Positions 1 to 64,000 of a stretch of DNA of 64,000 nucleotides are shown in pieces. Made by a program: the position numbers and the translations under genes. Each line of letters opens with the position of its first letter. The stretch's first letter is position 1. The notes beneath the pieces are model-generated. The model was not told the origin of the DNA. It did not search any database and worked only from the letters and a program-made list of their open reading frames with translations. The DNA comes from an uncultured Spirochaetota bacterium. Its GTDB lineage: Bacteria > Spirochaetota > Spirochaetia > SZUA-6 > Fen-1364. Location: positions 64,001 to 128,000 of the forward strand of contig CAVTHO010000003.1 in NCBI GenBank assembly GCA_963734545.1, read 5' to 3'.

Positions 1-355
1 AGGAGCTCGCCTGCGCGCTGCCCTGGCGAAGCTCGCTCGCCATCCGCATGATGAGGGTGTCGATTCCGGCACCGCCTCCGCCCGGCTGGGTGACCTTCCT
101 TTCCTGGACCGGCGCTGCGCCGCCGCTCTCCCGGGAAAGTGAATCTATCAGGGTATCGAGAATTTTCAGCTTATAGAGCGGAACTCCGTCATCCAACCGT
201 GAATCCGGTCGAACCTGGATATGCCGGAAGTTGGCGTGAATGACCTCGGCGGGCCGGACCGGCATGACCACATCGCGGCCATCGGACTGCGCATAACGCA
301 GAGCCGTGATTGCCGCGACCCCTACATGTCCCCCCGACGTGACGCCCTGGATCAT
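1..355 (-). CDS. hypothetical protein, 3' end outside window
   Basis: Own translation MIQGVTSGGHVGVAAITALRYAQSDGRDVVMPVRP...GVPLYKLKILDTLID; AGGAG upstream; open to window edge. Confidence 0.6.
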   Translation of the reverse strand, partial: MIQGVTSGGHVGVAAITALRYAQSDGRDVVMPVRPAEVIHANFRHIQVRPDSRLDDGVPLYKLKILDTLIDSLSRESGGAAPVQERKVTQPGGGGAGIDTLIMRMASELRQGSAQASS

Positions 356-447
356 GTCCTTCGCTCCTGCTCTGAGTATCGGAAGGACGCGAAGGCTGTA
401 TTACGTTTCAGTGGAGTGCAGGACGCCGTAGCGGCGCCGGGGCGGTC

Positions 448-804
448 TCAGCGGTTGCGCCGTTCCTCTGATGACTTGCATTCGATGCACAGGAGCGCAT
501 ACGGAATGGCTTCGAGCCTTTCCCGCGGGATTTTCTTGGAGCAACGGGCGCAAAGACCGTACTTCTCGTTTTCGATTCGTGCGAGCGCGGATTCGATGAG
601 CTGCAGCCTGCGAAGCTCCTGAGATCCAAGGGCTTCCAGGGTCTTGCGGTCTATGTCATCCGCCGCTATGTCCGCAAGGTCCTTTGGATCCATGTCTTCA
701 ATGATGGTGCGAAAATCCTCGCTCTCCGAGGCGAGGTTTTTCAGGATCTCCTGCTTCAGCTCGAACAGGGAGGTTTTCATCTTTTTGAGAAAAGTCGCTT
801 CCAT
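448..804 (-). CDS. dksA: DksA/TraR family C4 zinc-finger protein
   Basis: DLADIAAD acidic tip, YGLCARC...RLEAIPYALLCIEC zinc finger. Confidence 0.9.
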   Translation of the reverse strand: MEATFLKKMKTSLFELKQEILKNLASESEDFRTIIEDMDPKDLADIAADDIDRKTLEALGSQELRRLQLIESALARIENEKYGLCARCSKKIPRERLEAIPYALLCIECKSSEERRNR

Positions 805-1006
805 TACAAGTACCCTTTAGGGAAAGCAATCTACGCATAAACCTAGCCGGTTGTCAATCCCAATTGATATTCTTTCAATTTCGGCAAAACGTGGAAGAAT
901 TCGACCTTTCGGCAGCTGGACAGGTCACTCCCGCACGTCCCCAAAGGGTTGAGCATTGACAGCCGGCGGCAAAGCCGGTACTCTGCTATGTCCAAAGGAG
1001 GGTTTT

Positions 1007-1225
1007 TTGGCAAAGGAAGAGGCTATAGAAGTCGACGGGAAGGTGAAGGAATCCCTCCCCAATACAATGTTCAGGGTCGAGCTCGAAAATGGTCATCTCA
1101 TTCTGGCCCATCTTTCGGGCAAGATGCGCAAGCATTACATCCGCATCGTCCCGGGAGACCGTGTGAAAGTCGCCCTCTCGCCGTACGACCTGACGCGGGG
1201 ACGAATCATCTACCGGGAAAAATAA
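1007..1225 (+). CDS. infA: translation initiation factor IF-1
   Basis: [29 protein letters not shown]...[13 protein letters not shown]; TTG start after AAGGAG. Confidence 0.97.
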
Positions 1226-1235
1226 CTCGCCGGCT

Positions 1236-2516
1236 CTACGAGCGGTAGTCCGCGTTTTCTTTCACGTAGTCATACGACAGGTCTGACCCGATCACCTCGA
1301 CCTGGGTGGACGATCCGTCCAGCGCGACCTCGATGTCCACGGTCCTGTCGTGCTGCGGCCACGGCACGCGTTTCGTGTCGAGGGCCCGCCCCCGCAGATA
1401 GGCAGACAGCCGCTCTTCCTTCTCGGCGTCCAGCAGGAAGCAGCCTCCCGCAAAGATCTCCTCTCCCCCCATGCGCACCGTCACCCGGCGGTTGTCCAGC
1501 GCTTCGCCCGCGTTCCCAAGGTAGTCCCCGATTGCGGAGACGATCCGGCCCACGTTCGGATCGTTTCCGAATATCGCCGTTTTCACCAGGGGGGAATTCG
1601 CGATTGCGCGCGCGACTCCCAGGGCCGTGGATTCATCCCGTGCCTTTCCGACCCCGACCTTCAGCACGTGGCCAATGCCTTCGCCGTTTCTCACGATGTC
1701 GAATGCCAGCCCCGCGAGAACCGCGCGCAGCCCTTCCCGAAACTCGGCGCGGTCCGCCGGCCCCCGGCGCCCCGATGACAGCAGGATGGCCGTGTCACTC
1801 GTGCTCTGGTCACCGTCGATCGATATACGGTTCAGGGTCCTCTCGACGCACCATGCAAGATCCTCCCGCAGGCGTTCCCGCTCGACGGCGAGATCCGTGC
1901 ACAGGAAACACAGGAGCGTGGCCATGTTGGGCTCGATCATGCCCGCCCCCTTCGCGATCCCCACGATGCTCCCGCGGCCTGCCGTTGCCCGGCGCACCTT
2001 GGGAAACGCGTCCGTTGTCATGATGGCGCGGGCAACCGGGAGAATGGAAGAGGACTCCAGTCCGGACACGAGAGCAGGCAGAGATTCACCCATCTCGCGC
2101 ACGGGAAGCTCCCATCCGATGATGCCCGTGGAAGCGATGAAGAAGCTCTCTTCCGACGCGCCCAGGAGGCCGCCCAGCGTGCCGAGGAGCCCGCGGGCGT
2201 CTTCATACCCGTTCCGGGTGCACACGTTGGAGATCTTGTTGTTGACGAGCACGCCGCGCACGGTCGGCCGCAGGAGCCGTTCCCTGCCGATGAGCACCGG
2301 TGCTCCCGGAAACCTGTTGCGCGTGAACACCGCGCCGAAATCAGGAGTCTCCTTGTCCAGAAGAATGAGGGAGAGATTCATCCGCAGGGGATCCCGCGTC
2401 CTGCGCTCGCGGGGCGAAAACCGGATCTCCCGCGCGGCGCATCGGAAGCCGTCGGGAAGCACGGAACGCGCCTCCAGCTGGCGCAGGTAGGCGGACTCGG
2501 AGTCGTAGGTTTCCAC
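1236..2516 (-). CDS. argJ: bifunctional ornithine acetyltransferase/N-acetylglutamate synthase
   Basis: FTRNRF, STGIIG, MTTD, KGAGMIEPNMATLL, GDQSTSD, DPNVGR, YVKENADYRS motifs; probable GTG start at 2516. Confidence 0.9.
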   Translation of the reverse strand: METYDSESAYLRQLEARSVLPDGFRCAAREIRFSPRERRTRDPLRMNLSLILLDKETPDFGAVFTRNRFPGAPVLIGRERLLRPTVRGVLVNNKISNVCTRNGYEDARGLLGTLGGLLGASEESFFIASTGIIGWELPVREMGESLPALVSGLESSSILPVARAIMTTDAFPKVRRATAGRGSIVGIAKGAGMIEPNMATLLCFLCTDLAVERERLREDLAWCVERTLNRISIDGDQSTSDTAILLSSGRRGPADRAEFREGLRAVLAGLAFDIVRNGEGIGHVLKVGVGKARDESTALGVARAIANSPLVKTAIFGNDPNVGRIVSAIGDYLGNAGEALDNRRVTVRMGGEEIFAGGCFLLDAEKEERLSAYLRGRALDTKRVPWPQHDRTVDIEVALDGSSTQVEVIGSDLSYDYVKENADYRS

Positions 2517-2530
2517 GAGTGTTCTTATAC

Positions 2531-3569
2531 CTAGTGCGCGTCCAGTGATGACAAGCAGGGGCAGGTGGTCGGAGTAGCCGCGTCCGGCGCCGAGCCCCGT
2601 CCACCTCTTCGGCACGCCTTCCGCGGACAGGAGAAAGGGGAACCGGACAGGCCCGAAGCTCCCCCATCGATAGGAGAAGCCGCGGGAATCAAAAAGTCCG
2701 GCGGAAAGCAGAATGTGATCTACCGTCAGCCATTCGCCCTGGTAGGCGTAGGAGCCCCGCCGCGCCGGCGCAATCTCGAACCATGGGTCATACAGCACCA
2801 GGCGGTCCCCCGTCGCGCCCAGGGCGCGCGTGTTCCCCGAGAGGAAAATGCTTTGCCCCGTGTACTTCTGCGGGGTCGTTTCACCGGCCGGTATGAGCGC
2901 TGTCTGGTATTTCCTTCCGGTGCGCACGTACTCGTCCGCGCTCTCGTTCATGTCCCCCGCAACGAGGATGTCGGCAGATGGATCCTGGGCAAGGATCTCC
3001 CGCACTCTCCGGGCGAGCACCGCGGCCGACTGCAGGCGTGACTCCTCGGTTGCCCTGACTCCTCCGGTCTTTGCCTTCCAGTGATTGTCGAAAACGTACA
3101 GTGTGTGTCCGCCGTACGCTATCTTTGCCTCGATGATGTCGCGCACCGGTGTGCTCTGCTTCCACGGACCCACGGCAAGCGCATGCACGTCTGAAACCGG
3201 GAACCTGCTCAGGATGGCGACGTTCGCCGCGAGATCCTTCTTGGGGACCAGCACCCGCCACGTGTAGCCCATGCCGCCGAGGCCTTCCTCCGCGAGTGTC
3301 TCCAAAGCGTGCTCGTTCTCGATCTCCTGCAGGAGGAGGATGTCGGGGCCTCCGGGCACCGCCTTGCGAACGACCTCCGCGATCGACTCTATGCGCACCA
3401 TGAAGAACTCGGCATTCCACGCTCCGCGGCCAGGGTCGAACTCTCTGTACTCGGTCCCGTTGTCCACGTCGTCGAAGAGGTTTTCCACATTGTAGCTCAT
3501 GACGGTGAGCCCCGAGGCGGCGGCGGCGAGACACACCGCGAGCAGGAAAGCGGCAAAAGCCTTTTTCAT
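2531..3569 (-). CDS. secreted endonuclease/exonuclease/phosphatase family protein
   Basis: Signal peptide, SYNVENLFD, QEIEN, NHWK, GDMN, VDHIL, YSDHLP; reads in frame into argJ in this assembly, end placed at the alternative-frame TAG. Confidence 0.85.
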
Positions 3570-3577
3570 GGGGACGG

Positions 3578-4550
3578 TCAGCGCGCGACGGGGCCGGCAG
3601 TGGGGCGGGCCAGCCGCGCCGCTACGAGCGCCGCTTCCGCCTCGGCGCCCAGTGCGCGCGGGGAGAACTCCCGGCGCGTGATGGTTTCCCAGGCCGTGAC
3701 GTATTTCCAGGCCACCTGCACACGTACGTCATCCGGTATGTCGGGGGGCGCGCCCTCTCCGCTCCAGCCGCGGGCAAGCAGCCACTGCCGAAGGTATTCC
3801 TTGTCCAGCTCCCGCTGCGGTTTTTCTTCCCGGAAGAGCTGTTCCCACGTGTCCGCGAACCAGTAGCGGCTGGAGTCAGGGGTATGCACCTCATCCACGA
3901 GGGTGAGGTGTCCTTCATGAAGGCCGAACTCGTACTTGGTGTCCACGAGGATGAGACCGCTGCGGGCCGCAATCTCTGTGCCGCGCTGGAACAGGGCCAG
4001 GGAGGTCTCTTCGATGCGCTCCCACAGACGTCTCTCCACCTTGCCGGTGGAGACGATCTGTTCCCGCGAGATGGGGCGGTCGTGCAGGCCCTTCTCTTCC
4101 TTGGTCGAGGGAGTGAGGAGGGGAGAGTCGAAGCGCTGGTTGATCCGCATTCCGCGGGGAAGCGTGATGCCGGAGACAGGAGAACCCCGCTGGTAGTCCC
4201 GCCACGCCGACCCTGTCAGATAGCCGCGGACCACGACCTCGATGGGCACCACTTTGCACTTGACCGCCCGAACCGTGCGGGCGGAGATTTCCTCTCGGAT
4301 ATGATTGGCGATGATGTCCGATGTGGAGCGTGAACCAGAACAGAGAGAGGGTATTGAGGACCTCTCCCTTGCAGGGGATGGTGGTAAGGACCCGGTCGAA
4401 AGCGGAAATCCTGTCCGTGGTGGTGATCAGGACTTCACCGCCAAGATCGACTACGTCACGCACCTTGCCGTGACTCAACGGAGCATCTGCGGGGAGGTCG
4501 AGGCGCTCCACGCACGAGCCAAGGAGGCCCGGCAGCTCCGCCTGGCGCAC
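3578..4550 (-). CDS. purC: SAICAR synthase (frameshifted near 4300)
   Basis: [53 protein letters not shown] split over two frames. Confidence 0.9.
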
Positions 4551-4552
4551 GG

Positions 4553-5144
4553 CTACAGCTCGTCCCGCGTCTTGATGACCTTGGAGAGCAGGCCGTAGGA
4601 GACGGCCTCTTCCGCGTTCATCCAGTAGTCCCTGTCCGTGTCCTTGCTCCACCTTTTCCAGCGGCTGTCCCGTCTCTTCAGCGATCAGTCGATTGATCTT
4701 GGCGCGCAGCTTCTCGATCTCCTTGGCGTGAATCTCGATCTCCGTTGCCACGCCGCGCGTGCCGCTCATGGGCTGGTGGATGAGGTAGTGCGAGTTGGGC
4801 AGGCCGACGCGCCGCTCCCGCGGTGCGGCGAGCATGATGATGGCTGCCGCGCTGGCCACCAGGCCCATTCCGATCATGGTGATCTGGGGCTTCACGAAAC
4901 GCATCATGTCGAAAATGGCGTACCCCGCATCCGCGTCCCCGCCGGGGGAGTCGATGTATACCTTGATCGGATCCTTGCTCTCCTCTTCCAGGAGGATGAG
5001 GGAGCGAATGACCCTCTCCGCGAGCTGCTTGTTGATCTCCCCGGAAACAAGGACGGTGCGGGACTTGAGCATGCGGTTGAAGAGCATGCCCTCATCCGCG
5101 CGGGGACCGTTTTCCTGTTCGACTGGCTTGTCCTGCATGTTCAT
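4553..5144 (-). CDS. clpP: ATP-dependent Clp protease proteolytic subunit (frameshift near 4640)
   Basis: YIDSPGG, GLVASAA, IHQP motifs; C-terminus continues in another frame. Confidence 0.92.
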
Positions 5145-5288
5145 ACTGATCATTACAATAAGGAATTTCGCGTTGCTTGACAACGCCGTGATTCCGTAGC
5201 CCTTCCGCGGTACGCCGCGGAGTTGGATGGCGAGGGCGAGCGAGTGCAGGGATGCACGAAAGCGAGCCCGCGGCCGGCGCCCGCGGAC

Positions 5289-5318
5289 AAAAAAGGCCGG
5301 GGCATCTCTGCCCCGGCC
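5289..5318 (-). terminator. intrinsic terminator
   Basis: GGCCGGGGCA-GAGA-TGCCCCGGCC-TTTTTT. Confidence 0.85.
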
Positions 5319-5382
5319 ACCCGTCAATCTTCCGTCCTCCAATTGGTACTGGAGGTTGTGGGGCGGAAGCCTCCCAAATGCA
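5289..5382 (-). ncRNA. candidate small RNA or attenuator leader (~94 nt)
   Basis: Bounded by a consensus sigma70 promoter and an intrinsic terminator; internal CUUCCG/CGGAAG and CCUCCA/UGGAGG stems. Confidence 0.6.
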
Positions 5383-5388
5383 GCGCTC

Positions 5389-5416
5389 ATTATACATGGC
5401 ATTCCCGGGATGTCAA
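5389..5416 (-). promoter_or_regulatory. sigma70 promoter
   Basis: TTGACA-N16-TATAAT, both hexamers perfect. Confidence 0.8.
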
Positions 5417-5692
5417 CGAAAAAGCCTTTCCTGCTGCGCGCGTGTTGAAATTTTTCGGATGAATGGGGAATCGTCCGTATAGTGACGGCGAAAATTTTTT
5501 TGGCGTCAATGGCACGCGCCGCGCGAATGACGACAGGAGCGGCCGGGAGCGCGCGCCTGCGTGAAAACGCGCTCGGGAGTACCCATGCGTGCCCTGCCCG
5601 ACGCCCGTACCCGTTCGGCGCGAACGTCGTCTTGCGTTCCACACGCAAAACGCGCACAATGACTGCTCTCGTGCAGCAAAAGGAGGATCGCG

Positions 5693-6556
5693 ATGATGGC
5701 GCGGCTTGCCGTGATCGGCGGGAGTGGACTGTACGCGATGGAGGGGATCCAGGTGCGGGAAGAGCGCGAGGTGCCCACCCCATGGGGCCTCCCCTCTGAT
5801 CTGATCACGCTTGCCGACATTGGCGGCGAAACTGTGGCATTTCTCCCCCGACACGGGAAAGGACATCGGTACCTGCCTTCTGAAGTGCCCTCTCGCGCCA
5901 ACATGTGGGCATTGAAGTCCCTCGGGGTCGAGCAGATCCTGGCCGTGAGCGCGGTCGGCTCTCTCTCCGAGGAGTATGCCCCGGGGGAGTTCGTGCTCTG
6001 TGACAGCATCATCGATCGGACCTCCCGCCGCGTCTCGAGTTTCTTCGGCGAGGGGGTCGCCGGCCACGTTTCTTTCGCGCACCCGTTCTGTGACGACATG
6101 CGGCACGCCGTCAGCAAGGTCCTGGCAGCCCACTCTCATCCTCACCATCCATCGGGAACCTACGTCTGCATGGAGGGTCCACCCTTCTCCACGGCGGCCG
6201 AATCGCGCCTGCACAAGTCCTGGGGCGCCCACCTGATCGGCATGACGGTGGTTCCGGAGGCAAAGCTGGCACGCGAAGCGGAGATGTGCTACGCCACGGT
6301 TGCCACGGTGACCGATTTCGACTGCTGGAAGGAGAGCGGGGAGAACGTGAGCGTCGAGATGGTGCTCGCAACCATGAAGGGAAACACGAGTGCGTTCCAG
6401 CAGATGATCCCTGATATCATAGCCGCCCTCCGGAAGCGGGGCGATTGCGCGTGCCGACATGCCGCGCGGAACGCCATCATGACCGATCCCGCGCTCATCC
6501 CGTACGACACGCGGCGCAAGCTGGCCTTGTTCTACGCGCGGTACTGGAAAACGTGA
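5693..6556 (+). CDS. mtnP: S-methyl-5'-thioadenosine phosphorylase
   Basis: [49 protein letters not shown]. Confidence 0.92.
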
Positions 6557-7428
6557 AAGCGGCCGTCGTCGCGATTGTCGGGCGTCCCTCGTCGGGCAAA
6601 TCGACTCTCGTCAACGCGCTCTGCGGCGGAAAGGTTTCGATAGTCTCCCCGGTCCCCCAGACCACCCGCAATCGGGTCCGCGGCATCCTCACGACGGACG
6701 CGGGCCAGATCGTGTTCATCGACACACCCGGATTCCATCTCTCACAGAAGAAGCTCAACCGGTACATGAGCGATCTTGTCTCCTCGACCCTGGCGGAGGT
6801 GGACATCGCCCTGTATGTCGTGGACGGAACGCGCGCCTCCGGCGAAGAGGAGCGCGCGCTGCTCGAGGCTCTCCGCCGGGCGGGCCGGCCCGTGGTGGCG
6901 TGCCTCAACAAGTCGGACGCCGCGGGCCCTGTCTGGGCGTCCGTGCGGACGGACACTGCCGCGGCCCTTCCCGATGTCCCTGTTCTCGAAATCTCCGCCC
7001 TGGGCGGAACGGGCCTGGAGGCGCTTCGCGATCGGCTCTTTTCACTCGCCCCGGAAGGCGAGCAGATGTATCCCCCCGACTACTACACCGACCAGACGCC
7101 GGACTTCCGGGTCTCGGAGATCGTCCGGGAAAAGGCAATGCTGCAGACCCGTGAAGAGGTGCCGCACTCGCTGTACGTGCGCATGGAAGACCTGGAGATG
7201 CGGGATGACGGGGCGACCCTCTGGGCGCGCGGCTTCATCTGCGTCGAGCGGGAGTCGCAGAAGGGAATCCTGGTGGGGAGGGCGGGGGAGCGGATCAGGT
7301 CCATCGTGCGGGAGGCCGAGCAGGAGTTGTCCGAGATATTCCCTTACGCGGTGAAGCTCGACCTGCGCGTGCGGGTGGACCGTGAGTGGCGCAAAAGAGA
7401 TCCTTTGCTGAAGAAGATGATCAAATGA
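6553..7428 (+). CDS. era: GTPase Era
   Basis: GRPSSGKST, PQTTR, DTPG, NKSD, KH domain; GTG start overlaps mtnP stop. Confidence 0.95.
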   Translation: MKAAVVAIVGRPSSGKSTLVNALCGGKVSIVSPVPQTTRNRVRGILTTDAGQIVFIDTPGFHLSQKKLNRYMSDLVSSTLAEVDIALYVVDGTRASGEEERALLEALRRAGRPVVACLNKSDAAGPVWASVRTDTAAALPDVPVLEISALGGTGLEALRDRLFSLAPEGEQMYPPDYYTDQTPDFRVSEIVREKAMLQTREEVPHSLYVRMEDLEMRDDGATLWARGFICVERESQKGILVGRAGERIRSIVREAEQELSEIFPYAVKLDLRVRVDREWRKRDPLLKKMIK

Positions 7429-7478
7429 AATCTCGCAGAGTACCATGCGAAACAAATCGCACCGGGTAGTGCGCGAGG
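7427..7478 (+). repeat. two degenerate REP-like hairpins between convergent genes
   Basis: TCGCA-GAGTACCA-TGCGA then GAAACAAATC-GCAC-CGGGTA-GTGC; linker identical to the 27-bp repeat at 11088. Confidence 0.55.
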
Positions 7479-7479
7479 C

Positions 7480-9336
7480 CTAATTCTTTTCCTGGACGAC
7501 GAGCAGCTGCGCGATTACCAGGGCACCCTTCCCGTCGATGGGGTTCTTGAACTTCAGCATGAGCCCCGCGTCATCCCGGGCAGGCCGGGGGAGAGCCACG
7601 GGTTTCTCTGTTCCACTCGATGGCACCACGATTGACATCCCATCCGCCCCGATCTTGAGCCTGAATCCCGCCGCATCGGCGGTCAGGGGAATCTGCAGGG
7701 GTGCCGTCGAGGCGCCTTCCCACTGGACCTCGAGGGTGGCCGTGCGGGCCGAATCCGGGGAAAGATCAGCAGCCACGCTGATGGATGAGCCCCCCGGGGT
7801 CAGGTGCGGAAGATCGAGCGCCGCGCCTGCCGCCAGCGTAAGGGACCCGGCGCCCACGCCGCCGTCTCCTTCCACCGTGAGTCCTCGCGACAGGTACAGA
7901 CCGTCGAAACCGTCCGCCAGCAGCAGGCTGTTCCCGTACTTGAGCGACTGCGCCCTGAAATACAGGTCCGGGTCGGGGGAGGGCCGTTCCTCCGCGTCAC
8001 GATAGTAGATGCCGAACTCGTCCACCGTGCCCTTGAATCCCGTCGCCCCGCCGATCGTGATGGCGCCGTTCTGGTTGGCGGCGGTGAGCCTGTATGAAGC
8101 GCTCATGGCAGACACCTGCACGCCGTCGAGGAACCACTGCGCCGTGAGGCTCGCGCTCTGCGGCACGATGCTCAGGGAGAGCAGGTAGCGCTGGCTCTGT
8201 GCAAGAGCGGGGCCTGCCCACGGGATGGTGAGCGCCGGGGCGCTGCCCGAGGTTATCAACGCCTGCGGGGTCCCTGTTGCCGGATCCATCGTGATCACGA
8301 GAGAGAAGCTGCCGTCACCTGCGGAGGCGGCCAGGATCGAGCGCGCGCCGGCCAGATCCTCGAAGCTCACACCGAGGTTTGCAGTGAACGGCTTCACCGC
8401 GCCATTGTCGATCGGCAGCGCCAGCCACGGAACCTGGATTCCGGAAACGCCGTCCAGCTTGTAGCCGAAGCCGTCCTCCAGGGAAACCACCAGCGGCGCT
8501 CCGATGGCAACCGCGGCTGATTTCCCCGCCTTCTTCGCGCCGGTCCCCGCGTCCGAGAGATCGGCCTGCAGGTGCAGGAGGGTAAGGTAGGACGACTCGG
8601 GTCCGAAGTCGCTCCCCTCGAACACTTTTCCGCCCGTGACGAAGATATCCGTGGACAGCAGGAGCGATGACATAAACGGGAAGTCAGAGTCTGCCGGCGG
8701 GGAGCTCGGGAAGAGCTCCAGAGTGATCGTATATACGCCCTGGTCGGAGGGCGCCACCCAGAGGATCTGTCCGAAACCCTTGCTGAGGGTGCCCCGCGCG
8801 ATCACTTTCCCTTTCCATGACCAGCGAAGGTAGGGATCGAAGCCGGACGGGATCTCCAGCTCCGCCTTCAGCATGACGCTGGCCGTGGTCGTGATGACCG
8901 GTGGAAAGCTTTTTATACCGGCGATTCTCCACCCGTCCTTGACGACGAAAAAGGACGCTGATTTCTTCTGCGCGAGCTCGCCTGAGGAATACAACACGAA
9001 GTCCATGCGATACTGGCCGACCGCCAGGTCCGTGGGGAGAGTGATCGGAGTCTGCTCATTCAGGGTCGCGGCAGAGCGGTTGTGCCAGACGCTTGCGCCG
9101 CTCGCGGAGGTGAGGGTCACCTCGATCTCCACGTCTCGGCTTTTTGCCGTGTCGCGGGCCGAGATCAGAAGCGGAACGGAGTTCCCCTGCGCGAGCACCT
9201 GGCCGTCTACGATAGAAGAAATCTGCAGATCCGATGTCTCTGTCTTGAGGGACATGAACAAAGACGAATCCCCACACGCCGCAAGGAATGCGAGAATCGA
9301 GACGAGAAGCAGGTTTTGGCCGAGTCTACAGGCCAT
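7480..9336 (-). CDS. lipoprotein with Ig-like and LamG/concanavalin-like domains
   Basis: Lipobox LAAC; beta-rich; WFLDG...ITIGG...FKGTVDEFGIY LamG-like motif. Confidence 0.65.
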   Translation of the reverse strand: MACRLGQNLLLVSILAFLAACGDSSLFMSLKTETSDLQISSIVDGQVLAQGNSVPLLISARDTAKSRDVEIEVTLTSASGASVWHNRSAATLNEQTPITLPTDLAVGQYRMDFVLYSSGELAQKKSASFFVVKDGWRIAGIKSFPPVITTTASVMLKAELEIPSGFDPYLRWSWKGKVIARGTLSKGFGQILWVAPSDQGVYTITLELFPSSPPADSDFPFMSSLLLSTDIFVTGGKVFEGSDFGPESSYLTLLHLQADLSDAGTGAKKAGKSAAVAIGAPLVVSLEDGFGYKLDGVSGIQVPWLALPIDNGAVKPFTANLGVSFEDLAGARSILAASAGDGSFSLVITMDPATGTPQALITSGSAPALTIPWAGPALAQSQRYLLSLSIVPQSASLTAQWFLDGVQVSAMSASYRLTAANQNGAITIGGATGFKGTVDEFGIYYRDAEERPSPDPDLYFRAQSLKYGNSLLLADGFDGLYLSRGLTVEGDGGVGAGSLTLAAGAALDLPHLTPGGSSISVAADLSPDSARTATLEVQWEGASTAPLQIPLTADAAGFRLKIGADGMSIVVPSSGTEKPVALPRPARDDAGLMLKFKNPIDGKGALVIAQLLVVQEKN

Positions 9337-9395
9337 TTTGACTAAAATATATCACGATGGGGGGCGAAATCAAGCCCCCATTTTGATAAATCGCG

Positions 9396-9710
9396 TTACG
9401 TTCGTTCCCTGATGTGAATCACCTCGATTTCAACATCCCCCCTTGCATACGTCTGGCAGGCGAGCCGGATATCCGGACCTGCCGGCTCCCCCTGGCCAGC
9501 GAGCTCCGTCAGTCGCCGCGTCTCCGGCTCGCGCCGCGGGCTCAAAAACTTGGCACCGGCGCGAATCCTGATCAGGTCCCTGCCGCACAGGGCCCGTCCA
9601 CCGCAGATGGTCTGGATGGGGAAGCCGTTCTTCAGGAGCGTGTTGAGGATCGAAGTGGTGAGGTTTGTCTGGTAGGCCTTCCCGAAGCCGTGAATGCGGA
9701 TGGTCGGCAT
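9396..9710 (-). CDS. 2Fe-2S ferredoxin-like protein
   Basis: CGGRALCGRD...RLACQ (third Cys replaced by Asp). Confidence 0.75.
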   Translation of the reverse strand: MPTIRIHGFGKAYQTNLTTSILNTLLKNGFPIQTICGGRALCGRDLIRIRAGAKFLSPRREPETRRLTELAGQGEPAGPDIRLACQTYARGDVEIEVIHIRERT

Positions 9711-9718
9711 TGCGCGCG

Positions 9719-10393
9719 CTATATATCGCGAGAGTCGCACAGGGCCCGCACGGGGCATCTCTCGTGATCGGGCTTGCGGGCCCCGCAGCATCTGCGGCCA
9801 TGGAAGGTGACGGCATGGGAGAACGCTGTCCAGTCCTTTTCCGGAATGAGGGCCTGCAGCTCCCGCTCGATCTCGTCGGGATCCCCGCTGGCGGCGAGTC
9901 CCAGCCTCTGTGCCACGCGCCGCACATGGGTATCCACGACGATCGAGGGGACGCTGAAGCAGGTGCCCAGTATGACATTTGCGGTCTTCCTGCCGACCCC
10001 GGGAAGGGCGAGCAGGTCCTCCATCCGGTCAGGAAACCGGTCCGGGAAGTCCCGGGCCAGGCCCTCGGATGCCCCCCGGATGCTCTTGGCCTTGTTGTGA
10101 AAGAAGCCGGTCGACCGTATGATCCCTTCCAGCTCGGCGATATCCGCCTGGGCCATGGCTTTTGGAGTGGGAAACCTGGCGAACAGCGAGGGTGTCACCA
10201 TGTTGACCCGCTCGTCGGTGCACTGCGCGGCAAGTATCGTGGCCACCAGAAGCTGAAAGGGATTCTCGTGATCCAGCATGCAGTGGGCATCGGGATATTC
10301 GGCAATCAGAAGCCGGGCGATCTTTTTCGCGCGCGCCGCCTTCTGCCGCGGATCTTCCTCCCCGGCAGAGGGCGTCTTCGTCTTTTTCTTCAT
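9719..10393 (-). CDS. nth: endonuclease III
   Basis: ILAAQCTDERVN, HhH LPGVGRKTAN, VDTHV, C-terminal Fe-S motif. Confidence 0.95.
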   Translation of the reverse strand: MKKKTKTPSAGEEDPRQKAARAKKIARLLIAEYPDAHCMLDHENPFQLLVATILAAQCTDERVNMVTPSLFARFPTPKAMAQADIAELEGIIRSTGFFHNKAKSIRGASEGLARDFPDRFPDRMEDLLALPGVGRKTANVILGTCFSVPSIVVDTHVRRVAQRLGLAASGDPDEIERELQALIPEKDWTAFSHAVTFHGRRCCGARKPDHERCPVRALCDSRDI

Positions 10394-10483
10394 GGCGGTT
10401 CAAATTACGCCGGGACCTGGGAAAAGTCGAGTGTCGGACCGGCGGCGCTTTACTTCTGCCTGTGCCGTGCTTATATCTGAAGC

Positions 10484-10945
10484 ATGTTCCACGCCCTCTA
10501 CCAGTTCCTTGGACGGCTTGGGTACACTCACCCCCTCCACCCCATGGTCACGCACATCACGGTCGGGCTCACCCTCGGCACGCTGGTGTTCGCCATAGTG
10601 TCTCTGCTCTTCCGCCGCGTCCGGCTGAAGCTCACCGCCTGGCACTGCGCGGTCCTGGCTGTCGTGAGCGTGGTACCGACGGTGCTCCTCGGTTTGATGG
10701 ACTGGCAGGAGAAGCTCAACGGCGAATGGCTGACTCCGATCGTGATCAAGATGATCCTCGCGGGGTCGCTCTTCGTGTGTCTCCTGGTCGGTCTGCTCCT
10801 GGGCAGGGAGCGCCCGGATGAGCAGAAGGAAGCATCGGGCCGGCCGTGGCGAAGCCCCCGTGCCATCGCCGCGCTCGTGCTCTACGGGGTGTGCGCCTGC
10901 ATCGTCATCGCCCTGGGCTTCTATGGGGGCAGCCTCGTGTACTGA
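10484..10945 (+). CDS. DUF2231-like membrane protein
   Basis: HPLHPMVTHIT start, four TM helices, GFYGGSLVY end. Confidence 0.75.
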   Translation: MFHALYQFLGRLGYTHPLHPMVTHITVGLTLGTLVFAIVSLLFRRVRLKLTAWHCAVLAVVSVVPTVLLGLMDWQEKLNGEWLTPIVIKMILAGSLFVCLLVGLLLGRERPDEQKEASGRPWRSPRAIAALVLYGVCACIVIALGFYGGSLVY

Positions 10946-10971
10946 AAGTGCCCCTTGACAAAGGGGGCCAG

Positions 10972-11008
10972 TGTGCATTTCGATACGATGTATTAATAAA
11001 GATGCAGC
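10972..11008 (+). promoter_or_regulatory. tandem ARG-box-like operators upstream of argR
   Basis: tgTGCATttcgATACGat and taTTAATaaagATGCAgc resemble TGNATWWWWATNCA. Confidence 0.45.
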
Positions 11009-11087
11009 AGGGCGGCATGAAAGACCATTCCACAGGCATCGTTCCGTCCGGGCTCGTCGCAGGCTCCATCGCCAGGTGAGGGGACGA

Positions 11088-11195
11088 GAAACAAATCCAC
11101 CGAATACGGTGGCGGAAACAAATCCACCGAATACGGTGGCGGAAACAAATCCACCGAATACGGTGGCGGAAACAAATCCACCGAATACGGTGGCG
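11088..11195 (+). repeat. 4 x 27-bp perfect tandem hairpin repeat
   Basis: GAAACAAATCCACCGAATACGGTGGCG x4, each with a CCACCG-AATA-CGGTGG stem-loop. Confidence 0.97.
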
Positions 11196-11206
11196 GGAGG
11201 TCCGAT

Positions 11207-11660
11207 CTGAAGAGCCAGGAATCGCGACGACGGCTGATCCACGGGATCCTGCACGCGGAGAAGATCCACAGCCAGGAGGAGCTCCTCAAGCGTCTGGAAA
11301 AGGAAGGAGTCGACGTGACGCAGGCGACCCTGTCCCGTGATCTGAAGTTCCTCAGCGTCTCGAGGGTCCCTGATCACGACGGGGAATACGTCTACACGGT
11401 GGACGCGCCCAAGGAGCCGGCCCAGGACCCCTTCATTCGGGATGACCTGCGGCGGGAGATCGTGAACATCCAGTTCTCGGGGAACCTCGCCGTGGTGAAG
11501 ACCAAGATGGGGCATGCGCCGGGAATCGCGTACGGAATCGACCAGTTGAAGATCCAGGACGTCATCGGCACCGTGGGCGGCGACGACACGCTGCTCGTGG
11601 TTCTCAGGGAAGGGGCGGACCACGCGACAGTTCCTCAAGGCACTCACGGGGGAAGACTGA
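11207..11660 (+). CDS. argR: arginine repressor (start uncertain, 3' frameshift)
   Basis: SQEELL...VTQATLSRDLK, GTVGGDDT; possible CTG start after GGGAGG; C-terminus QFLKALTGED* in another frame. Confidence 0.88.
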
Positions 11661-11799
11661 GACAGCCGTCGGCAGCTTCACTCGCACACGGTCCGCGCCT
11701 TGACCGTGGAGATCGAAAGACGTATTTTTCCGGCCGGTCTCTCACGTGGAGCACCACGCTATGGGCTCCCGGCGTTTCTGCGAAACGCCTGCCGCCCTG

Positions 11800-11872
11800 C
11801 GGGATGTAGCCTAGCGGCTAAGGCGCCTGCTTTGGGAGCAGGAGAGCGGTGGTTCGAATCCACTCATCCCGA
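11800..11872 (+). tRNA. tRNA-Pro (TGG)
   Basis: CGGGATG/CATCCCG acceptor, CCTGC-TTTGGGA-GCAGG anticodon arm, GGTTCGAATCC T-arm. Confidence 0.95.
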
Positions 11873-11985
11873 TTCTTGATAATTCCTTTCTCTTGCTCCT
11901 CTTATCTGATAATGGGTATGACACCTTGAGGGTGTGGGGGCGGAAAAGCGGAAGCACAAAGAGTATTGCCCCGGATCGTTCCTCA

Positions 11986-12843
11986 TTACCGCGCTCCCTC
12001 TTCTGCTTGCCAGCTAACTTCATAAAGCTGGAGGGAGCTCTCAAAGCCTTTGAAATAGGCTTTTTTGCTTACCTTCTTAAAGCTCACGCCGGACGTTGCT
12101 TCGTTTCTTGACAGTTCGTAAATGACGCCTGTAACCAGAATATGTTCTGCTTTGGCACGGTCACAGGTGCGCGCTGCCAGTTGAACCGTCATGCCGAATA
12201 GGTCCATCCCACGTTCTACCGGCTCACCTGCGTTAATACCAATTCGTACATGCAACGGCTTTCTGGGATTACCTTTGTTGAATTCGTGAAAAGATCTCTG
12301 GATGGCCACTGCACTTTTGAGGGAATCGGCAACATCCTTGAAAGAGGCCATGATGCCGTCGCCCGTATGTTTGATCTCTCTGCCGCGATAGGTTGCAAGT
12401 GCTCCACGTATGATTTTGTCATGGCTGTCGAGCAAATCCATGGCAGCCGTATCCCCGATAGCACGTGACATACTGGAGGAGCCTTGCAGGTCGGTGAACA
12501 GAATGCAGCGGAAGGCGCTTCCTATCGGAATATATTCCGTGCCGTTCGGTGATTTTTCTGCTTTGGGGTCCGCATTACGTCCCAGAAAAGCCTCAACGTT
12601 TGTGAGATCGACTTCAATAATATCAGCAGGGATGAGGCCATGCGCCAGACTATGTACTTTCGTAAGTGACTCTTTATCGGGTGCATCGACCAGGCAAAAG
12701 ACGCAGCCACTTTTTTGGTCAAACCAGTAGGTCAGAAAAGAGACTTTATGCTCAGCCTGCATCTCCTCATCTTTTTTGTGAGCAAGCCTCACGTCCTCAA
12801 CGGTCGCGCCCGGAACATTGTGTCGGTCCATGAAAATCGGCAT
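11986..12843 (-). CDS. DUF4242 nickel-binding domain fused to class III adenylate/guanylate cyclase
   Basis: MPIFMDRH...YW...FCLVDAP...H..AHG; FTDLQGSS, KHTGDGIMA, RIGINAG, DLFG..VQLAAR. Confidence 0.88.
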   Translation of the reverse strand: MPIFMDRHNVPGATVEDVRLAHKKDEEMQAEHKVSFLTYWFDQKSGCVFCLVDAPDKESLTKVHSLAHGLIPADIIEVDLTNVEAFLGRNADPKAEKSPNGTEYIPIGSAFRCILFTDLQGSSSMSRAIGDTAAMDLLDSHDKIIRGALATYRGREIKHTGDGIMASFKDVADSLKSAVAIQRSFHEFNKGNPRKPLHVRIGINAGEPVERGMDLFGMTVQLAARTCDRAKAEHILVTGVIYELSRNEATSGVSFKKVSKKAYFKGFESSLQLYEVSWQAEEGAR

Positions 12844-12885
12844 TGATGTATCCTCCTTACCTGATTGAACTCTCAATCACCGCAC

Positions 12886-13167
12886 TCACCAGATCTCGAC
12901 AAGGAGCGGCTGGCCTCCGAGCGCTGAGACCAGGGCTGGATACTGGGTCCGGACGAGTTTCGCGCAATTCCCTGGGGAAGCAACCATGTCCTTTCCCGCC
13001 ATGCTGATCCAGGCGGTGCCCGACAGAACGTGGAGGTGCTGACTGTCGCGCGGGATCCGTAGAAGCTCCCCCGAGTAGAGCGCAAAGCGGAGTGCGCACG
13101 GGGCTTGCCTGGCCGGGACACTCCTCGCTGCATTCTGAATCACCAAAGCAATATCTGCACCCTTCAT
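12886..13167 (-). CDS. DUF2917-like small cupin protein
   Basis: FALYSGELL...LHVLSGTAWIS...D.V..PG pattern; AAAGGAG RBS. Confidence 0.6.
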   Translation of the reverse strand: MKGADIALVIQNAARSVPARQAPCALRFALYSGELLRIPRDSQHLHVLSGTAWISMAGKDMVASPGNCAKLVRTQYPALVSALGGQPLLVEIW

Positions 13168-13241
13168 GGCGATAATCTCCTTTCGTCGTCGATACGAGGC
13201 TTCCAAGCGCCTCGTGCTATCGCAGACGTTCGCATGTTCCT

Positions 13242-13303
13242 CGTTACTCCACCGTTACGGGATTGAGACCCTGGCAGTTACGGAGGCGTTACGGGCGTGA
13301 CGG
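13242..13303. promoter_or_regulatory. heptameric direct repeats, putative SARP operator
   Basis: GTTAC(GG) at 13243, 13254, 13277, 13288 and GTGACGG at 13297. Confidence 0.6.
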
Positions 13304-13367
13304 CCGCTGGTTTTTGATTCCTCGCATCACGTTTCAGCTAGTATATTTGCGACCAGGGCAAGGAATC

Positions 13368-15602
13368 ATGGCGAAGGTTCGTCTGGCGTTTCTGGGTCCT
13401 CCGAGCATCGAGCTTGAAGGGAATCCTGTTCACCTTGACACACGGAAAGCCATCGCCCTCATGGCGTACCTTTCGGTGATTGGAAAGCCGGTCAGCCGCG
13501 ACGCATTGGTCAACCTGCTATGGTCGCGCTATGGCCGCGCAGAGGGGCATGCCGCGCTCCGCCGTACGCTTTCAACTTTGCGCACCGCTCTTGGTCGGGA
13601 AGTCATAGATGCTGAACGGGAAACCGTCTCCCTGCCCGAATTGCCGGATATCTGGATCGATCTGTCGCGATTTCGAGAGTCGCTCGCTCTTTCCATGAGC
13701 CACGCCCACGGACAGCCGGCAATATGCCGGCAGTGTCTTCCCGTGCTCTGCGAAGCCGCGAAGCTGTATCGAGGCGAGTTTCTCCTCGGGTTCACGCTGA
13801 AAGACAGCGTCGAATTCGACGATTGGCAGTTCTTTACCACGGAGAAATATCGGCTGGAGGCGGTGCAAGTCCTGGATCGGCTCGCATTGTGCAGCGCGGC
13901 AGCCGGCGACTTTCGCTCGGCGATTGGCTACGCTCATGAAAGGCTCGGCCTCGATCGACTTGACGAATCGGCTCACGTCATGCTCATGCGGCTGTTTGCA
14001 TGGGAAGGGAACAGGGCGGCCGCAAAACACCAGTTCGAACAGTGCCAGCGGCTGCTGGAAAAGGAGCTCGGCAGTTCTCCGCAGCAGGCAACATTGCGCC
14101 TTGCAGAGTCGATCGCCCAGGGGCGTGTGCCGGACTTGCCAGCATTCGTTGATGAGCCTCGGGTCAAAGGCCGAACGCCCAAGGCGGGCGAGACGATATC
14201 AAGCGAACGATCGCCGAAGAAGCGCATTGCGGTCTTGCCCTTTGCAAACATCAGTCCGGACCCCAACGACGAGTATTTCGCGGACGGCCTGACCGAAGAG
14301 CTGATTTCCGCAGTATCCAAGATCGGGGGCCTTCGGACGATTTCGCGATCGTCCGCCATGCGGTTCAAGTCAACAGGCAAGACCGTGACCGAGATCGCCG
14401 CAGAGCTTCAGGTGGGCGCAGTGGTCGAAGGGAGCGTTCGGAGAGCAGGCAGCCGCGTCCGCATCAGCGTACAGCTCGTTGACGTCCGCAATGACGAGCA
14501 CCTGTGGTCGCAAGACTACGACAGGGAACTGGAAGACATATTCGCAATCCAGAGTGACATCGCCAGCAAGGTTGCCCAGGCCCTGGAAGTCCATGTGCAT
14601 GCCCAGGAACGGGAAAGGATCGAAAAGAGGGCAACCGGGAACATTGAGTCTTACAACCTGTATTTGAAAGGACTCCCTGATCGGGCGAAGGGGACTGAGG
14701 AAGGCTACCGAAGCGCCGTGCGGTACTTCGAGCGGGCGCTGAACGAGGACCCGAAATTCGCCCTGGCGTACGCAGGACTGGCGGAGTGCTACGACCTGAT
14801 GGGGGAAGAAGGGTACCTGCCTCCGAATGAAAGCTTCCTCAAGGCTGAGGATTTCGCTCGCAGAGCCCTGGACCTTGATGATTCCCTTGCCGAAGCGCAC
14901 GCCACCCTCGGCTCGGTCATGAAAACCTACTACCATGACCAATCCGCCGCCGAGCAGGAGTTCGGACAGGCCATTGACCTCAATCCCAACTATGGAAAAG
15001 TCTGCAGCGCATACGGTAACTATCTGGCATGCATGGGGAGACTGGATGAGGCGGTTGCAGAGATCGTCAGGGCGCAAGAACTCAACCCCTTGGCCCTCGA
15101 CGTCAACAGCTGTGCAGCCGTTATCTTCAACTGTTCGAATCAATTCGACAAGTCAGTGGAGGCGTGCAAGAGAATGTTCAGGGTCGACGAAAATTATCTT
15201 CCCGCCTATCGGAATCTCGCGGAAGCCTACTTTGAGAAGTCCATGTACGAAGATGCTATCCAGACACTCCGAAAGGCTGTCCTCCTCTCAAAGGGATCCG
15301 CGTATATCAGAGCCCATCTTGGATTTGCCTATGCTCGCTCGGGAAGAACAGAAGAAGCAAGAGCGCTGCTGCGGGAGTTGGAGCATGAATCAAAGCGCAA
15401 ATATGTCGCACCACTGGCATTTGCGCTCGTGCACTGTGGCCTGAGCGAAAAAACCGAGGCAATCGCGTGGCTCCAAAAAGCCTGTGAGGAGCGCAGCAGC
15501 GCCCTCCTCTCCGTCAAAGTCCGTCCCATGTGGGCAAGTCTCCGCTCCGAACCTGCCTTCTCCCAGCTGTTGGAAAGAATGGGGCTCAGCCCGAGCACGT
15601 GA
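13368..15602 (+). CDS. SARP/BTAD transcriptional activator with TolB-like and TPR domains
   Basis: wHTH (RKAIALMAYL...SRDALVNLLW), BTAD (LYRGEFL...FDDW), IAVLPFAN...YFADGLTEELI, TPR repeats. Confidence 0.88.
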   Translation: MAKVRLAFLGPPSIELEGNPVHLDTRKAIALMAYLSVIGKPVSRDALVNLLWSRYGRAEGHAALRRTLSTLRTALGREVIDAERETVSLPELPDIWIDLSRFRESLALSMSHAHGQPAICRQCLPVLCEAAKLYRGEFLLGFTLKDSVEFDDWQFFTTEKYRLEAVQVLDRLALCSAAAGDFRSAIGYAHERLGLDRLDESAHVMLMRLFAWEGNRAAAKHQFEQCQRLLEKELGSSPQQATLRLAESIAQGRVPDLPAFVDEPRVKGRTPKAGETISSERSPKKRIAVLPFANISPDPNDEYFADGLTEELISAVSKIGGLRTISRSSAMRFKSTGKTVTEIAAELQVGAVVEGSVRRAGSRVRISVQLVDVRNDEHLWSQDYDRELEDIFAIQSDIASKVAQALEVHVHAQERERIEKRATGNIESYNLYLKGLPDRAKGTEEGYRSAVRYFERALNEDPKFALAYAGLAECYDLMGEEGYLPPNESFLKAEDFARRALDLDDSLAEAHATLGSVMKTYYHDQSAAEQEFGQAIDLNPNYGKVCSAYGNYLACMGRLDEAVAEIVRAQELNPLALDVNSCAAVIFNCSNQFDKSVEACKRMFRVDENYLPAYRNLAEAYFEKSMYEDAIQTLRKAVLLSKGSAYIRAHLGFAYARSGRTEEARALLRELEHESKRKYVAPLAFALVHCGLSEKTEAIAWLQKACEERSSALLSVKVRPMWASLRSEPAFSQLLERMGLSPST

Positions 15603-15841
15603 ATGCCGGCGCGGATGGGTTGGTATACATGGACTCGCGCTGAAGAAATTGACTTTCATGATCAACCGAACAAGCGTTTCAGAATGCACTTGTGGCGTTT
15701 TTGAATTTATTCTCAGAAACCCTCCCCCTCCCGAAGGTATGATTCCATTCATTTTGCTGCTGGAAGGTACAGTAGATCTGAGGCTCTCGAGGTTGAGGCG
15801 CTTTCACTTGGTGCGGCTCCGTGCCGGCCCTCGATCGAGCG

Positions 15842-17761
15842 TCACCTCATCAAGATAGTCGACAGGACGGGCACATACGTGACGAGGAGGAGGACCGTCG
15901 CCTGCACGATCAGGAAGGGCCACACATCGCGCACAATGCGGGGCAGGGGTTTCCTGAAAGTGTAGCTCGCGAGGAAGATGTTCATGCCCACCGGGGGGGT
16001 GAGGAAGCCGAGGAGGAGGTTCATGATGAAGATGACGCCGAACTGCAGCGGGGGCACTCCGAAGGCTATTCCCAACGGGATGAGGAAGGGGGAGACGACC
16101 AGTATCGCGGAGAAGATGTCCATGAGGCAGCCGACGACGATCAGGAAGAGATTGAGGAGAAGGAGGAAGACGAACCTGGAACCGACGAAGGCCTGGATCC
16201 AGCCGGTGAAGGCGGCGGGGACGTTCGCGTCGATGAGGTAGAAGGCGAGGCCGCGCGCCGCGGCGATCACCATGAGGGTGCCGCCCACCATGGGGAAAGC
16301 CTTGCCCAGTGCGGCAACGAGCTTGCGTGGACCCAGCTCGCGCTTGATGATCGACTCGACTATCGCGATATACAGGACCGAGAGGGCGCCTATCTCGCGC
16401 AGCCCGGGAAGGCCGGTGAAGTAGAGAACGATGGCGCCCACGGGGACCAGGAGCTCGAGAGCGGCCGGCCCCAGGGCGCCTCTCGCCGCCTTGGGGCTGA
16501 AGGCCCTCTCCCCCTGAGCGCGCCGGGGAGACATGAATACGCCGACGGCGCACATCGCCGCGATGAGGATGACCCCCGGCACGAGGGCTCCCTTGAAAAG
16601 GGAGACGACTGTGAAACCCTGGCCCGGGCTGTAGAGGAACTGGGCGTTGACCCCGTACACGATGACCGCGGCGCTCGGCGGTATGAGAAGGCCAATGTCG
16701 CCGTTCGCGGTGATGAGGCCCCTGCTCCCCTCCTCCGTGAGGCCCCCCGAATGACGGAGGACGGCCGCGAGAATCCCCCCCAATGCGACTATCGTGACCC
16801 CGTTGATGCCGGTAAAGGTGCTGAAGACGGCGCAGGCCAGGACCGCCGCGATGGCCTCGCCTCCCCGGAACCAGCCGAAAAACTCGCGGAACACGGCGAC
16901 GAAGCGCCTGCCCGCCCCTGATTCGGCGAGCAGTATGCCGGCGATGCCGAAGAGGGGGATGGCCGCGATGGAGCCGCCCTTGAGGAGAAAGTAGGCTTCG
17001 CTGGGGGCGAGCTCGATGCAGGCGCCGCTCCCGACGAACAGTATGGCCGCGATCCCGCCGAGCACCGTAAAGACAGGAGCACCGAAGGGCAGGGAAAAGG
17101 CGACGAGAATACCCAGGGGCAGGCCGAAGGCGCCGACGAAGGATTGGACCGAGGCGGCGATGGAGACGAGGACGGCCGGCGCGGAGCCGAAGGCCGCCTG
17201 GGCGAGATTGAGTATGGAGGATACGCCGAGCAGGGAGCCCAGGACGAGCCCCAGCGCAGCGATGGCCATCCGGCCCCGGTGCGGGCCCTCCTCCCGGATG
17301 GTGAAGGCGGCCATGAAGGCGAGGCAGAGGGGCATCATGGCCGCAAAGGCCCTGGTCGGGATGATCCATATACGGGCGCCCGCATCGAAGCCGGTAAAGA
17401 TGAGGGAGAAGGAGGCCCAGAAGAGACAACTCTGTGTCATGACCGCAACGACCTGGCTGAAGGAGGCCAGGGAGGCGCTCAGCCGGCCTTTCCGGCAGTT
17501 TTCGCCCCCGGCGAGAGAGATGTGCCGTTTGCCGAGGGAGGCCAGGGCGGCAGCCGCGAAGGCCAGGACGAGGGTCGCGTGGTCGGCGAGATCGCTGGCC
17601 GGGGCTATGGCCTTCCAGAAGACGCGGGCGAGGACGAAATCCGCCGTCGGGAGCCCGATAATAATCGCGACGGCGAGGGCCGCGATCGCGATCAGGAAGC
17701 CGCGCAGAACCCTGATTGCACCGCTGTCCGGCGGAACAACGAGCGCTTCCTCGTCGCTCAC
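15842..17761 (-). CDS. TRAP transporter fused small/large permease (DctQM)
   Basis: DctQ-like N-terminus; AIPLF, GLLIPPS, GFLTPPVGMN DctM motifs. Confidence 0.9.
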   Translation of the reverse strand: MSDEEALVVPPDSGAIRVLRGFLIAIAALAVAIIIGLPTADFVLARVFWKAIAPASDLADHATLVLAFAAAALASLGKRHISLAGGENCRKGRLSASLASFSQVVAVMTQSCLFWASFSLIFTGFDAGARIWIIPTRAFAAMMPLCLAFMAAFTIREEGPHRGRMAIAALGLVLGSLLGVSSILNLAQAAFGSAPAVLVSIAASVQSFVGAFGLPLGILVAFSLPFGAPVFTVLGGIAAILFVGSGACIELAPSEAYFLLKGGSIAAIPLFGIAGILLAESGAGRRFVAVFREFFGWFRGGEAIAAVLACAVFSTFTGINGVTIVALGGILAAVLRHSGGLTEEGSRGLITANGDIGLLIPPSAAVIVYGVNAQFLYSPGQGFTVVSLFKGALVPGVILIAAMCAVGVFMSPRRAQGERAFSPKAARGALGPAALELLVPVGAIVLYFTGLPGLREIGALSVLYIAIVESIIKRELGPRKLVAALGKAFPMVGGTLMVIAAARGLAFYLIDANVPAAFTGWIQAFVGSRFVFLLLLNLFLIVVGCLMDIFSAILVVSPFLIPLGIAFGVPPLQFGVIFIMNLLLGFLTPPVGMNIFLASYTFRKPLPRIVRDVWPFLIVQATVLLLVTYVPVLSTILMR

Positions 17762-18756
17762 TTGGACTTCCTTGCCTGAACAAGCGCCGCATCCATGGTT
17801 TCCAGAATGTCCGCGGAAAACAGCCTGGCGATGATGCCTTTGCGCTGTTCGGCGATCAGCTCGGCCCATCTGGCCGCGGCATCCGCGGGCTCGGGCAGGC
17901 ACGTGATCCCGTCCAGGGAGGCAATGGCGTCTGCCTCCAGCCTGGCGCTGTCGATGCTGATCTGCCGGGCCGCCTCGCGGATCACCTGCTCGAGCTGGGG
18001 CCTGACATCGGCAGGGACCTTTTCCCACCCCGCCCTGTTGAAGACGATGGCGCCGACAAAGGGCGCGACCTTGAAGCCGGACATGTAGCCGATCCTGCCC
18101 CTGAGCTGGGACCAGAGGCTGGCGATGAAGATCGGGCTCACGCAGGTGGCGTCCACTGTGTTGGAGTTGATTTGGAGAAGGAAGTCGGCGGTCGTACCCT
18201 TGAGGGTCCTCGCCCCCAGGCTCTGCATGAGCTGGTTCACCTTTTCGTCGCCCGGATCGGTGGAAATGCGCAGCCTGGCTATGTCGGAGGGGTAGACGAC
18301 CGGCGATTTCGAGAAATATCGCACCCAGCCGCCCTTGGACAGGGCCAGGACGACGTAGCGCTCGGAGAGTCGGGCTTTCACGAGGGGATCTATGGCCGCG
18401 AGCACTGCTTCGAACTCGGCGTCGTCCCTGATGAAGCAGGGCATTGAGAGGGCAAGGATGTCGGGGTAGAGCTCGGCGAGGCCGTAGCTCGTGAGGAGGG
18501 CCCCGTCAACGCCCAGGCGCATCTTCTGGATTATGTCGGAATCGGTGGCCACACGGGCGCTCGGGGGAAACGCGATCCTGACCCTCCCGCCGGAGACCCG
18601 GGCCAGCTCCGCGGCCAGGCGCTTGAGGCCGAGGTCCCAGGGGCTGTTGGCCGGCACGTTGGCCGCCATCTTGAGGGTCAGGGTCTGGCCCCAGAGCCCG
18701 GCTCCCGAGGCCGCGGCCGCAAGAAGAAGGGTAAGCACGGCGCAGCGCAACTTCAT
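17758..18756 (-). CDS. TRAP substrate-binding protein DctP (TatP type)
   Basis: Signal peptide, LKMAANVPANSPW, SGGRV...IIQKMRLG. Confidence 0.88.
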   Translation of the reverse strand: MKLRCAVLTLLLAAAASGAGLWGQTLTLKMAANVPANSPWDLGLKRLAAELARVSGGRVRIAFPPSARVATDSDIIQKMRLGVDGALLTSYGLAELYPDILALSMPCFIRDDAEFEAVLAAIDPLVKARLSERYVVLALSKGGWVRYFSKSPVVYPSDIARLRISTDPGDEKVNQLMQSLGARTLKGTTADFLLQINSNTVDATCVSPIFIASLWSQLRGRIGYMSGFKVAPFVGAIVFNRAGWEKVPADVRPQLEQVIREAARQISIDSARLEADAIASLDGITCLPEPADAAARWAELIAEQRKGIIARLFSADILETMDAALVQARKSK

Positions 18757-19670
18757 GGCGTCGGTTCTCCTTCGGAAAGGGTGAAGTACTGGCCTGCTTC
18801 CGCGAGGAGGCGGCGGGCGTTCTTCTGTGCGATGACGGTCTCGAGGCGGCTTTCCGGGATAGCGTTGGGGTCTGTGGCGAGGGCTTTGGCCAGGGCGGCT
18901 TTGAAGCCCTCGTAGTCCTCTTTCGGGATGCAGATCGAGGAGGCATAGGAGACGAACAGGGAGGCGCTGCCCCCCTTGGAGTAGGCCAGGGCCTTCTCGT
19001 AGGCTGCCTCGGCCTTGGCGATGTCCCCGCCAAGGTAGCTGGGCATGCCTGCGTAATAGGACAGCCAGATACTGTAGATGGCCCCGCCGTTCCAGCCAGG
19101 GTCGAGCTCGGCCGCTCTGGCAAGGAAGAGGGGCGCCGTGCCGAGGTAGTGGGCGCTCTTGAAATCCAGGGGATTGAGGCCGAAGCCCGCCAGGACCGAG
19201 ACTGCGCTCCAATAGAGAAGGGGGACGTCTGCCTTCTCGAAGAGCGAGAGATCAGCCTGGCCCGCCACGGCGGCCTCGACCAGGCCGGGAGAACGCCTGT
19301 CCAGGGCCCCGGAGAGGAGGCGGAAGGCGCGGCGATAGAGGGCCCCGGCCCTGTCGTACTGGATTTTCTTCTCCTCGAAGCGCTCGTCCGGAAGCGAGGA
19401 GGCGGGGCCCTGGACGAAGGCGTTGCCGTACATGACATACAAGGAGGCAGCCGTGACGACCTTGTCCTGGTTCCCTGGATCGGCCTCGAGGAGGGCCTCC
19501 GCCGCCATCATGAAAGTGGGCAGGGCGGCCGCTGCGAGCTCGGGGTCCTCCTCGCTCGAGAGGACGGTCTGCAGCTTGGACGCGGCTCCCATGACGGCAC
19601 AGGAGCCGAGCACGACAACCGCTGCCAGCACAACCGCGCAAAGGCGGAGCGAGCTCGCAGGCTTTTTCAT
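18753..19670 (-). CDS. TRAP transporter T component lipoprotein (TatT)
   Basis: Lipobox LGSC, EEDPELAAAALP, LYVMYGNAFV, LGGD...KAL. Confidence 0.85.
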   Translation of the reverse strand: MKKPASSLRLCAVVLAAVVVLGSCAVMGAASKLQTVLSSEEDPELAAAALPTFMMAAEALLEADPGNQDKVVTAASLYVMYGNAFVQGPASSLPDERFEEKKIQYDRAGALYRRAFRLLSGALDRRSPGLVEAAVAGQADLSLFEKADVPLLYWSAVSVLAGFGLNPLDFKSAHYLGTAPLFLARAAELDPGWNGGAIYSIWLSYYAGMPSYLGGDIAKAEAAYEKALAYSKGGSASLFVSYASSICIPKEDYEGFKAALAKALATDPNAIPESRLETVIAQKNARRLLAEAGQYFTLSEGEPTP

Positions 19671-21112
19671 GTGACGTTTCCAGCGGCAGGGCGCACCAGC
19701 GGCTCTGCCTTGTGGATTCTCAGGACCTTGAGCACCAGGGGAAATGCAACGAGATGAAGGAGGCACAGCTTGGCGAAGGAGAGCCGGTCCACGCTCTCAG
19801 GAGGTTTCCCGTCCTTCTTCTGCCGGGAACGCAGGCCGTCGAGCAGCGAACGAAAATAGCGAGGAAACCCGTATGTCCGTGCATACAGATGGACCAGCTG
19901 CCTGTAGAACTCCCTGCGGCTCAGACGGGTGGGCAGCACGGCGTGGCCGAGGTCATAGTATGAATAATCCTTGATGACCAGGCGGTCGTAGAGCTCCCGG
20001 TAGAGATCGGTGCCGGGAAGAGGAGTCAGGACCGTGTACGTGGGTTGAAAGAGGTCGCTCTCGCAGACATAGCGGAAGAGCGCCTGAAAATCACTCCTTT
20101 CAAAATCCGGATTGACGATAAAATGCGCGGAATTGCTGATCCCCATCCTCCGGAGAATGCGGATTGCCTCGTTGTTCGTTTCCACGGAGCTCCGCTTGTT
20201 GAGCGTAGAGAGTGTTTCTTCCCGGAAGGACTCGACACCAATCGTCAAGTGTGCCAGTCCCGCTTCCTTCAGGGCTTCCATGAGATCCGGATGCCGGGCC
20301 ACGGTATCGGCCCGGGCGTACATGGACAGCTTCTTTCGGATCTTCCTTTCCCGGATGAGCAGGGCAAGACGCCGGGCTCGCTCGACGTTGTGCAGTGTGT
20401 TGTCGTCGGCGAACTGGACGGATTCGATTTCATCACCGAGTGACGCCAGCTCTTCCACAACGGACTCCGGGCTGCGGGTGAGGTACCTGCCGTTCATGAC
20501 CTTCCAGCACGAACAGAACGTGCACCGGAAGGGGCAGCCCCGGCTGGACATCACCTGCGCGGTACGGCTCCGGGTCAGATCCCGGTAGCTTCCTCCATAC
20601 CTGGCCACCAGGTGCCGCGCGGGAAAGGGAATGCGGTCGAGATCCATTTCGAAAGATTCCGGCTGCGTGAACTCCAGCCTGCCGTTCCGGACCAGCGCAA
20701 GGTTATGGACTTCCGACAGATCCTTTCCGTCCTCGAGCCGGCTGACAAAGTCCTTGAAGGAAACGTCGGCCATCCCGAGGAAGATCGCGTCGACGGACGC
20801 CTCGGCAAAATCGGCAGGAAGAAACGTCGCATGGGTTCCTCCGGCGACCGTTACAATGCCGGCGTCAAACTTCTTGACCTCCCGAAGCGCCTGGAGGGCC
20901 ATGGGGACATCGCAGGTGTTGGCCGTCACGCCCACCAGGTTCGGCCGGAACTTCTCCAGCCTTGTCTGAAGATCACCATCGACTCTCATGTCCAGGATCT
21001 CGACCCTGTGATCCGGCACCGCGGCCGCAAGGTATTCGAGCTCCAGGGGATCGCCCCACATGGGAGCAAAGAAGACAGGACTGAGGCCAGGCTTGATCAG
21101 AAGAATCTTCAT
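19667..21112 (-). CDS. B12-binding radical SAM enzyme, HpnR-like methyltransferase
   Basis: PLELEYLAAA, GGTHAT cobalamin domain, SRGCPFRCTFC, LTPLPGT, HAVLPTRL..EFY. Confidence 0.85.
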   Translation of the reverse strand: MKILLIKPGLSPVFFAPMWGDPLELEYLAAAVPDHRVEILDMRVDGDLQTRLEKFRPNLVGVTANTCDVPMALQALREVKKFDAGIVTVAGGTHATFLPADFAEASVDAIFLGMADVSFKDFVSRLEDGKDLSEVHNLALVRNGRLEFTQPESFEMDLDRIPFPARHLVARYGGSYRDLTRSRTAQVMSSRGCPFRCTFCSCWKVMNGRYLTRSPESVVEELASLGDEIESVQFADDNTLHNVERARRLALLIRERKIRKKLSMYARADTVARHPDLMEALKEAGLAHLTIGVESFREETLSTLNKRSSVETNNEAIRILRRMGISNSAHFIVNPDFERSDFQALFRYVCESDLFQPTYTVLTPLPGTDLYRELYDRLVIKDYSYYDLGHAVLPTRLSRREFYRQLVHLYARTYGFPRYFRSLLDGLRSRQKKDGKPPESVDRLSFAKLCLLHLVAFPLVLKVLRIHKAEPLVRPAAGNVT

Positions 21113-21168
21113 GGCTGAACTCTCCTTTGTTTGCCGGTTTGCTGGTTCTCGCGGCATGCTTCCTTCTT

Positions 21169-21185
21169 TGCAATCGCAATGCCAA
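21169..21185 (-). promoter_or_regulatory. sigma54 (-24/-12) promoter
   Basis: TTGGCATTGCGATTGCA, GG-N10-GC. Confidence 0.7.
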
Positions 21186-21262
21186 GCTTCGTCCAAACGC
21201 CTATCTCATTCCGCCATAAACAATTGGATAATGTCATCGCCACCTCTTACGCCCGACGGGGC

Positions 21263-21298
21263 TGCAACCAGCGTTGCATGGAGCGGCAACTGGTTGCA
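21263..21298. promoter_or_regulatory. putative bEBP upstream activator sites
   Basis: Perfect TGCAAC-CAGC-GTTGCA palindrome plus adjacent GCAAC-TG-GTTGC. Confidence 0.55.
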
Positions 21299-21335
21299 GG
21301 AGCAGCCGTTGCTCGCTTCTTGTGCGATTCTGCTG

Positions 21336-22787
21336 TCAGCCACTTGCGGTCCGTGCATCTGTCGCAGCTTCCCCGGCTTCCCCGCTGCCGGGGGCTTCTT
21401 TCTTTCTGAGACTTTTCAGCACCGCGCCCTCGTTGTAGGCAAGGAAAACCGCCGTTGCGAGAACGCACACACACAGCGACACGACGGCGCTCACCCGGAT
21501 GCCGAGAGGATTCTCTACGGATTTTCCCAGCGTGAGAAAGAACGAGAACAGCAGGTTCCCGATCGCCATGCCGAGGTTGTCCACGAAGGCCCGGATCCCG
21601 AAAAACATCGCCGCCTTGAAGTCGCCGGTCTCGATGCCATCGGCTTCCGCGATGTCGGCCACGATCGCGTTGGGAATGATCCCCAGGGCCGCCATGGGCA
21701 GGGCGGCGAACGCCGCAACGGCGCAGGCGTACGGGAGCGCGCGCACGGGAAGGACGCCCATGACCGCGAAGAAGAGGAAGAGGAGGATGAGCAGGAAGAA
21801 TCCCGCGAGGAGCACTCTTTTCTTTCCCAGCCTCGCGGTGGCCTTGACGACGGGGTAGTAGAAGGCGAAGGAGAGAACGAACATCAGCGGCAGGAGGACG
21901 GAGGTGACCTCCTTGTCGAGCTTCAGCAGGGTGACCAGGTAGTAGACGAGCCCCACCTGCATCACCGTCTGACAGACGAAATAGAGAAGCTCCGTGACGA
22001 GCAGCAGGCGGAAATTCCTGTTGCGCAGGACCGAGCGAAGGGCCTGAATCGTCCCTTCCTTCGATACAGAGTGAGCCGCGTACTTCCTCTCGTCGATTAC
22101 GGCAACGGGCAGGAGCATGAGCACGAGGGAAAGCCCGCCGAAGACCATCTGAACCGCCTGGAAGGCGGAGACGGGGTCCATGCCGGATTGTTCGAAGACT
22201 CCCTGGAGCTGGTACACCTGGGTGCCGATGCCGAAGCCGAGAGCCCATGTCACGGAGATCATCGTGCTGATCAGCAGCCGTTCCCGGGGATTGTGCCCGA
22301 GCTCACTGATGAGCGCGTTGTATGGAGCCGTGTACATCACGAAAAAGAAGTAGAAGAGCAGGATGGCCGAAGCCAGCCATGCGGCATTGGCCCAGCCCGA
22401 CGCCAGGCTCGGCTGGCGGGAAAAATGCTGCAGCGGAACAAACACGAGCACCGAAAACAAGGAAAACGGAACGGCGCTCACGAGCATGAACAAGCGGCGC
22501 CGTCCCAGCCTTGCGGTTGAACGGTCGGACCAGGAAGCGATCAGGGGATTGGCAACGGAATCGAACGCCCTTCCGACAAAAGTGATCGCCCCGATCACCG
22601 TCAGCATGCCCGCAATCGCCCCCTGGTAGATGAAGGGCGGAAAGACTACGGTTGCAGCCGTGTCAGGCGGCATGTAGAAGTAATTGACCAGGTTGCCGAC
22701 CCCGTAAGAGGCCAGCGACCAGCCCAGCTGTCCGAGAGCGAAAATGATCAGCTTCGGGAATGGAAGCTTCTCTGGACCCCGCCGCAT
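21336..22787 (-). CDS. MFS transporter, GPH (MelB-like) family
   Basis: DSVANPLIASWSDRSTARLGRRR, PYNALISEL, ADIAEAD; about 12 TM. Confidence 0.88.
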   Translation of the reverse strand: MRRGPEKLPFPKLIIFALGQLGWSLASYGVGNLVNYFYMPPDTAATVVFPPFIYQGAIAGMLTVIGAITFVGRAFDSVANPLIASWSDRSTARLGRRRLFMLVSAVPFSLFSVLVFVPLQHFSRQPSLASGWANAAWLASAILLFYFFFVMYTAPYNALISELGHNPRERLLISTMISVTWALGFGIGTQVYQLQGVFEQSGMDPVSAFQAVQMVFGGLSLVLMLLPVAVIDERKYAAHSVSKEGTIQALRSVLRNRNFRLLLVTELLYFVCQTVMQVGLVYYLVTLLKLDKEVTSVLLPLMFVLSFAFYYPVVKATARLGKKRVLLAGFFLLILLFLFFAVMGVLPVRALPYACAVAAFAALPMAALGIIPNAIVADIAEADGIETGDFKAAMFFGIRAFVDNLGMAIGNLLFSFFLTLGKSVENPLGIRVSAVVSLCVCVLATAVFLAYNEGAVLKSLRKKEAPGSGEAGEAATDARTASG

Positions 22788-23047
22788 GAAGGCCTCCCCT
22801 GTTCTCAGCGTGAAACCGGAACCCGGTCCTTGCAGCAAGATCCGTGCCGAGAGGAGAAATCCTCCTATCTCTTCCTCATATCAGGAATTATCATCTTCAT
22901 CTGAATGAAGGCCACGGAGCGCCCCTGCAACTCAGGTTGCCGCAGAGTCCGAAGCTGAAGACCTGCATGTCGATGTCCGATACGGTCCGCGCGATGCCAC
23001 GTCCCAGGCGCTGGGCAGGTGCCCTCTAAAGGTAGCTTCTTTGCCTG

Positions 23048-23082
23048 GCAGGAGAGCGGTGGTTCGAATCCACTCATCCCGA
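23048..23082 (+). repeat. attR-like copy of tRNA-Pro 3' end (35 bp)
   Basis: Identical to 11838-11872. Confidence 0.93.
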
Positions 23083-23170
23083 AAGAATCAGAGGCTCCAA
23101 AATGAGTCTTGCCTTCCGCGCGAATCTGAAATATTTTTGTTGACAGGGGATCGCCTCGATAGATCCCTCT

Positions 23171-23220
23171 GGGTCCAGCCCATTCGGGGCTGGAGGTAAA
23201 GAATATGGTCGGGCCGCCAT
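23171..23220 (+). ncRNA. nhaA-I (Li+-I)-like riboswitch aptamer
   Basis: GGGU-hairpin(CCAGCCC/GGGCUGG)-AGGU-N9-GGUCGGGCCGCC upstream of a cation antiporter; motif match from memory. Confidence 0.65.
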
Positions 23221-23250
23221 AGGGGAGAAGCAATGTGGCGGTCTTTTTAT
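23213..23250 (+). terminator. terminator overlapping the aptamer 3' end
   Basis: GCCGCCAT...GTGGCGGT followed by CTTTTTATTT. Confidence 0.65.
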
Positions 23251-23319
23251 TTCGCCGGTGCTGATATGCCTTTCGCCGCATGCACGTCCCCGAATTCTCA
23301 CTCCGTGAAGGGGGAAGTC

Positions 23320-23448
23320 ATGAGCGGAACTACTATCTTCGTGATCGTCATCATCCTGATCTTTGTCGGCGTCATGGCGGGGTTCCAGATCTACATACAT
23401 TCGGGCAAGGACGACAGCGCAGAAAAGAAGGAGAACGCGCGGAAATGA
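23320..23448 (+). CDS. 42-aa single-pass membrane protein
   Basis: MSGTTIFVIVIILIFVGVMAGFQIYIHSGK...; RBS; ATGA overlap with antiporter. Confidence 0.7.
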   Translation: MSGTTIFVIVIILIFVGVMAGFQIYIHSGKDDSAEKKENARK

Positions 23449-24626
23449 ACGAGATCCTCCACCTGATGGAGTTCCAGATGACCTTCCTGCTCTTCGTTGC
23501 GCTCGCCGGCTACCTGCTCGCCTCCCGGATCAACCAATCCGCTGTCATTGGAGAGATCCTCGTGGGCCTCCTGGTGGGGCCCAGCGTACTTGGCTTGATC
23601 ACTTATACGGACTTCGTCTCCAGTCTCGCCCACCTGGGGGCGATCTTCCTCCTCTTCGTAGTCGGAATGGAGTTCAAGCTGGAGGATATTGCGAAGCCGC
23701 GCTATCTCCTGATCGCGATGGCGGGGGTGGTCGTCCCGTGGGTCATGGGATATGGCACGGCGGCCCTGTTCGGGTTCGCCTTCGGCGCCGCCCTGTTCGT
23801 CGGCACGGCGCTCACCGCAACGAGCATCGCAATCACCGCGAACGTGCTGAAGGAGATGGGGAAGCTGAAGACCGAGGCCGCGCGCGCCATCATTGGCGCC
23901 GCCGTCATCGACGACGTCCTGGGGCTTCTCGTGCTCGCGGTCAGCAATGGCGTGGTCGGAGGATCGCTGTCGGCGCTCGCGGTCGGCGGCCTGTTCCTCA
24001 AGGCGTTTCTCTTTCTCGGCGCCGGAGCCCTCGTCGGCCACTACGGCTTCCGGCGGCTCCTGGTGGCCATCGACGGAACATCCTTCACGAAGAGATATCC
24101 CGAGGTCACCTTCATCTTTGCCGCCATGATCGCGTTCCTTTACGGAGTGGCGGCTGAGGTCCTGGGCCTGTCGGCGATTGTCGGGGCATTCATAGCAGGA
24201 ACGTCCTTCGGCGGAATTGCTCTCCGGCACGGGAAGGACCTGCACCACGGATCGGAGGCGATCACCGCCATCTTCGCGTCGATTTTCTTCGTCTCCCTCG
24301 GCATCCTTGCCGATGTGCGCGCCCTGGATGGGCGCGTGCTCCTGTTCCTCGTGACGATCACGATCGTCGCCATCGCATCGAAGCTTCTTGGATGCGGAGG
24401 GACGGCGCTGCTGACGCGAAGCAGTCTCCGTGACTCCGCCGTCATCGGGTTCGGCATGTCGCCGCGGGGCGAAGTGGCGATGATCATCGCGCTGATCGGG
24501 CTGGATCGTGGATTGATCGGTCAGGACCTTTATGTCGCGATCATCCTCATGAGCCTCGTGACGACGATCCTGACACCGATCGTCCTCCGCAATTGGCTGT
24601 ACCGGGACGGGAAAGTGCGGGCCTGA
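23445..24626 (+). CDS. cation:proton antiporter (CPA2/NapA-like)
   Basis: VIGEILVGLLVGP, ATSIAIT, AAVIDDVLG, PRGEVA. Confidence 0.92.
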   Translation: MNEILHLMEFQMTFLLFVALAGYLLASRINQSAVIGEILVGLLVGPSVLGLITYTDFVSSLAHLGAIFLLFVVGMEFKLEDIAKPRYLLIAMAGVVVPWVMGYGTAALFGFAFGAALFVGTALTATSIAITANVLKEMGKLKTEAARAIIGAAVIDDVLGLLVLAVSNGVVGGSLSALAVGGLFLKAFLFLGAGALVGHYGFRRLLVAIDGTSFTKRYPEVTFIFAAMIAFLYGVAAEVLGLSAIVGAFIAGTSFGGIALRHGKDLHHGSEAITAIFASIFFVSLGILADVRALDGRVLLFLVTITIVAIASKLLGCGGTALLTRSSLRDSAVIGFGMSPRGEVAMIIALIGLDRGLIGQDLYVAIILMSLVTTILTPIVLRNWLYRDGKVRA

Positions 24627-24793
24627 GCCGTCGAACGCGTGTTTGGTGATATCGCACGGGGCTGTCGCACCTTGAGTCTTGACACCATATGATTTTGCTG
24701 GATACCTTATGATAGTTGCAGTGAGGGAGAACTCCAGAGTCTGCAGAAAAAACCGTTGGGGAGAGCGCGCGAGATACTTCGTGATACTGCGCC

Positions 24794-24840
24794 CCTGCTT
24801 GGGGAGCAGGAGAGCGGTGGTTCGAATCCACTCATCCCGA
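24794..24840 (+). repeat. 47-bp tRNA-Pro 3' remnant with GGG anticodon
   Basis: Matches 11826-11872 with one mismatch, at the wobble base. Confidence 0.92.
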
Positions 24841-24843
24841 CAC

Positions 24844-24917
24844 GCGTCCATAGCTCAGTTGGATAGAGCAACAGCCTTCTAAGCTGTGGGTCGCCTGTTC
24901 GAGTCAGGCTGGACGCG
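24844..24917 (+). tRNA. tRNA-Arg (TCT)
   Basis: GCGTCCA/TGGACGC acceptor, ACAGC-CTTCTAA-GCTGT anticodon arm, TTCGAGT T-loop. Confidence 0.95.
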
Positions 24918-25018
24918 CTATTGATTCCAGATATTCTGACGGGCGAACCAACCGGCAGCCTGAAGTCGTGTTTCGCCGGCACAATGGCTGCGAGCATTGT
25001 ACCCATCTGCAATGCAGG

Positions 25019-25126
25019 TGCAACCTACGTTGCGGAAGGGTAAGAATTCAAAGCGCCCGCTCTTTCTTCTAATTCATTATTATCAAAGGAAATAGGAAAA
25101 AAGACCCGCCTGGCATGGGAATTGCT
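25019..25126 (+). promoter_or_regulatory. activator palindrome plus sigma54 promoter
   Basis: TGCAAC-CTAC-GTTGCG at 25019-25034, AT-rich spacer, TGGCATGGGAATTGCT at 25111-25126. Confidence 0.65.
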
Positions 25127-25218
25127 GATTGATCAGCATGGGTGTCGCCGACAACTTTCATCCGAATGCGTCTGATCGCCCGGGTCGGGGGCACACATTA
25201 ACGGCGAGGGGGTCGCAT

Positions 25219-25896
25219 ATGTGGGGCAGGGACTGGCAAACAAGATCCGGCTTTTCGTCGGGATTCCACGCATCACTGATCGTCATTCTGATGATGGTGC
25301 CACTGGCAGCGCATGGAGAGTGGGAACTCCACACCTCAGCCTCGACTTTTATTGGCGACCTGGATCTCGAGGTGGATGGCGGCAAGGGCGGTCACTTTGA
25401 AAGTGATTACGAACTGGGATTCAGCTTTGGTCTGGCGTACTGGTTTGCCAAGGTTCCCGTCGTCGGCCTAGGGCTGGATGTTCAGGGAGGATTTGGTCAT
25501 GCGGGTTTCAACGCGTTTGGTCCCTGTGTGCTCATGCGAATTCCATTCGGTCAGAATTCCGCCTTCCCACATGGCAGAATTGTGCCCTACGTGGGAGCAG
25601 GGCCCGTTGTTCTGGCTATGGGCGACGAAGGTTTTGTGCTCAATGCAGAAGGGCTGCTTTTCAAAGCCGGCCTGGAGTGGATGATTCTCGGCTGGGCGGG
25701 GATCTCTATCGAAGCACGGTATCTGACGGGCGATCTGGAGGGGACCAGGACGGATAGCTACAGCGCATACTACCCCAGTGGAGGAGGTCCCTGGCCCTGG
25801 CGGGACCCATATTCGCAAACGTACTCCTTCACGAGCAAAGGCGTGGCTCAACTCGCCAATCTGCAGCTTGCCATTGGGATAGCTCTGCATTTTTAG
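25219..25896 (+). CDS. outer-membrane beta-barrel protein
   Basis: Signal-like segment, PYVGAG, amphipathic strands, C-terminal Phe (IGIALHF). Confidence 0.7.
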   Translation: MWGRDWQTRSGFSSGFHASLIVILMMVPLAAHGEWELHTSASTFIGDLDLEVDGGKGGHFESDYELGFSFGLAYWFAKVPVVGLGLDVQGGFGHAGFNAFGPCVLMRIPFGQNSAFPHGRIVPYVGAGPVVLAMGDEGFVLNAEGLLFKAGLEWMILGWAGISIEARYLTGDLEGTRTDSYSAYYPSGGGPWPWRDPYSQTYSFTSKGVAQLANLQLAIGIALHF

Positions 25897-25998
25897 TGAA
25901 TGAGTTTGCATGCAGATGATTGACTTCCTGCCGGGTGATTGTCATTGTGAGGGCCTGCCTCGATCACGCGGGGTTTTCAGTCCATGACAAGGTGAGCG

Positions 25999-26511
25999 TT
26001 GGCAGTATCCAGAGTGAAGCACCTTCTGACAATAGTTCTCTCCCGGTGCCGGCTTTCAGAGGACGGCGTGCACGGGATCGCTCATTGGGGTCGGGTCCTG
26101 GAGAACGGCCGCCGGCTGGCGCCGCACACGGGTGCCGATCCGCGCGTCCTGGAGTATTTCGCGGTCCTGCACGATTCGCAGAGACACGGGGACGGGCGTG
26201 ACCCGGCTCACGGGTCACGTGCCGCGGCGTTGTCCCGGGAGCTGCGCGCCGAGATCGACCTCGATGAGCACGCGTTTGCCCTCCTCGTCGAGGCATGTGA
26301 CTGCCATACGCGCGGAGCTCCCGCGCATGCTGACGGCACCATATTGACGTGCCTGGATGCGGATCGCCTGGACATTCCCCGGGTGGGGATGAAGATCAGG
26401 GTGGAGCTGCTCTACACGAAGGCTGCGCGGGACCCTGAAATCCTCGCGTGGGCCTCGGACAGGGCCGCGCGGCGCGTGACGCCTGCTGTTCTGTCGGAGG
26501 AATGGGGCTGA
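25999..26511 (+). CDS. HD-domain protein
   Basis: HGIAHWGRV, FAVLHD, HG, CLDADRLD. Confidence 0.85.
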   Translation: MAVSRVKHLLTIVLSRCRLSEDGVHGIAHWGRVLENGRRLAPHTGADPRVLEYFAVLHDSQRHGDGRDPAHGSRAAALSRELRAEIDLDEHAFALLVEACDCHTRGAPAHADGTILTCLDADRLDIPRVGMKIRVELLYTKAARDPEILAWASDRAARRVTPAVLSEEWG

Positions 26512-26523
26512 AGGAGGAAGAAT

Positions 26524-26997
26524 ATGGAAGACGCAAAGCTGCGCGAGCAGCTCGCCACTTCACTGAGCTGGCACGGGGCCCATCTGACCTTTGATCAGGC
26601 TGTCAAAGGATTTTCGCAGGAGCTGATCGGCAGGCGGGTGCCCGACCTCGCCCACACGGCGTGGCAGCTCGTCTCTCACCTCTGGATCACCCAGTGGGAC
26701 ATTCTCGAGTTCATCAGGGACCCGTCACACAAGTCTCCACAGTGGCCCCAGGGCTACTGGCCGGGGGAAGATTCTCCCCGCCCATTGTCTCTCTGGGAGG
26801 ATACCCTCGGAAAGTTCAGAAGCGATCTCAAGGCGATTATCAGCCTGGTGCGGGACGGGAAGAACGATCTCTTTGTTCCCTTCCCTCACGGTGAGGGACA
26901 GACTCTTCTTCGCGAGGCCCTGCTCGTCATTGACCACAACTCGTACCATGTCGGCCAGCTCGTGGATCTCCGAAGGCTTCTCGGCAGCAACCCCTGA
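26524..26997 (+). CDS. DinB family protein
   Basis: HTAWQLVSH, WPQGYWP, LREALLVIDHNSYHVGQ. Confidence 0.88.
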   Translation: MEDAKLREQLATSLSWHGAHLTFDQAVKGFSQELIGRRVPDLAHTAWQLVSHLWITQWDILEFIRDPSHKSPQWPQGYWPGEDSPRPLSLWEDTLGKFRSDLKAIISLVRDGKNDLFVPFPHGEGQTLLREALLVIDHNSYHVGQLVDLRRLLGSNP

Positions 26998-27012
26998 CGA
27001 AGGCGGAGGGCC

Positions 27013-27726
27013 TTACCGGCCTTTCATCAGCAGGCGCACATCGGTGACGATCTCGGACGGAGTGGCGTTTGCATCCAGGGACGCGCGGACCCTGCCGGAC
27101 GTGTCTATGATCCAGAACGGGACAGAATGCCCGACATCGTAGCCGCCGCCGAACTGTTCGATTATCCTTCCCGCCAGGGTGAGGTCCGGCTTCGAGAGCC
27201 CCCTGGTGACAAAGTCAGCTTCAGCGGCTGAATCGGAGTCTTTCCTGTGCGGAGTTTCGGCAGCAATTTCGACGCCGATCCCGTAGTTGGCCCACACGGC
27301 CTTTACCGACTCGAGAGGGCCCGTGACAAAAGACCATGCGTCCTCCAGCGCGAAAGCCCGGCTGTACGCGAGGTTTACTTCCGGGATGTCCCTTTTCGGA
27401 TCGGTTGTCACGGCCACAAAAGCTGCCTTGCCGGCGTCCCGGCCCAGAAGCGAAATGGCGTTCTTCACCTTCAGGGCAATGTAGGGACACGCATCCACGC
27501 AGTGCGTGTAGATGAATATGAGAACCACCACCCTGCCTTTTGTGTCCGCCATGTGAAACGCGGCGCCGTGTTGATCAGTTAGGGTGAAATCCGGGGCGGG
27601 AGACGCATGCTCCAGGACCGTGCCGACAAGGCCGGCTGCAGGCTGCTCGGTGTTGCCGCGGGCGGAAATCGAGAGCACGACACCGCACGCCAGGATCGCC
27701 GCGATTTGCACTTTCAACGGATTCAC
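27013..27726 (-). CDS. SCO family copper chaperone
   Basis: DFTLTDQHG, YTHCVDACP, DPKRD, conserved His. Confidence 0.88.
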   Translation of the reverse strand: MNPLKVQIAAILACGVVLSISARGNTEQPAAGLVGTVLEHASPAPDFTLTDQHGAAFHMADTKGRVVVLIFIYTHCVDACPYIALKVKNAISLLGRDAGKAAFVAVTTDPKRDIPEVNLAYSRAFALEDAWSFVTGPLESVKAVWANYGIGVEIAAETPHRKDSDSAAEADFVTRGLSKPDLTLAGRIIEQFGGGYDVGHSVPFWIIDTSGRVRASLDANATPSEIVTDVRLLMKGR

Positions 27727-27882
27727 TGGAAGGGCTCCCTCTTCCCCCTAAGATACGTTTTCCTTCCGCTGCTGGAAAGCGTAGATTCTGAAAAGGGGAG
27801 GACCGGACATGCGCACACCTGCTCATACGCGGCTGATAATCCGGCGGATTCGACCTGCCGATATGATAAGGGTGGGAAGGGG

Positions 27883-28800
27883 TTGAGCATCCGTCCGGTC
27901 CTTTGCACGTTTCTGGTCCATCTGCTGCTGATCACATTTGCCTGCCCGAGGGTGCAGGGAGAGACCGGGAAGACCCTTCCACCTCTTTCCGCTTCCCTCG
28001 ATCGGATTCTTGCGACTTCGCCGGTCCAGTGGCGCATACCGTCACACGAAACATTCCGTTGGGAAATGTTCCCCGACATCATCGTTCTCGACACGATCAG
28101 TTTCGCGACTCAGGACCGGATGTTTACCCGCCTTGCCTACTTCCTGGAAAAACGGGGGTTTCGAGGCAGGCTTCTTCGCAACACCCAGCTCGCAGGCAGG
28201 CACGGGTGGAACGCGCATGACTATGGGCCGGCCGGACTCGCCTCCTTTTTCAATGCGGCGGCGGACGCCCAGTTTCCGCTGAATGCTGAAGAGGTGGCCC
28301 TTCGCACGCTTGCCCTGGAGCAGGGAATCCTTTCCCGGTTCGGGGGCCGTTTTCAGCCGGGCAGGGGCGGAGTTCTCGCGCTGTCACGCTCGTCTTCTCC
28401 AATAGAGCGCCGGTATCTGCTGACTCATGAATCCTTTCACGGGATATTCTTCTCTTCGCAGGAATACCGTGATTTCTGCTTCCAGTTGTGGGACTCCCTC
28501 ACACCGGGAGAGCGGGACTTCTACAGGAGCTTCCTTGATTCCCTCGGGTACGACGGCACCGATGATCTTCTCGCGGTGAACGAGTTCCAGGCGTATCTCA
28601 TGCAGCAGCCTCTCGCATACGCCGCTGATTTTTTTGGGCGGTTCACAAAGCAGCTTGCACGGAACGGTTCGCACGGCTCAATCGATCCGGCCCGGCTGCT
28701 CGCGAGCGCCCGATCGCTTGATGCATTCCTCCAGGATCGATTCGGAATCAGCGCGGGCGGGACGCTGCGCATGGGCTCGGGCACGGAGATGGCGCGATGA
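27883..28800 (+). CDS. exported hypothetical protein with HExxH motif
   Basis: WNAHDY, LTHESFHG, NEFQAYL; start uncertain. Confidence 0.6.
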   Translation: MSIRPVLCTFLVHLLLITFACPRVQGETGKTLPPLSASLDRILATSPVQWRIPSHETFRWEMFPDIIVLDTISFATQDRMFTRLAYFLEKRGFRGRLLRNTQLAGRHGWNAHDYGPAGLASFFNAAADAQFPLNAEEVALRTLALEQGILSRFGGRFQPGRGGVLALSRSSSPIERRYLLTHESFHGIFFSSQEYRDFCFQLWDSLTPGERDFYRSFLDSLGYDGTDDLLAVNEFQAYLMQQPLAYAADFFGRFTKQLARNGSHGSIDPARLLASARSLDAFLQDRFGISAGGTLRMGSGTEMAR

Positions 28801-29396
28801 AGCGGTTTCTGATACGTCTTTCTCTGCTGCTCTTCGTGGGCAGTTTCCCTGCCCTGGCGCATCCGCATGTCTTCATCAATAACAAGATGACCGTGCTCTT
28901 CGAAGCCGGCATGCTCCAGGGAATATCCTTTCAGTGGACCTTCGACGACATGTTCTCCAACATGATCCTGTCTGATTACGATCCGATGCACACAGGCCAG
29001 TTCGATGCGCCGCGTGTCAAGGCAGTGAAACAGGGAGCATTCGATAACCTGGAGAACTACCACTATTTTGTCGCGATGACCATCGGAGCCAGGCCGGTGT
29101 CGCACTTCACGATAGAAAGATTCATGCCGAGCGTCACTGAAACGAAAAAGCTCGTGTACAGCTTCTTCATTCCATTGAAGATCGCGGTACAGGCGAAAGA
29201 GCAGTCGGTACGGCTGACCGTGTACGATGACACGTACTTCGTCGCCTTCGATCTGCTTCACCTCGAGGATGTCACAGTCACGGCGGGCCCGGACATCGCA
29301 TGTGACCTTGCAATAGAAAAGACGAAAGTGAAACCTCAGTGGCCGGGCCAATACATGCCCGATCAGCTTGTCATCAGATTCAAGGGGAGCTCATGA
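28797..29396 (+). CDS. DUF1007 periplasmic protein
   Basis: AHPHVFI, WTFDDMFS, YDDTYFV. Confidence 0.85.
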   Translation: MKRFLIRLSLLLFVGSFPALAHPHVFINNKMTVLFEAGMLQGISFQWTFDDMFSNMILSDYDPMHTGQFDAPRVKAVKQGAFDNLENYHYFVAMTIGARPVSHFTIERFMPSVTETKKLVYSFFIPLKIAVQAKEQSVRLTVYDDTYFVAFDLLHLEDVTVTAGPDIACDLAIEKTKVKPQWPGQYMPDQLVIRFKGSS

Positions 29397-30295
29397 AGCG
29401 TCTTGTTTTCGTTCTCTGTTTGATCATGGTTGCGGCGGCCAGCTTCTGCCAGGTGGGATCCAATCCCTTCACCGCGAAAGACTCGGCGCCCCGGACGGGA
29501 TATCCCGGATTCGCGTCCGGAATATCGGCATTCTTCTTCAACGCGATGGCTCCGGTCCAGAAAACCCTCAATGAGAGCCTCGCCGCAATCACCCGGTCTC
29601 TCCAGGGATCGCGATCGCTGGGAGGCCTCCTTTTTGTGGTCCTTATTTCGCTCGCCTATGGCATGTTCCACGCGGCAGGCCCCGGCCACGGGAAGACGAT
29701 CGTGTCATCCTACTTCCTGGCGAACGAGGCAAAGCTGAGGCACAGCTTCATGATCGGATACCTTATCGCCGGCGTGCACGCTCTCGCGGCACTTGCCGTC
29801 GTCCTCATTCTCTACTACGCAATCCGGGGGCTGTTCTCAACAGGGATCGAGCAGGCAAACCACTATATCCAGCTCGCCACGTTCGCGGTCATCGCCGTGC
29901 TGGGCGCAGTCATGCTCATCGGGAGGATTAAAGGAACCAGCCATCATCACGTCCACGCGCAGGACAGGAGGAGCGGAATCACCTTTCGGAGCCTGTTCAG
30001 CATCGCGGTCCCCGCAGGTGTCATACCGTGCCCCGGCGCCGTGGCTGTCATACTTTTCGCCCTCTCGCTGCACATGCTCGGAGTCAGCGTGCTGTCTGTT
30101 GTCTCGATCTCACTGGGAATGGGCATCACGATCAGCGTGACGGGCGCGCTCGTCATCCTGGCAAAGCGCGGCGCCGTCAGGGTGCTGGCAGGAGGTGACA
30201 CGCACCGAGACTCGGTTGTCCGCAGAATCATTGAGATAGGCGGTGCCGCTATCCTGTTCCTGTTCGGTCTGGCGCTCTTTCTCGCGCAGGTGTGA
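29393..30295 (+). CDS. Ni/Co transporter (RcnA/NicO family)
   Basis: YGMFHAAGPGHGKTI, His patch, IPCPGA. Confidence 0.87.
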   Translation: MKRLVFVLCLIMVAAASFCQVGSNPFTAKDSAPRTGYPGFASGISAFFFNAMAPVQKTLNESLAAITRSLQGSRSLGGLLFVVLISLAYGMFHAAGPGHGKTIVSSYFLANEAKLRHSFMIGYLIAGVHALAALAVVLILYYAIRGLFSTGIEQANHYIQLATFAVIAVLGAVMLIGRIKGTSHHHVHAQDRRSGITFRSLFSIAVPAGVIPCPGAVAVILFALSLHMLGVSVLSVVSISLGMGITISVTGALVILAKRGAVRVLAGGDTHRDSVVRRIIEIGGAAILFLFGLALFLAQV

Positions 30296-30349
30296 GCGGG
30301 AACCGGGGGAGCTGCGCCGGACTCTCTCGCAGGAGCCGCACCGGGTGCG

Positions 30350-31180
30350 TCAGTTCTGTGCGAGGCGTCTCGCTTGCAGGGCAGCCCGGTTTTCGTGAAG
30401 AAACTGGAGAAGGTACTGCTGCACGTCGTCGAAGAACTCCCTCTGCATGAGGGTGCCGGCCCGGGTGATGTAGCGATAGTGCCAGCTTTCGTAGCGGTAG
30501 CCGGTGAGGTCTTCATAGCCGGGCGGGTAGGACAGGGAAAAGCCGTATTCCCCGGCGTGCGCGGCCAGCCATTTGCCGGCGCGCGTGTCCGCGAATTCAT
30601 CTGTAATCGAGCCAAAGTCCACGGCCGTGCCGAGCTGATGCTGCGACATTCCCGCCTGCGCTGACTCCCGATCAGCCGTCGCCTTGCCGTACAGCTTGAC
30701 TTCACGCTCGTAAACGGTGATCTGGTACTCGTACGAGCGATACCCCGAGGAAAAGACCAGCGTCAGCCCGTCCCCGCGCGCCGCCCGCGCCATTGCAAGC
30801 ACAGCCGGCATGATCGCCTTTCGGACGGACACGTCCGCCAGGGAAACGTCGAGATTGTAGTCCTTGTGAAGCCGGACAGGGTCCGGGGGTGCGTAGTCAG
30901 CCGGAAGCGGGTGCTTCTTGTCCACGAGGAGAAAGAAGTCCGCCGGTTCGTCCAGGACCTTTGCCGCGAGCTGGAGAAAGTCCTTCGGCCGCGCAAGGAT
31001 CCTGTCCTGGATCTGCCGGGGGAGGGACGACGTCATCCCCTGGAGATCCTCCCGCGAGAGAGAGAACTGCGCGGAGACACGCGCGCCCGCGGCGCGGCCG
31101 GGCTCAGGGAACAGCAGGCCCATCCCTGCCGCGAGGATCATGAGAAGGGGCAGGGCCTTCGACTGGTACGGTTTCCTCAT
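30350..31180 (-). CDS. D-alanyl-D-alanine carboxypeptidase (M15B, VanY-like)
   Basis: SGYRSY, SQHQLGTAVD, ESWHYRY. Confidence 0.9.
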   Translation of the reverse strand: MRKPYQSKALPLLMILAAGMGLLFPEPGRAAGARVSAQFSLSREDLQGMTSSLPRQIQDRILARPKDFLQLAAKVLDEPADFFLLVDKKHPLPADYAPPDPVRLHKDYNLDVSLADVSVRKAIMPAVLAMARAARGDGLTLVFSSGYRSYEYQITVYEREVKLYGKATADRESAQAGMSQHQLGTAVDFGSITDEFADTRAGKWLAAHAGEYGFSLSYPPGYEDLTGYRYESWHYRYITRAGTLMQREFFDDVQQYLLQFLHENRAALQARRLAQN

Positions 31181-31677
31181 GCCGAGCAATCCTTGCAGAG
31201 GCCGAACAAAGTGATGGCGTGGTCCCTGATCGAAAAGCTTTCACGTTTTGCGATGGCGGCTATCTGGTCGTCCTGCAGGCAGAAGTCGAGGTCCACCACG
31301 CGATGGCACTTCGTGCAGGCCAGGTGATGATGATGGCTTTGGCTCCCGCACAGTCGATAGCAGTGGGTCCCGTCCGCGAAATCGATGCGGTCCAGGACCT
31401 TCATGCGCACGAGCTTTTCGATGGATCGGTACACGGTGGCCCGGCCGATGCGGGGATTGGCCCTGCGCAGCCTCTTCAACAGCTCCTCCGCGGAGAACGC
31501 TGCTCCGCTGCGCCCCATGCGGATCAGGCTCTCCGCAATAGCCTGGCGCGGATGAGTGCTTCGTTCGCTGAACTGATCGAATGCCGCGGTGATCCTGTCC
31601 TCGATGTCCATACGGGCGCTTCCGCGCAGCGCAGATGATAGCGGATATCGCGGATCGTGCATATCCGGGTGTTTCAT
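31177..31677 (-). CDS. Fur family regulator (likely Zur)
   Basis: IGRATVYR, HHHHLACTKC, GLCKDC; start may be 31611. Confidence 0.88.
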   Translation of the reverse strand: MKHPDMHDPRYPLSSALRGSARMDIEDRITAAFDQFSERSTHPRQAIAESLIRMGRSGAAFSAEELLKRLRRANPRIGRATVYRSIEKLVRMKVLDRIDFADGTHCYRLCGSQSHHHHLACTKCHRVVDLDFCLQDDQIAAIAKRESFSIRDHAITLFGLCKDCSA

Positions 31678-32558
31678 GGGCTTCTCCCGTTTCCGCGCAC
31701 CTCCCTGTCCAAGTCGCGGATCTCCCGTACACGGCGCAAGCGCCCCCGGCGTCCCATAAGGACCGCGGCCAGGTACACCAGGGCGGACAAAGTGGAAATC
31801 GAGAACCCGACCGGAGGGTGGCGCCACGTACCCACGAATGAAACCAGGAGTCCTCCCCAGGTCACCCCCAGCGCGAGCGCGACCGAGAGAAGAATGGATC
31901 GGACGGGCCGACGGGTCACCTGTATCGCCGCCGCCGCAGGGGCGATCAGGAGCGAAACCGAAAGAAGAACTCCGACCACGAGCGTGCTCGCGGATGCGGC
32001 CACCGCAACGACGAGGAGGAAGACGATGGACAACATTCGCACGGGCAGCCCGCGCGCCTTCGCGGCAGTCGGGTCGATCGAGGCGAAGAGAAGCGGCCGG
32101 TACACGATGGCCAGGGTCACCAGGGCAATGGCTCCGCTCACGAGCATGCGCAGAATGTCCTTCCATTGGATGCTGAGCATGGACCCGAAAAGTACGGCAA
32201 CGGCCGTGTTGGCGTGTGAGCCGCTGGTGCGGGCGGAAATGCCGAGGAAGAGGACGCCGAGCCCCAGCGCAAAGGAGAGAACCATTCCGATCTCCACGCT
32301 GCGGCCCCGGGCGCGCTCCCCGAGCGCTCCGAGGCTCAGGGCGGAGAAGACGGAGAAGAGAATCATGCCGAGCAGAGGCGCCTGGCCGAGGAGACCGGCG
32401 CCCGTGGCTCCCGCAAAGCAGATGTCGAGGAATGCCTCGGCGGCGAATGCCTGCGCCCGCAGGACCAGGAAATACCCCACCAGTGCGGCCATGATCGCCG
32501 CGGCGGTGCCTCCGAGGAATGCCCTCTGGAAGACGTCGGATGACAACAGATCGAACAT
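31674..32558 (-). CDS. metal ABC transporter permease
   Basis: GYFLVLRAQAF, LFGSML, DPTAAKARG. Confidence 0.9.
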   Translation of the reverse strand: MFDLLSSDVFQRAFLGGTAAAIMAALVGYFLVLRAQAFAAEAFLDICFAGATGAGLLGQAPLLGMILFSVFSALSLGALGERARGRSVEIGMVLSFALGLGVLFLGISARTSGSHANTAVAVLFGSMLSIQWKDILRMLVSGAIALVTLAIVYRPLLFASIDPTAAKARGLPVRMLSIVFLLVVAVAASASTLVVGVLLSVSLLIAPAAAAIQVTRRPVRSILLSVALALGVTWGGLLVSFVGTWRHPPVGFSISTLSALVYLAAVLMGRRGRLRRVREIRDLDREVRGNGRSP

Positions 32559-33370
32559 CAATGGGCCTCCCGAAGCACGGGAGAGAGGAGGCGTACCGGG
32601 AGATACACGAGGAAGGAGAGAGTGGCAATGAAGAAGCTGACCGGAATCGTGCCGCTCACGGCCGCGAAAAGCACGCCGAGCCACACGTATGCCAGGCCGA
32701 GCCCGGCGGAGAGAAGGATTGCCACGAACGGGCGCTTGACGAGCCGGGTCGCCGTGGCGGCCGGGCCAACGAGGAGAGTGAAGACGAGGAGGGCGCCCAT
32801 CATCTGTATCGACAAGGACACGGTGACCGCAACGATCACCATGAGCGCAACGGAGAGCAGCTTCAACGGCACGCCGCGCGCCTCCGCGGCAAGGGGGTCG
32901 AAGGTGCTGAAAAGCAGGGGCCGGTAGAGGAAGACGATCGCGGCGAGGATGATGAGCCCGCTGAGAGAGGTCACCACGACGTCGTGCGCGCTGATGCCCA
33001 GGATGCTGCCGAAGAGGATGGCGTACACGCGCTGCGCGTAGCCCGCGTAAAGGGCGAGGAAGAGAAGCCCGATCCCGAGTGCAAGCGTCATGAGAACACC
33101 GATCGCGACGTCGCGCTCGCGCACGTCGGTTCCGATCATGCCCATGGCAACCGCGGCAGCCGTGGAGAACGCGAATAACCCGTATACCGGGTCGACACCC
33201 AGAAGAACCGCCCCTGCCGCGCCCGCGAATCCGATGTTCGGCAGGGCATGCCCCGCGAATGTCAGACCCCGGGATACCAGAAAATAGCCGCTCGCGGCGG
33301 CGAGCACCGCGACGATCGACCCGGTGAGAAGCGCGTGCACGATGAACGGGTAGCCGAGGAGCTCGCGCAT
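32558..33370 (-). CDS. metal ABC transporter permease
   Basis: [21 protein letters not shown]. Confidence 0.9.
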
Positions 33371-33371
33371 C

Positions 33372-34162
33372 TCAGATCTGCGCCCCCACCACGAATACCC
33401 TCCCCAGCGCCTGCACGACCTCGACCGGCGCTCCGTACAGGGCGGTCAACGTCCGGCTCGTGATGACTTCCGCTGTCGTGCCGATTGCGCTGTGACCGTT
33501 GGCAAGGTACAGGACGCGGTCCACGTGGGAGAGGAGGGGGTTGATGTCGTGGGTCACGAACAGCACGGCGGCCTTGTCGAGACCGGCAGATGCGGCGGAC
33601 CAGCGCGATTATCTCCTGCTCGCGGGAGATGTCCAGATTGGCGAGCGGCTCGTCCAGGAGGAGGAGCCGGGGATCCGTCAGCAGCGCCTGCGCAATGAGA
33701 AGGCGCTGCCGCTCTCCGCCGGAGAGCCGTCCCATCGGCTCGTCGGCAAGGTCCTCCGCATCCACTTCCCGAAGGACCTTGTCAATGGCGGCCCTCGCGC
33801 GCCTTGCTCGGCCATCCGGGTCCCCAGCGGTTCCCGTCCAGCCCGAATCGGACCACTTCCCTGGCCCGGAGAGACATTTCCGCCTCTATCACGCGAAACT
33901 GCGGCACGTAGCCGATTCTCGCGTTCCCTTTCCCGGGTGCCCCGCCGAACACCTCGACCCGTCCGGCATCGGGCTTCAGGAGCCCGAGCAGGACCTTCAG
34001 CAGGGTGCTCTTGCCGGCACCGTTGGGGCCGAGGACGGCAATGAATTCGCCGTCCTCGATCGTGAAGGTCATGTTCTCCTGGATCGTGCGGCCTCCCAGA
34101 CTCACCTTGACGCCTTCCAGCGAGGCAACGTGGGACGCGCGCGGCTGGGCTTCGGCTCCCAT
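33372..34162 (-). CDS. metal ABC transporter ATPase (frameshifted)
   Basis: [27 protein letters not shown] across three frames. Confidence 0.88.
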
Positions 34163-34168
34163 CGCGCC

Positions 34169-35067
34169 CTACTTTCCCAGGGCCTGCGCGAGGGCCGTGA
34201 GCTGGCTCAGCATCCAATCCTGGTAGTTCATGGCCGAGGGCATGGTCTCCGTCACGGGCTACGATCGGTATGCCCGCAGACTGCGCCTCTTCCTGGAGTT
34301 TCGTGGTTATGGGCGAAATGGTCTGCTCATTGTAGACCAGTACCTTGATCTTTTTCCCCTTCACCTGATTTTCCGCAGCAACGACCGTGTCGGCGGGCGG
34401 ATCATTCCCCTCGGCAATCGCCTTCTGGAACTCGAGCGGCGTCAGGACGACCAGCCCGAGAGGCTTTGTCTGATAGAGGAATATTGTTTCGGTCAATCCG
34501 ATGGGGGTTCCGCTCCACCTGGCCCTGATGTCCGCCATCTTCTGGCGCACCTTCATCAGAGACTTCTGAAAGTCCTGGAGGTTCCGCGCAAAGAGAGCCG
34601 CGTCCGCCGGGGCGAGCTTCTGGAGGGCACCGGCAACCGACTGCGCGATCCCCTGCACGTTGTCGAGGTCGTACCACACATGCTCATTGTCGGGAAGCTT
34701 GTTGCCGGCAATATCGTATGCCTTCAGCAGGATACGCTTGCCGCTGCGGCGACCCTGAGAGCAGCTTGTCCATCCAGTCGTCGTAGCCGCCGCCGTTCTC
34801 GATGACGAGGTCTGCCACGGCAACGGCCTTCGCGTCGTTGACGCTGGACTCGTACTCGTGCGGATCCAGGTTCGGGTCGGAGAGGATGCTGGTGACGTGG
34901 ACGCGCTCACCGCCCAGCTGCTCCGCGATGTTGCCGTAGAAGTTCTCGGCGGCTACGACGTTGATCAGCTTCGCGCTGCCTGCAGCCCCAAAGGCCGCGC
35001 CGCCCGCGATGAGAAATATGAGCGCGGCAAGCCCGCGCCAAACACGAACTGAAGTCGTTGACGTCAT
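34169..35067 (-). CDS. Zn/Mn ABC substrate-binding protein (frameshifted)
   Basis: AENFYG, DPHEYE, NGGGYDDW, NEHVWY, YNEQT. Confidence 0.88.
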
Positions 35068-35112
35068 GCGTCACCTCCTTGAAATATATGGAAAATCCCA
35101 TTTGCGTGCAAA

Positions 35113-35179
35113 TGAGACAGAGTATCCATAAGCCAAAGGTAACCAATCAGCCGCTTATCGTCAATGAGACTCTGTATCA
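35113..35179. promoter_or_regulatory. two Fur/Zur-type 7-1-7 boxes
   Basis: TGAGACA-G-AGTATCC (35113) and TGAGACT-C-TGTATCA (35165) upstream of the metal ABC operon. Confidence 0.55.
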
Positions 35180-35261
35180 ATAGGCGGGTTCGCCGCGCAC
35201 CCGGCCCATGGCGGCTGCAGACCTTGCACTCCCTTCGCCGGCTGATATACTTGGGGATACG

Positions 35262-35735
35262 ATGAAACGGATCATCATGCTCGGCGCCTGCATCGCCGTC
35301 GCGATGTGTGTGACGGGCTGTGACGCGATGAACTACCTCTGGCAGAGAATCATGGGACGCGGCTATTCGCAGATCGACATGACATCACTTGAGAACGCGC
35401 AGGACCGCGCGTCCGCCATGACGCTTTCCGGAAGCTCCCTCGCGGCGAATACCGTGCTCGGATACAAGACGCGCCATGGGAACCTCGGGAAGCTCGTGAT
35501 TCTGGCTTCCCCGACCGGTTCCAGCATGACTTTCCAGTTCACGACCTACAGCATTCTGGACGGGAGCATACTGAAGAGCTCCCGCGCGGTGACCCTCACC
35601 GGCAACACCCGCTATGATCTGGAGGAGGGGATTCCGGCGGACAGCTTCAGCGCGAGCGATTTCCTGTGGCAGTCCGACGCCGCGCTGGTCCCCCAGGGTG
35701 CGCCGATCAGGGCCGAGTTCTTTACCTTGCCGTGA
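35262..35735 (+). CDS. hypothetical lipoprotein
   Basis: MKRIIMLGACIAVAMCVTGC lipobox. Confidence 0.7.
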   Translation: MKRIIMLGACIAVAMCVTGCDAMNYLWQRIMGRGYSQIDMTSLENAQDRASAMTLSGSSLAANTVLGYKTRHGNLGKLVILASPTGSSMTFQFTTYSILDGSILKSSRAVTLTGNTRYDLEEGIPADSFSASDFLWQSDAALVPQGAPIRAEFFTLP

Positions 35736-35740
35736 GAGAT

Positions 35741-35768
35741 GCGGCCCCCGCCGCAAGGCGGAGGCCGC
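35741..35768. terminator. hairpin between convergent genes
   Basis: GCGGCCCCCGCC-GCAA-GGCGGAGGCCGC. Confidence 0.6.
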
Positions 35769-35786
35769 GTGAGGATCCGTTCTGCT

Positions 35787-37312
<1,526 letters not shown>

Positions 37313-37407
37313 TATTGAATCCTCCTGTCCCTCAAGATACCTACAATAGATTATGAAATGGTTGGACGATTGTTAATTTTCCTTAATCTGGTATCATACC
37401 GCCGCGC

Positions 37408-38203
37408 ATGAACAACGACCAGATCAAAAGGATTCTCCTGTCCCTGCGGAAGACCGGGCACGACTTCACCGTCATCCTCTCCGGAAAGAAGAGCAGGAAG
37501 GTCCACGGCCTGTACAAGCCGGACAGCCGCGAGATCATCATCCACAACAGGAACTTCAAGAACGACAACGAGCTGATGTACACCGCCATCCACGAGTACG
37601 CGCATCACATCCAGTTCACCACCGTCCGCCACGCCCGTGTCCGCGCGCACGCATACCACGGCGTTCTGGAACCTTCTCCATACCCTGCTCTTCGAGGCGG
37701 AAGCAAAGGGAATCTACACGAACCCCTTCGAGTCCATCGAGGAGTTCCGGGCGCTGACCCGGCGGATCCGGGAGAAGTTCCTGTCGGAGAGCGGCGCCCT
37801 GATGAAGGAGCTGGGGAGGCTCCTCGTGGAGGCGCACGAGCTGTGCGAGAAGCACGGAACGAGCTTCTCCGGACTACCTGGACCGGGTGCTCGCGCTGCC
37901 GCGCACGAGCGCCCAGGTCATCATGAAGGCGCACACCCTCGACCTGGATCCCGCGGTCGGCTTCGAGAACATGCGCTCGCTCGTCTCCATCCGGGACGAA
38001 CGCTCGCGGGCAGGGCGCAGGAGGAGCTCCGGGACGGGCACAGCCCCGACATGGTGAAGGCCGCGTACATCAGCCCGAAACCTCCCCGCAGCCGCCGCGA
38101 GGCGCTGCAGGAGGAGCGCGAGCGGATCGAGAAGAGCATCGAGCGCCTGAAAAAACGGCTGAAGGAGATCGAGAAGCGGATCGCGGAAACAGGGGAGGAG
38201 TAG
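37408..38203 (+). CDS. hypothetical protein with HExxH motif and C-terminal coiled coil (frameshifted)
   Basis: HGLYKP...IHNRNF...TAIHEYAHH; continues in other frames. Confidence 0.7.
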
Positions 38204-38209
38204 GGCAAG

Positions 38210-38723
38210 ATGGAAGTCTATGACGCAATGCGCACGCGCAAGAGCGTGCGGGCATTTCTCCCCCGCCCGGTGCCGGATGACCTCCTGCGCCGTGTCCTCG
38301 AAGCCGCGCGCGGCGCGCCGTCGGCGCGCAATGCGCAGGAGTGGCGCTTTGTGGCCGTGCGCGAGAGCGGGACACGGGAAAGGCTGGCGCTGGAGGCGGC
38401 GCGGCAGCCTTTCATCGGCACCGCCCCCGTGCTCCTTGCCTGCTGCGCGGAGACGGACGGCAGGATCATGCGCTGCGGCCAGCCCGCATACCCGATCGAC
38501 GTGGCCATCGCCATGGATCATCTCACGCTGGCCGCCACCGCGGAGGGTCTCGGCACCTGCTGGATCGGGTCATTCGACGAGACCCTGGTGAAGGAGATTC
38601 TGGGTATTCCCGCCGGCGGTCAGGGTGGTCCAGCTCATGCCGCTGGGATACCCCGCGGACCCGTCAGCGGTGGGCAAGAGCCGGCTGGGCCTGGATACGC
38701 TCCTGCACTACGAAAGGTGGTAA
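38210..38723 (+). CDS. nitroreductase family protein (3' frameshift)
   Basis: RKSVRAF, APSARNAQEW, GLGTCWIG. Confidence 0.88.
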
Positions 38724-38751
38724 GGGGCGCTCCGGGGAGACACCATCGGCT

Positions 38752-39237
38752 TCAATGACTGTGCGCGGACGGGCCTTCATGCGGGTGCCCGTGCTCGATT
38801 TCATCCGGGGTAGCCTCCCGCACCTCCACGATGTCCACGTCGAAGTGAAGCGTGAGCCCTGCCAGGGGATGGTTCCCGTCCACCGTGACCTCATCTGCGT
38901 CCATGCCGATCAGCGTGACCATGTGTCCCTCCCCATCGCCCTGTACCTGGAACTGCATGCCGACCTCGAGGTTGTCCACTCCCCGGAACTGGGCGCGCGG
39001 GACGCTGAAGACGATCGAGTCGTCGCGCGCCCCGTAGGCCTGATCGGGCGCGACGGTGACGGAGACATGGTCGGCAGGCGCTTTCCCTTCCAGGGCCGTC
39101 TCCAGCCCCTCGATCATGCTGCCCGTGCCGTGGAGGTATGTCAGCGGCTCTTCGCCTTTCGAGCTGTCGAGGATCGTCCCGTCCTCTCCTGTAAGCGTGT
39201 AGGCGATCGAGACCACCCTGTTCTTGGAAACGATCAT
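38752..39237 (-). CDS. slyD: FKBP-type peptidyl-prolyl isomerase SlyD
   Basis: YLHG..MIEGLE, AYG, VDGNHPLAG, His-rich tail. Confidence 0.92.
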   Translation of the reverse strand: MIVSKNRVVSIAYTLTGEDGTILDSSKGEEPLTYLHGTGSMIEGLETALEGKAPADHVSVTVAPDQAYGARDDSIVFSVPRAQFRGVDNLEVGMQFQVQGDGEGHMVTLIGMDADEVTVDGNHPLAGLTLHFDVDIVEVREATPDEIEHGHPHEGPSAHSH

Positions 39238-39332
39238 GCGCCACACTTGCCGAACTGCGGGAGGGTGTCAAGGAGGGGCGCCTGCACTCGCTCGAGGTTG
39301 ACGCCGCTGCCGCGTTGCGTCAATCATGACGG

Positions 39333-40043
39333 ATGCCGAAGCTCGAGATCAGCAAGGTCCACGATGCATACGCCGGCGGCGGGGAATGCCCTCTCTGCAC
39401 CCTGATGGAAGGAGCGGAGGAGACATACCTGCGTTCCTTCCAGCATTCCCGCGTCATGGAGCCCCGGGTCCGGGTCAAGACCAATGAGACGGGCTTCTGC
39501 CCCGATCACTATCGCAAGCTGTACGCGCGGGAGAACAAGCTCGGTCTCGGCCTCGTCGTGCACACGCATCTTCGGGAGAAGCTGCCCGAGCTGCGCGCGG
39601 CGTTCGATACGCTGCGGGCGGCCGGCCGCAAGGGAAAAAAGATGGACGAGGCCGCAGCCTCCCTCGCGCGCCTCCATGACCGCTGCTTCATCTGCGAGCT
39701 GCTGCAGGGAGATCTGGACCGCTACGCCTTCACGATCCTGTTCCTGTGGAGCAAGGACGCGGAGTTCCTGCCGAGGTTCCGTTCTTCACGCGGCTTCTGC
39801 CTGGACCATTTTCTTTCGATCCTTGCCAGGGGCCGCGTGATGCTGAGGCCGGACAGGCTGGAGCGCTGGCTCGGTGACGCTGCCGCCCTCATGACGGACA
39901 GCCTGGAGCGCCTGGAGCGGGAGCTCGAAGCGTTTACCCAGCTTCATCACGACGCAAACAGGAGCCTGGGCACCGACGAGGAGCGCACGGCGCTCGCCCG
40001 TACCATGCAGAAGCTCGCCGGGGGCCGGTTCCGGCTGGAATGA
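39333..40043 (+). CDS. DUF6062-like zinc-binding protein
   Basis: ECPLC, GFCPDH, CFIC, GFCLDH. Confidence 0.75.
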   Translation: MPKLEISKVHDAYAGGGECPLCTLMEGAEETYLRSFQHSRVMEPRVRVKTNETGFCPDHYRKLYARENKLGLGLVVHTHLREKLPELRAAFDTLRAAGRKGKKMDEAAASLARLHDRCFICELLQGDLDRYAFTILFLWSKDAEFLPRFRSSRGFCLDHFLSILARGRVMLRPDRLERWLGDAAALMTDSLERLERELEAFTQLHHDANRSLGTDEERTALARTMQKLAGGRFRLE

Positions 40044-40052
40044 GCGGGCCCC

Positions 40053-41015
40053 TCATTCCAGCCGGGAGAGGATTTCCAGAAAATCGCGGGGGATCGGTGC
40101 GGTGATCGTAACGGCCGCGCGCGTCATGGGGTGGATGAACGTGACGCGTTCCGCGTGCAGGCACTGCCGGGAGGGGAGGGAGTCGTCGAGGACGCCGGCG
40201 TTCCTCTGGTAGCGGAGGAAGAGCTCCTCGTCCTTGTACAGCAGGTCTCCCCAGACCGGGTGGCCGAGGGCGGCCAGGTGCACCCGTATCTGGTGCTGCC
40301 GGCCGGTGAGGGGGAACGCGGAAAGCAGCGTGTGCGCGGGCAGCCTGCGCCGCACGCGGTATTCGGTGACCGAAGGCAGGCCGTCCGGGCGCGCAGCCAT
40401 CTTGACGCGCACGGTGCTGGCCGCATCCCTTCCGATGGGAAGCGTGATCCTGCCCCCGTCCTCGGCGACTCTCCCCTCGACGCACGCCGCGTACTCCTTC
40501 GATAGGAGCGCGCGCGCGGTGAGGTCCTGCAGGGCCAGCAGGGCGTCCCGGACCTTCGCGATCAGCACGATGCCGCTCGTGAAGGTGTCCAGCCGGTTGA
40601 CCAGGCTCGGATAGAAGCCGCCATCTCCGTGATTCAGGCTGTCGCGGATGCTCCCCGCGTAAAGCTGGCGCGCGGACTGGATGACGGTGCCTGATTGCGT
40701 CCTGCCCATGGGGTGGGACGCGATGCCCGCCGGTTTGTTCACGGCCAGGAGATACTCGTCCTCGTACAGTATCTCGAGCTCCGGCTGAGGGCCTCTGTCG
40801 GGAACGCCTCGCCACTCGAGGGTGATCTCGTCCCCTTCCTTCAGCCGCGTGGAGGAGGCGTAGCGCCTTCCATTGAGAAGGGATTCTCCCATCTGGATTT
40901 TCTGCCTGATGCGCGTGCGGGAAAGGAAGGGAAGCTCCCGGCACAGGAATGCCACCGCGCGCATCCCGGCGCCGGCACCGTCAACGCGCAGCCGGGCGGG
41001 GGGTAGATCAGGCAT
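40053..41015 (-). CDS. RluA family pseudouridine synthase
   Basis: NKPAG, NRLDTFTSG, TGRQHQIRVH, LHA. Confidence 0.92.
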   Translation of the reverse strand: MPDLPPARLRVDGAGAGMRAVAFLCRELPFLSRTRIRQKIQMGESLLNGRRYASSTRLKEGDEITLEWRGVPDRGPQPELEILYEDEYLLAVNKPAGIASHPMGRTQSGTVIQSARQLYAGSIRDSLNHGDGGFYPSLVNRLDTFTSGIVLIAKVRDALLALQDLTARALLSKEYAACVEGRVAEDGGRITLPIGRDAASTVRVKMAARPDGLPSVTEYRVRRRLPAHTLLSAFPLTGRQHQIRVHLAALGHPVWGDLLYKDEELFLRYQRNAGVLDDSLPSRQCLHAERVTFIHPMTRAAVTITAPIPRDFLEILSRLE

Positions 41016-42921
41016 GCTTCCGGGCGTCCAGGACTTCGCGCACCTTCAGCAGCAGGGCTGCGGGGCTGAACGGCTTCTGCAGAAAGGCGATGCCCGCGTG
41101 GAGCACGCCGTGATTGTCGATCACGTCCCGGGTGTAGCCGGACATGAACAGGGCCGGAACGCCGGGATGGGCAGCCGCCAGCCGCTCAACGAGTTCTCTG
41201 CCGCTCATGCCGGGCAGGACGACGTCGGTGATGATGAGGTCGATGTCTCCTCCCCGGGCCTCGATGATATCTTCCGCGTGTTCCCCATCGTCCGCCTCAT
41301 GGACGACATAACCGTAGCCGCCCAGCACGTTGGAGACAAGGACCCGTATCATGGACTCGTCTTCCACGAGGAGGATCGACTCCCTGCCCCCCCGTACCTC
41401 CGCGGGGGCCGTTTCCTTCGGCGCATCCGCTTCTCCCCGCACCCGGGGGAAGTAGAGATCGAAGGACGTTCCTTTTCCCGGCTCGCTCTCTGCCCAGATA
41501 TAGCCGCCGGTCTGCTTGACGATCCCATACACCGTGGAAAGCCCCAGCCCGGTGCCTTTCCCCACCTCCTTGGTGGTGAAGAAAGGCTCGAACAGATGGG
41601 CCTTCACATCCTTGTCCATGCCGCTCCCGGTGTCGCTGATCCGAAGCCGCACGTAGTCCCCCCGTGTCACGGTGTAACTGTTCTCCCGCCGGGAGGAATC
41701 CAGGAGGACGTTGCTGGTGTCCATCGTGATCCGCCCTCCCCGAGGCATGGCGTCACGCGAGTTGATGCAGAGGTTCATGATGACCTGCTCGATCTGACCG
41801 GGGTCGGCAAGGATGCTTCCCAACTCCGGGGTGAACCGGGTTTCAAGGGCAATGTCCTCCCCCAGAAGCCTCCTCAGCAGCTTCTCCAGCGTCGAAATGA
41901 GAATGTTGAGGTCGAGAATCCTCGGCCTCATCACCTGGCGCCTGCTGAAGGCCAGGAGCTGCTGGGTCAGGGAAGCCGCCCGGTTGCCCGCCTTCTTGAT
42001 CTCTTCCAGGTTTTTTTTCAGCGTCCCGGAATCGTCGAGGCTCAGCATGGAGTAGTCGCAATAGCCGATGATCGCGGTGAGCAGATTGTTGAAGTCGTGG
42101 GCAACCCCGCCGGCCAGCCTTCCCACCGCCTCCATTTTCTGCGCCTGGTTGAGCTGCTCGAGGAGCCGGGCGCGCTCCGAGACATCGCGCGCGACCCCGT
42201 AGACCTGCCGCTTTCCCCCCGGACCGGTGTCCGCGGTCAGGTGCGCCTCCATGGTCATCTTCCTTCCGTCAGAGGCGAAGAACTCGAACTGGGTCTCCCT
42301 GTCCACCCTGTACTCTCCCTCGAGGAGCTCCCGGAGAACGGCCCGCGCGCTCTCCTGCTCGTGCGCGGGGAGTCTGTCGATGATGAATGTGCCGATGTAG
42401 CGCGACGGCACATAGCCCGTGATGGCCTCGAGGCGGGTGCTGAGATACGTGATCATTCCATTCTCGTCGAGGGTGAAGATAATGTCGTTCACCCGCTCCG
42501 TCATGAGCCGGTAGCGGCGCTCGGATTCGACGAGCTGCGCCGTGCGTGCCTGCAGGCTTTCCACCATGGAATTGAAGGAGTCCGCGAGCCCACGGACCTC
42601 GTCTCCTCCGCGGATGCTGATGCGGTAGTCGAGGTTGCCGGCGCTGATGGTGCGCGTGCCGTGGAGGAGATGCACGAGCGGCCGCGTGATGGCCCTGCTC
42701 ACGAAGAGGCCCAGCACGAGTGAGAGCCCGATGCCGAGACTGGCCAGAAGGAGGGACTCGCGGAACAGCACGCTGGCGGTAAGCGGATCATCCGCGGCGG
42801 GCTGCCGCACGGTCAGGAAGAACAGGCTGAGCATTGAGACGGCAATGCACGCCAGGGACACCCCGACGAGGGCGGCGAATATCTTCACCGTGATGCTCTT
42901 CCAGAACGGCGCGATCTTCAC
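41008..42921 (-). CDS. hybrid sensor histidine kinase (2TM-HAMP-PAS-HisKA-HATPase-REC)
   Basis: [30 protein letters not shown], receiver domain; GTG start overlaps upstream stop. Confidence 0.92.
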
Positions 42922-43196
42922 GTCCGCGCTTCCTCTTTCTTCCTGCGGTAGCTCAGCTTCAGGCTTTCCGTCACGCCGTATTCGACGGAGCGCCGGGAGC
43001 AGAAGAGCGCAGAGGGATCCCCGTAGCGGAGGTACGCGGCGAACAGGCAGCCATCGCCGCAGATCGGCACCCACGCAATGGCGGCGCGCAGCTCGTCGTC
43101 GATGATGACCTGGGCGCGCGTCAGCGTGTGGAAGAGAAGGTGGGAGCCTTTTGCCGGGAAATCGGAGATCGAGGTGGTGAACCGGGAGGCTGTCAT
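42918..43196 (-). CDS. 92-aa protein resembling the fused N- and C-termini of a radical SAM/SPASM peptide maturase
   Basis: SRFTT...HLLFHTLTRAQVIID N-terminus joined to WVPICGDGC...GDP..FC SPASM-tail-like motif; GGGAG RBS. Confidence 0.55.
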   Translation of the reverse strand: MTASRFTTSISDFPAKGSHLLFHTLTRAQVIIDDELRAAIAWVPICGDGCLFAAYLRYGDPSALFCSRRSVEYGVTESLKLSYRRKKEEART

Positions 43197-43205
43197 TGAC
43201 TCCCT

Positions 43206-43301
43206 TTACGCTCCCGTCCCGCTGAAGATCAGGCTGCAGCAGCTGATCGCCACGACGCCATCGGACACGCGTGAGCCTTCCTCGATGATTTCCAGGATCA
43301 T
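43206..43301 (-). CDS. 31-aa Cys-Cys peptide, putative RiPP precursor (geopeptide-like)
   Basis: MILEIIEEGSRVSDGVVAISCCSLIFSGTGA; AGGAAG RBS; 5 nt after the SBP stop, 9 nt before the next start. Confidence 0.65.
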   Translation of the reverse strand: MILEIIEEGSRVSDGVVAISCCSLIFSGTGA

Positions 43302-43306
43302 GTGTC

Positions 43307-44863
43307 TCACTTCCTTTCCAGATACCAGTTGTGCATACGGCCGCCCAGAGACGAGATCTCCTCCGGCGTGACACCGCGCAATCGGGCGGAACAGGCCGCG
43401 TACCGCTTCCCGAAGAAGAGGAAAGCGGCCGGCGCATCGTCCGCGATCAGAGCGTACATTTTCCTGTAGATGTCTCTCCTGTCATTGAAATCCGAGGCGA
43501 CCTTTCCCCTTTCGATCAGTCGGTCCACATCCGGATTGCGGTAGCCGGTGATGTTCCAGCCGCCGATCGATGAGGAGTGCCAGAACAGGCTCGCGGAAAG
43601 ATCGGGATCGGTGAACATGTTGAACTGGATGAGCGCCGCCTGGAACTCGCCCGCGGGCATCCTCTTCTCCACCATCTCATGCAGAGGGAGGACCACGACG
43701 TCCATCCGAATACCGATCTGGAGCAGCTGCCACTGCAGCCTCTTTGCGAGGGCGCCCTTCAACCTGTCTTCACCGCATTCGAGGACCGTGAACTGCAGAT
43801 TCCTGCCTTCCTTGTCCAGGATCCAATCGTTGTCGCTGTCTCTCCATCCCAGGTCTGAAAGGATCTTCGCCGCCTGCCGGGGATCGTACGCCTGCAGGTG
43901 GGGATCCGGATTGTAGGGCCAGGTCCCCGGTTTGAATGGACCGCTTGCCGCAAGTCCCTTTCCGCGCAGGACCGTGTCCAGGAGATCCCGGCGATCGATT
44001 GCCATGGCGATTGCCCGGCGCATGGCGCGCTGCGCGAAGAGCGGGTCCCGGGTGTTGAACAGGAGGGAGGAACAGAAATTTTCCAGGAACTCGTATCCCC
44101 TGAAGCGCCCGTCATTTTTGATCAGCACGTAATCGTCGTAGTCGACATCCGGGACCAGGTCCACCTGGCCTTGCAGCAGCGAGACCCACGCTTTTTTGTT
44201 GTCGGAGAAGAATTTGAAGACGATCCTGCCGAGCCGTGGTCTTCCCATGAAATAGCCGGGGTTGGCGTCCAGCGTGATCTGGCCGGGTGTCCAGCCGGAA
44301 AGGGTGAACGGGCCCGTCCCGATCGGGTGCCTGTCGAACTCGGCACTCGCGCCCCCTGCTTCCCGGAGCAGATGCGCGGGGACGATCGGCCGGCCGAGCA
44401 GGGCGGGGAGCAGCCGGTAGGGGGTTTTCAATTCAATCCTGAAGAAGTCCGCGCCGTCCGAGCGGAAAGACTTTACGACCTGCGAAAAATCACTGAATCG
44501 ATTTCCGTACTTCGGGTCAAAACCCTTCTCGTAAGTGAATGCCACGTCCTCCGCCGTCACCGGCGTGCCGTCGGAAAAACGAACCCCCTTTCTCATGCGG
44601 AAAGTCCAGGACAACCCATCCGCGGAAATCTCCCAGCTTTCCGCAAGGTCGGGTCCGGGCGCCGAGCCTCCGGCGAATGCGACCAGGCCGTCCGTGAAGC
44701 AATTGATGATCACATTTGCGAAGCCCTCGGGAGCGAACAGGGGGTTGAGGCTCGCCGGCTCGTCATAGTATGCAAGGACGAGCGTCCCCCCCCTGGGTGA
44801 CTGGTCAGAGTACGCGGCGCCGGCGACAAGCAGCAGGAGGAGCCCGGGTAAGAATCGCCTCAA
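43307..44863 (-). CDS. family 5 peptide ABC substrate-binding protein
   Basis: PDLAESWEIS.DG..WTF, FSDG.P.TAEDV, PIGTGPF, RRAIAMAIDR. Confidence 0.9.
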   Translation of the reverse strand: MRRFLPGLLLLLVAGAAYSDQSPRGGTLVLAYYDEPASLNPLFAPEGFANVIINCFTDGLVAFAGGSAPGPDLAESWEISADGLSWTFRMRKGVRFSDGTPVTAEDVAFTYEKGFDPKYGNRFSDFSQVVKSFRSDGADFFRIELKTPYRLLPALLGRPIVPAHLLREAGGASAEFDRHPIGTGPFTLSGWTPGQITLDANPGYFMGRPRLGRIVFKFFSDNKKAWVSLLQGQVDLVPDVDYDDYVLIKNDGRFRGYEFLENFCSSLLFNTRDPLFAQRAMRRAIAMAIDRRDLLDTVLRGKGLAASGPFKPGTWPYNPDPHLQAYDPRQAAKILSDLGWRDSDNDWILDKEGRNLQFTVLECGEDRLKGALAKRLQWQLLQIGIRMDVVVLPLHEMVEKRMPAGEFQAALIQFNMFTDPDLSASLFWHSSSIGGWNITGYRNPDVDRLIERGKVASDFNDRRDIYRKMYALIADDAPAAFLFFGKRYAACSARLRGVTPEEISSLGGRMHNWYLERK

Positions 44864-44956
44864 GTAAGCTACCTTTCGTAAGGCGGGGACTAATCTTTAA
44901 TAGGGCCATTTTAGTCAAAAACGTTACTCTTGTCAAGAAAAACCTTAACTCCACTA

Positions 44957-46909
44957 TCAGGTGTTTTCCGCGAGCGGGAGCTTGAACAGGTCGACGAGGA
45001 CCGACAGGTTCCGCGGGTTTTCCATTATCGATCCTTCCTTTGTATACGCATATTCGATGAGGTCGGCGTGAACCTCCGTTATCCTGTGCCGCACCAGCTT
45101 CATCGTGGAGTTGACCGTGCCGTTCTTCTCGCTGAAAGGTTCGGCGACGAACTGGAACACGGAAGGAACCCATGCTGCCTGCACCTTTTTTGCCTTGGGA
45201 TCGGCCTTGAACCTGTACAGCTCGTCTTTGAGGATCGGCAGGAGCGCCTCGGCGCTGCGGATGCCGCGGCTTCGAATCAGCCGTTCGACCTTGCCCGTGT
45301 CCAGGCAGACGAGGGCAACCGTGTATTTCCTGTGGTCGCAGTACGCCATCACCTGGTCGATCACGTCCGTCGAGAAGCCTATTGCCTCTTCGATCTCCTC
45401 GGGGCTGTACTTCTCCCCGTCTTCCGTGATGAGCAGGGCCTTCTCCCGGCCGACCACGACGAGGAAACCGTCCGTGTCCCAGTAGGCGAGGTCTCCGGTG
45501 TACAGCCACCCGTCGCGCAGCGCGCGCGCGCTTGCATCGGGGTTCTTGAAATAGCCCTTCATGACATTGCCGCCGCGAATGACGATTTCTCCCGTCTCCT
45601 TCGGCCCCGCCGGACTGCCGTCCGCTTTCACCAGACGGCACTCGATGGAGTCGAACACGATGCCGGACGTTCCGAACTTGTGCTTCGCGGGGGTGTTCGC
45701 GCAGATGATGGGCGCCGCTTCGGTCAGACCGTAGCCCTGGTAGACGGGCACTCCGAACGCGGCGAAGAACTCCTGCTGCTTGACGTCGAGCAGCGCCCCG
45801 CCGCCGATGCAGAAGCGTATCGAGCCTCCGAAAACCATCTTCTTGATCTTGTTGAATATCAGGAGCTTCGCGATTCCATAGGGGAGCATGTTCTTCAAGC
45901 GGACGCCCAGGCGCGGCGCCGTGAACCCGTTTCCATTGAGCGATACGCCGGCCGCGATGCCTGCCTTGAAGAGCTTTTCGATCAGCCCGCCCTTCTCCTC
46001 CACGCCGGCGACGATCTTCTTCATGAGGTTGCCGCTCAGGGAAGGGACAGTGAAGAGAAAATGAGAGCGGGACTCGACCAGGTTGACGGGGATATTGCGG
46101 AGCGTTCCGATGCCGCCGCCGCGCGAGTCCACGAAGTACAGTGTCACGCCGCACACGAGTCCCGTGTACAGGCCCGCCGTGTGGGCAAAGGAGTGGTCAA
46201 CCGGAAGGATGATCAGGGAGCGCCACCCCGGCGGCAGGGGAATGGCTTTCACCGCGTCATGGCAGTTGGTCCAGTAGTTGAGGTGTGTCAGCATGATGCC
46301 CTTGGGGTTTCCCGTTGTCCCCGAGGTATAGCTGATCGTGACCGTGTCATCCTCTTCCACGGAGTCAATGCACTGGTCGAGCCTGGCACCGAGTGAGGGG
46401 AGGGCGGCCCGGCCCGCGGCGCGCGCCTCGTCAAAGCCGATCACGCGGTCCGCGCTCACTCCGTACTCAGCGGCGGTAGAGCGCGCCCACTCCGGGTCAT
46501 CGTCGAGGTAGATGACCTGGATCTGCCGGTTTTCGGCCCGACTGAAAGAACCGAGAACCTTCTTGAGCTGGTTCCTCGTGGTGAGTATCGCGCGCGCCTC
46601 GGAATGATCCAGCCGGAAGGGGATTTCCTCCTCGAGCAGCTTGATGGAAAGGGGAACAGACACGCACCCTGCCATCAGCAGGCCGAACTCTCCCACGATC
46701 CATTCGGGACTCCCCTCCGCCAGCACGGCAATGCGATCGTTCCTGCGGACGCCCGTGGAGAGCAGCCAGGCCGCGAATTCGCGCGCACGCTCCCGGGCCT
46801 CTCTGAATGAAACGGGAACCCAGCCGGCGTCGGTCTTCCTGTACGCGTAGGCGGCAGAGCCCCATTGGAGAGCCGCCTCATCCAGCATTCTCAGTACCGT
46901 TTTCTTCAT
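44957..46909 (-). CDS. long-chain fatty acid-CoA ligase
   Basis: YTSGTTGNPKG, QGYGLTE, GWLYTGD. Confidence 0.9.
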   Translation of the reverse strand: MKKTVLRMLDEAALQWGSAAYAYRKTDAGWVPVSFREARERAREFAAWLLSTGVRRNDRIAVLAEGSPEWIVGEFGLLMAGCVSVPLSIKLLEEEIPFRLDHSEARAILTTRNQLKKVLGSFSRAENRQIQVIYLDDDPEWARSTAAEYGVSADRVIGFDEARAAGRAALPSLGARLDQCIDSVEEDDTVTISYTSGTTGNPKGIMLTHLNYWTNCHDAVKAIPLPPGWRSLIILPVDHSFAHTAGLYTGLVCGVTLYFVDSRGGGIGTLRNIPVNLVESRSHFLFTVPSLSGNLMKKIVAGVEEKGGLIEKLFKAGIAAGVSLNGNGFTAPRLGVRLKNMLPYGIAKLLIFNKIKKMVFGGSIRFCIGGGALLDVKQQEFFAAFGVPVYQGYGLTEAAPIICANTPAKHKFGTSGIVFDSIECRLVKADGSPAGPKETGEIVIRGGNVMKGYFKNPDASARALRDGWLYTGDLAYWDTDGFLVVVGREKALLITEDGEKYSPEEIEEAIGFSTDVIDQVMAYCDHRKYTVALVCLDTGKVERLIRSRGIRSAEALLPILKDELYRFKADPKAKKVQAAWVPSVFQFVAEPFSEKNGTVNSTMKLVRHRITEVHADLIEYAYTKEGSIMENPRNLSVLVDLFKLPLAENT

Positions 46910-47011
46910 GCCCGGGACGATACCATGGAAAGCCCCGCGCCGCCACTTGCCTGCGCGGGGGAATGCATGCTTGAATCACTCACTTCAGCGGAACAGGGGC
47001 GGGGGCAACGG

Positions 47012-47848
47012 GTGGCAATTCTTCTTGCGGGGCTCTCTGCGCTCATGTACGGCGCGGCCGACTTCTGTGGCGGGCTGGGCACCCGGAAGAGCCCTCTCGT
47101 GACCGTGCTGGCGCTCTCACAGTTCGTCGGTCTCGTGCTCGCGCTGGGCATCTCGCTGCTGGAGGGGCAGGCGCTTCCGATTGCCGGGGACCTGGCCTGG
47201 GGCGCGATATCCGGGGTGTGCGGAACTGCCGGGCTTGCCGCGCTCTACACGGCCCTGGCCACCACGCCGGTTGCCGTGGCGTCCCCCGTTGCCGCTGTGG
47301 TCGGCGCGGTTATTCCCGTCCTGCTGGGCGTGACGCTGGGCGATCGGCCCGGCTCCCTGGCCTGGACCGGGATCGCGCTGGCCGTTCCCGCAATCGTCCT
47401 GCTCAGCGCGGGACCGGCCGCGAGCGTGAAGACCGGGCCGGTGCGGCGCGCGGCCCTTCTGGGCACGGCGGCAGGAATCGGCTTCGGCTTGTTCTTCTTC
47501 GCGATCTCCCGCACCGCGCACGCATCGGGGCTGTGGCCCCTGGTGACTGCCCGGGCGTCCACCATTTCGATCGTCGCGCTCTTCGCTCTCTTCTCCGGCC
47601 GGTCCCTCCGGCCGGCGCGGTCCGGGCTCCCTCTCATTCTGGTCTCCGGTGTGCTCGACATGGGCGCGAACATCGCGTTCCTGCTTGCAAGCAGGGCAGG
47701 CATGCTGTCCACCGTTGCGGTTGTCTCTTCGCTCTACCCCGGCCCTACCGTGCTTCTTGCCTGGCTGGTGCTGCGGGAGCGGCTTACGCCTCTCCGCGTC
47801 TGTGGCCTTGCCCTGGCCCTTGCGGGGGTCGCTCTCATTTCCGTCTGA
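47012..47848 (+). CDS. DMT/EamA family transporter
   Basis: YGAADFCGG, about 10 TM, SLYP...LRERL; start uncertain. Confidence 0.85.
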   Translation: MAILLAGLSALMYGAADFCGGLGTRKSPLVTVLALSQFVGLVLALGISLLEGQALPIAGDLAWGAISGVCGTAGLAALYTALATTPVAVASPVAAVVGAVIPVLLGVTLGDRPGSLAWTGIALAVPAIVLLSAGPAASVKTGPVRRAALLGTAAGIGFGLFFFAISRTAHASGLWPLVTARASTISIVALFALFSGRSLRPARSGLPLILVSGVLDMGANIAFLLASRAGMLSTVAVVSSLYPGPTVLLAWLVLRERLTPLRVCGLALALAGVALISV

Positions 47849-47871
47849 CTAATCCCCGCGATTTTTTTGCC

Positions 47872-48066
47872 TCAGGATGCGCCTGCCTGCGTGTGCCGGT
47901 AGTCGAGGTATTTCTTGATGGCGGCGTCATTGATGTATCCCAGCTCGATGGCAATCTCGCCGAACATTCTGGAGTCCCCGCCTTGCTGTGCCCGAAGCAC
48001 GTCGTCGATCTGGTATTGCTGCATGGCCCCGATCCGCACGAGAAACTCTCCGATCCTGTTTTCCAT
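47872..48066 (-). CDS. stand-alone MshEN-like (c-di-GMP-binding) protein
   Basis: RIGEFLVRIGAM...VLRAQ and MFGEIAIELGYI tandem motifs. Confidence 0.7.
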   Translation of the reverse strand: MENRIGEFLVRIGAMQQYQIDDVLRAQQGGDSRMFGEIAIELGYINDAAIKKYLDYRHTQAGAS

Positions 48067-48114
48067 GAGAACGCCTCCGCCGCGCCGTGATATGCCCTTT
48101 CCCGCCGTGATACC

Positions 48115-48167
48115 TTCCACGGTACTCCGTGGAGTTTCACGGTATCCCGTGCAGTTTCATGGATTCT
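48115..48167 (-). repeat. REP-like hairpin cluster
   Basis: Minus strand AACTGCACGG-GATA-CCGTG and AACTCCACGG-AGTA-CCGTGGAAGG. Confidence 0.7.
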
Positions 48168-48302
48168 TTTTCAATGATAGGCACAATCACGGCGGGATGG
48201 AAGCTCAATCCGGCAGGGTGGGAGAATCCACCGTGCCGCCATGCGGCCTGGTGCCGGACAGGAAAATCCTTTCTGCCGCCATGCGGCAGAGAAGTGCGCA
48301 TG

Positions 48303-48337
48303 AAAAAGCCTCCGTGCCGTCACGCGGCCCGGAGGCT
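48303..48337 (-). terminator. flaB terminator
   Basis: AGCCTCCG...CGGAGGCTTTTT. Confidence 0.7.
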
Positions 48338-48366
48338 CGGGGGTGTCTCAGCGTTCCGGGGAACGC

Positions 48367-49227
48367 CTATTTGAGAAGCTGGAGCACCGTCTGCGGCTTC
48401 GCATTCGCCTGGGCGAGCATTGCCGTGGCCGCCTGTGTCAGGATGGCGTTCTTGGTGTACTCCACCATCTCGGTGGCCATGTCCGCGTCGCGGATGCGGG
48501 ACTCCGCCGCCTGCAGGTTCTCCGCCCCCACGTCCAGGCCCCTCACCGCGTACTCCAGCCTGTTCTGGTACGCTCCCAGGTCCGCCCGCTGCTTGTTGAT
48601 CACCTTCAGCGCCGAATCCAGGGTGCCGATCGACTGGTTGGCCCCGTCCGGGGTGGACAGGGAGATGATCTCCCGGGTGCCGATGTTCCTCATCTTCAGG
48701 GCCCCCGCGGTCATGGTGCCGATGAACACGCGCGTGCGCTGGTCCATGTTGGCCCCGATGTGCAGCCACATGGAGGCGGTGATCACGTTCGCCCCCTCCA
48801 GGCGCGCAAAGCGTCCCGTGAGCATGTTCATGCCGTTGAACTGCGCGTGAGAGGCGATGCGGTCCACCTCGTTGACCAGGGCGGAAACCTCGACCTGGAT
48901 CTGCATCCTGTCCTCGTCGGTGTAGATGCCGTTGGCCGCCTGCACGGAGAGCTCGCGCAGCCTCTGGATGATGTCCTGGCTCTCCTGGAGGTAACCCTCG
49001 GTGGTCTGGATGAAAGAGATGCCGTTTGCGGCGTTGGAGCTGGCCTGGCGGAGACCGCGGATCTGGGAGCGCATCTTTTCCGACACGGCGAGACCCGAGG
49101 CGTCGTCACCGGCGCGGGTGATCCTGCTTCCCGAGGAGAGCTTCTCCATGCTCTTGCTCAGGGAAAGGTCGTTCAGCTTGAGCTGCCGATCCGCGAAAAT
49201 CGCGCTCATGTTGTGATTGATGATCAT
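48367..49227 (-). CDS. flaB: flagellar filament core protein FlaB
   Basis: [41 protein letters not shown]; spirochaetal type. Confidence 0.97.
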
Positions 49228-49396
49228 GAATTCCTCCTTGCGAATTCCCTCAGGCAGTCCTTTTCCCATGCCGAAAAGAAGACTAAGGGAAGAAATAAAA
49301 GGAGCGCGGCCGCGAGGCCAGAACTACCCTCACTCCTTGTTTCGACAGACTGAAGTTTAAAAATAAGGTGATTTTTGAAAAAAAATCGCGGGAGCG

Positions 49397-50041
49397 CTAT
49401 TTCAGTCCCAGCTGAGCTTTCAGCCGGTCGACCTCTTTTCTGGTTGCGGCTGCCAGCGGCTTGTACCGGACTTCACGATAGAGAAATATCTCCGGATCCT
49501 CCGTCTGCAGCAGCTTTTCTTCCGTTGCATCATATTGCCGGCACATGGCGGCGGCCTGTTCCTTCTTTCCCACGACAAGATAGAATGAGGCGAGCCCTTT
49601 GTAGGCGGGGAGCAGGAACGGATCACAGATCAGGGCCGACAGGTAGGCGATTTCCACCAGTCCAATGGCCTGGCTCTGGGCATCGGACCCCTGGGAGAGG
49701 TCTCCCAGGTGCTGGATGATGTCACCGGCGAGCCCGACGAGCGTCGCGCCGAAGGCGGAAAGCGCCAGCCGCGGGTCTTCCCAGATCTTCGCCAGCTCGA
49801 CGAAATTGTTCTTCACGCAATCATAGTATTCCGAGACGAACACGAAACGGCTGATCTTCAGGACATCGCCGTTCGCGTTGCCGATCAGCATGCGCAGGAC
49901 TTCGGGGCGGATGGAGCTCCAGAACTTGCGCTCTCCGAGAGAGCGCAGCAGCTCCTCGACGTCCGTGATATTGAAGAGTCTATCGCTGCCGAATAAGGCC
50001 GTAATGAGCTCCCTGCGGAAAACCTCCGCGTCCGTCCACAT
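49397..50041 (-). CDS. hypothetical helical/TPR-like protein
   Basis: 214-aa ORF with a TPR-like segment (AYLSALICDP...AYKGLA). Confidence 0.6.
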   Translation of the reverse strand: MWTDAEVFRRELITALFGSDRLFNITDVEELLRSLGERKFWSSIRPEVLRMLIGNANGDVLKISRFVFVSEYYDCVKNNFVELAKIWEDPRLALSAFGATLVGLAGDIIQHLGDLSQGSDAQSQAIGLVEIAYLSALICDPFLLPAYKGLASFYLVVGKKEQAAAMCRQYDATEEKLLQTEDPEIFLYREVRYKPLAAATRKEVDRLKAQLGLK

Positions 50042-50100
50042 TCATTCCTGGGGCGCGTCCATTGCGCACGAGGATATCATTGCGCGGGCAACCGTGGAAA

Positions 50101-50190
50101 GCAGGGTGCCCGAAGCCGCGGAACGCACGGAGTACCGTGCAGGGTGCCCGAAGCCACGGAATGCACGGAGTACCGTGCAGGGTACCGCGG
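50101..50190 (+). repeat. 38-bp tandem repeat (about 2.3 copies) containing the REP-like hairpin
   Basis: GCAGGGTGCCCGAAGCCRCGGAAYGCACGGAGTACCGT x2 plus partial copy. Confidence 0.85.
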
Positions 50191-50258
50191 CGGAGGGCGA
50201 TTTACGCCGCGCGCCGGAGTGCTACTATCAGCGGGAAGCAGATTGAGAGGTGTGAGAA

Positions 50259-50465
50259 ATGAAATGCATGGCCTGCGGGCACGAAGAGACCACAGGCGAA
50301 GAGTTCCTCCAGATCCAGGTCCTCGGCGCAGCGCCAATGGCCGGCATCCTGGAGTCCCTGGCAATCGTCAGTGAAAAAGGGGTGAGGCATCATGTCGATC
50401 TTTATGCCTGCCCGCGCTGCGGGACGGTCCGGCTCGAGAAGTCGCAGGAGCGGAGCGGCCATTGA
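50259..50465 (+). CDS. small zinc-ribbon protein
   Basis: MKCMACG...LYACPRCGTV; GAGG RBS. Confidence 0.7.
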   Translation: MKCMACGHEETTGEEFLQIQVLGAAPMAGILESLAIVSEKGVRHHVDLYACPRCGTVRLEKSQERSGH

Positions 50466-50514
50466 ATAAGATCACGAAATAGAACAAGCTTGATGGGAAG
50501 GTGAGGAGGCGGGA

Positions 50515-50805
50515 ATGAAGAAGAGAGTCGGAGCAAAGAAAGCAGCCCCCCGCAAGGCAAAGAAAGCCGTAAAGACGGTGAAGGCCGGAAAGAAGGCAGC
50601 GGTGAAACGCGCGTCCCGCGCGTCAAAGCGTGTCGTGCAGAAAGCCGTGAAGAAGCCCGTGCAGAAGCTCGAGCAAAAGAGGGAAGAGGTAAAAGTGGCG
50701 GCCAAGGCGCCCGCGGCTGAAAAGCGCCCTTTCTGGGGCTTCCTGGGCATTGGCAGGAAGCAGAAGGCGAAAGTTTCCATAATGGATCTGCAGGGGAAAA
50801 AATAG
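50515..50805 (+). CDS. Lys/Ala-rich histone H1-like basic protein
   Basis: KKAAPRKAKKAVK repeats; GAGGAGG RBS. Confidence 0.65.
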   Translation: MKKRVGAKKAAPRKAKKAVKTVKAGKKAAVKRASRASKRVVQKAVKKPVQKLEQKREEVKVAAKAPAAEKRPFWGFLGIGRKQKAKVSIMDLQGKK

Positions 50806-50818
50806 ACGCGCGGCCGGG

Positions 50819-51845
50819 CTAAGAAATCTCCATGAGCCTCCGCGCGGCATTCACGATGCGCACGGCGTCCGGGACATAGAACCTTTCCATCGGCGGAGAA
50901 AAAGGGGCCGGCGTGTCCGGCGCCGCCACCCGAGTGATCGGGGCCACGAGAAAGTCGATCATTTCTTCCGCGAGGGTGGCGGCGATCTCCGCTCCCAGAC
51001 CGCCGCGCCTCGGGCTTTCCTCCACCGTGATCACCCGCCCTGTTTTGGCCACGGACTCCTTCACCAGCTCCCAGTCGAATGGAACGATCGAGCGCGGATC
51101 GATCACCTCCGCGCTTATTCCCTGCCCGGCCAGGAGCGCGGCGGCCTCCATGGCCCTGTGCATCATGAGCAGCGTCGCGATGATCGTCACGTCGCTGCCT
51201 TCCCGCCGGACAATGCCCTTTCCGATCGGTACGAGATAATCCTCGTCGGGAATCATGCTCGACGCATCGATCGTGCCGGATTCGGAGCGCGGGCCCTTGG
51301 AGCCGTACAGGAGCTTGTGCTCGAAGATCAGCACGGGATTGCCGTCCCGGACCGCGGATTTCAGCAGCCCTTTTGCGTCATACGCCGTTGCGGGGGCCAC
51401 GAGCTTGATCCCCGGGCAGGGGAAGGAAAAAGGGCTCCATCATCTGCGCGTGCTGCGCTCCGCGACCCGTGACTCCCACGGGGGCGCGCATCACCATGGG
51501 CGTCGTGAGCTTCCCGCCCGACATGTAGCGCATCTTGGCCACCTGGTTCCCCACCTGGTCCATGGCGCAGAAAAGGAAATCGGAGTACTGCACGTCCGCG
51601 ATCGGCCTCATTCCCATGAGGGAAGCGCCCAGCGCCGCGCCCATCAGGCCCGCCTCCGAGATGGGAGTGTTCACCATCCGGTCGGGGAACTCCTTCTCCA
51701 GGCCGAGCGTCACGGTGAACGCGCCCCCCCACCCGCCGGGGATCCCGATGTCCTCGCCGATGCAGAACACACGCTCGTCCCTGCGCATTTCCTCCGCAAT
51801 CGCCTCCCGCAGTGCTTCCGCTATCCCGAGCCTGTGTGCCGTCAT
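50819..51845 (-). CDS. 2-oxoacid/acetoin dehydrogenase E1 beta (frameshifted)
   Basis: GEDIG, TPISE, AQHAQ, EHKLLY, EVIDPRS. Confidence 0.9.
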
Positions 51846-52811
51846 ACGAACATGTCCTCCAGCGCATCCTCCGGGGCGGGCTCGGGATCGGCAATCGCCT
51901 TTTCCACTGCCGCCTCGATCTCGGTCTTTACCCCGGCCCTGATTTCCTCGAGCGATTGCGGGTCTGCGATCCCCTCCGCCGCGAGCCAGCCGGCGAACCT
52001 TCCGATGGGTTCGTTCGCCACGGCCTGCTTCTTCTCTTCCTCCGGCTGGTACAGACCGGGGTCCCGCCGCGAATGGCCGGTGATCCTGTACGTGAGGAGC
52101 TCCAGCAGCGTGGGGCCTTTCCCCGCGCGGGCCCGCGCCACCGCCTCCCGCGCCGCCTCGTAGACGGCCAGCACATCGTTGCCGTCCACCGTCACTCCGG
52201 GGATGCCGTATGCGCAGGCCCTTTCAGAGACGTGCGCAACCTTCATGGAGAGCTTCACCGACGTCGAGGCCGCGTAGAGGTTGTTTTCAACGACGAAGAG
52301 CGCGGGCAGGTCCCAGACGGACGCCATGTTGAGGGACTCGTGGAAAGTTCCCTCGTTGGTGGCGCCATCTCCCATGAAGGCAACCGCAACGCGCTTCTGG
52401 CCGCGCATCTTGAAGGACAGGGCGATCCCGGTGGCGATGGGAAGCCCGCCGCCGACGATGGCAACCGCGGGCACGATCCCTTTCGAGAGGTCTCCCATGT
52501 GCATGGAGCCGCCCTTGCCCTTGCAGCACCCCGTTGCCTTGCCGAAAAGCTCGGCCATCATGCTCGCCACGTCCAGATCCCTTGGCAATGCAGTGCCCGT
52601 CCGGACGATGCGTGGAGGTGATGACGTCCTCCGCCTCCAGCGCGGCGCACACGCCCACGGCGCACGCTTCCTGTCCCTGGCACTGGTGAATCGTGCCGGG
52701 CATGATGCCCTCCAGGAACAGGAACTTCACGCGGTCCTCGAACTCGCGAATCAGGACCATTCTGCGGTACAGCCCCCGCAGCCAGGCGGTGTCGTACGAT
52801 GGTTTCTTCAC
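51842..52811 (-). CDS. 2-oxoacid/acetoin dehydrogenase E1 alpha (frameshifted)
   Basis: GQEA, GKGGSMH, GDGA...ENN TPP motif, YRITGHS. Confidence 0.9.
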
Positions 52812-53974
52812 GCAAACTCTCCGTTCTCCAGTATCTGCTTCATGCGGGCCAGAAAGCGCGCGGCCGCCGCTCCGTTGACCAGACGGTGGTCCACCGAGAG
52901 GGTCAGGTGGACCACGGGCACCACCCGCACGCCCTCTCCGTCCGCGACGGGACAGCGCGTCACGGCGCCGACGGCGAGCGCCGCGGCGTGCGCGGGGTAA
53001 ATGATTGCCTCGAAGCTTTCGACGGGAAACATTCCGAGGTTGCTCACGAGAAAGCAGCTGTCATCCACGTCCCGGGGGGAGAGCGCACGGGACTCTGCCT
53101 TCTCCACCAGGGTGCCGATCTCCCGGGAAATGCCCGCCACGCTTTTCCTTTCCGCGTTCCGCACGGCGGGGGCGTAGAGCTCGTCCCCAATGCCGAGCGC
53201 GACGGCGATGTCGATGGCTCCGTGCTCTTTCACCTCGTCTCCCGCAAGGAAGGCTCGAAAGACGGGTGACTGGGCAATGGACACGGCCGCAGCCTTGACG
53301 AAAAACGCGTCGAAACGTGGAGCCTGTGCTCCGGCGCTCGCGTCGCTCCGTCGCGCCGCGACCACCCGGCGCATGTCGACGAGCGCGTGCACGTGGTAGA
53401 CCGGCTTCTCGCGGTGGCTCTGGCTCACCTTGGCCGCGATGATGGATTGCGCCGGAGGGAGCGGGCGGGCGGGCCGCGCGGGCGCCGCGCCGCCGGACGC
53501 CTGCGCCGCGTTCCGGCTCCGCAGCACGTCATCCCGGGTCACCGCCCCGCCGGGACCGGTTCCCGCAACCGTGTCGAGGTCGACACCCCACCTGGCGGCG
53601 AGCGCGGCGAGCGCCGGTGCGATCCTGCGCGCGGCGCGCTCCGAGGACAGCGGTGCCGGCCCGGCGCGGCCGCTTTCTCCTGCGGCCGCTGCCGCTGCGG
53701 CATCCGCGGCGCCGCTCCCGGCAGCCGTGTTTTCCCCGTACCTTCGGATCCAGGCGATTGTCTCCCCCGAGGCAACGCGCGCTCCTTCGGCGGCAACGAG
53801 TCTTTCCAGGGTTCCCGCCATCGCGGCTTCCACCTCGCTCACGCCCTTGTCGGTCTCCACTTCGAAAAGGGGCTCGCCGAGCGCAACGGCATCCCCCTCG
53901 GATTTCAGCCACCTGACCAGGGTGACCTCTCCTTCGACCGTCCCCAGGTCAGGCATGCGGAGCGGCACCGCCAT
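52808..53974 (-). CDS. dihydrolipoamide acyltransferase E2
   Basis: ETDK lipoyl site, GTGPGG E3-binding domain, DHRLVNG. Confidence 0.9.
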   Translation of the reverse strand: MAVPLRMPDLGTVEGEVTLVRWLKSEGDAVALGEPLFEVETDKGVSEVEAAMAGTLERLVAAEGARVASGETIAWIRRYGENTAAGSGAADAAAAAAAGESGRAGPAPLSSERAARRIAPALAALAARWGVDLDTVAGTGPGGAVTRDDVLRSRNAAQASGGAAPARPARPLPPAQSIIAAKVSQSHREKPVYHVHALVDMRRVVAARRSDASAGAQAPRFDAFFVKAAAVSIAQSPVFRAFLAGDEVKEHGAIDIAVALGIGDELYAPAVRNAERKSVAGISREIGTLVEKAESRALSPRDVDDSCFLVSNLGMFPVESFEAIIYPAHAAALAVGAVTRCPVADGEGVRVVPVVHLTLSVDHRLVNGAAAARFLARMKQILENGEFA

Positions 53975-54112
53975 ACAATCCCCCCTGCTGAGCATCTGCT
54001 CAATCGGAACTTTATGCTCATTCTAAGCCGTCCCTTCCCCCGCGGTCAACGAAAAGTTTTGCCTGTTCCGCGCTGTCTTGACGGCGCGGTGGGCGCGTGA
54101 TAGCGTAAGCAT

Positions 54113-55170
54113 ATGGAAGAAGTTGGGCATTTGCTCAATGGACCTCTCCCCCGACGCCCCGCGCGCACAGCGGACCTGGACCAGGACAGGCTCCTGATCA
54201 AGGCGGCGCGGCTCTACTACGAAAGCAGCATGACCCAGGCGGTGATCGCGGACCGCATGCGCCTTTCCCGCCAGAAAGTGCAGCGTCTCCTCGACCTGGC
54301 AAAGGAGAAAGGGGTCGTCCGCATCGTCATCGAGCCCCTCATGGGCATTCACGACGACCTGGAGAGGGCCCTCGAGGAACGCTTCGGCCTCCGCGAGGCG
54401 GTGGTGGTGGAAACCTCCGCCTACGACCAGGAATCCACCGTGGCCCGCGAGGTGGGGGTCGGAGCTGCCGAATACCTTCTGCGGGTGCTCCGCCCGAAGG
54501 ACCGGATCGTCATCAGCTGGGGCGGCGCCCTCCTGGGAATGGTGAACGCCCTGCGCCGCCACCCGCATCGCGACATGCGGGGCATCGCGGTCATCCAGGG
54601 TCTGGGCGCCGTGGTGGATCCCAGCCGGGACACGCATTCCACCGAGCTGGCGCGCCGGCTGGCCCACTTCCTCGGCGGGCAGGCGGTGCCTCTTCCCGGC
54701 TCCCGGCGTGGCCGGCAGCAGGCAGGCCAGAAACGCGTTCCTGCACGATCCGCCCGGTGGCGCGGGTGCTGGAAGAGGCCCGGTCCGCGGACCTCGCCTT
54801 TGTGGGCATCGGCGCGCCGCGCCAGGACTCCATCCTGATCCGCGAGGGCAGCATCGTGAGCTGGGCGGAGCTGGAGGCGCTGAAGAAAAAGGGCGCGGCG
54901 GGCGACATCAATCTCCGCTTCTTCGACAGCGAGGGCCGGGCCATCCCATCGGACCTCGACGACCGGGTGATAGGGCTGACGCTCGAGGATTTTCGCAGGA
55001 TCCCCCACGTCGTGGGCGTCGCGGGCGGCGCCGCAAAGCTCGGCGCCATACGGGGCGCGCTGGAGGGGAAGCTGATCCACGTCCTGATCACGGACAATGT
55101 CACCGTGCTCAAGCTGCTGGAGCAGAGGGCCGCTGCCTCTCCTCCGCGGCCAAAAAGGAGAAACAGATGA
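54113..55170 (+). CDS. SorC/DeoR family sugar-binding regulator (frameshifted)
   Basis: AARLYY...TQ..IA...SRQKV, FVGIG, GDI, LITD. Confidence 0.88.
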
Positions 55171-56410
55171 GCAGGAAAACCATCGCCGTGCTGGCCACGC
55201 TGGATACAAAGGGGCGCGAGGCGGAGTTCCTGCGTGACCAGATACAGAAACACGGACAGAAAGCGCTCGTCATCGACGTGGGGGTGACCGGGACGCCGGG
55301 CGACCCGGGCGGATGTCACCCGTGAAGAGGTGGCGGAGGCCGGAGGCACCCCCCTTTCGCGTCTTCTTGCGAACCCGTCCCGGGAGGTGGCCGCGCCCGT
55401 CATGGCGGACGGGGCCACGAAGATCGTCGGCAGGCTCGCGGCGGAGGGGAAGATCCACGGAATCGTGGGACTGGGCGGAACCCAGGGCACGACGCTCTGC
55501 ACAAAGGCGATGCGCGCGCTGCCGTACGGATTTCCGAAGGTCATGCTCTCCACCATGGCCTCGGGGAACGTTTCGCACTGGGTCGACATCCGTGACATCA
55601 CCATGATGTTCTCGGTGACGGACATCATGGGTCTGAATCCCGTCATGCGGAAGATGCTGGCCAATGCCGCCGGGGCCGCGTGCGGCATGGCATCCTCGGA
55701 GGTGACCCTCTCCACCGGAGGCCAGCCCCTGGTCGCCGTCACCACGGTGGGCATCACCACGAAGGGCGCAATGAAGGCCGTCGAGGTGCTGGAAGCGGCC
55801 GGCTACGAGACCATCGTGTTCCACGCCATCGGCGCCGGCGGCCGCGCAATGGAGCAGATGATGAAGGAAGGGATCATCGGCGCGGTGCTCGACTATTCCA
55901 CGATCGAGGTGTCCAACGAGATGTTCCACGCGCTGCTGGCGGGCGGGCCCGACCGCTGCACGACCGCGGGCTCACTCGGCCTGCCGCAGGTGATCGCGCC
56001 GGGCGCCATCGAGGTCCTCGTCTATAACGAGCCGGAGACCGTGCCTGCTCCCTACAACACCCGCACGTTGATCCGCCACAGCCCCCAGATCACGGACGTG
56101 CGGCTCAACGGAACCGAGATGGCCGCGGTGGGCAGGGAGCTTGCCCGCCGCCTGCAGTCCACGCGCGAGCCGGCGGTGTTCATGATCCCTACCGCGGGCT
56201 TCGACAGCTACGCGGTGAAGGGAGGCGGTTTCCACGATCCTGAATCCGATGCCGCGTTCGTGAAGGAGCTGAAGGCCCACCTGCCCGCCTGCATCAGGGT
56301 CGAGGAACGGAACACGCTACATCGATGACCCGGCATTTGCCACGGAAGCGGCCCGGACTCTCATCCAGCTGATCGAAGCGGGCGGGAAGCGCCGTCCGGC
56401 CGCGTCCTGA
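55167..56410 (+). CDS. Tm-1-like (UPF0261) ATP-binding domain protein (frameshifted)
   Basis: TLDTKG.E, GLGGTQGT, LPYGFPK...STMASG, FHAIGAGGRAME. Confidence 0.88.
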
Positions 56411-56426
56411 GCAGGGAGGAAGCGGA

Positions 56427-57302
56427 ATGGCGAAGCGATACACGCGGAAGGATTTTCTCGAGCGGCTGCGCGCGGAGATCGCACGGGGCAAGCCCCTCGT
56501 GATGACCGGTGCCGGCAACGGCATCGCCGCGAAGTTCATCGAGAAGGGCGGGGTGGACATCCTCGGTGTGTACAACACGGGATATCTGCGCATGCAGGGC
56601 TACGGCTCGCTCGCCGGCATGCTGCCCATCGCGGACGCCAATGAGATGGTCTACACAATGGGGCGACGGGAGGTCCTGCCCCAGGTGAAAGAGGTCCCCG
56701 TGATCGCGGGGCTGAACGGGGTGGACCCCCTGCGCGACATGCGTCTGTTCCTGGAGGACTGCCGGCGGATCGGATACTCGGGCGTGCACAACTTCCCCAC
56801 CGTGGCGTGGTTCGACGGAGAGTTTCGAAAGACGCTGGAGGGAACCGGGCTGGGCTACCAGCACGAGATCGACATGCTCGTCACTGCCCGGGAGCTGGAC
56901 ATGCTCGCCATCGGCTACGCCTTCAACGAGCAGGACTGCGAGCGCCTGATGAAGGAGGCGATGCCGGACATCTTCATCTTCCACGCGGGCATCACGCGGG
57001 GCGGCTCCACCGGCTACGCCGGGGGAAGCGATATCGCCGACACGGCAGCGCGCAGCCAGCGTCATTACGAGATTGCCCGGAAAATCAAGCCGGATGTCAT
57101 CCTCCTGGCGCACGGAGCGGCCCTCGTGAATCCGGAGGATGCCCAGTACATGCTCGATCATACGGACTGCCACGGCGTGCAGCTCGGCTCCAGCATCGAG
57201 CGCATGGCCATCGAGAAACCCCTGGAGGAGCGCTCCGCCGCGTTCAAATCGATACGCTTCACGGGGCGCGGCAACGGACCACTGCGCCGGCAGAAAGGTT
57301 GA
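56427..57302 (+). CDS. phosphoenolpyruvate hydrolase-like TIM-barrel protein
   Basis: GAGNGIAAK, YNTG, GSLAGMLP..DAN, NFPTV, SSIER. Confidence 0.88.
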   Translation: MAKRYTRKDFLERLRAEIARGKPLVMTGAGNGIAAKFIEKGGVDILGVYNTGYLRMQGYGSLAGMLPIADANEMVYTMGRREVLPQVKEVPVIAGLNGVDPLRDMRLFLEDCRRIGYSGVHNFPTVAWFDGEFRKTLEGTGLGYQHEIDMLVTARELDMLAIGYAFNEQDCERLMKEAMPDIFIFHAGITRGGSTGYAGGSDIADTAARSQRHYEIARKIKPDVILLAHGAALVNPEDAQYMLDHTDCHGVQLGSSIERMAIEKPLEERSAAFKSIRFTGRGNGPLRRQKG

Positions 57303-57304
57303 GC

Positions 57305-58249
57305 GTGGCGAGGGCGGTATTCTTCGGAAGCTCGGACAGCGTGTTTTCCCACCGGCACTTCCAGGCGCTGCTCCAGGCGGACTGCCGGATCGTGGGCGTC
57401 GTGGACGTGCCCCCGGCACGCCGCGGAAGCACGAACGCGGCGCGGCCGGACAGTGAGAGCTTTCCCGACGCAGCGATGCGCATGGGCATTCCGACTTTCG
57501 AGCCTGAGAATCCGAACACCCCGTCCTTCGTCGAGGAAATGCGGCGACTCACCCCTGATTTCTTCGTGGCAGTCGGCTACATGCTCCTGCTGAAGAGCGC
57601 TCTTCTGTCCCTCCCGCGCGTGGTTGCCGCCAACTTCCACGCGTCCCTGCTTCCCGCGTACCGGGGGAAACACCCGGTGTTCTGGGCGCTTCGGCACGGC
57701 GAGCCCTGGTGCGGGCTGACGGTGCATGAGATGGGCCCCGGCCTGGACACGGGGGACATCATCTTCCAGGTCCGGGTGCCGACACGGGAAACGGACTCCG
57801 TGTCTGCCCTGTATGAGCGAATCATGGCGGAGAGCCTGCCCCTGGTGCCCCGGCTGGCGGCGTGCGTCGAGGCGGGGAGCGTGCCCCGCGCTCCCCAACC
57901 GTCGGAGGGGGCGTCGTATTTCGGGGCGACCGTGGAAGACGACTTCCGCCTGGACTGGTTCATGGAGGCGGCGGTGCTCGCGCGATGGATTGCCGCCACT
58001 CCGGGACAGTGCTTCGCGGACTGCCGGCGCGAGCGGATCTTCTTCCTGGACGCACGAGTGTCGGAGGACGGGGGCGGCAGGGAACCCGGGACAGTCGTCA
58101 GGATGGCCCCGGAATGCTGCGAGATTTCCGCCGCGGGCGGAAATCTCCGCGTCTGCCGGGTGCGCACGGCGGACGGGCACGAGATGAGCGCGCGGGAGGC
58201 GTTCCTGAAGCTGCAGCTCGGGGAAGGCTCCCTCTGGGGAGGGGCGTGA
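57305..58249 (+). CDS. Fmt-like formyltransferase
   Basis: NFHASLLPAYRG..P, GLTVH, LDTGDI. Confidence 0.85.
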   Translation: MARAVFFGSSDSVFSHRHFQALLQADCRIVGVVDVPPARRGSTNAARPDSESFPDAAMRMGIPTFEPENPNTPSFVEEMRRLTPDFFVAVGYMLLLKSALLSLPRVVAANFHASLLPAYRGKHPVFWALRHGEPWCGLTVHEMGPGLDTGDIIFQVRVPTRETDSVSALYERIMAESLPLVPRLAACVEAGSVPRAPQPSEGASYFGATVEDDFRLDWFMEAAVLARWIAATPGQCFADCRRERIFFLDARVSEDGGGREPGTVVRMAPECCEISAAGGNLRVCRVRTADGHEMSAREAFLKLQLGEGSLWGGA

Positions 58250-59160
58250 TGGCGAGGGTGAGCTTCGGGCGCCTCATGGCGGATGCCGAGCGGCGCGGGT
58301 ACGCGGTGGGCTACTTCGAGAGCTGGAACATGGAATCGCTGCTGGCGGTGGCGGACGCGGCCGAGGCGGCGCGCTCACCCGTCATCCTGGGTTTCAGCGG
58401 GATCTGCGCTGCCGCACCCCGCGCGCACGGTGCAGGAGCACCTCTCCGACTACTACGCGCTGGGCGCCGCCGTATGTGACAGGCTCTCCGTGCCGGCGTG
58501 CCTCCTGTTCAACGAATCGGCCCGGTTCGACTGGGTGGTGGAAGCGGTGCGGCTCGGATTCGGTCTGGTGATGTTCACCGACGAGGAGCTGGCGTACGCG
58601 GACCTGGTGGCGCAGGTGAGACAGGTGTCACGCATTGCGCACGCGGCGGACGCGGCCGTGGAGGGAGAGATGGACTCCCTGCCCGGGCGTGGGCGGCACC
58701 CTGCACACGCCGCCGCCGGATACCGCCTCTGACCGATCCCGAGAAGGCGCGCGAGTTCGTTCAGGCAACGGAAGTGGACTCCCTTGCGATCAGCGTGGGC
58801 CAGGTCCACCTGCACGGCCGCAGCCCGGTACGGCTGGACCTGGACCGGGTGACGGCGCTGAAGGCCGCGGTCACGGTTCCCCTTGTCCTGCACGGGGCAA
58901 CCTCCGTGACGCGCGCGGACCTGGCACGGGCAATTCAGCGCGGCGTCCGCAAGGTCAACGTCGGGAGCATTCTCAAGCGGACATTCTTCGAGGCCATGCG
59001 CGCCGCCAGCACCCGGGCGGGGGACTCCTACAATCCGTACGAAGTGATCGGCTCCGGAGTCTCGCGGACGTGATGGCGGCAGGCCCGCGCCGCCATGCAG
59101 AGGGTCGTGCAGGAGTACATGGAGCTGTTTGGCAGCGCGCAAAAAGCCGTCGGCTTCTAA
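58249..59160 (+). CDS. class II fructose/tagatose-bisphosphate aldolase-like (frameshifted)
   Basis: YAVGYF, SPVIL, VEGE, TDPEKA, LAISVGQVH, LVLHG, KVNVG. Confidence 0.85.
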
Positions 59161-59195
59161 GCGCGCCCGGGCGAATGCTGCACAGAGGAGGGAAT

Positions 59196-60029
59196 ATGGT
59201 TCACATCGGGATCAACACGGACAACTGGCGTCATGAGGACAAGCCGCTGGACTACTGCTTCGGCGTCATTGCGAAACTGGGCATCGAGTACACCGAGCTG
59301 GAAGCAACAGGCGGCACCGAGTTTTTCGAGGGCCTGGGGTTTTCGCCGTTCGTGCCGCTGGACAGCGATCCGCTGGAGCTGCGGAAGAAGATCGACGCGC
59401 ACCATCTGAAGGTCTCCCAGCTCGACGTTTCATTCCCCATCAACCGCTGGGAGTGCATCGATTTCATACGCCGCGGCATCATCTTCGCGGGGCTGCTCGG
59501 CGTGCCGTGCGTGGACACGACGGACGGGAAATACAAGGTCCCCGGCATGTCGGACAAGGAGCAGGTCGACCGGATCATCTACCACCTGTCCCAGTGCATC
59601 TCGGTGGCGGAAAACCACAAGGTGATCATCAACGTCGAGCCGCACGGGCCGTTCACCACGAACCCGGAGACGCTCCTGCAGATCGTGGAGCACTTCCAGT
59701 CGCCCTGGGTCAAGATCAATTTCGACACGGGGAACAGCTTCATCGCCGGCCAGGATCCCCCGAAGTTCCTCGAGCAGGTCGCGAAGTACGTGACCCACGT
59801 GCATTGCAAGGACGTCAGCCACGAGCTCGCCGCGGCCGTGCGGGGCAAGGACACCGGTATCTCGGCCTCCGTCGTGCCCATCGGCAAGGGCGCCAACGCG
59901 GACAACATCTCGAAGTGCATCAAGATCCTGGAGGCGCGGAAGTGGGACGGGGTCTTCTGCATCGAGAGTGATGGGGAAAAGAACGTCATCGACTCGGTGG
60001 CGTGGCTGAGGACGCAGATCAGGAAATAG
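59196..60029 (+). CDS. sugar phosphate isomerase/epimerase (xylose isomerase-like TIM barrel)
   Basis: VEPHG, NFDTGN, HVHCKD, PIGKG, CIE. Confidence 0.88.
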   Translation: MVHIGINTDNWRHEDKPLDYCFGVIAKLGIEYTELEATGGTEFFEGLGFSPFVPLDSDPLELRKKIDAHHLKVSQLDVSFPINRWECIDFIRRGIIFAGLLGVPCVDTTDGKYKVPGMSDKEQVDRIIYHLSQCISVAENHKVIINVEPHGPFTTNPETLLQIVEHFQSPWVKINFDTGNSFIAGQDPPKFLEQVAKYVTHVHCKDVSHELAAAVRGKDTGISASVVPIGKGANADNISKCIKILEARKWDGVFCIESDGEKNVIDSVAWLRTQIRK

Positions 60030-60088
60030 CGCCCGCGGGCAGGACGCGGCAGGGGCCCCCGGCGGTTCCCTGCCGGCATTTGTCCGGC

Positions 60089-60556
60089 TTACTTGACCGC
60101 CGGAGTGACGCTTCCGTTCAGATAGATCTCCTTGATGAACCAGTCGGTGTCGATCTGCACCAGAACGAACTTCGCAGGAATCGGACCGCCGACCGGCCAG
60201 GTCACGTCGAAGTTGTAGAATGTGGGCGGTCCGTAGATGTCCACGGTGACATTCGCCGGGTCCACATAGTCGTGGACGGAGAGGCTGTAGGTCTGGAAGG
60301 CTCCGGGCAGGACCACGCCGATTGCGTCCCAGTAGGCCTGCGTGCCCACGAGGGCGTAGTCCGCGGTCTGCCCCGGGGCGAAGTTCGCGCTCATGAGTGA
60401 CTTGTCGCCGCTCAAGTCGGCGCCGAATTGCGAGAGGCGGTCCATCTTTGTGACGCCCAGCATCTGGCACGTCCCCAGCCCGAGCGCGACAATCGCCCCC
60501 ACGGCAACAGCCAGCACGAATCGCGGCGCTGTCTTGAGAATCCTGCCCCGTCGCAT
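60089..60556 (-). CDS. hypothetical lipoprotein
   Basis: Signal peptide ending LGTC; GAGGAGG RBS. Confidence 0.65.
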   Translation of the reverse strand: MRRGRILKTAPRFVLAVAVGAIVALGLGTCQMLGVTKMDRLSQFGADLSGDKSLMSANFAPGQTADYALVGTQAYWDAIGVVLPGAFQTYSLSVHDYVDPANVTVDIYGPPTFYNFDVTWPVGGPIPAKFVLVQIDTDWFIKEIYLNGSVTPAVK

Positions 60557-60614
60557 ACCTCCTCAATTTTAGTCCTTTTTCGGGCGTTTGTCCGTCCCTT
60601 TTGCTCCGCGGCGC

Positions 60615-60693
60615 GAATCCACGGAGTACCGTGGCGCAGAATCCGCCGGGTACGGCGGCGCGAATCACGCAACTGCACGGAGCACCGTGAAGG
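60615..60693 (+). repeat. three REP-like hairpins
   Basis: CCACGG-AGTA-CCGTGG, CCGCCG-GGTA-CGGCGG, CACGG-AGCA-CCGTG. Confidence 0.75.
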
Positions 60694-60745
60694 GGGCACC
60701 GCTGCGCATTGACCTGCCTGCCCCGCGCCTCTATCCTTTCTGCTC

Positions 60746-61450
60746 ATGGCGGACATACTGGTTTTCGGGGCCCACCCCGACGACGCGGAATTCGGGATGG
60801 GCGCAAGCCTCGTCAAGTTCGTGCGCGGCGGGGCCTCCGTGGCGGTGTGCGTCCTGTCCCGCGGGGAAGCAGGCACTTTCGGCACACCGGAACAGCGCGA
60901 GGCCGAGATGAGGGCGGCCTCGGACAAGCTCGGGGGAGAGCTGGAAGTCCTGTCGTTCCGGGACTGCCAGATCCTCGACACCTATGAGGCGCGGGTGCGC
61001 GTGGCCGCCGTGGTGAGGAAGTTCCGGCCGAAGCTCGTTTTCGCGCCCTATCATACGAACCCGGGCAGTCACCGGGACGGCAGCGCCCATCCCGACCACA
61101 TGGCAACAGGCGCAATCGTCCGCTCCGCCCTGCGCTATGCGCGGTTCTCCGGTCTGAAGGAATTGAAGGAAGAGCCATGGAATGCCGGGCATTTGCTGTA
61201 CTACATGGTTCCCCTGTCGCGCGCACCCACACTGCTGAATGACGTATCGCCCTTCATGGAAGAGTGGGAAAGCGTCGCGCGCTGTCATGAGTCGCAGACA
61301 AAGATCCGGGAAGGATTGATCCTGCAGGTCCTCAGGGGCATTCGCGTCTCATATGGAATCATGATGGGCGTGGCCTTTGCGGAAGCTTTCCTCAATGAAG
61401 AGCCGCTGGCGTTCGACCTGGGGTCTTTCCTGCAGACAAAGGGAGCGTGA
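60746..61450 (+). CDS. PIG-L family deacetylase (BshB1-like)
   Basis: GAHPDDAE, GEAG, HPDH, HESQ. Confidence 0.88.
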   Translation: MADILVFGAHPDDAEFGMGASLVKFVRGGASVAVCVLSRGEAGTFGTPEQREAEMRAASDKLGGELEVLSFRDCQILDTYEARVRVAAVVRKFRPKLVFAPYHTNPGSHRDGSAHPDHMATGAIVRSALRYARFSGLKELKEEPWNAGHLLYYMVPLSRAPTLLNDVSPFMEEWESVARCHESQTKIREGLILQVLRGIRVSYGIMMGVAFAEAFLNEEPLAFDLGSFLQTKGA

Positions 61451-61454
61451 AAAA

Positions 61455-63478
61455 ATGAAAACATGGTTGACGGCAGGGCTGCGGCCGGTCCTTTCGAAAC
61501 GATATCTCACGGTTGTCCTGATCGTCGCTGCCGTGAACATGCTCTACCTGCTTGTCGTATCGTTGAACCCGCTCCTCTTGTACCTCTCCCTCGTGTTCCT
61601 CGTCCTCTACGGTGTTTCCCGCCTGTTGAGGGACCCTGCCGAGGACGCCGAAGGAGCAAAAAGGCCGGCAAGTCGAAAAGCCCTGCTCCCCCTGGCCGCG
61701 ATCCTGCTCGTCTCATTTGCCCTGCGCGCCATCGGGGCGAGCTGGGGTTTCCCCCTCTTCGGGCACCCGGATGAACCTGCCGTGACTGACCCCGCTGTGG
61801 AGATGATCGGCCGGGGGACCATTCGATCCCGGCTTTTACAGCCGTCCGAACCACATCAGCATCTACGCGAGTGAGATCCTGTACCCCGTCATCGACAAGG
61901 CGCTCCCTCACGACGGAAACCTCCCCGGCTTTGCCCGGGACATGAAGCCCTTCTATCTTGCCTCCCGCCTCGTCACGGCGTGCGGGGGTGTGCTCCTGAC
62001 TGCTGCCGCGTACCTCGTCGGAAGCATGACCGGGCCCGTTGTGGGTGTCATTGCCGCGGCGCTCTTTGCCCTGCTTCCGCCGTTCGTCGAGAATTCTCAT
62101 TACATTACTCCGGACATACCGGTGACGGCGATTCTCACGCTCGTTCTTCTCTTCTGTATCCGGTACCTCCGAGACGGCCGTGTGCGCGATCTTTTCCTTG
62201 CCCTTGTCTTTTCATGCGTCGCAATCGCCGAGAAGTACCCGGCATTCCTTACTCTCCCTCTTCTCCTGGCGATCGTGGTTTTCCGCGCGCGTGAGGGAAG
62301 CTCCGCGGTGTTCTCAGCCGGGGGGAATGCGCCGCTTCGAGACCGGAAGGCCGTCATTGCCATGCTTGTGATCGCGGGGGCGCTCATCGCAGTGGGTGCG
62401 TATGTGTATCGACACCCCGACTTCTCCCCGGCGTTTCAAGGAATACTTGAGCTCGGCTCTGCACAGGCCGGTCCCGGCCAACTTCGTGGCGCGGGTCCTC
62501 ACGATTGCGAAGCTGGTCGTGGCGGGCGGACTGCTCCTCGGCGCGTTGGCTGTTTTCCTCCGGTTCCTCAGGGGCGAGAAGTATCGGCTCTCATTGTTCG
62601 TCCTCGTCGGGATGCCCCTCGTCCTGTTTCTCATCACGCCGTACCTCTTCATCAATTTCAGCGGTGCCTTGTCGGCCATCAGCCGCGAGTCGAAAAGCGC
62701 GCACCTGGGAGCGGACAACCTTGGATACCTTGGAAACCTCTTCTTCTACGCAAGGGTCTATCTCGATGCGGCCGGAATCGTCTCCCTTCTTTTCCTGGCG
62801 ATAGGGATTGCCTGTATCTTCCGGGAAAGGTCCCTTCTTCCCCTCCTTTTCAGCTTTTTCTACTGGGTGTGCCTGTCGGCGCTGGGTCTTCACTGGCCGC
62901 GATGGGCACTGCCGATGTTCGTGGGTCCCCTCCTTCTCGTGTCTCTCGGGCTGCACCGCGCGTACCTGCTGCTGCGGGAGAAGATCGGCCGCGGCGGCGC
63001 TCTTGCGGTGCTGGGTGTGCTCTGCGCGGTTCCTGCGGCGAGCCTGGTTCTCACGAGCGTCACCACGACGTATCAGCTTGCACGGGAAGATACGCGGGCA
63101 GTCTCGCTGCGCTGGTGCAACGATCATGGCCTGACCGCGCAGAATACGGTGTATGACGGGTATACGCCCTTCAGGGCAAGCGGCGCACAGACCGTTGACT
63201 ATCCTGGATCCGCGGACAAGGAGTATGTCGTTGTTTCTTCGGAGATATACGACCGGTATCTGTCCGAGAAGACGCGCTACAAGGCACAGGCGGACATGTA
63301 CGCGCGCATCTTTGCGCTGCCGCTCCTGGCTTCCTTCACGCCGGTGACAGCCGGGGTTTCCACGTCCTTCGAGCTGGGCAATATACCGGCGCAGTGGGAT
63401 CTGCTGAAGAAGCTCGGCGGCAGCAACGGCCCTGCGTACGGGGGTCCGACGATCCTGATCTATCGAAAATCGCCTTGA
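61455..63478 (+). CDS. ArnT/GT39-like membrane glycosyltransferase (frameshifted)
   Basis: HPDE, SHYITPD, KYP, many TM segments across three frames. Confidence 0.75.
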
Positions 63479-63903
63479 TGTCCGTCGGAAGCCGTGAAGC
63501 CGCTCTTTCTTTCGGGCCTGAACGAAATGAGCTTGTTGCCCGCGAAGTTCAGGCCGGTATAGACGACCATGGCAAGCACCTGCGCCAGCAGTTTCGGCGT
63601 GTGGAGCTTCTCCACCATGAGCGCGAGAGCGCCGGACTGAACGAGGTAGCAGACGGCAAACACAACGAGAAAGGACGCGCCCTCCTTCAGCAGGGGACGG
63701 CTGCTCTTGAACGTCCAGAGCTTGTTCCAGATGAAACTGTTGACGAGCCCCAGCGCATAGCCGCACACGTTTGAAAGAAGATAGTTGAGCCCCGCGACCT
63801 CCATGAGGATGAAAATGGTGGCGAGCGTGACCAGGGTGTTCATGATGCCGACCAGCCCGAATCTCACGAGCTGTCCGGAGGCTGCGTACCAGCCCGGCTT
63901 CAT
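63460..63903 (-). CDS. GtrA family flippase-like protein
   Basis: RFGLVG..NT, SFIWNKLWTF, NF..NK. Confidence 0.88.
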   Translation of the reverse strand: MKPGWYAASGQLVRFGLVGIMNTLVTLATIFILMEVAGLNYLLSNVCGYALGLVNSFIWNKLWTFKSSRPLLKEGASFLVVFAVCYLVQSGALALMVEKLHTPKLLAQVLAMVVYTGLNFAGNKLISFRPERKSGFTASDGHQGDFR

Positions 63904-64000
63904 GTCCCCGGGTCCTCCGGGGCATTGATGCTTTCCTGAATTATGTATTGCGGCCGCTTCTTGACCTCGTCAAAGACGATTGCAAGATAGGAGCCCAGGA
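63900..64000 (-). CDS. GtrB-like GT2 glycosyltransferase, C-terminus (partial)
   Basis: LGSYLAIVFDEVKKRPQYII; stop overlaps GtrA start. Confidence 0.75.
   Translation of the reverse strand, partial: LGSYLAIVFDEVKKRPQYIIQESINAPEDPGT

Follow-up and report, generated by a model that had tools for sequence, protein, structure and literature searches.

The gene cluster described here, from an uncultured Spirochaetota bacterium, is by its sequence the spirochaete form of a geopeptide-like RiPP cassette that is widespread but uncharacterised, with the enzyme lost in this copy. Taken as a whole, the best explanation, to which we assign a probability of about 0.6, is that such a geopeptide-like cassette would serve a self-made extracellular peptide signal and that its enzyme has been deleted here. 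The stretch analysed (the window) comprises 64,000 nucleotides, positions 64,001-128,000 of contig CAVTHO010000003.1 in assembly GCA_963734545.1, and all positions are given within it; the spirochaete inhabits a wetland and its genome is 89% complete.

A tightly packed gene cluster

The cluster and its immediate surroundings comprise the following features:

44908..44936, minus strand: sigma-70-like promoter match TTGACA-17-TAAAAT (11/12 consensus), 45 nt upstream of the binding-protein start
43307..44863, minus strand: family-5 periplasmic solute/peptide-binding protein, 518 aa (PF00496), with a signal-like N-terminal segment and without a cognate permease or ATPase
43206..43301, minus strand: 31-aa precursor peptide, with leader MILEIIEEG, a variable linker and core ISCCSLIFSGTGA
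42918..43196, minus strand: 92-aa stub of a 439-aa geopeptide-type radical SAM/SPASM maturase, matching both ends of full-length ORFs
41008..42921, minus strand: hybrid histidine kinase, 637 aa, with HAMP, PAS, HisKA, HATPase_c and receiver domains (Pfam and hydropathy)
40053..41015, minus strand: flanking RluD-type pseudouridine synthase (PF00849), overlapping the kinase end by 8 nt

The first-pass annotation had described four closely packed minus-strand genes, and all coordinates and spacings were borne out. The stop of the binding-protein gene is followed after 5 nt by the ATG (43301) of the 31-aa ORF, which does have its own ribosome-binding site, of AGGAAG type, upstream of that ATG; 9 nt separate the stop of this ORF from the 92-aa ORF, whose TGA overlaps the GTG start of the kinase (42921). 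Gene order, both spacings and the stop/start overlap are retained in three species. The RluD-type neighbour lies outside the conserved cassette, being present also only in G014 and G002, two genomes of the same genus, and the promoter is a consensus match only, with 2 matches in the region versus 1.2 expected.

Its conservation marks the 31-codon ORF as a genuine gene. Its product is conserved at 84% in G014 and 74% in G002 and is found in nine more spirochaete loci, Gly9, Cys21 and Cys22 being invariant across the 12, and a profile of the 12 spirochaete copies matches this genome only once (E 1.8e-15; runner-up 0.087), with no second precursor copy found. Since the ORF is conserved across spirochaete loci and is the sole profile match in the genome, a chance ORF can be rejected. 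The dN/dS of the peptide gene is 0.27-0.42, and strain variants in wetland sequencing runs X1 and X4 are confined to residues 10-18. Short, with a hydrophobic/acidic leader ahead of its Cys-Cys core, the peptide is encoded directly upstream of the maturase gene. Its proposed kinship with geopeptide precursors is supported: two of five relatives' peptides scanned match the precursor model TIGR04229 (E 0.016 and 7e-4), but at 15.1 and 19.3 bits they stay below the cut-off of 30, and the window peptide itself gives no match to this model at E up to 1.

An in-frame deletion in the maturase gene

The 92-aa ORF had been taken for a radical SAM/SPASM remnant, correctly so, as residues 1-44 and 38-92 align to opposite ends of the 439-aa maturase ORFs that lie intact at the same position in G014 and G002, where the two halves map 1.15 kb apart and the flanking genes are identical. 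Of the enzyme, the stub retains ~40 residues from the N-terminus and ~52 from the C-terminus, the equivalent of residues of about 41-387 being missing, and its gene measures 279 nt versus 1320 nt in the full-length form. The loss is in frame, amounts to 1041 nt or exactly 347 codons, and removes the whole catalytic core; the junction lies at about 43073/43074, and the 9-nt direct repeat GCTGCGCGC flanks the lost segment on either side. From the CxxxCxxC motif and seven-cysteine SPASM region by which radical SAM/SPASM enzymes are recognised, the stub keeps the last three SPASM cysteines and lacks the motif and the other 4/7, and on the maturase model TIGR04280 it reaches 11.3 bits (E 0.12). A search of this 89%-complete genome for a second, intact maturase found no other of geopeptide type, the best match scoring 31 bits. 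The claim that the peptide is modified thus does not hold for this copy: with the core gone and no replacement found, the cognate enzyme cannot modify the peptide here.

Misassembly or a rare subpopulation allele could instead account for the deletion, in which case the organism would have a working maturase of full length. In three of four wetland runs (X1, X3 and X4), contigs part from the window right at the junction and read on into a full-length gene like that of G014/G002, on both sides in X3 and X4, and a contig bridging position 43073 was found in none of the four. Given these contigs and the lack of a bridging one, the deletion is either peculiar to this assembly or artefactual. The stub codons are also no more decayed than those of neighbouring genes, and a lost maturase beside an intact precursor fits a very recent deletion and, equally, an assembly problem. 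However, no more than 0.53 of the words sampled are present in the runs, which thus represent related strains, not shown to be the source, and contigs demonstrate presence rather than absence. Moreover, an in-frame loss of 347 codons together with a 9-nt direct repeat is typical of a genuine slippage or recombination deletion, and such a repeat is too short for assembly collapse. An artefact or rare allele is therefore unlikely in our view.

Binding protein and kinase

The binding protein scores 267.8 bits on PF00496 (cut-off 32.4; E 2e-79), and its closest solved relative is the oligopeptide-binding AppA of B. subtilis (1xoc, 1.3e-59). That it has no transporter partner proved to be true well beyond this genome: five valid permease queries found no ABC importer permease within window positions 33001-53000 or at any of about 60-61 related loci, so that its orthologues, far from always pairing with ABC permeases, have none at these loci. 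Nor does it have the adjacent permease and ATPase of an Opp/Dpp/Nik importer, the nearest PF00528 match on the contig (C3:46795) lying outside the window. With pairs involving this genome included, dN/dS is 0.12-0.14 for the binding protein (0.14 against G014 and G002) and 0.11-0.14 for the kinase (0.13-0.14 for the window kinase); by this measure both are shown to be under purifying selection, as strong as in housekeeping neighbours.

The HisKA, HATPase_c and receiver domains of the kinase score above cut-off (37.5, 82.1 and 69.7 bits). Hydropathy places two membrane spans at about residues 8-40 and 51-79, which leaves an outside loop of only about 10-15 residues, in agreement with the earlier description of a kinase with almost no periplasmic domain. 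Aligned with the dCache-bearing kinase of locus L039, the window kinase matches from residue 9 to 628 over that protein's residues 295-905 (35% identity); dCache_1 is present in the kinases of L030, L039 and L049, and it is missing from the window kinase and likewise from those of G014 and G002. By this comparison, the kinase of this genus subclade has lost the dCache sensor domain carried by its orthologues.

Conceivably, the parts have become decoupled in this genus, with the binding protein serving a generic Opp/Dpp permease elsewhere and the kinase sensing otherwise, via its cytoplasmic PAS domain. Such a scenario would accommodate the missing dCache domain (G000, G014, G002), the 99 PF00528 permease matches elsewhere in the genome and the further decay in G017, a fourth member of the genus with a TAG in the precursor and a fragmented binding protein. 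However, it sits poorly with a gene order, spacings and overlap retained in three species, with a precursor and full-length maturase intact in G014 and G002, and with the housekeeping-like constraint on binding protein and kinase, and we consider it very unlikely.

The cassette in other phyla

Full-length orthologues of the maturase match TIGR04280, their best-scoring NCBIfam model, end to end (244.2, 322.6 and 314.7 bits; cut-off 400). Second-tier matches are to the Cys-peptide maturases TIGR04463, CefB, PapB, SCIFF and QhpD-type (E 1e-17 to 1e-59), and the CxxxCxxC motif and seven C-terminal cysteines are invariant in 7 orthologues. In a quick IQ-TREE tree with SH-aLRT support, from which the window row (WIN), the duplicates L023 and L028 and 8 fragment ORFs of L024, L034, L053, L054 and L062 were left out, canonical geopeptide enzymes form one clade (support 99), separate from the spirochaete clade (94).

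A locus comparison with a control indicates that the genes for binding protein, peptide, maturase and kinase stay linked across phyla, and that the system is not confined to spirochaetes. In at least seven phyla, the cassette joins a radical-SAM peptide to a periplasmic receptor and a kinase. An SBP_5 gene occurs in 31/38 and a dCache kinase in 27/38 non-canonical family loci (five of the seven loci without SBP_5 being short or cut contigs), versus 1/48 and 0/48 loci of other radical SAM families. Gene order varies between clades, and the distribution is patchy: 4/20 other genomes of the genus and 10/36 searched genomes of the order carry the cassette. All 16 canonical geopeptide loci examined (16/16) have a TonB receptor and a PF04392 binding protein adjoining the kinase, whereas the sister clade uses family 5, so that two unrelated binding proteins occupy the same slot; PF04392 proteins and TonB receptors are absent from the window and the 13 spirochaete loci, which have SBP_5 instead. 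One subclade has precursors with a single Cys followed by 5-8 hydrophobic/aromatic residues (e.g. ...LYCVWLV). Versions from Omnitrophota, Planctomycetota and Auribacterota include an ABC exporter and a TonB receptor; among the spirochaete loci an ABC_membrane-type exporter, a leader protease and a TonB receptor were each found in 0/13.

It is possible that the peptide is a metallophore or nutrient chelator, re-imported through TonB and held by the binding protein, while the kinase only tunes expression. TonB receptors adjoin all 18 canonical maturase copies (18/18) and 12/38 non-canonical loci, the best NCBIfam models for the window binding protein are the nickel/metallophore-type Opp5A_nikA and NikA, and metal binding by paired Cys is conceivable. 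Methanobactin, a ribosomal modified peptide, is likewise secreted and then re-imported via a TonB transporter, MbnT, with MbnE as an OppA-like periplasmic protein without a dedicated permease and with no known inner-membrane step (PMC7558416); the Omnitrophota and Planctomycetota versions of the cassette possess exactly those parts. Unlike methanobactin, however, maturation here would be by a radical SAM/SPASM enzyme and a two-component kinase replaces that system's regulators. Moreover, the spirochaete loci lack the TonB transporter, the hydrophobic cores of the single-Cys subclade would have no thiol left if that Cys were cross-linked, AppA, the nearest solved relative of the binding protein, binds a nonapeptide, and nearly every complete locus keeps a kinase. 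A chelator thus appears quite unlikely.

Many radical SAM/SPASM Cys-peptides are antimicrobial (sactipeptides), and some clades of the cassette have an ABC exporter; the peptide could thus be a bacteriocin-like RiPP whose production and immunity are regulated by the kinase and the binding protein. However, neither an immunity gene nor a leader-cleaving C39 peptidase domain was seen in the exporter tested, the cores are very short, and a dedicated TonB importer in the producer would be unexpected for a toxin, making this highly improbable.

Discussion

The geopeptide system consists of a TIGR04229 precursor and TIGR04280, the 'geopeptide radical SAM maturase', a hypothetical equivalog that is computationally defined; the literature searched, supplementary tables lying outside the search, yielded no paper or experiment on this family. 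The cassette shares with it a short precursor whose gene immediately precedes that of a ~440-aa radical SAM/SPASM enzyme, a leader following x-[IV]-[LV]-x-[DE]-x-G with a Cys-Cys core, and a periplasmic binding protein with a kinase. It differs in falling below both curated cut-offs (244-323 versus 400 bits and at most 19.3 versus 30 bits), in its family-5 PF00496 rather than PF04392 binding protein, in the dCache kinase type of its orthologues, in spirochaete loci without a TonB receptor and in the enzyme deleted from the window copy. The maturase also resembles the PapB ranthipeptide, CefB, SCIFF and QhpD-type thioether maturases in its CxxxCxxC motif and 7-Cys SPASM region, although the orthologues score far below the cut-offs of those models. 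Sensor kinases that depend on a binding protein include LuxP-LuxQ, TorT-TorS and the chitin-binding protein-ChiS pair, and DppA-Tap acts similarly in chemotaxis. The cassette is like the LuxPQ/TorTS type in encoding a transporter-less periplasmic binding protein next to a membrane kinase whose periplasmic domain is PAS/Cache-like; unlike that type, its putative ligand is the cell's own enzyme-modified peptide, its binding protein and kinase are putative partners linked by gene neighbourhood, and the window kinase has no periplasmic domain.

Gene identities, the deletion, conservation and linkage across phyla, all shown at the level of sequence, suggest how an intact cassette may work. Intact relatives encode a short precursor with a hydrophobic/acidic N-terminal leader and a core of one or two Cys followed by hydrophobic/aromatic residues, a radical SAM/SPASM maturase with an N-terminal leader-binding region, a secreted, transporter-less family-5 binding protein and a membrane histidine kinase. 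The maturase would cross-link the Cys, probably through the thioether chemistry of the characterised enzymes closest to it, the peptide would exit the cell and be captured by the periplasmic binding protein, and the loaded protein would switch the kinase, such that the peptide acts as a self-made extracellular signal. In the window copy, a deletion between short direct repeats appears to have removed the maturase core, and since that core is gone, this copy may at most listen and could not produce. Direct docking of the 55-kDa binding protein on the subclade kinase is hard to picture, given that the kinase presents an outside loop of only about 10-15 residues. A complex prediction, run without controls, paired residues 21-518 of the binding protein (alignment of 14 rows) with the 31-aa precursor in unmodified form (12 rows); it scored 0.02 versus a mark of 0.32 and weighs neither for nor against binding.

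Signalling by modified ribosomal peptides is textbook knowledge in Gram-positive bacteria and rare in double-membraned ones. A more far-reaching and doubtful scenario is that the whole geopeptide superfamily is a double-membrane pheromone system, in which a tiny Cys peptide, cyclised by the radical SAM enzyme, would leave the cell, return to the periplasm and there be read by a transporter-less binding protein and a kinase. The wetland population would then be naturally polymorphic, with maturase-deleted strains, the assembled one among them, living as signal-negative listeners among producers and with precursor, receptor and kinase kept under selection. To the cassette at large the spirochaete branch adds a minimal version without outer-membrane importer or exporter, a kinase that has shed its sensor domain, and a clean natural enzyme knockout for which wetland relatives supply full-length alleles. 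All three offer ready-made comparisons for probing the role of the peptide.

Gene layout and the maturase remnant

The first-pass annotation had described four tightly packed, co-oriented genes on the minus strand, and their positions and spacings all hold.

Genes of the cassette in the window
43307-44863, minus strand: family-5 binding protein (SBP_5), 518 aa (PF00496, 2e-79)
43206-43301, minus strand: 31-codon precursor ORF, MILEIIEEG...ISCCSLIFSGTGA, with a Shine-Dalgarno-like AGGAAG upstream
42918-43196, minus strand: 92-codon ORF, maturase deletion remnant
41008-42921, minus strand: hybrid histidine kinase, 637 aa, with HAMP, PAS, HisKA, HATPase_c and receiver domains

The stop of the binding-protein gene is followed after 5 nt by the 31-codon ORF, and the stop of the latter after 9 nt by the 92-codon ORF, whose TGA shares bases with the GTG of the kinase gene. 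A strong sigma-70-like promoter match (11/12) is located 45 nt ahead of the binding-protein start. The cassette is flanked upstream by an AMP-binding ligase and downstream by an RluD-type pseudouridine synthase. The second gene downstream of the kinase lies on the opposite strand (39333-40043, plus) and encodes a DUF6062 protein of 236 aa with CxxC pairs (PF19538, 3.7e-52).

When the 92-aa ORF was used as a query against 60 relatives and the window's own genome, its residues 1-44 and 38-92 matched opposite ends of single open frames of ~440 aa, ~1.15 kb apart. Such two-end matches (E below 1e-9) occur in 4 of 20 other genomes of the genus and 10 of 36 from the same order, and in none of four from other genera of the family. 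Two same-genus genomes, G014 and G002, have the gene order of the window (ligase, binding protein, peptide, 439-aa ORF, kinase, RluD), and their flanking proteins are 81-94% identical to those of the window. In the alignment, the stub retains ~40 N-terminal and ~52 C-terminal maturase residues; all that separates them in the full-length enzyme is gone, the CNFxCxYC motif as well as four of the seven SPASM cysteines. The ORF had been taken for a radical SAM/SPASM remnant, and this is borne out, since its ends match the 439-aa ORFs and the core is missing. At the DNA level 1041 nt, or 347 codons, are absent in frame, and GCTGCGCGC stands at both ends of the lost segment in the full-length genes. 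Neither a second geopeptide-type maturase (best 31 bits) nor a second precursor was found in the window's 89%-complete genome.

The best family of the full-length orthologues is NCBIfam TIGR04280 ('geopeptide radical SAM maturase'), matched end to end at 244-323 bits, below its cut-off of 400 bits; the next-best families are Cys-peptide thioether-type maturases. TIGR04229 ('geopeptide'), with a cut-off of 30 bits, matches two of the five relatives' peptides scanned, with scores of 15 and 19 bits, and gives no match to the window peptide. The geopeptide likeness noted in the first-pass annotation is therefore right as a resemblance but does not extend to formal membership, the cut-offs of both models being missed.

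Reality and age of the deletion

Contigs of four wetland sequencing runs (X1-X4) were compared with the region; as at most 0.53 of the sampled words occur in any run, none of the four is established as the source sample. None of these contigs bridges the deletion junction at 43073. In X3 and X4 pieces from both sides end precisely at this position, in X1 only the C-terminal-side piece does, and X2 has a plain gap. The pieces are 95-99% alike, and the loose ends in X1, X3 and X4 run on into sequence matching the corresponding side of the full-length gene of G014 and G002, indicating that the full-length allele is present in closely related strains. Either the deleted form occurs in the window assembly alone, or it is a minority allele or an artefact. 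That the loss is exactly in frame and lies between 9-nt repeats speaks for a real event, and the undecayed codons of the stub argue that it is recent.

The cassette across phyla

Related loci were collected by a pattern scan with one genome per species, and 61 loci were annotated by phmmer with Pfam-verified seeds. Canonical (geopeptide-type) maturases were found by family search in 25 of 401 Desulfobacterota genomes. The canonical set comprises 16 loci with 18 maturase copies; a TonB-dependent receptor, a PF04392 binding protein and a HAMP kinase are present in all, a Cys-Cys peptide precedes 16 of the 18 copies, and SBP_5 occurs in none of the 16 loci. The 38 non-canonical loci belong, by record titles, to Spirochaetota, Planctomycetota, Omnitrophota, Nitrospirota, Nitrospinota, Auribacterota and Thermodesulfobacteriota. 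They contain SBP_5 (31/38), a dCache kinase (27/38) and a TonB receptor (12/38), with an ABC exporter directly after the maturase in seven, from Omnitrophota and Auribacterota; five of the seven loci lacking SBP_5 are short or cut contigs. The 48 control loci, drawn from other radical SAM families, include one with SBP_5 and none with a dCache kinase. The linkage of binding protein, peptide, maturase and kinase for which a synteny search had been proposed thus recurs across phyla, and the binding protein is indeed transporter-less, as no importer permease of the ABC type is found in any annotated locus. A Cys peptide with a leader and a radical SAM/SPASM enzyme are firmly tied, by gene linkage, to a periplasmic binding protein that has no transporter and to a membrane kinase; some phyla have an exporter and an importer of the outer membrane in addition, and two unrelated binding-protein families take the same position in the cassette.

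In a quick tree, the 17 canonical enzymes used group together with support 99 and the spirochaete enzymes in a clade of their own (94), both lying among SBP_5-type branches; its root is a midpoint root only, and the tree therefore gives no direction of change. In a subclade of seven loci (L038, L041, L043, L045, L055, L059 and L148) the maturase gene comes first, followed by those for the peptide, SBP_5 and the kinase. The precursors of this subclade carry a basic leader, MKLxV[IV]KKG, and in their cores only one Cys is present, with 5-8 aromatic or hydrophobic residues between it and the C-terminus (e.g. ...LYCVWLV).

Several loci have unusual structures. L136 (genome G229, 6219-18682) is a tandem pair of complete canonical cassettes, each with its own peptide, TonB receptor, PF04392 protein and kinase. 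The canonical maturase ORFs of G360, G265 and G274 (L120, L121/L150 and L125) reach 711-735 aa, ~300 residues above the usual length, which suggests a fused extra domain. In the Omnitrophota loci L054 and L062, two or three ORFs stand in place of one for each of maturase, binding protein, TonB receptor and exporter, reflecting either frameshift errors or pseudogenised cassettes.

Spirochaete loci and apparent erosion within the genus

None of the 13 spirochaete loci has a TonB receptor or an ABC_membrane-type exporter. The small ORF proposed from the window alone is conserved, with Gly9, Cys21 and Cys22 invariant in all 12 aligned precursors; precursor dN/dS is 0.27-0.42, and strain variants in the wetland contigs are confined to linker residues 10-18. 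Spirochaete cassette kinases outside the window's genus have a periplasmic dCache_1 domain. The window kinase, which aligns with residues 295-905 of a dCache-bearing kinase (35% identity), keeps only the last stretch ahead of the second membrane span; with the dCache region missing and an outside loop of ~10-15 residues by hydropathy, it was correctly described as having almost no periplasmic domain. The kinases of G014 and G002 are truncated in the same way. At the spirochaete locus L030 (2477-6913) the sensor is split: a HisKA_3-type dCache kinase accompanied by a LuxR-type regulator is followed by a separate PAS hybrid kinase, the latter 40% identical to the window kinase core.

In G017, a more distant genus member (L023, 2549-4244), the precursor has a TAG where the intact precursor of G005 has Gln, and the binding protein is broken into at least four frames, which points either to a second decay event, independent of the first, or to sequencing indels. 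Given the maturase deletion, the dCache-less kinase and the damage in G017, the cassette looks to be eroding in several independent ways within the genus. Despite this erosion, binding protein and kinase are under strong purifying selection (dN/dS 0.11-0.14 in all pairs, including the window genome).

The spacer between precursor and maturase is polymorphic, since G014 has a 24-nt unit there twice (L021, 5713-5782), each with a GCACGG/CCGTGC hairpin, contigs of X1 and X4 depart from the window at 43210 into sequence resembling this repeat, and the unit is absent from the window and G002. Perhaps the repeat is an attenuator that tunes the peptide-to-enzyme ratio.

A proposed peptide-sensing circuit

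The most probable mode of operation of the cassette is the following. The maturase would cross-link the Cys, by homology through a thioether, and a small hydrophobic product would leave the cell and re-enter the periplasm, via the TonB receptor where present. There it would be bound by the periplasmic binding protein, to which nonapeptide-binding AppA is the nearest relative of solved structure, and the peptide-loaded protein would govern the kinase. The main rival is that the cassette could be a metallophore-type uptake system, by analogy with methanobactin MbnT and MbnE as described in PMC7558416, but hydrophobic cores with a single Cys, and a kinase that is constantly present, make this less probable. 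In the window genome the producer step of such a circuit is absent.

No published work on this cassette family was found in the literature searched. What is new here is a minimal spirochaete version of the cassette, a kinase without dCache, and a clean natural maturase deletion beside full-length alleles in related strains.
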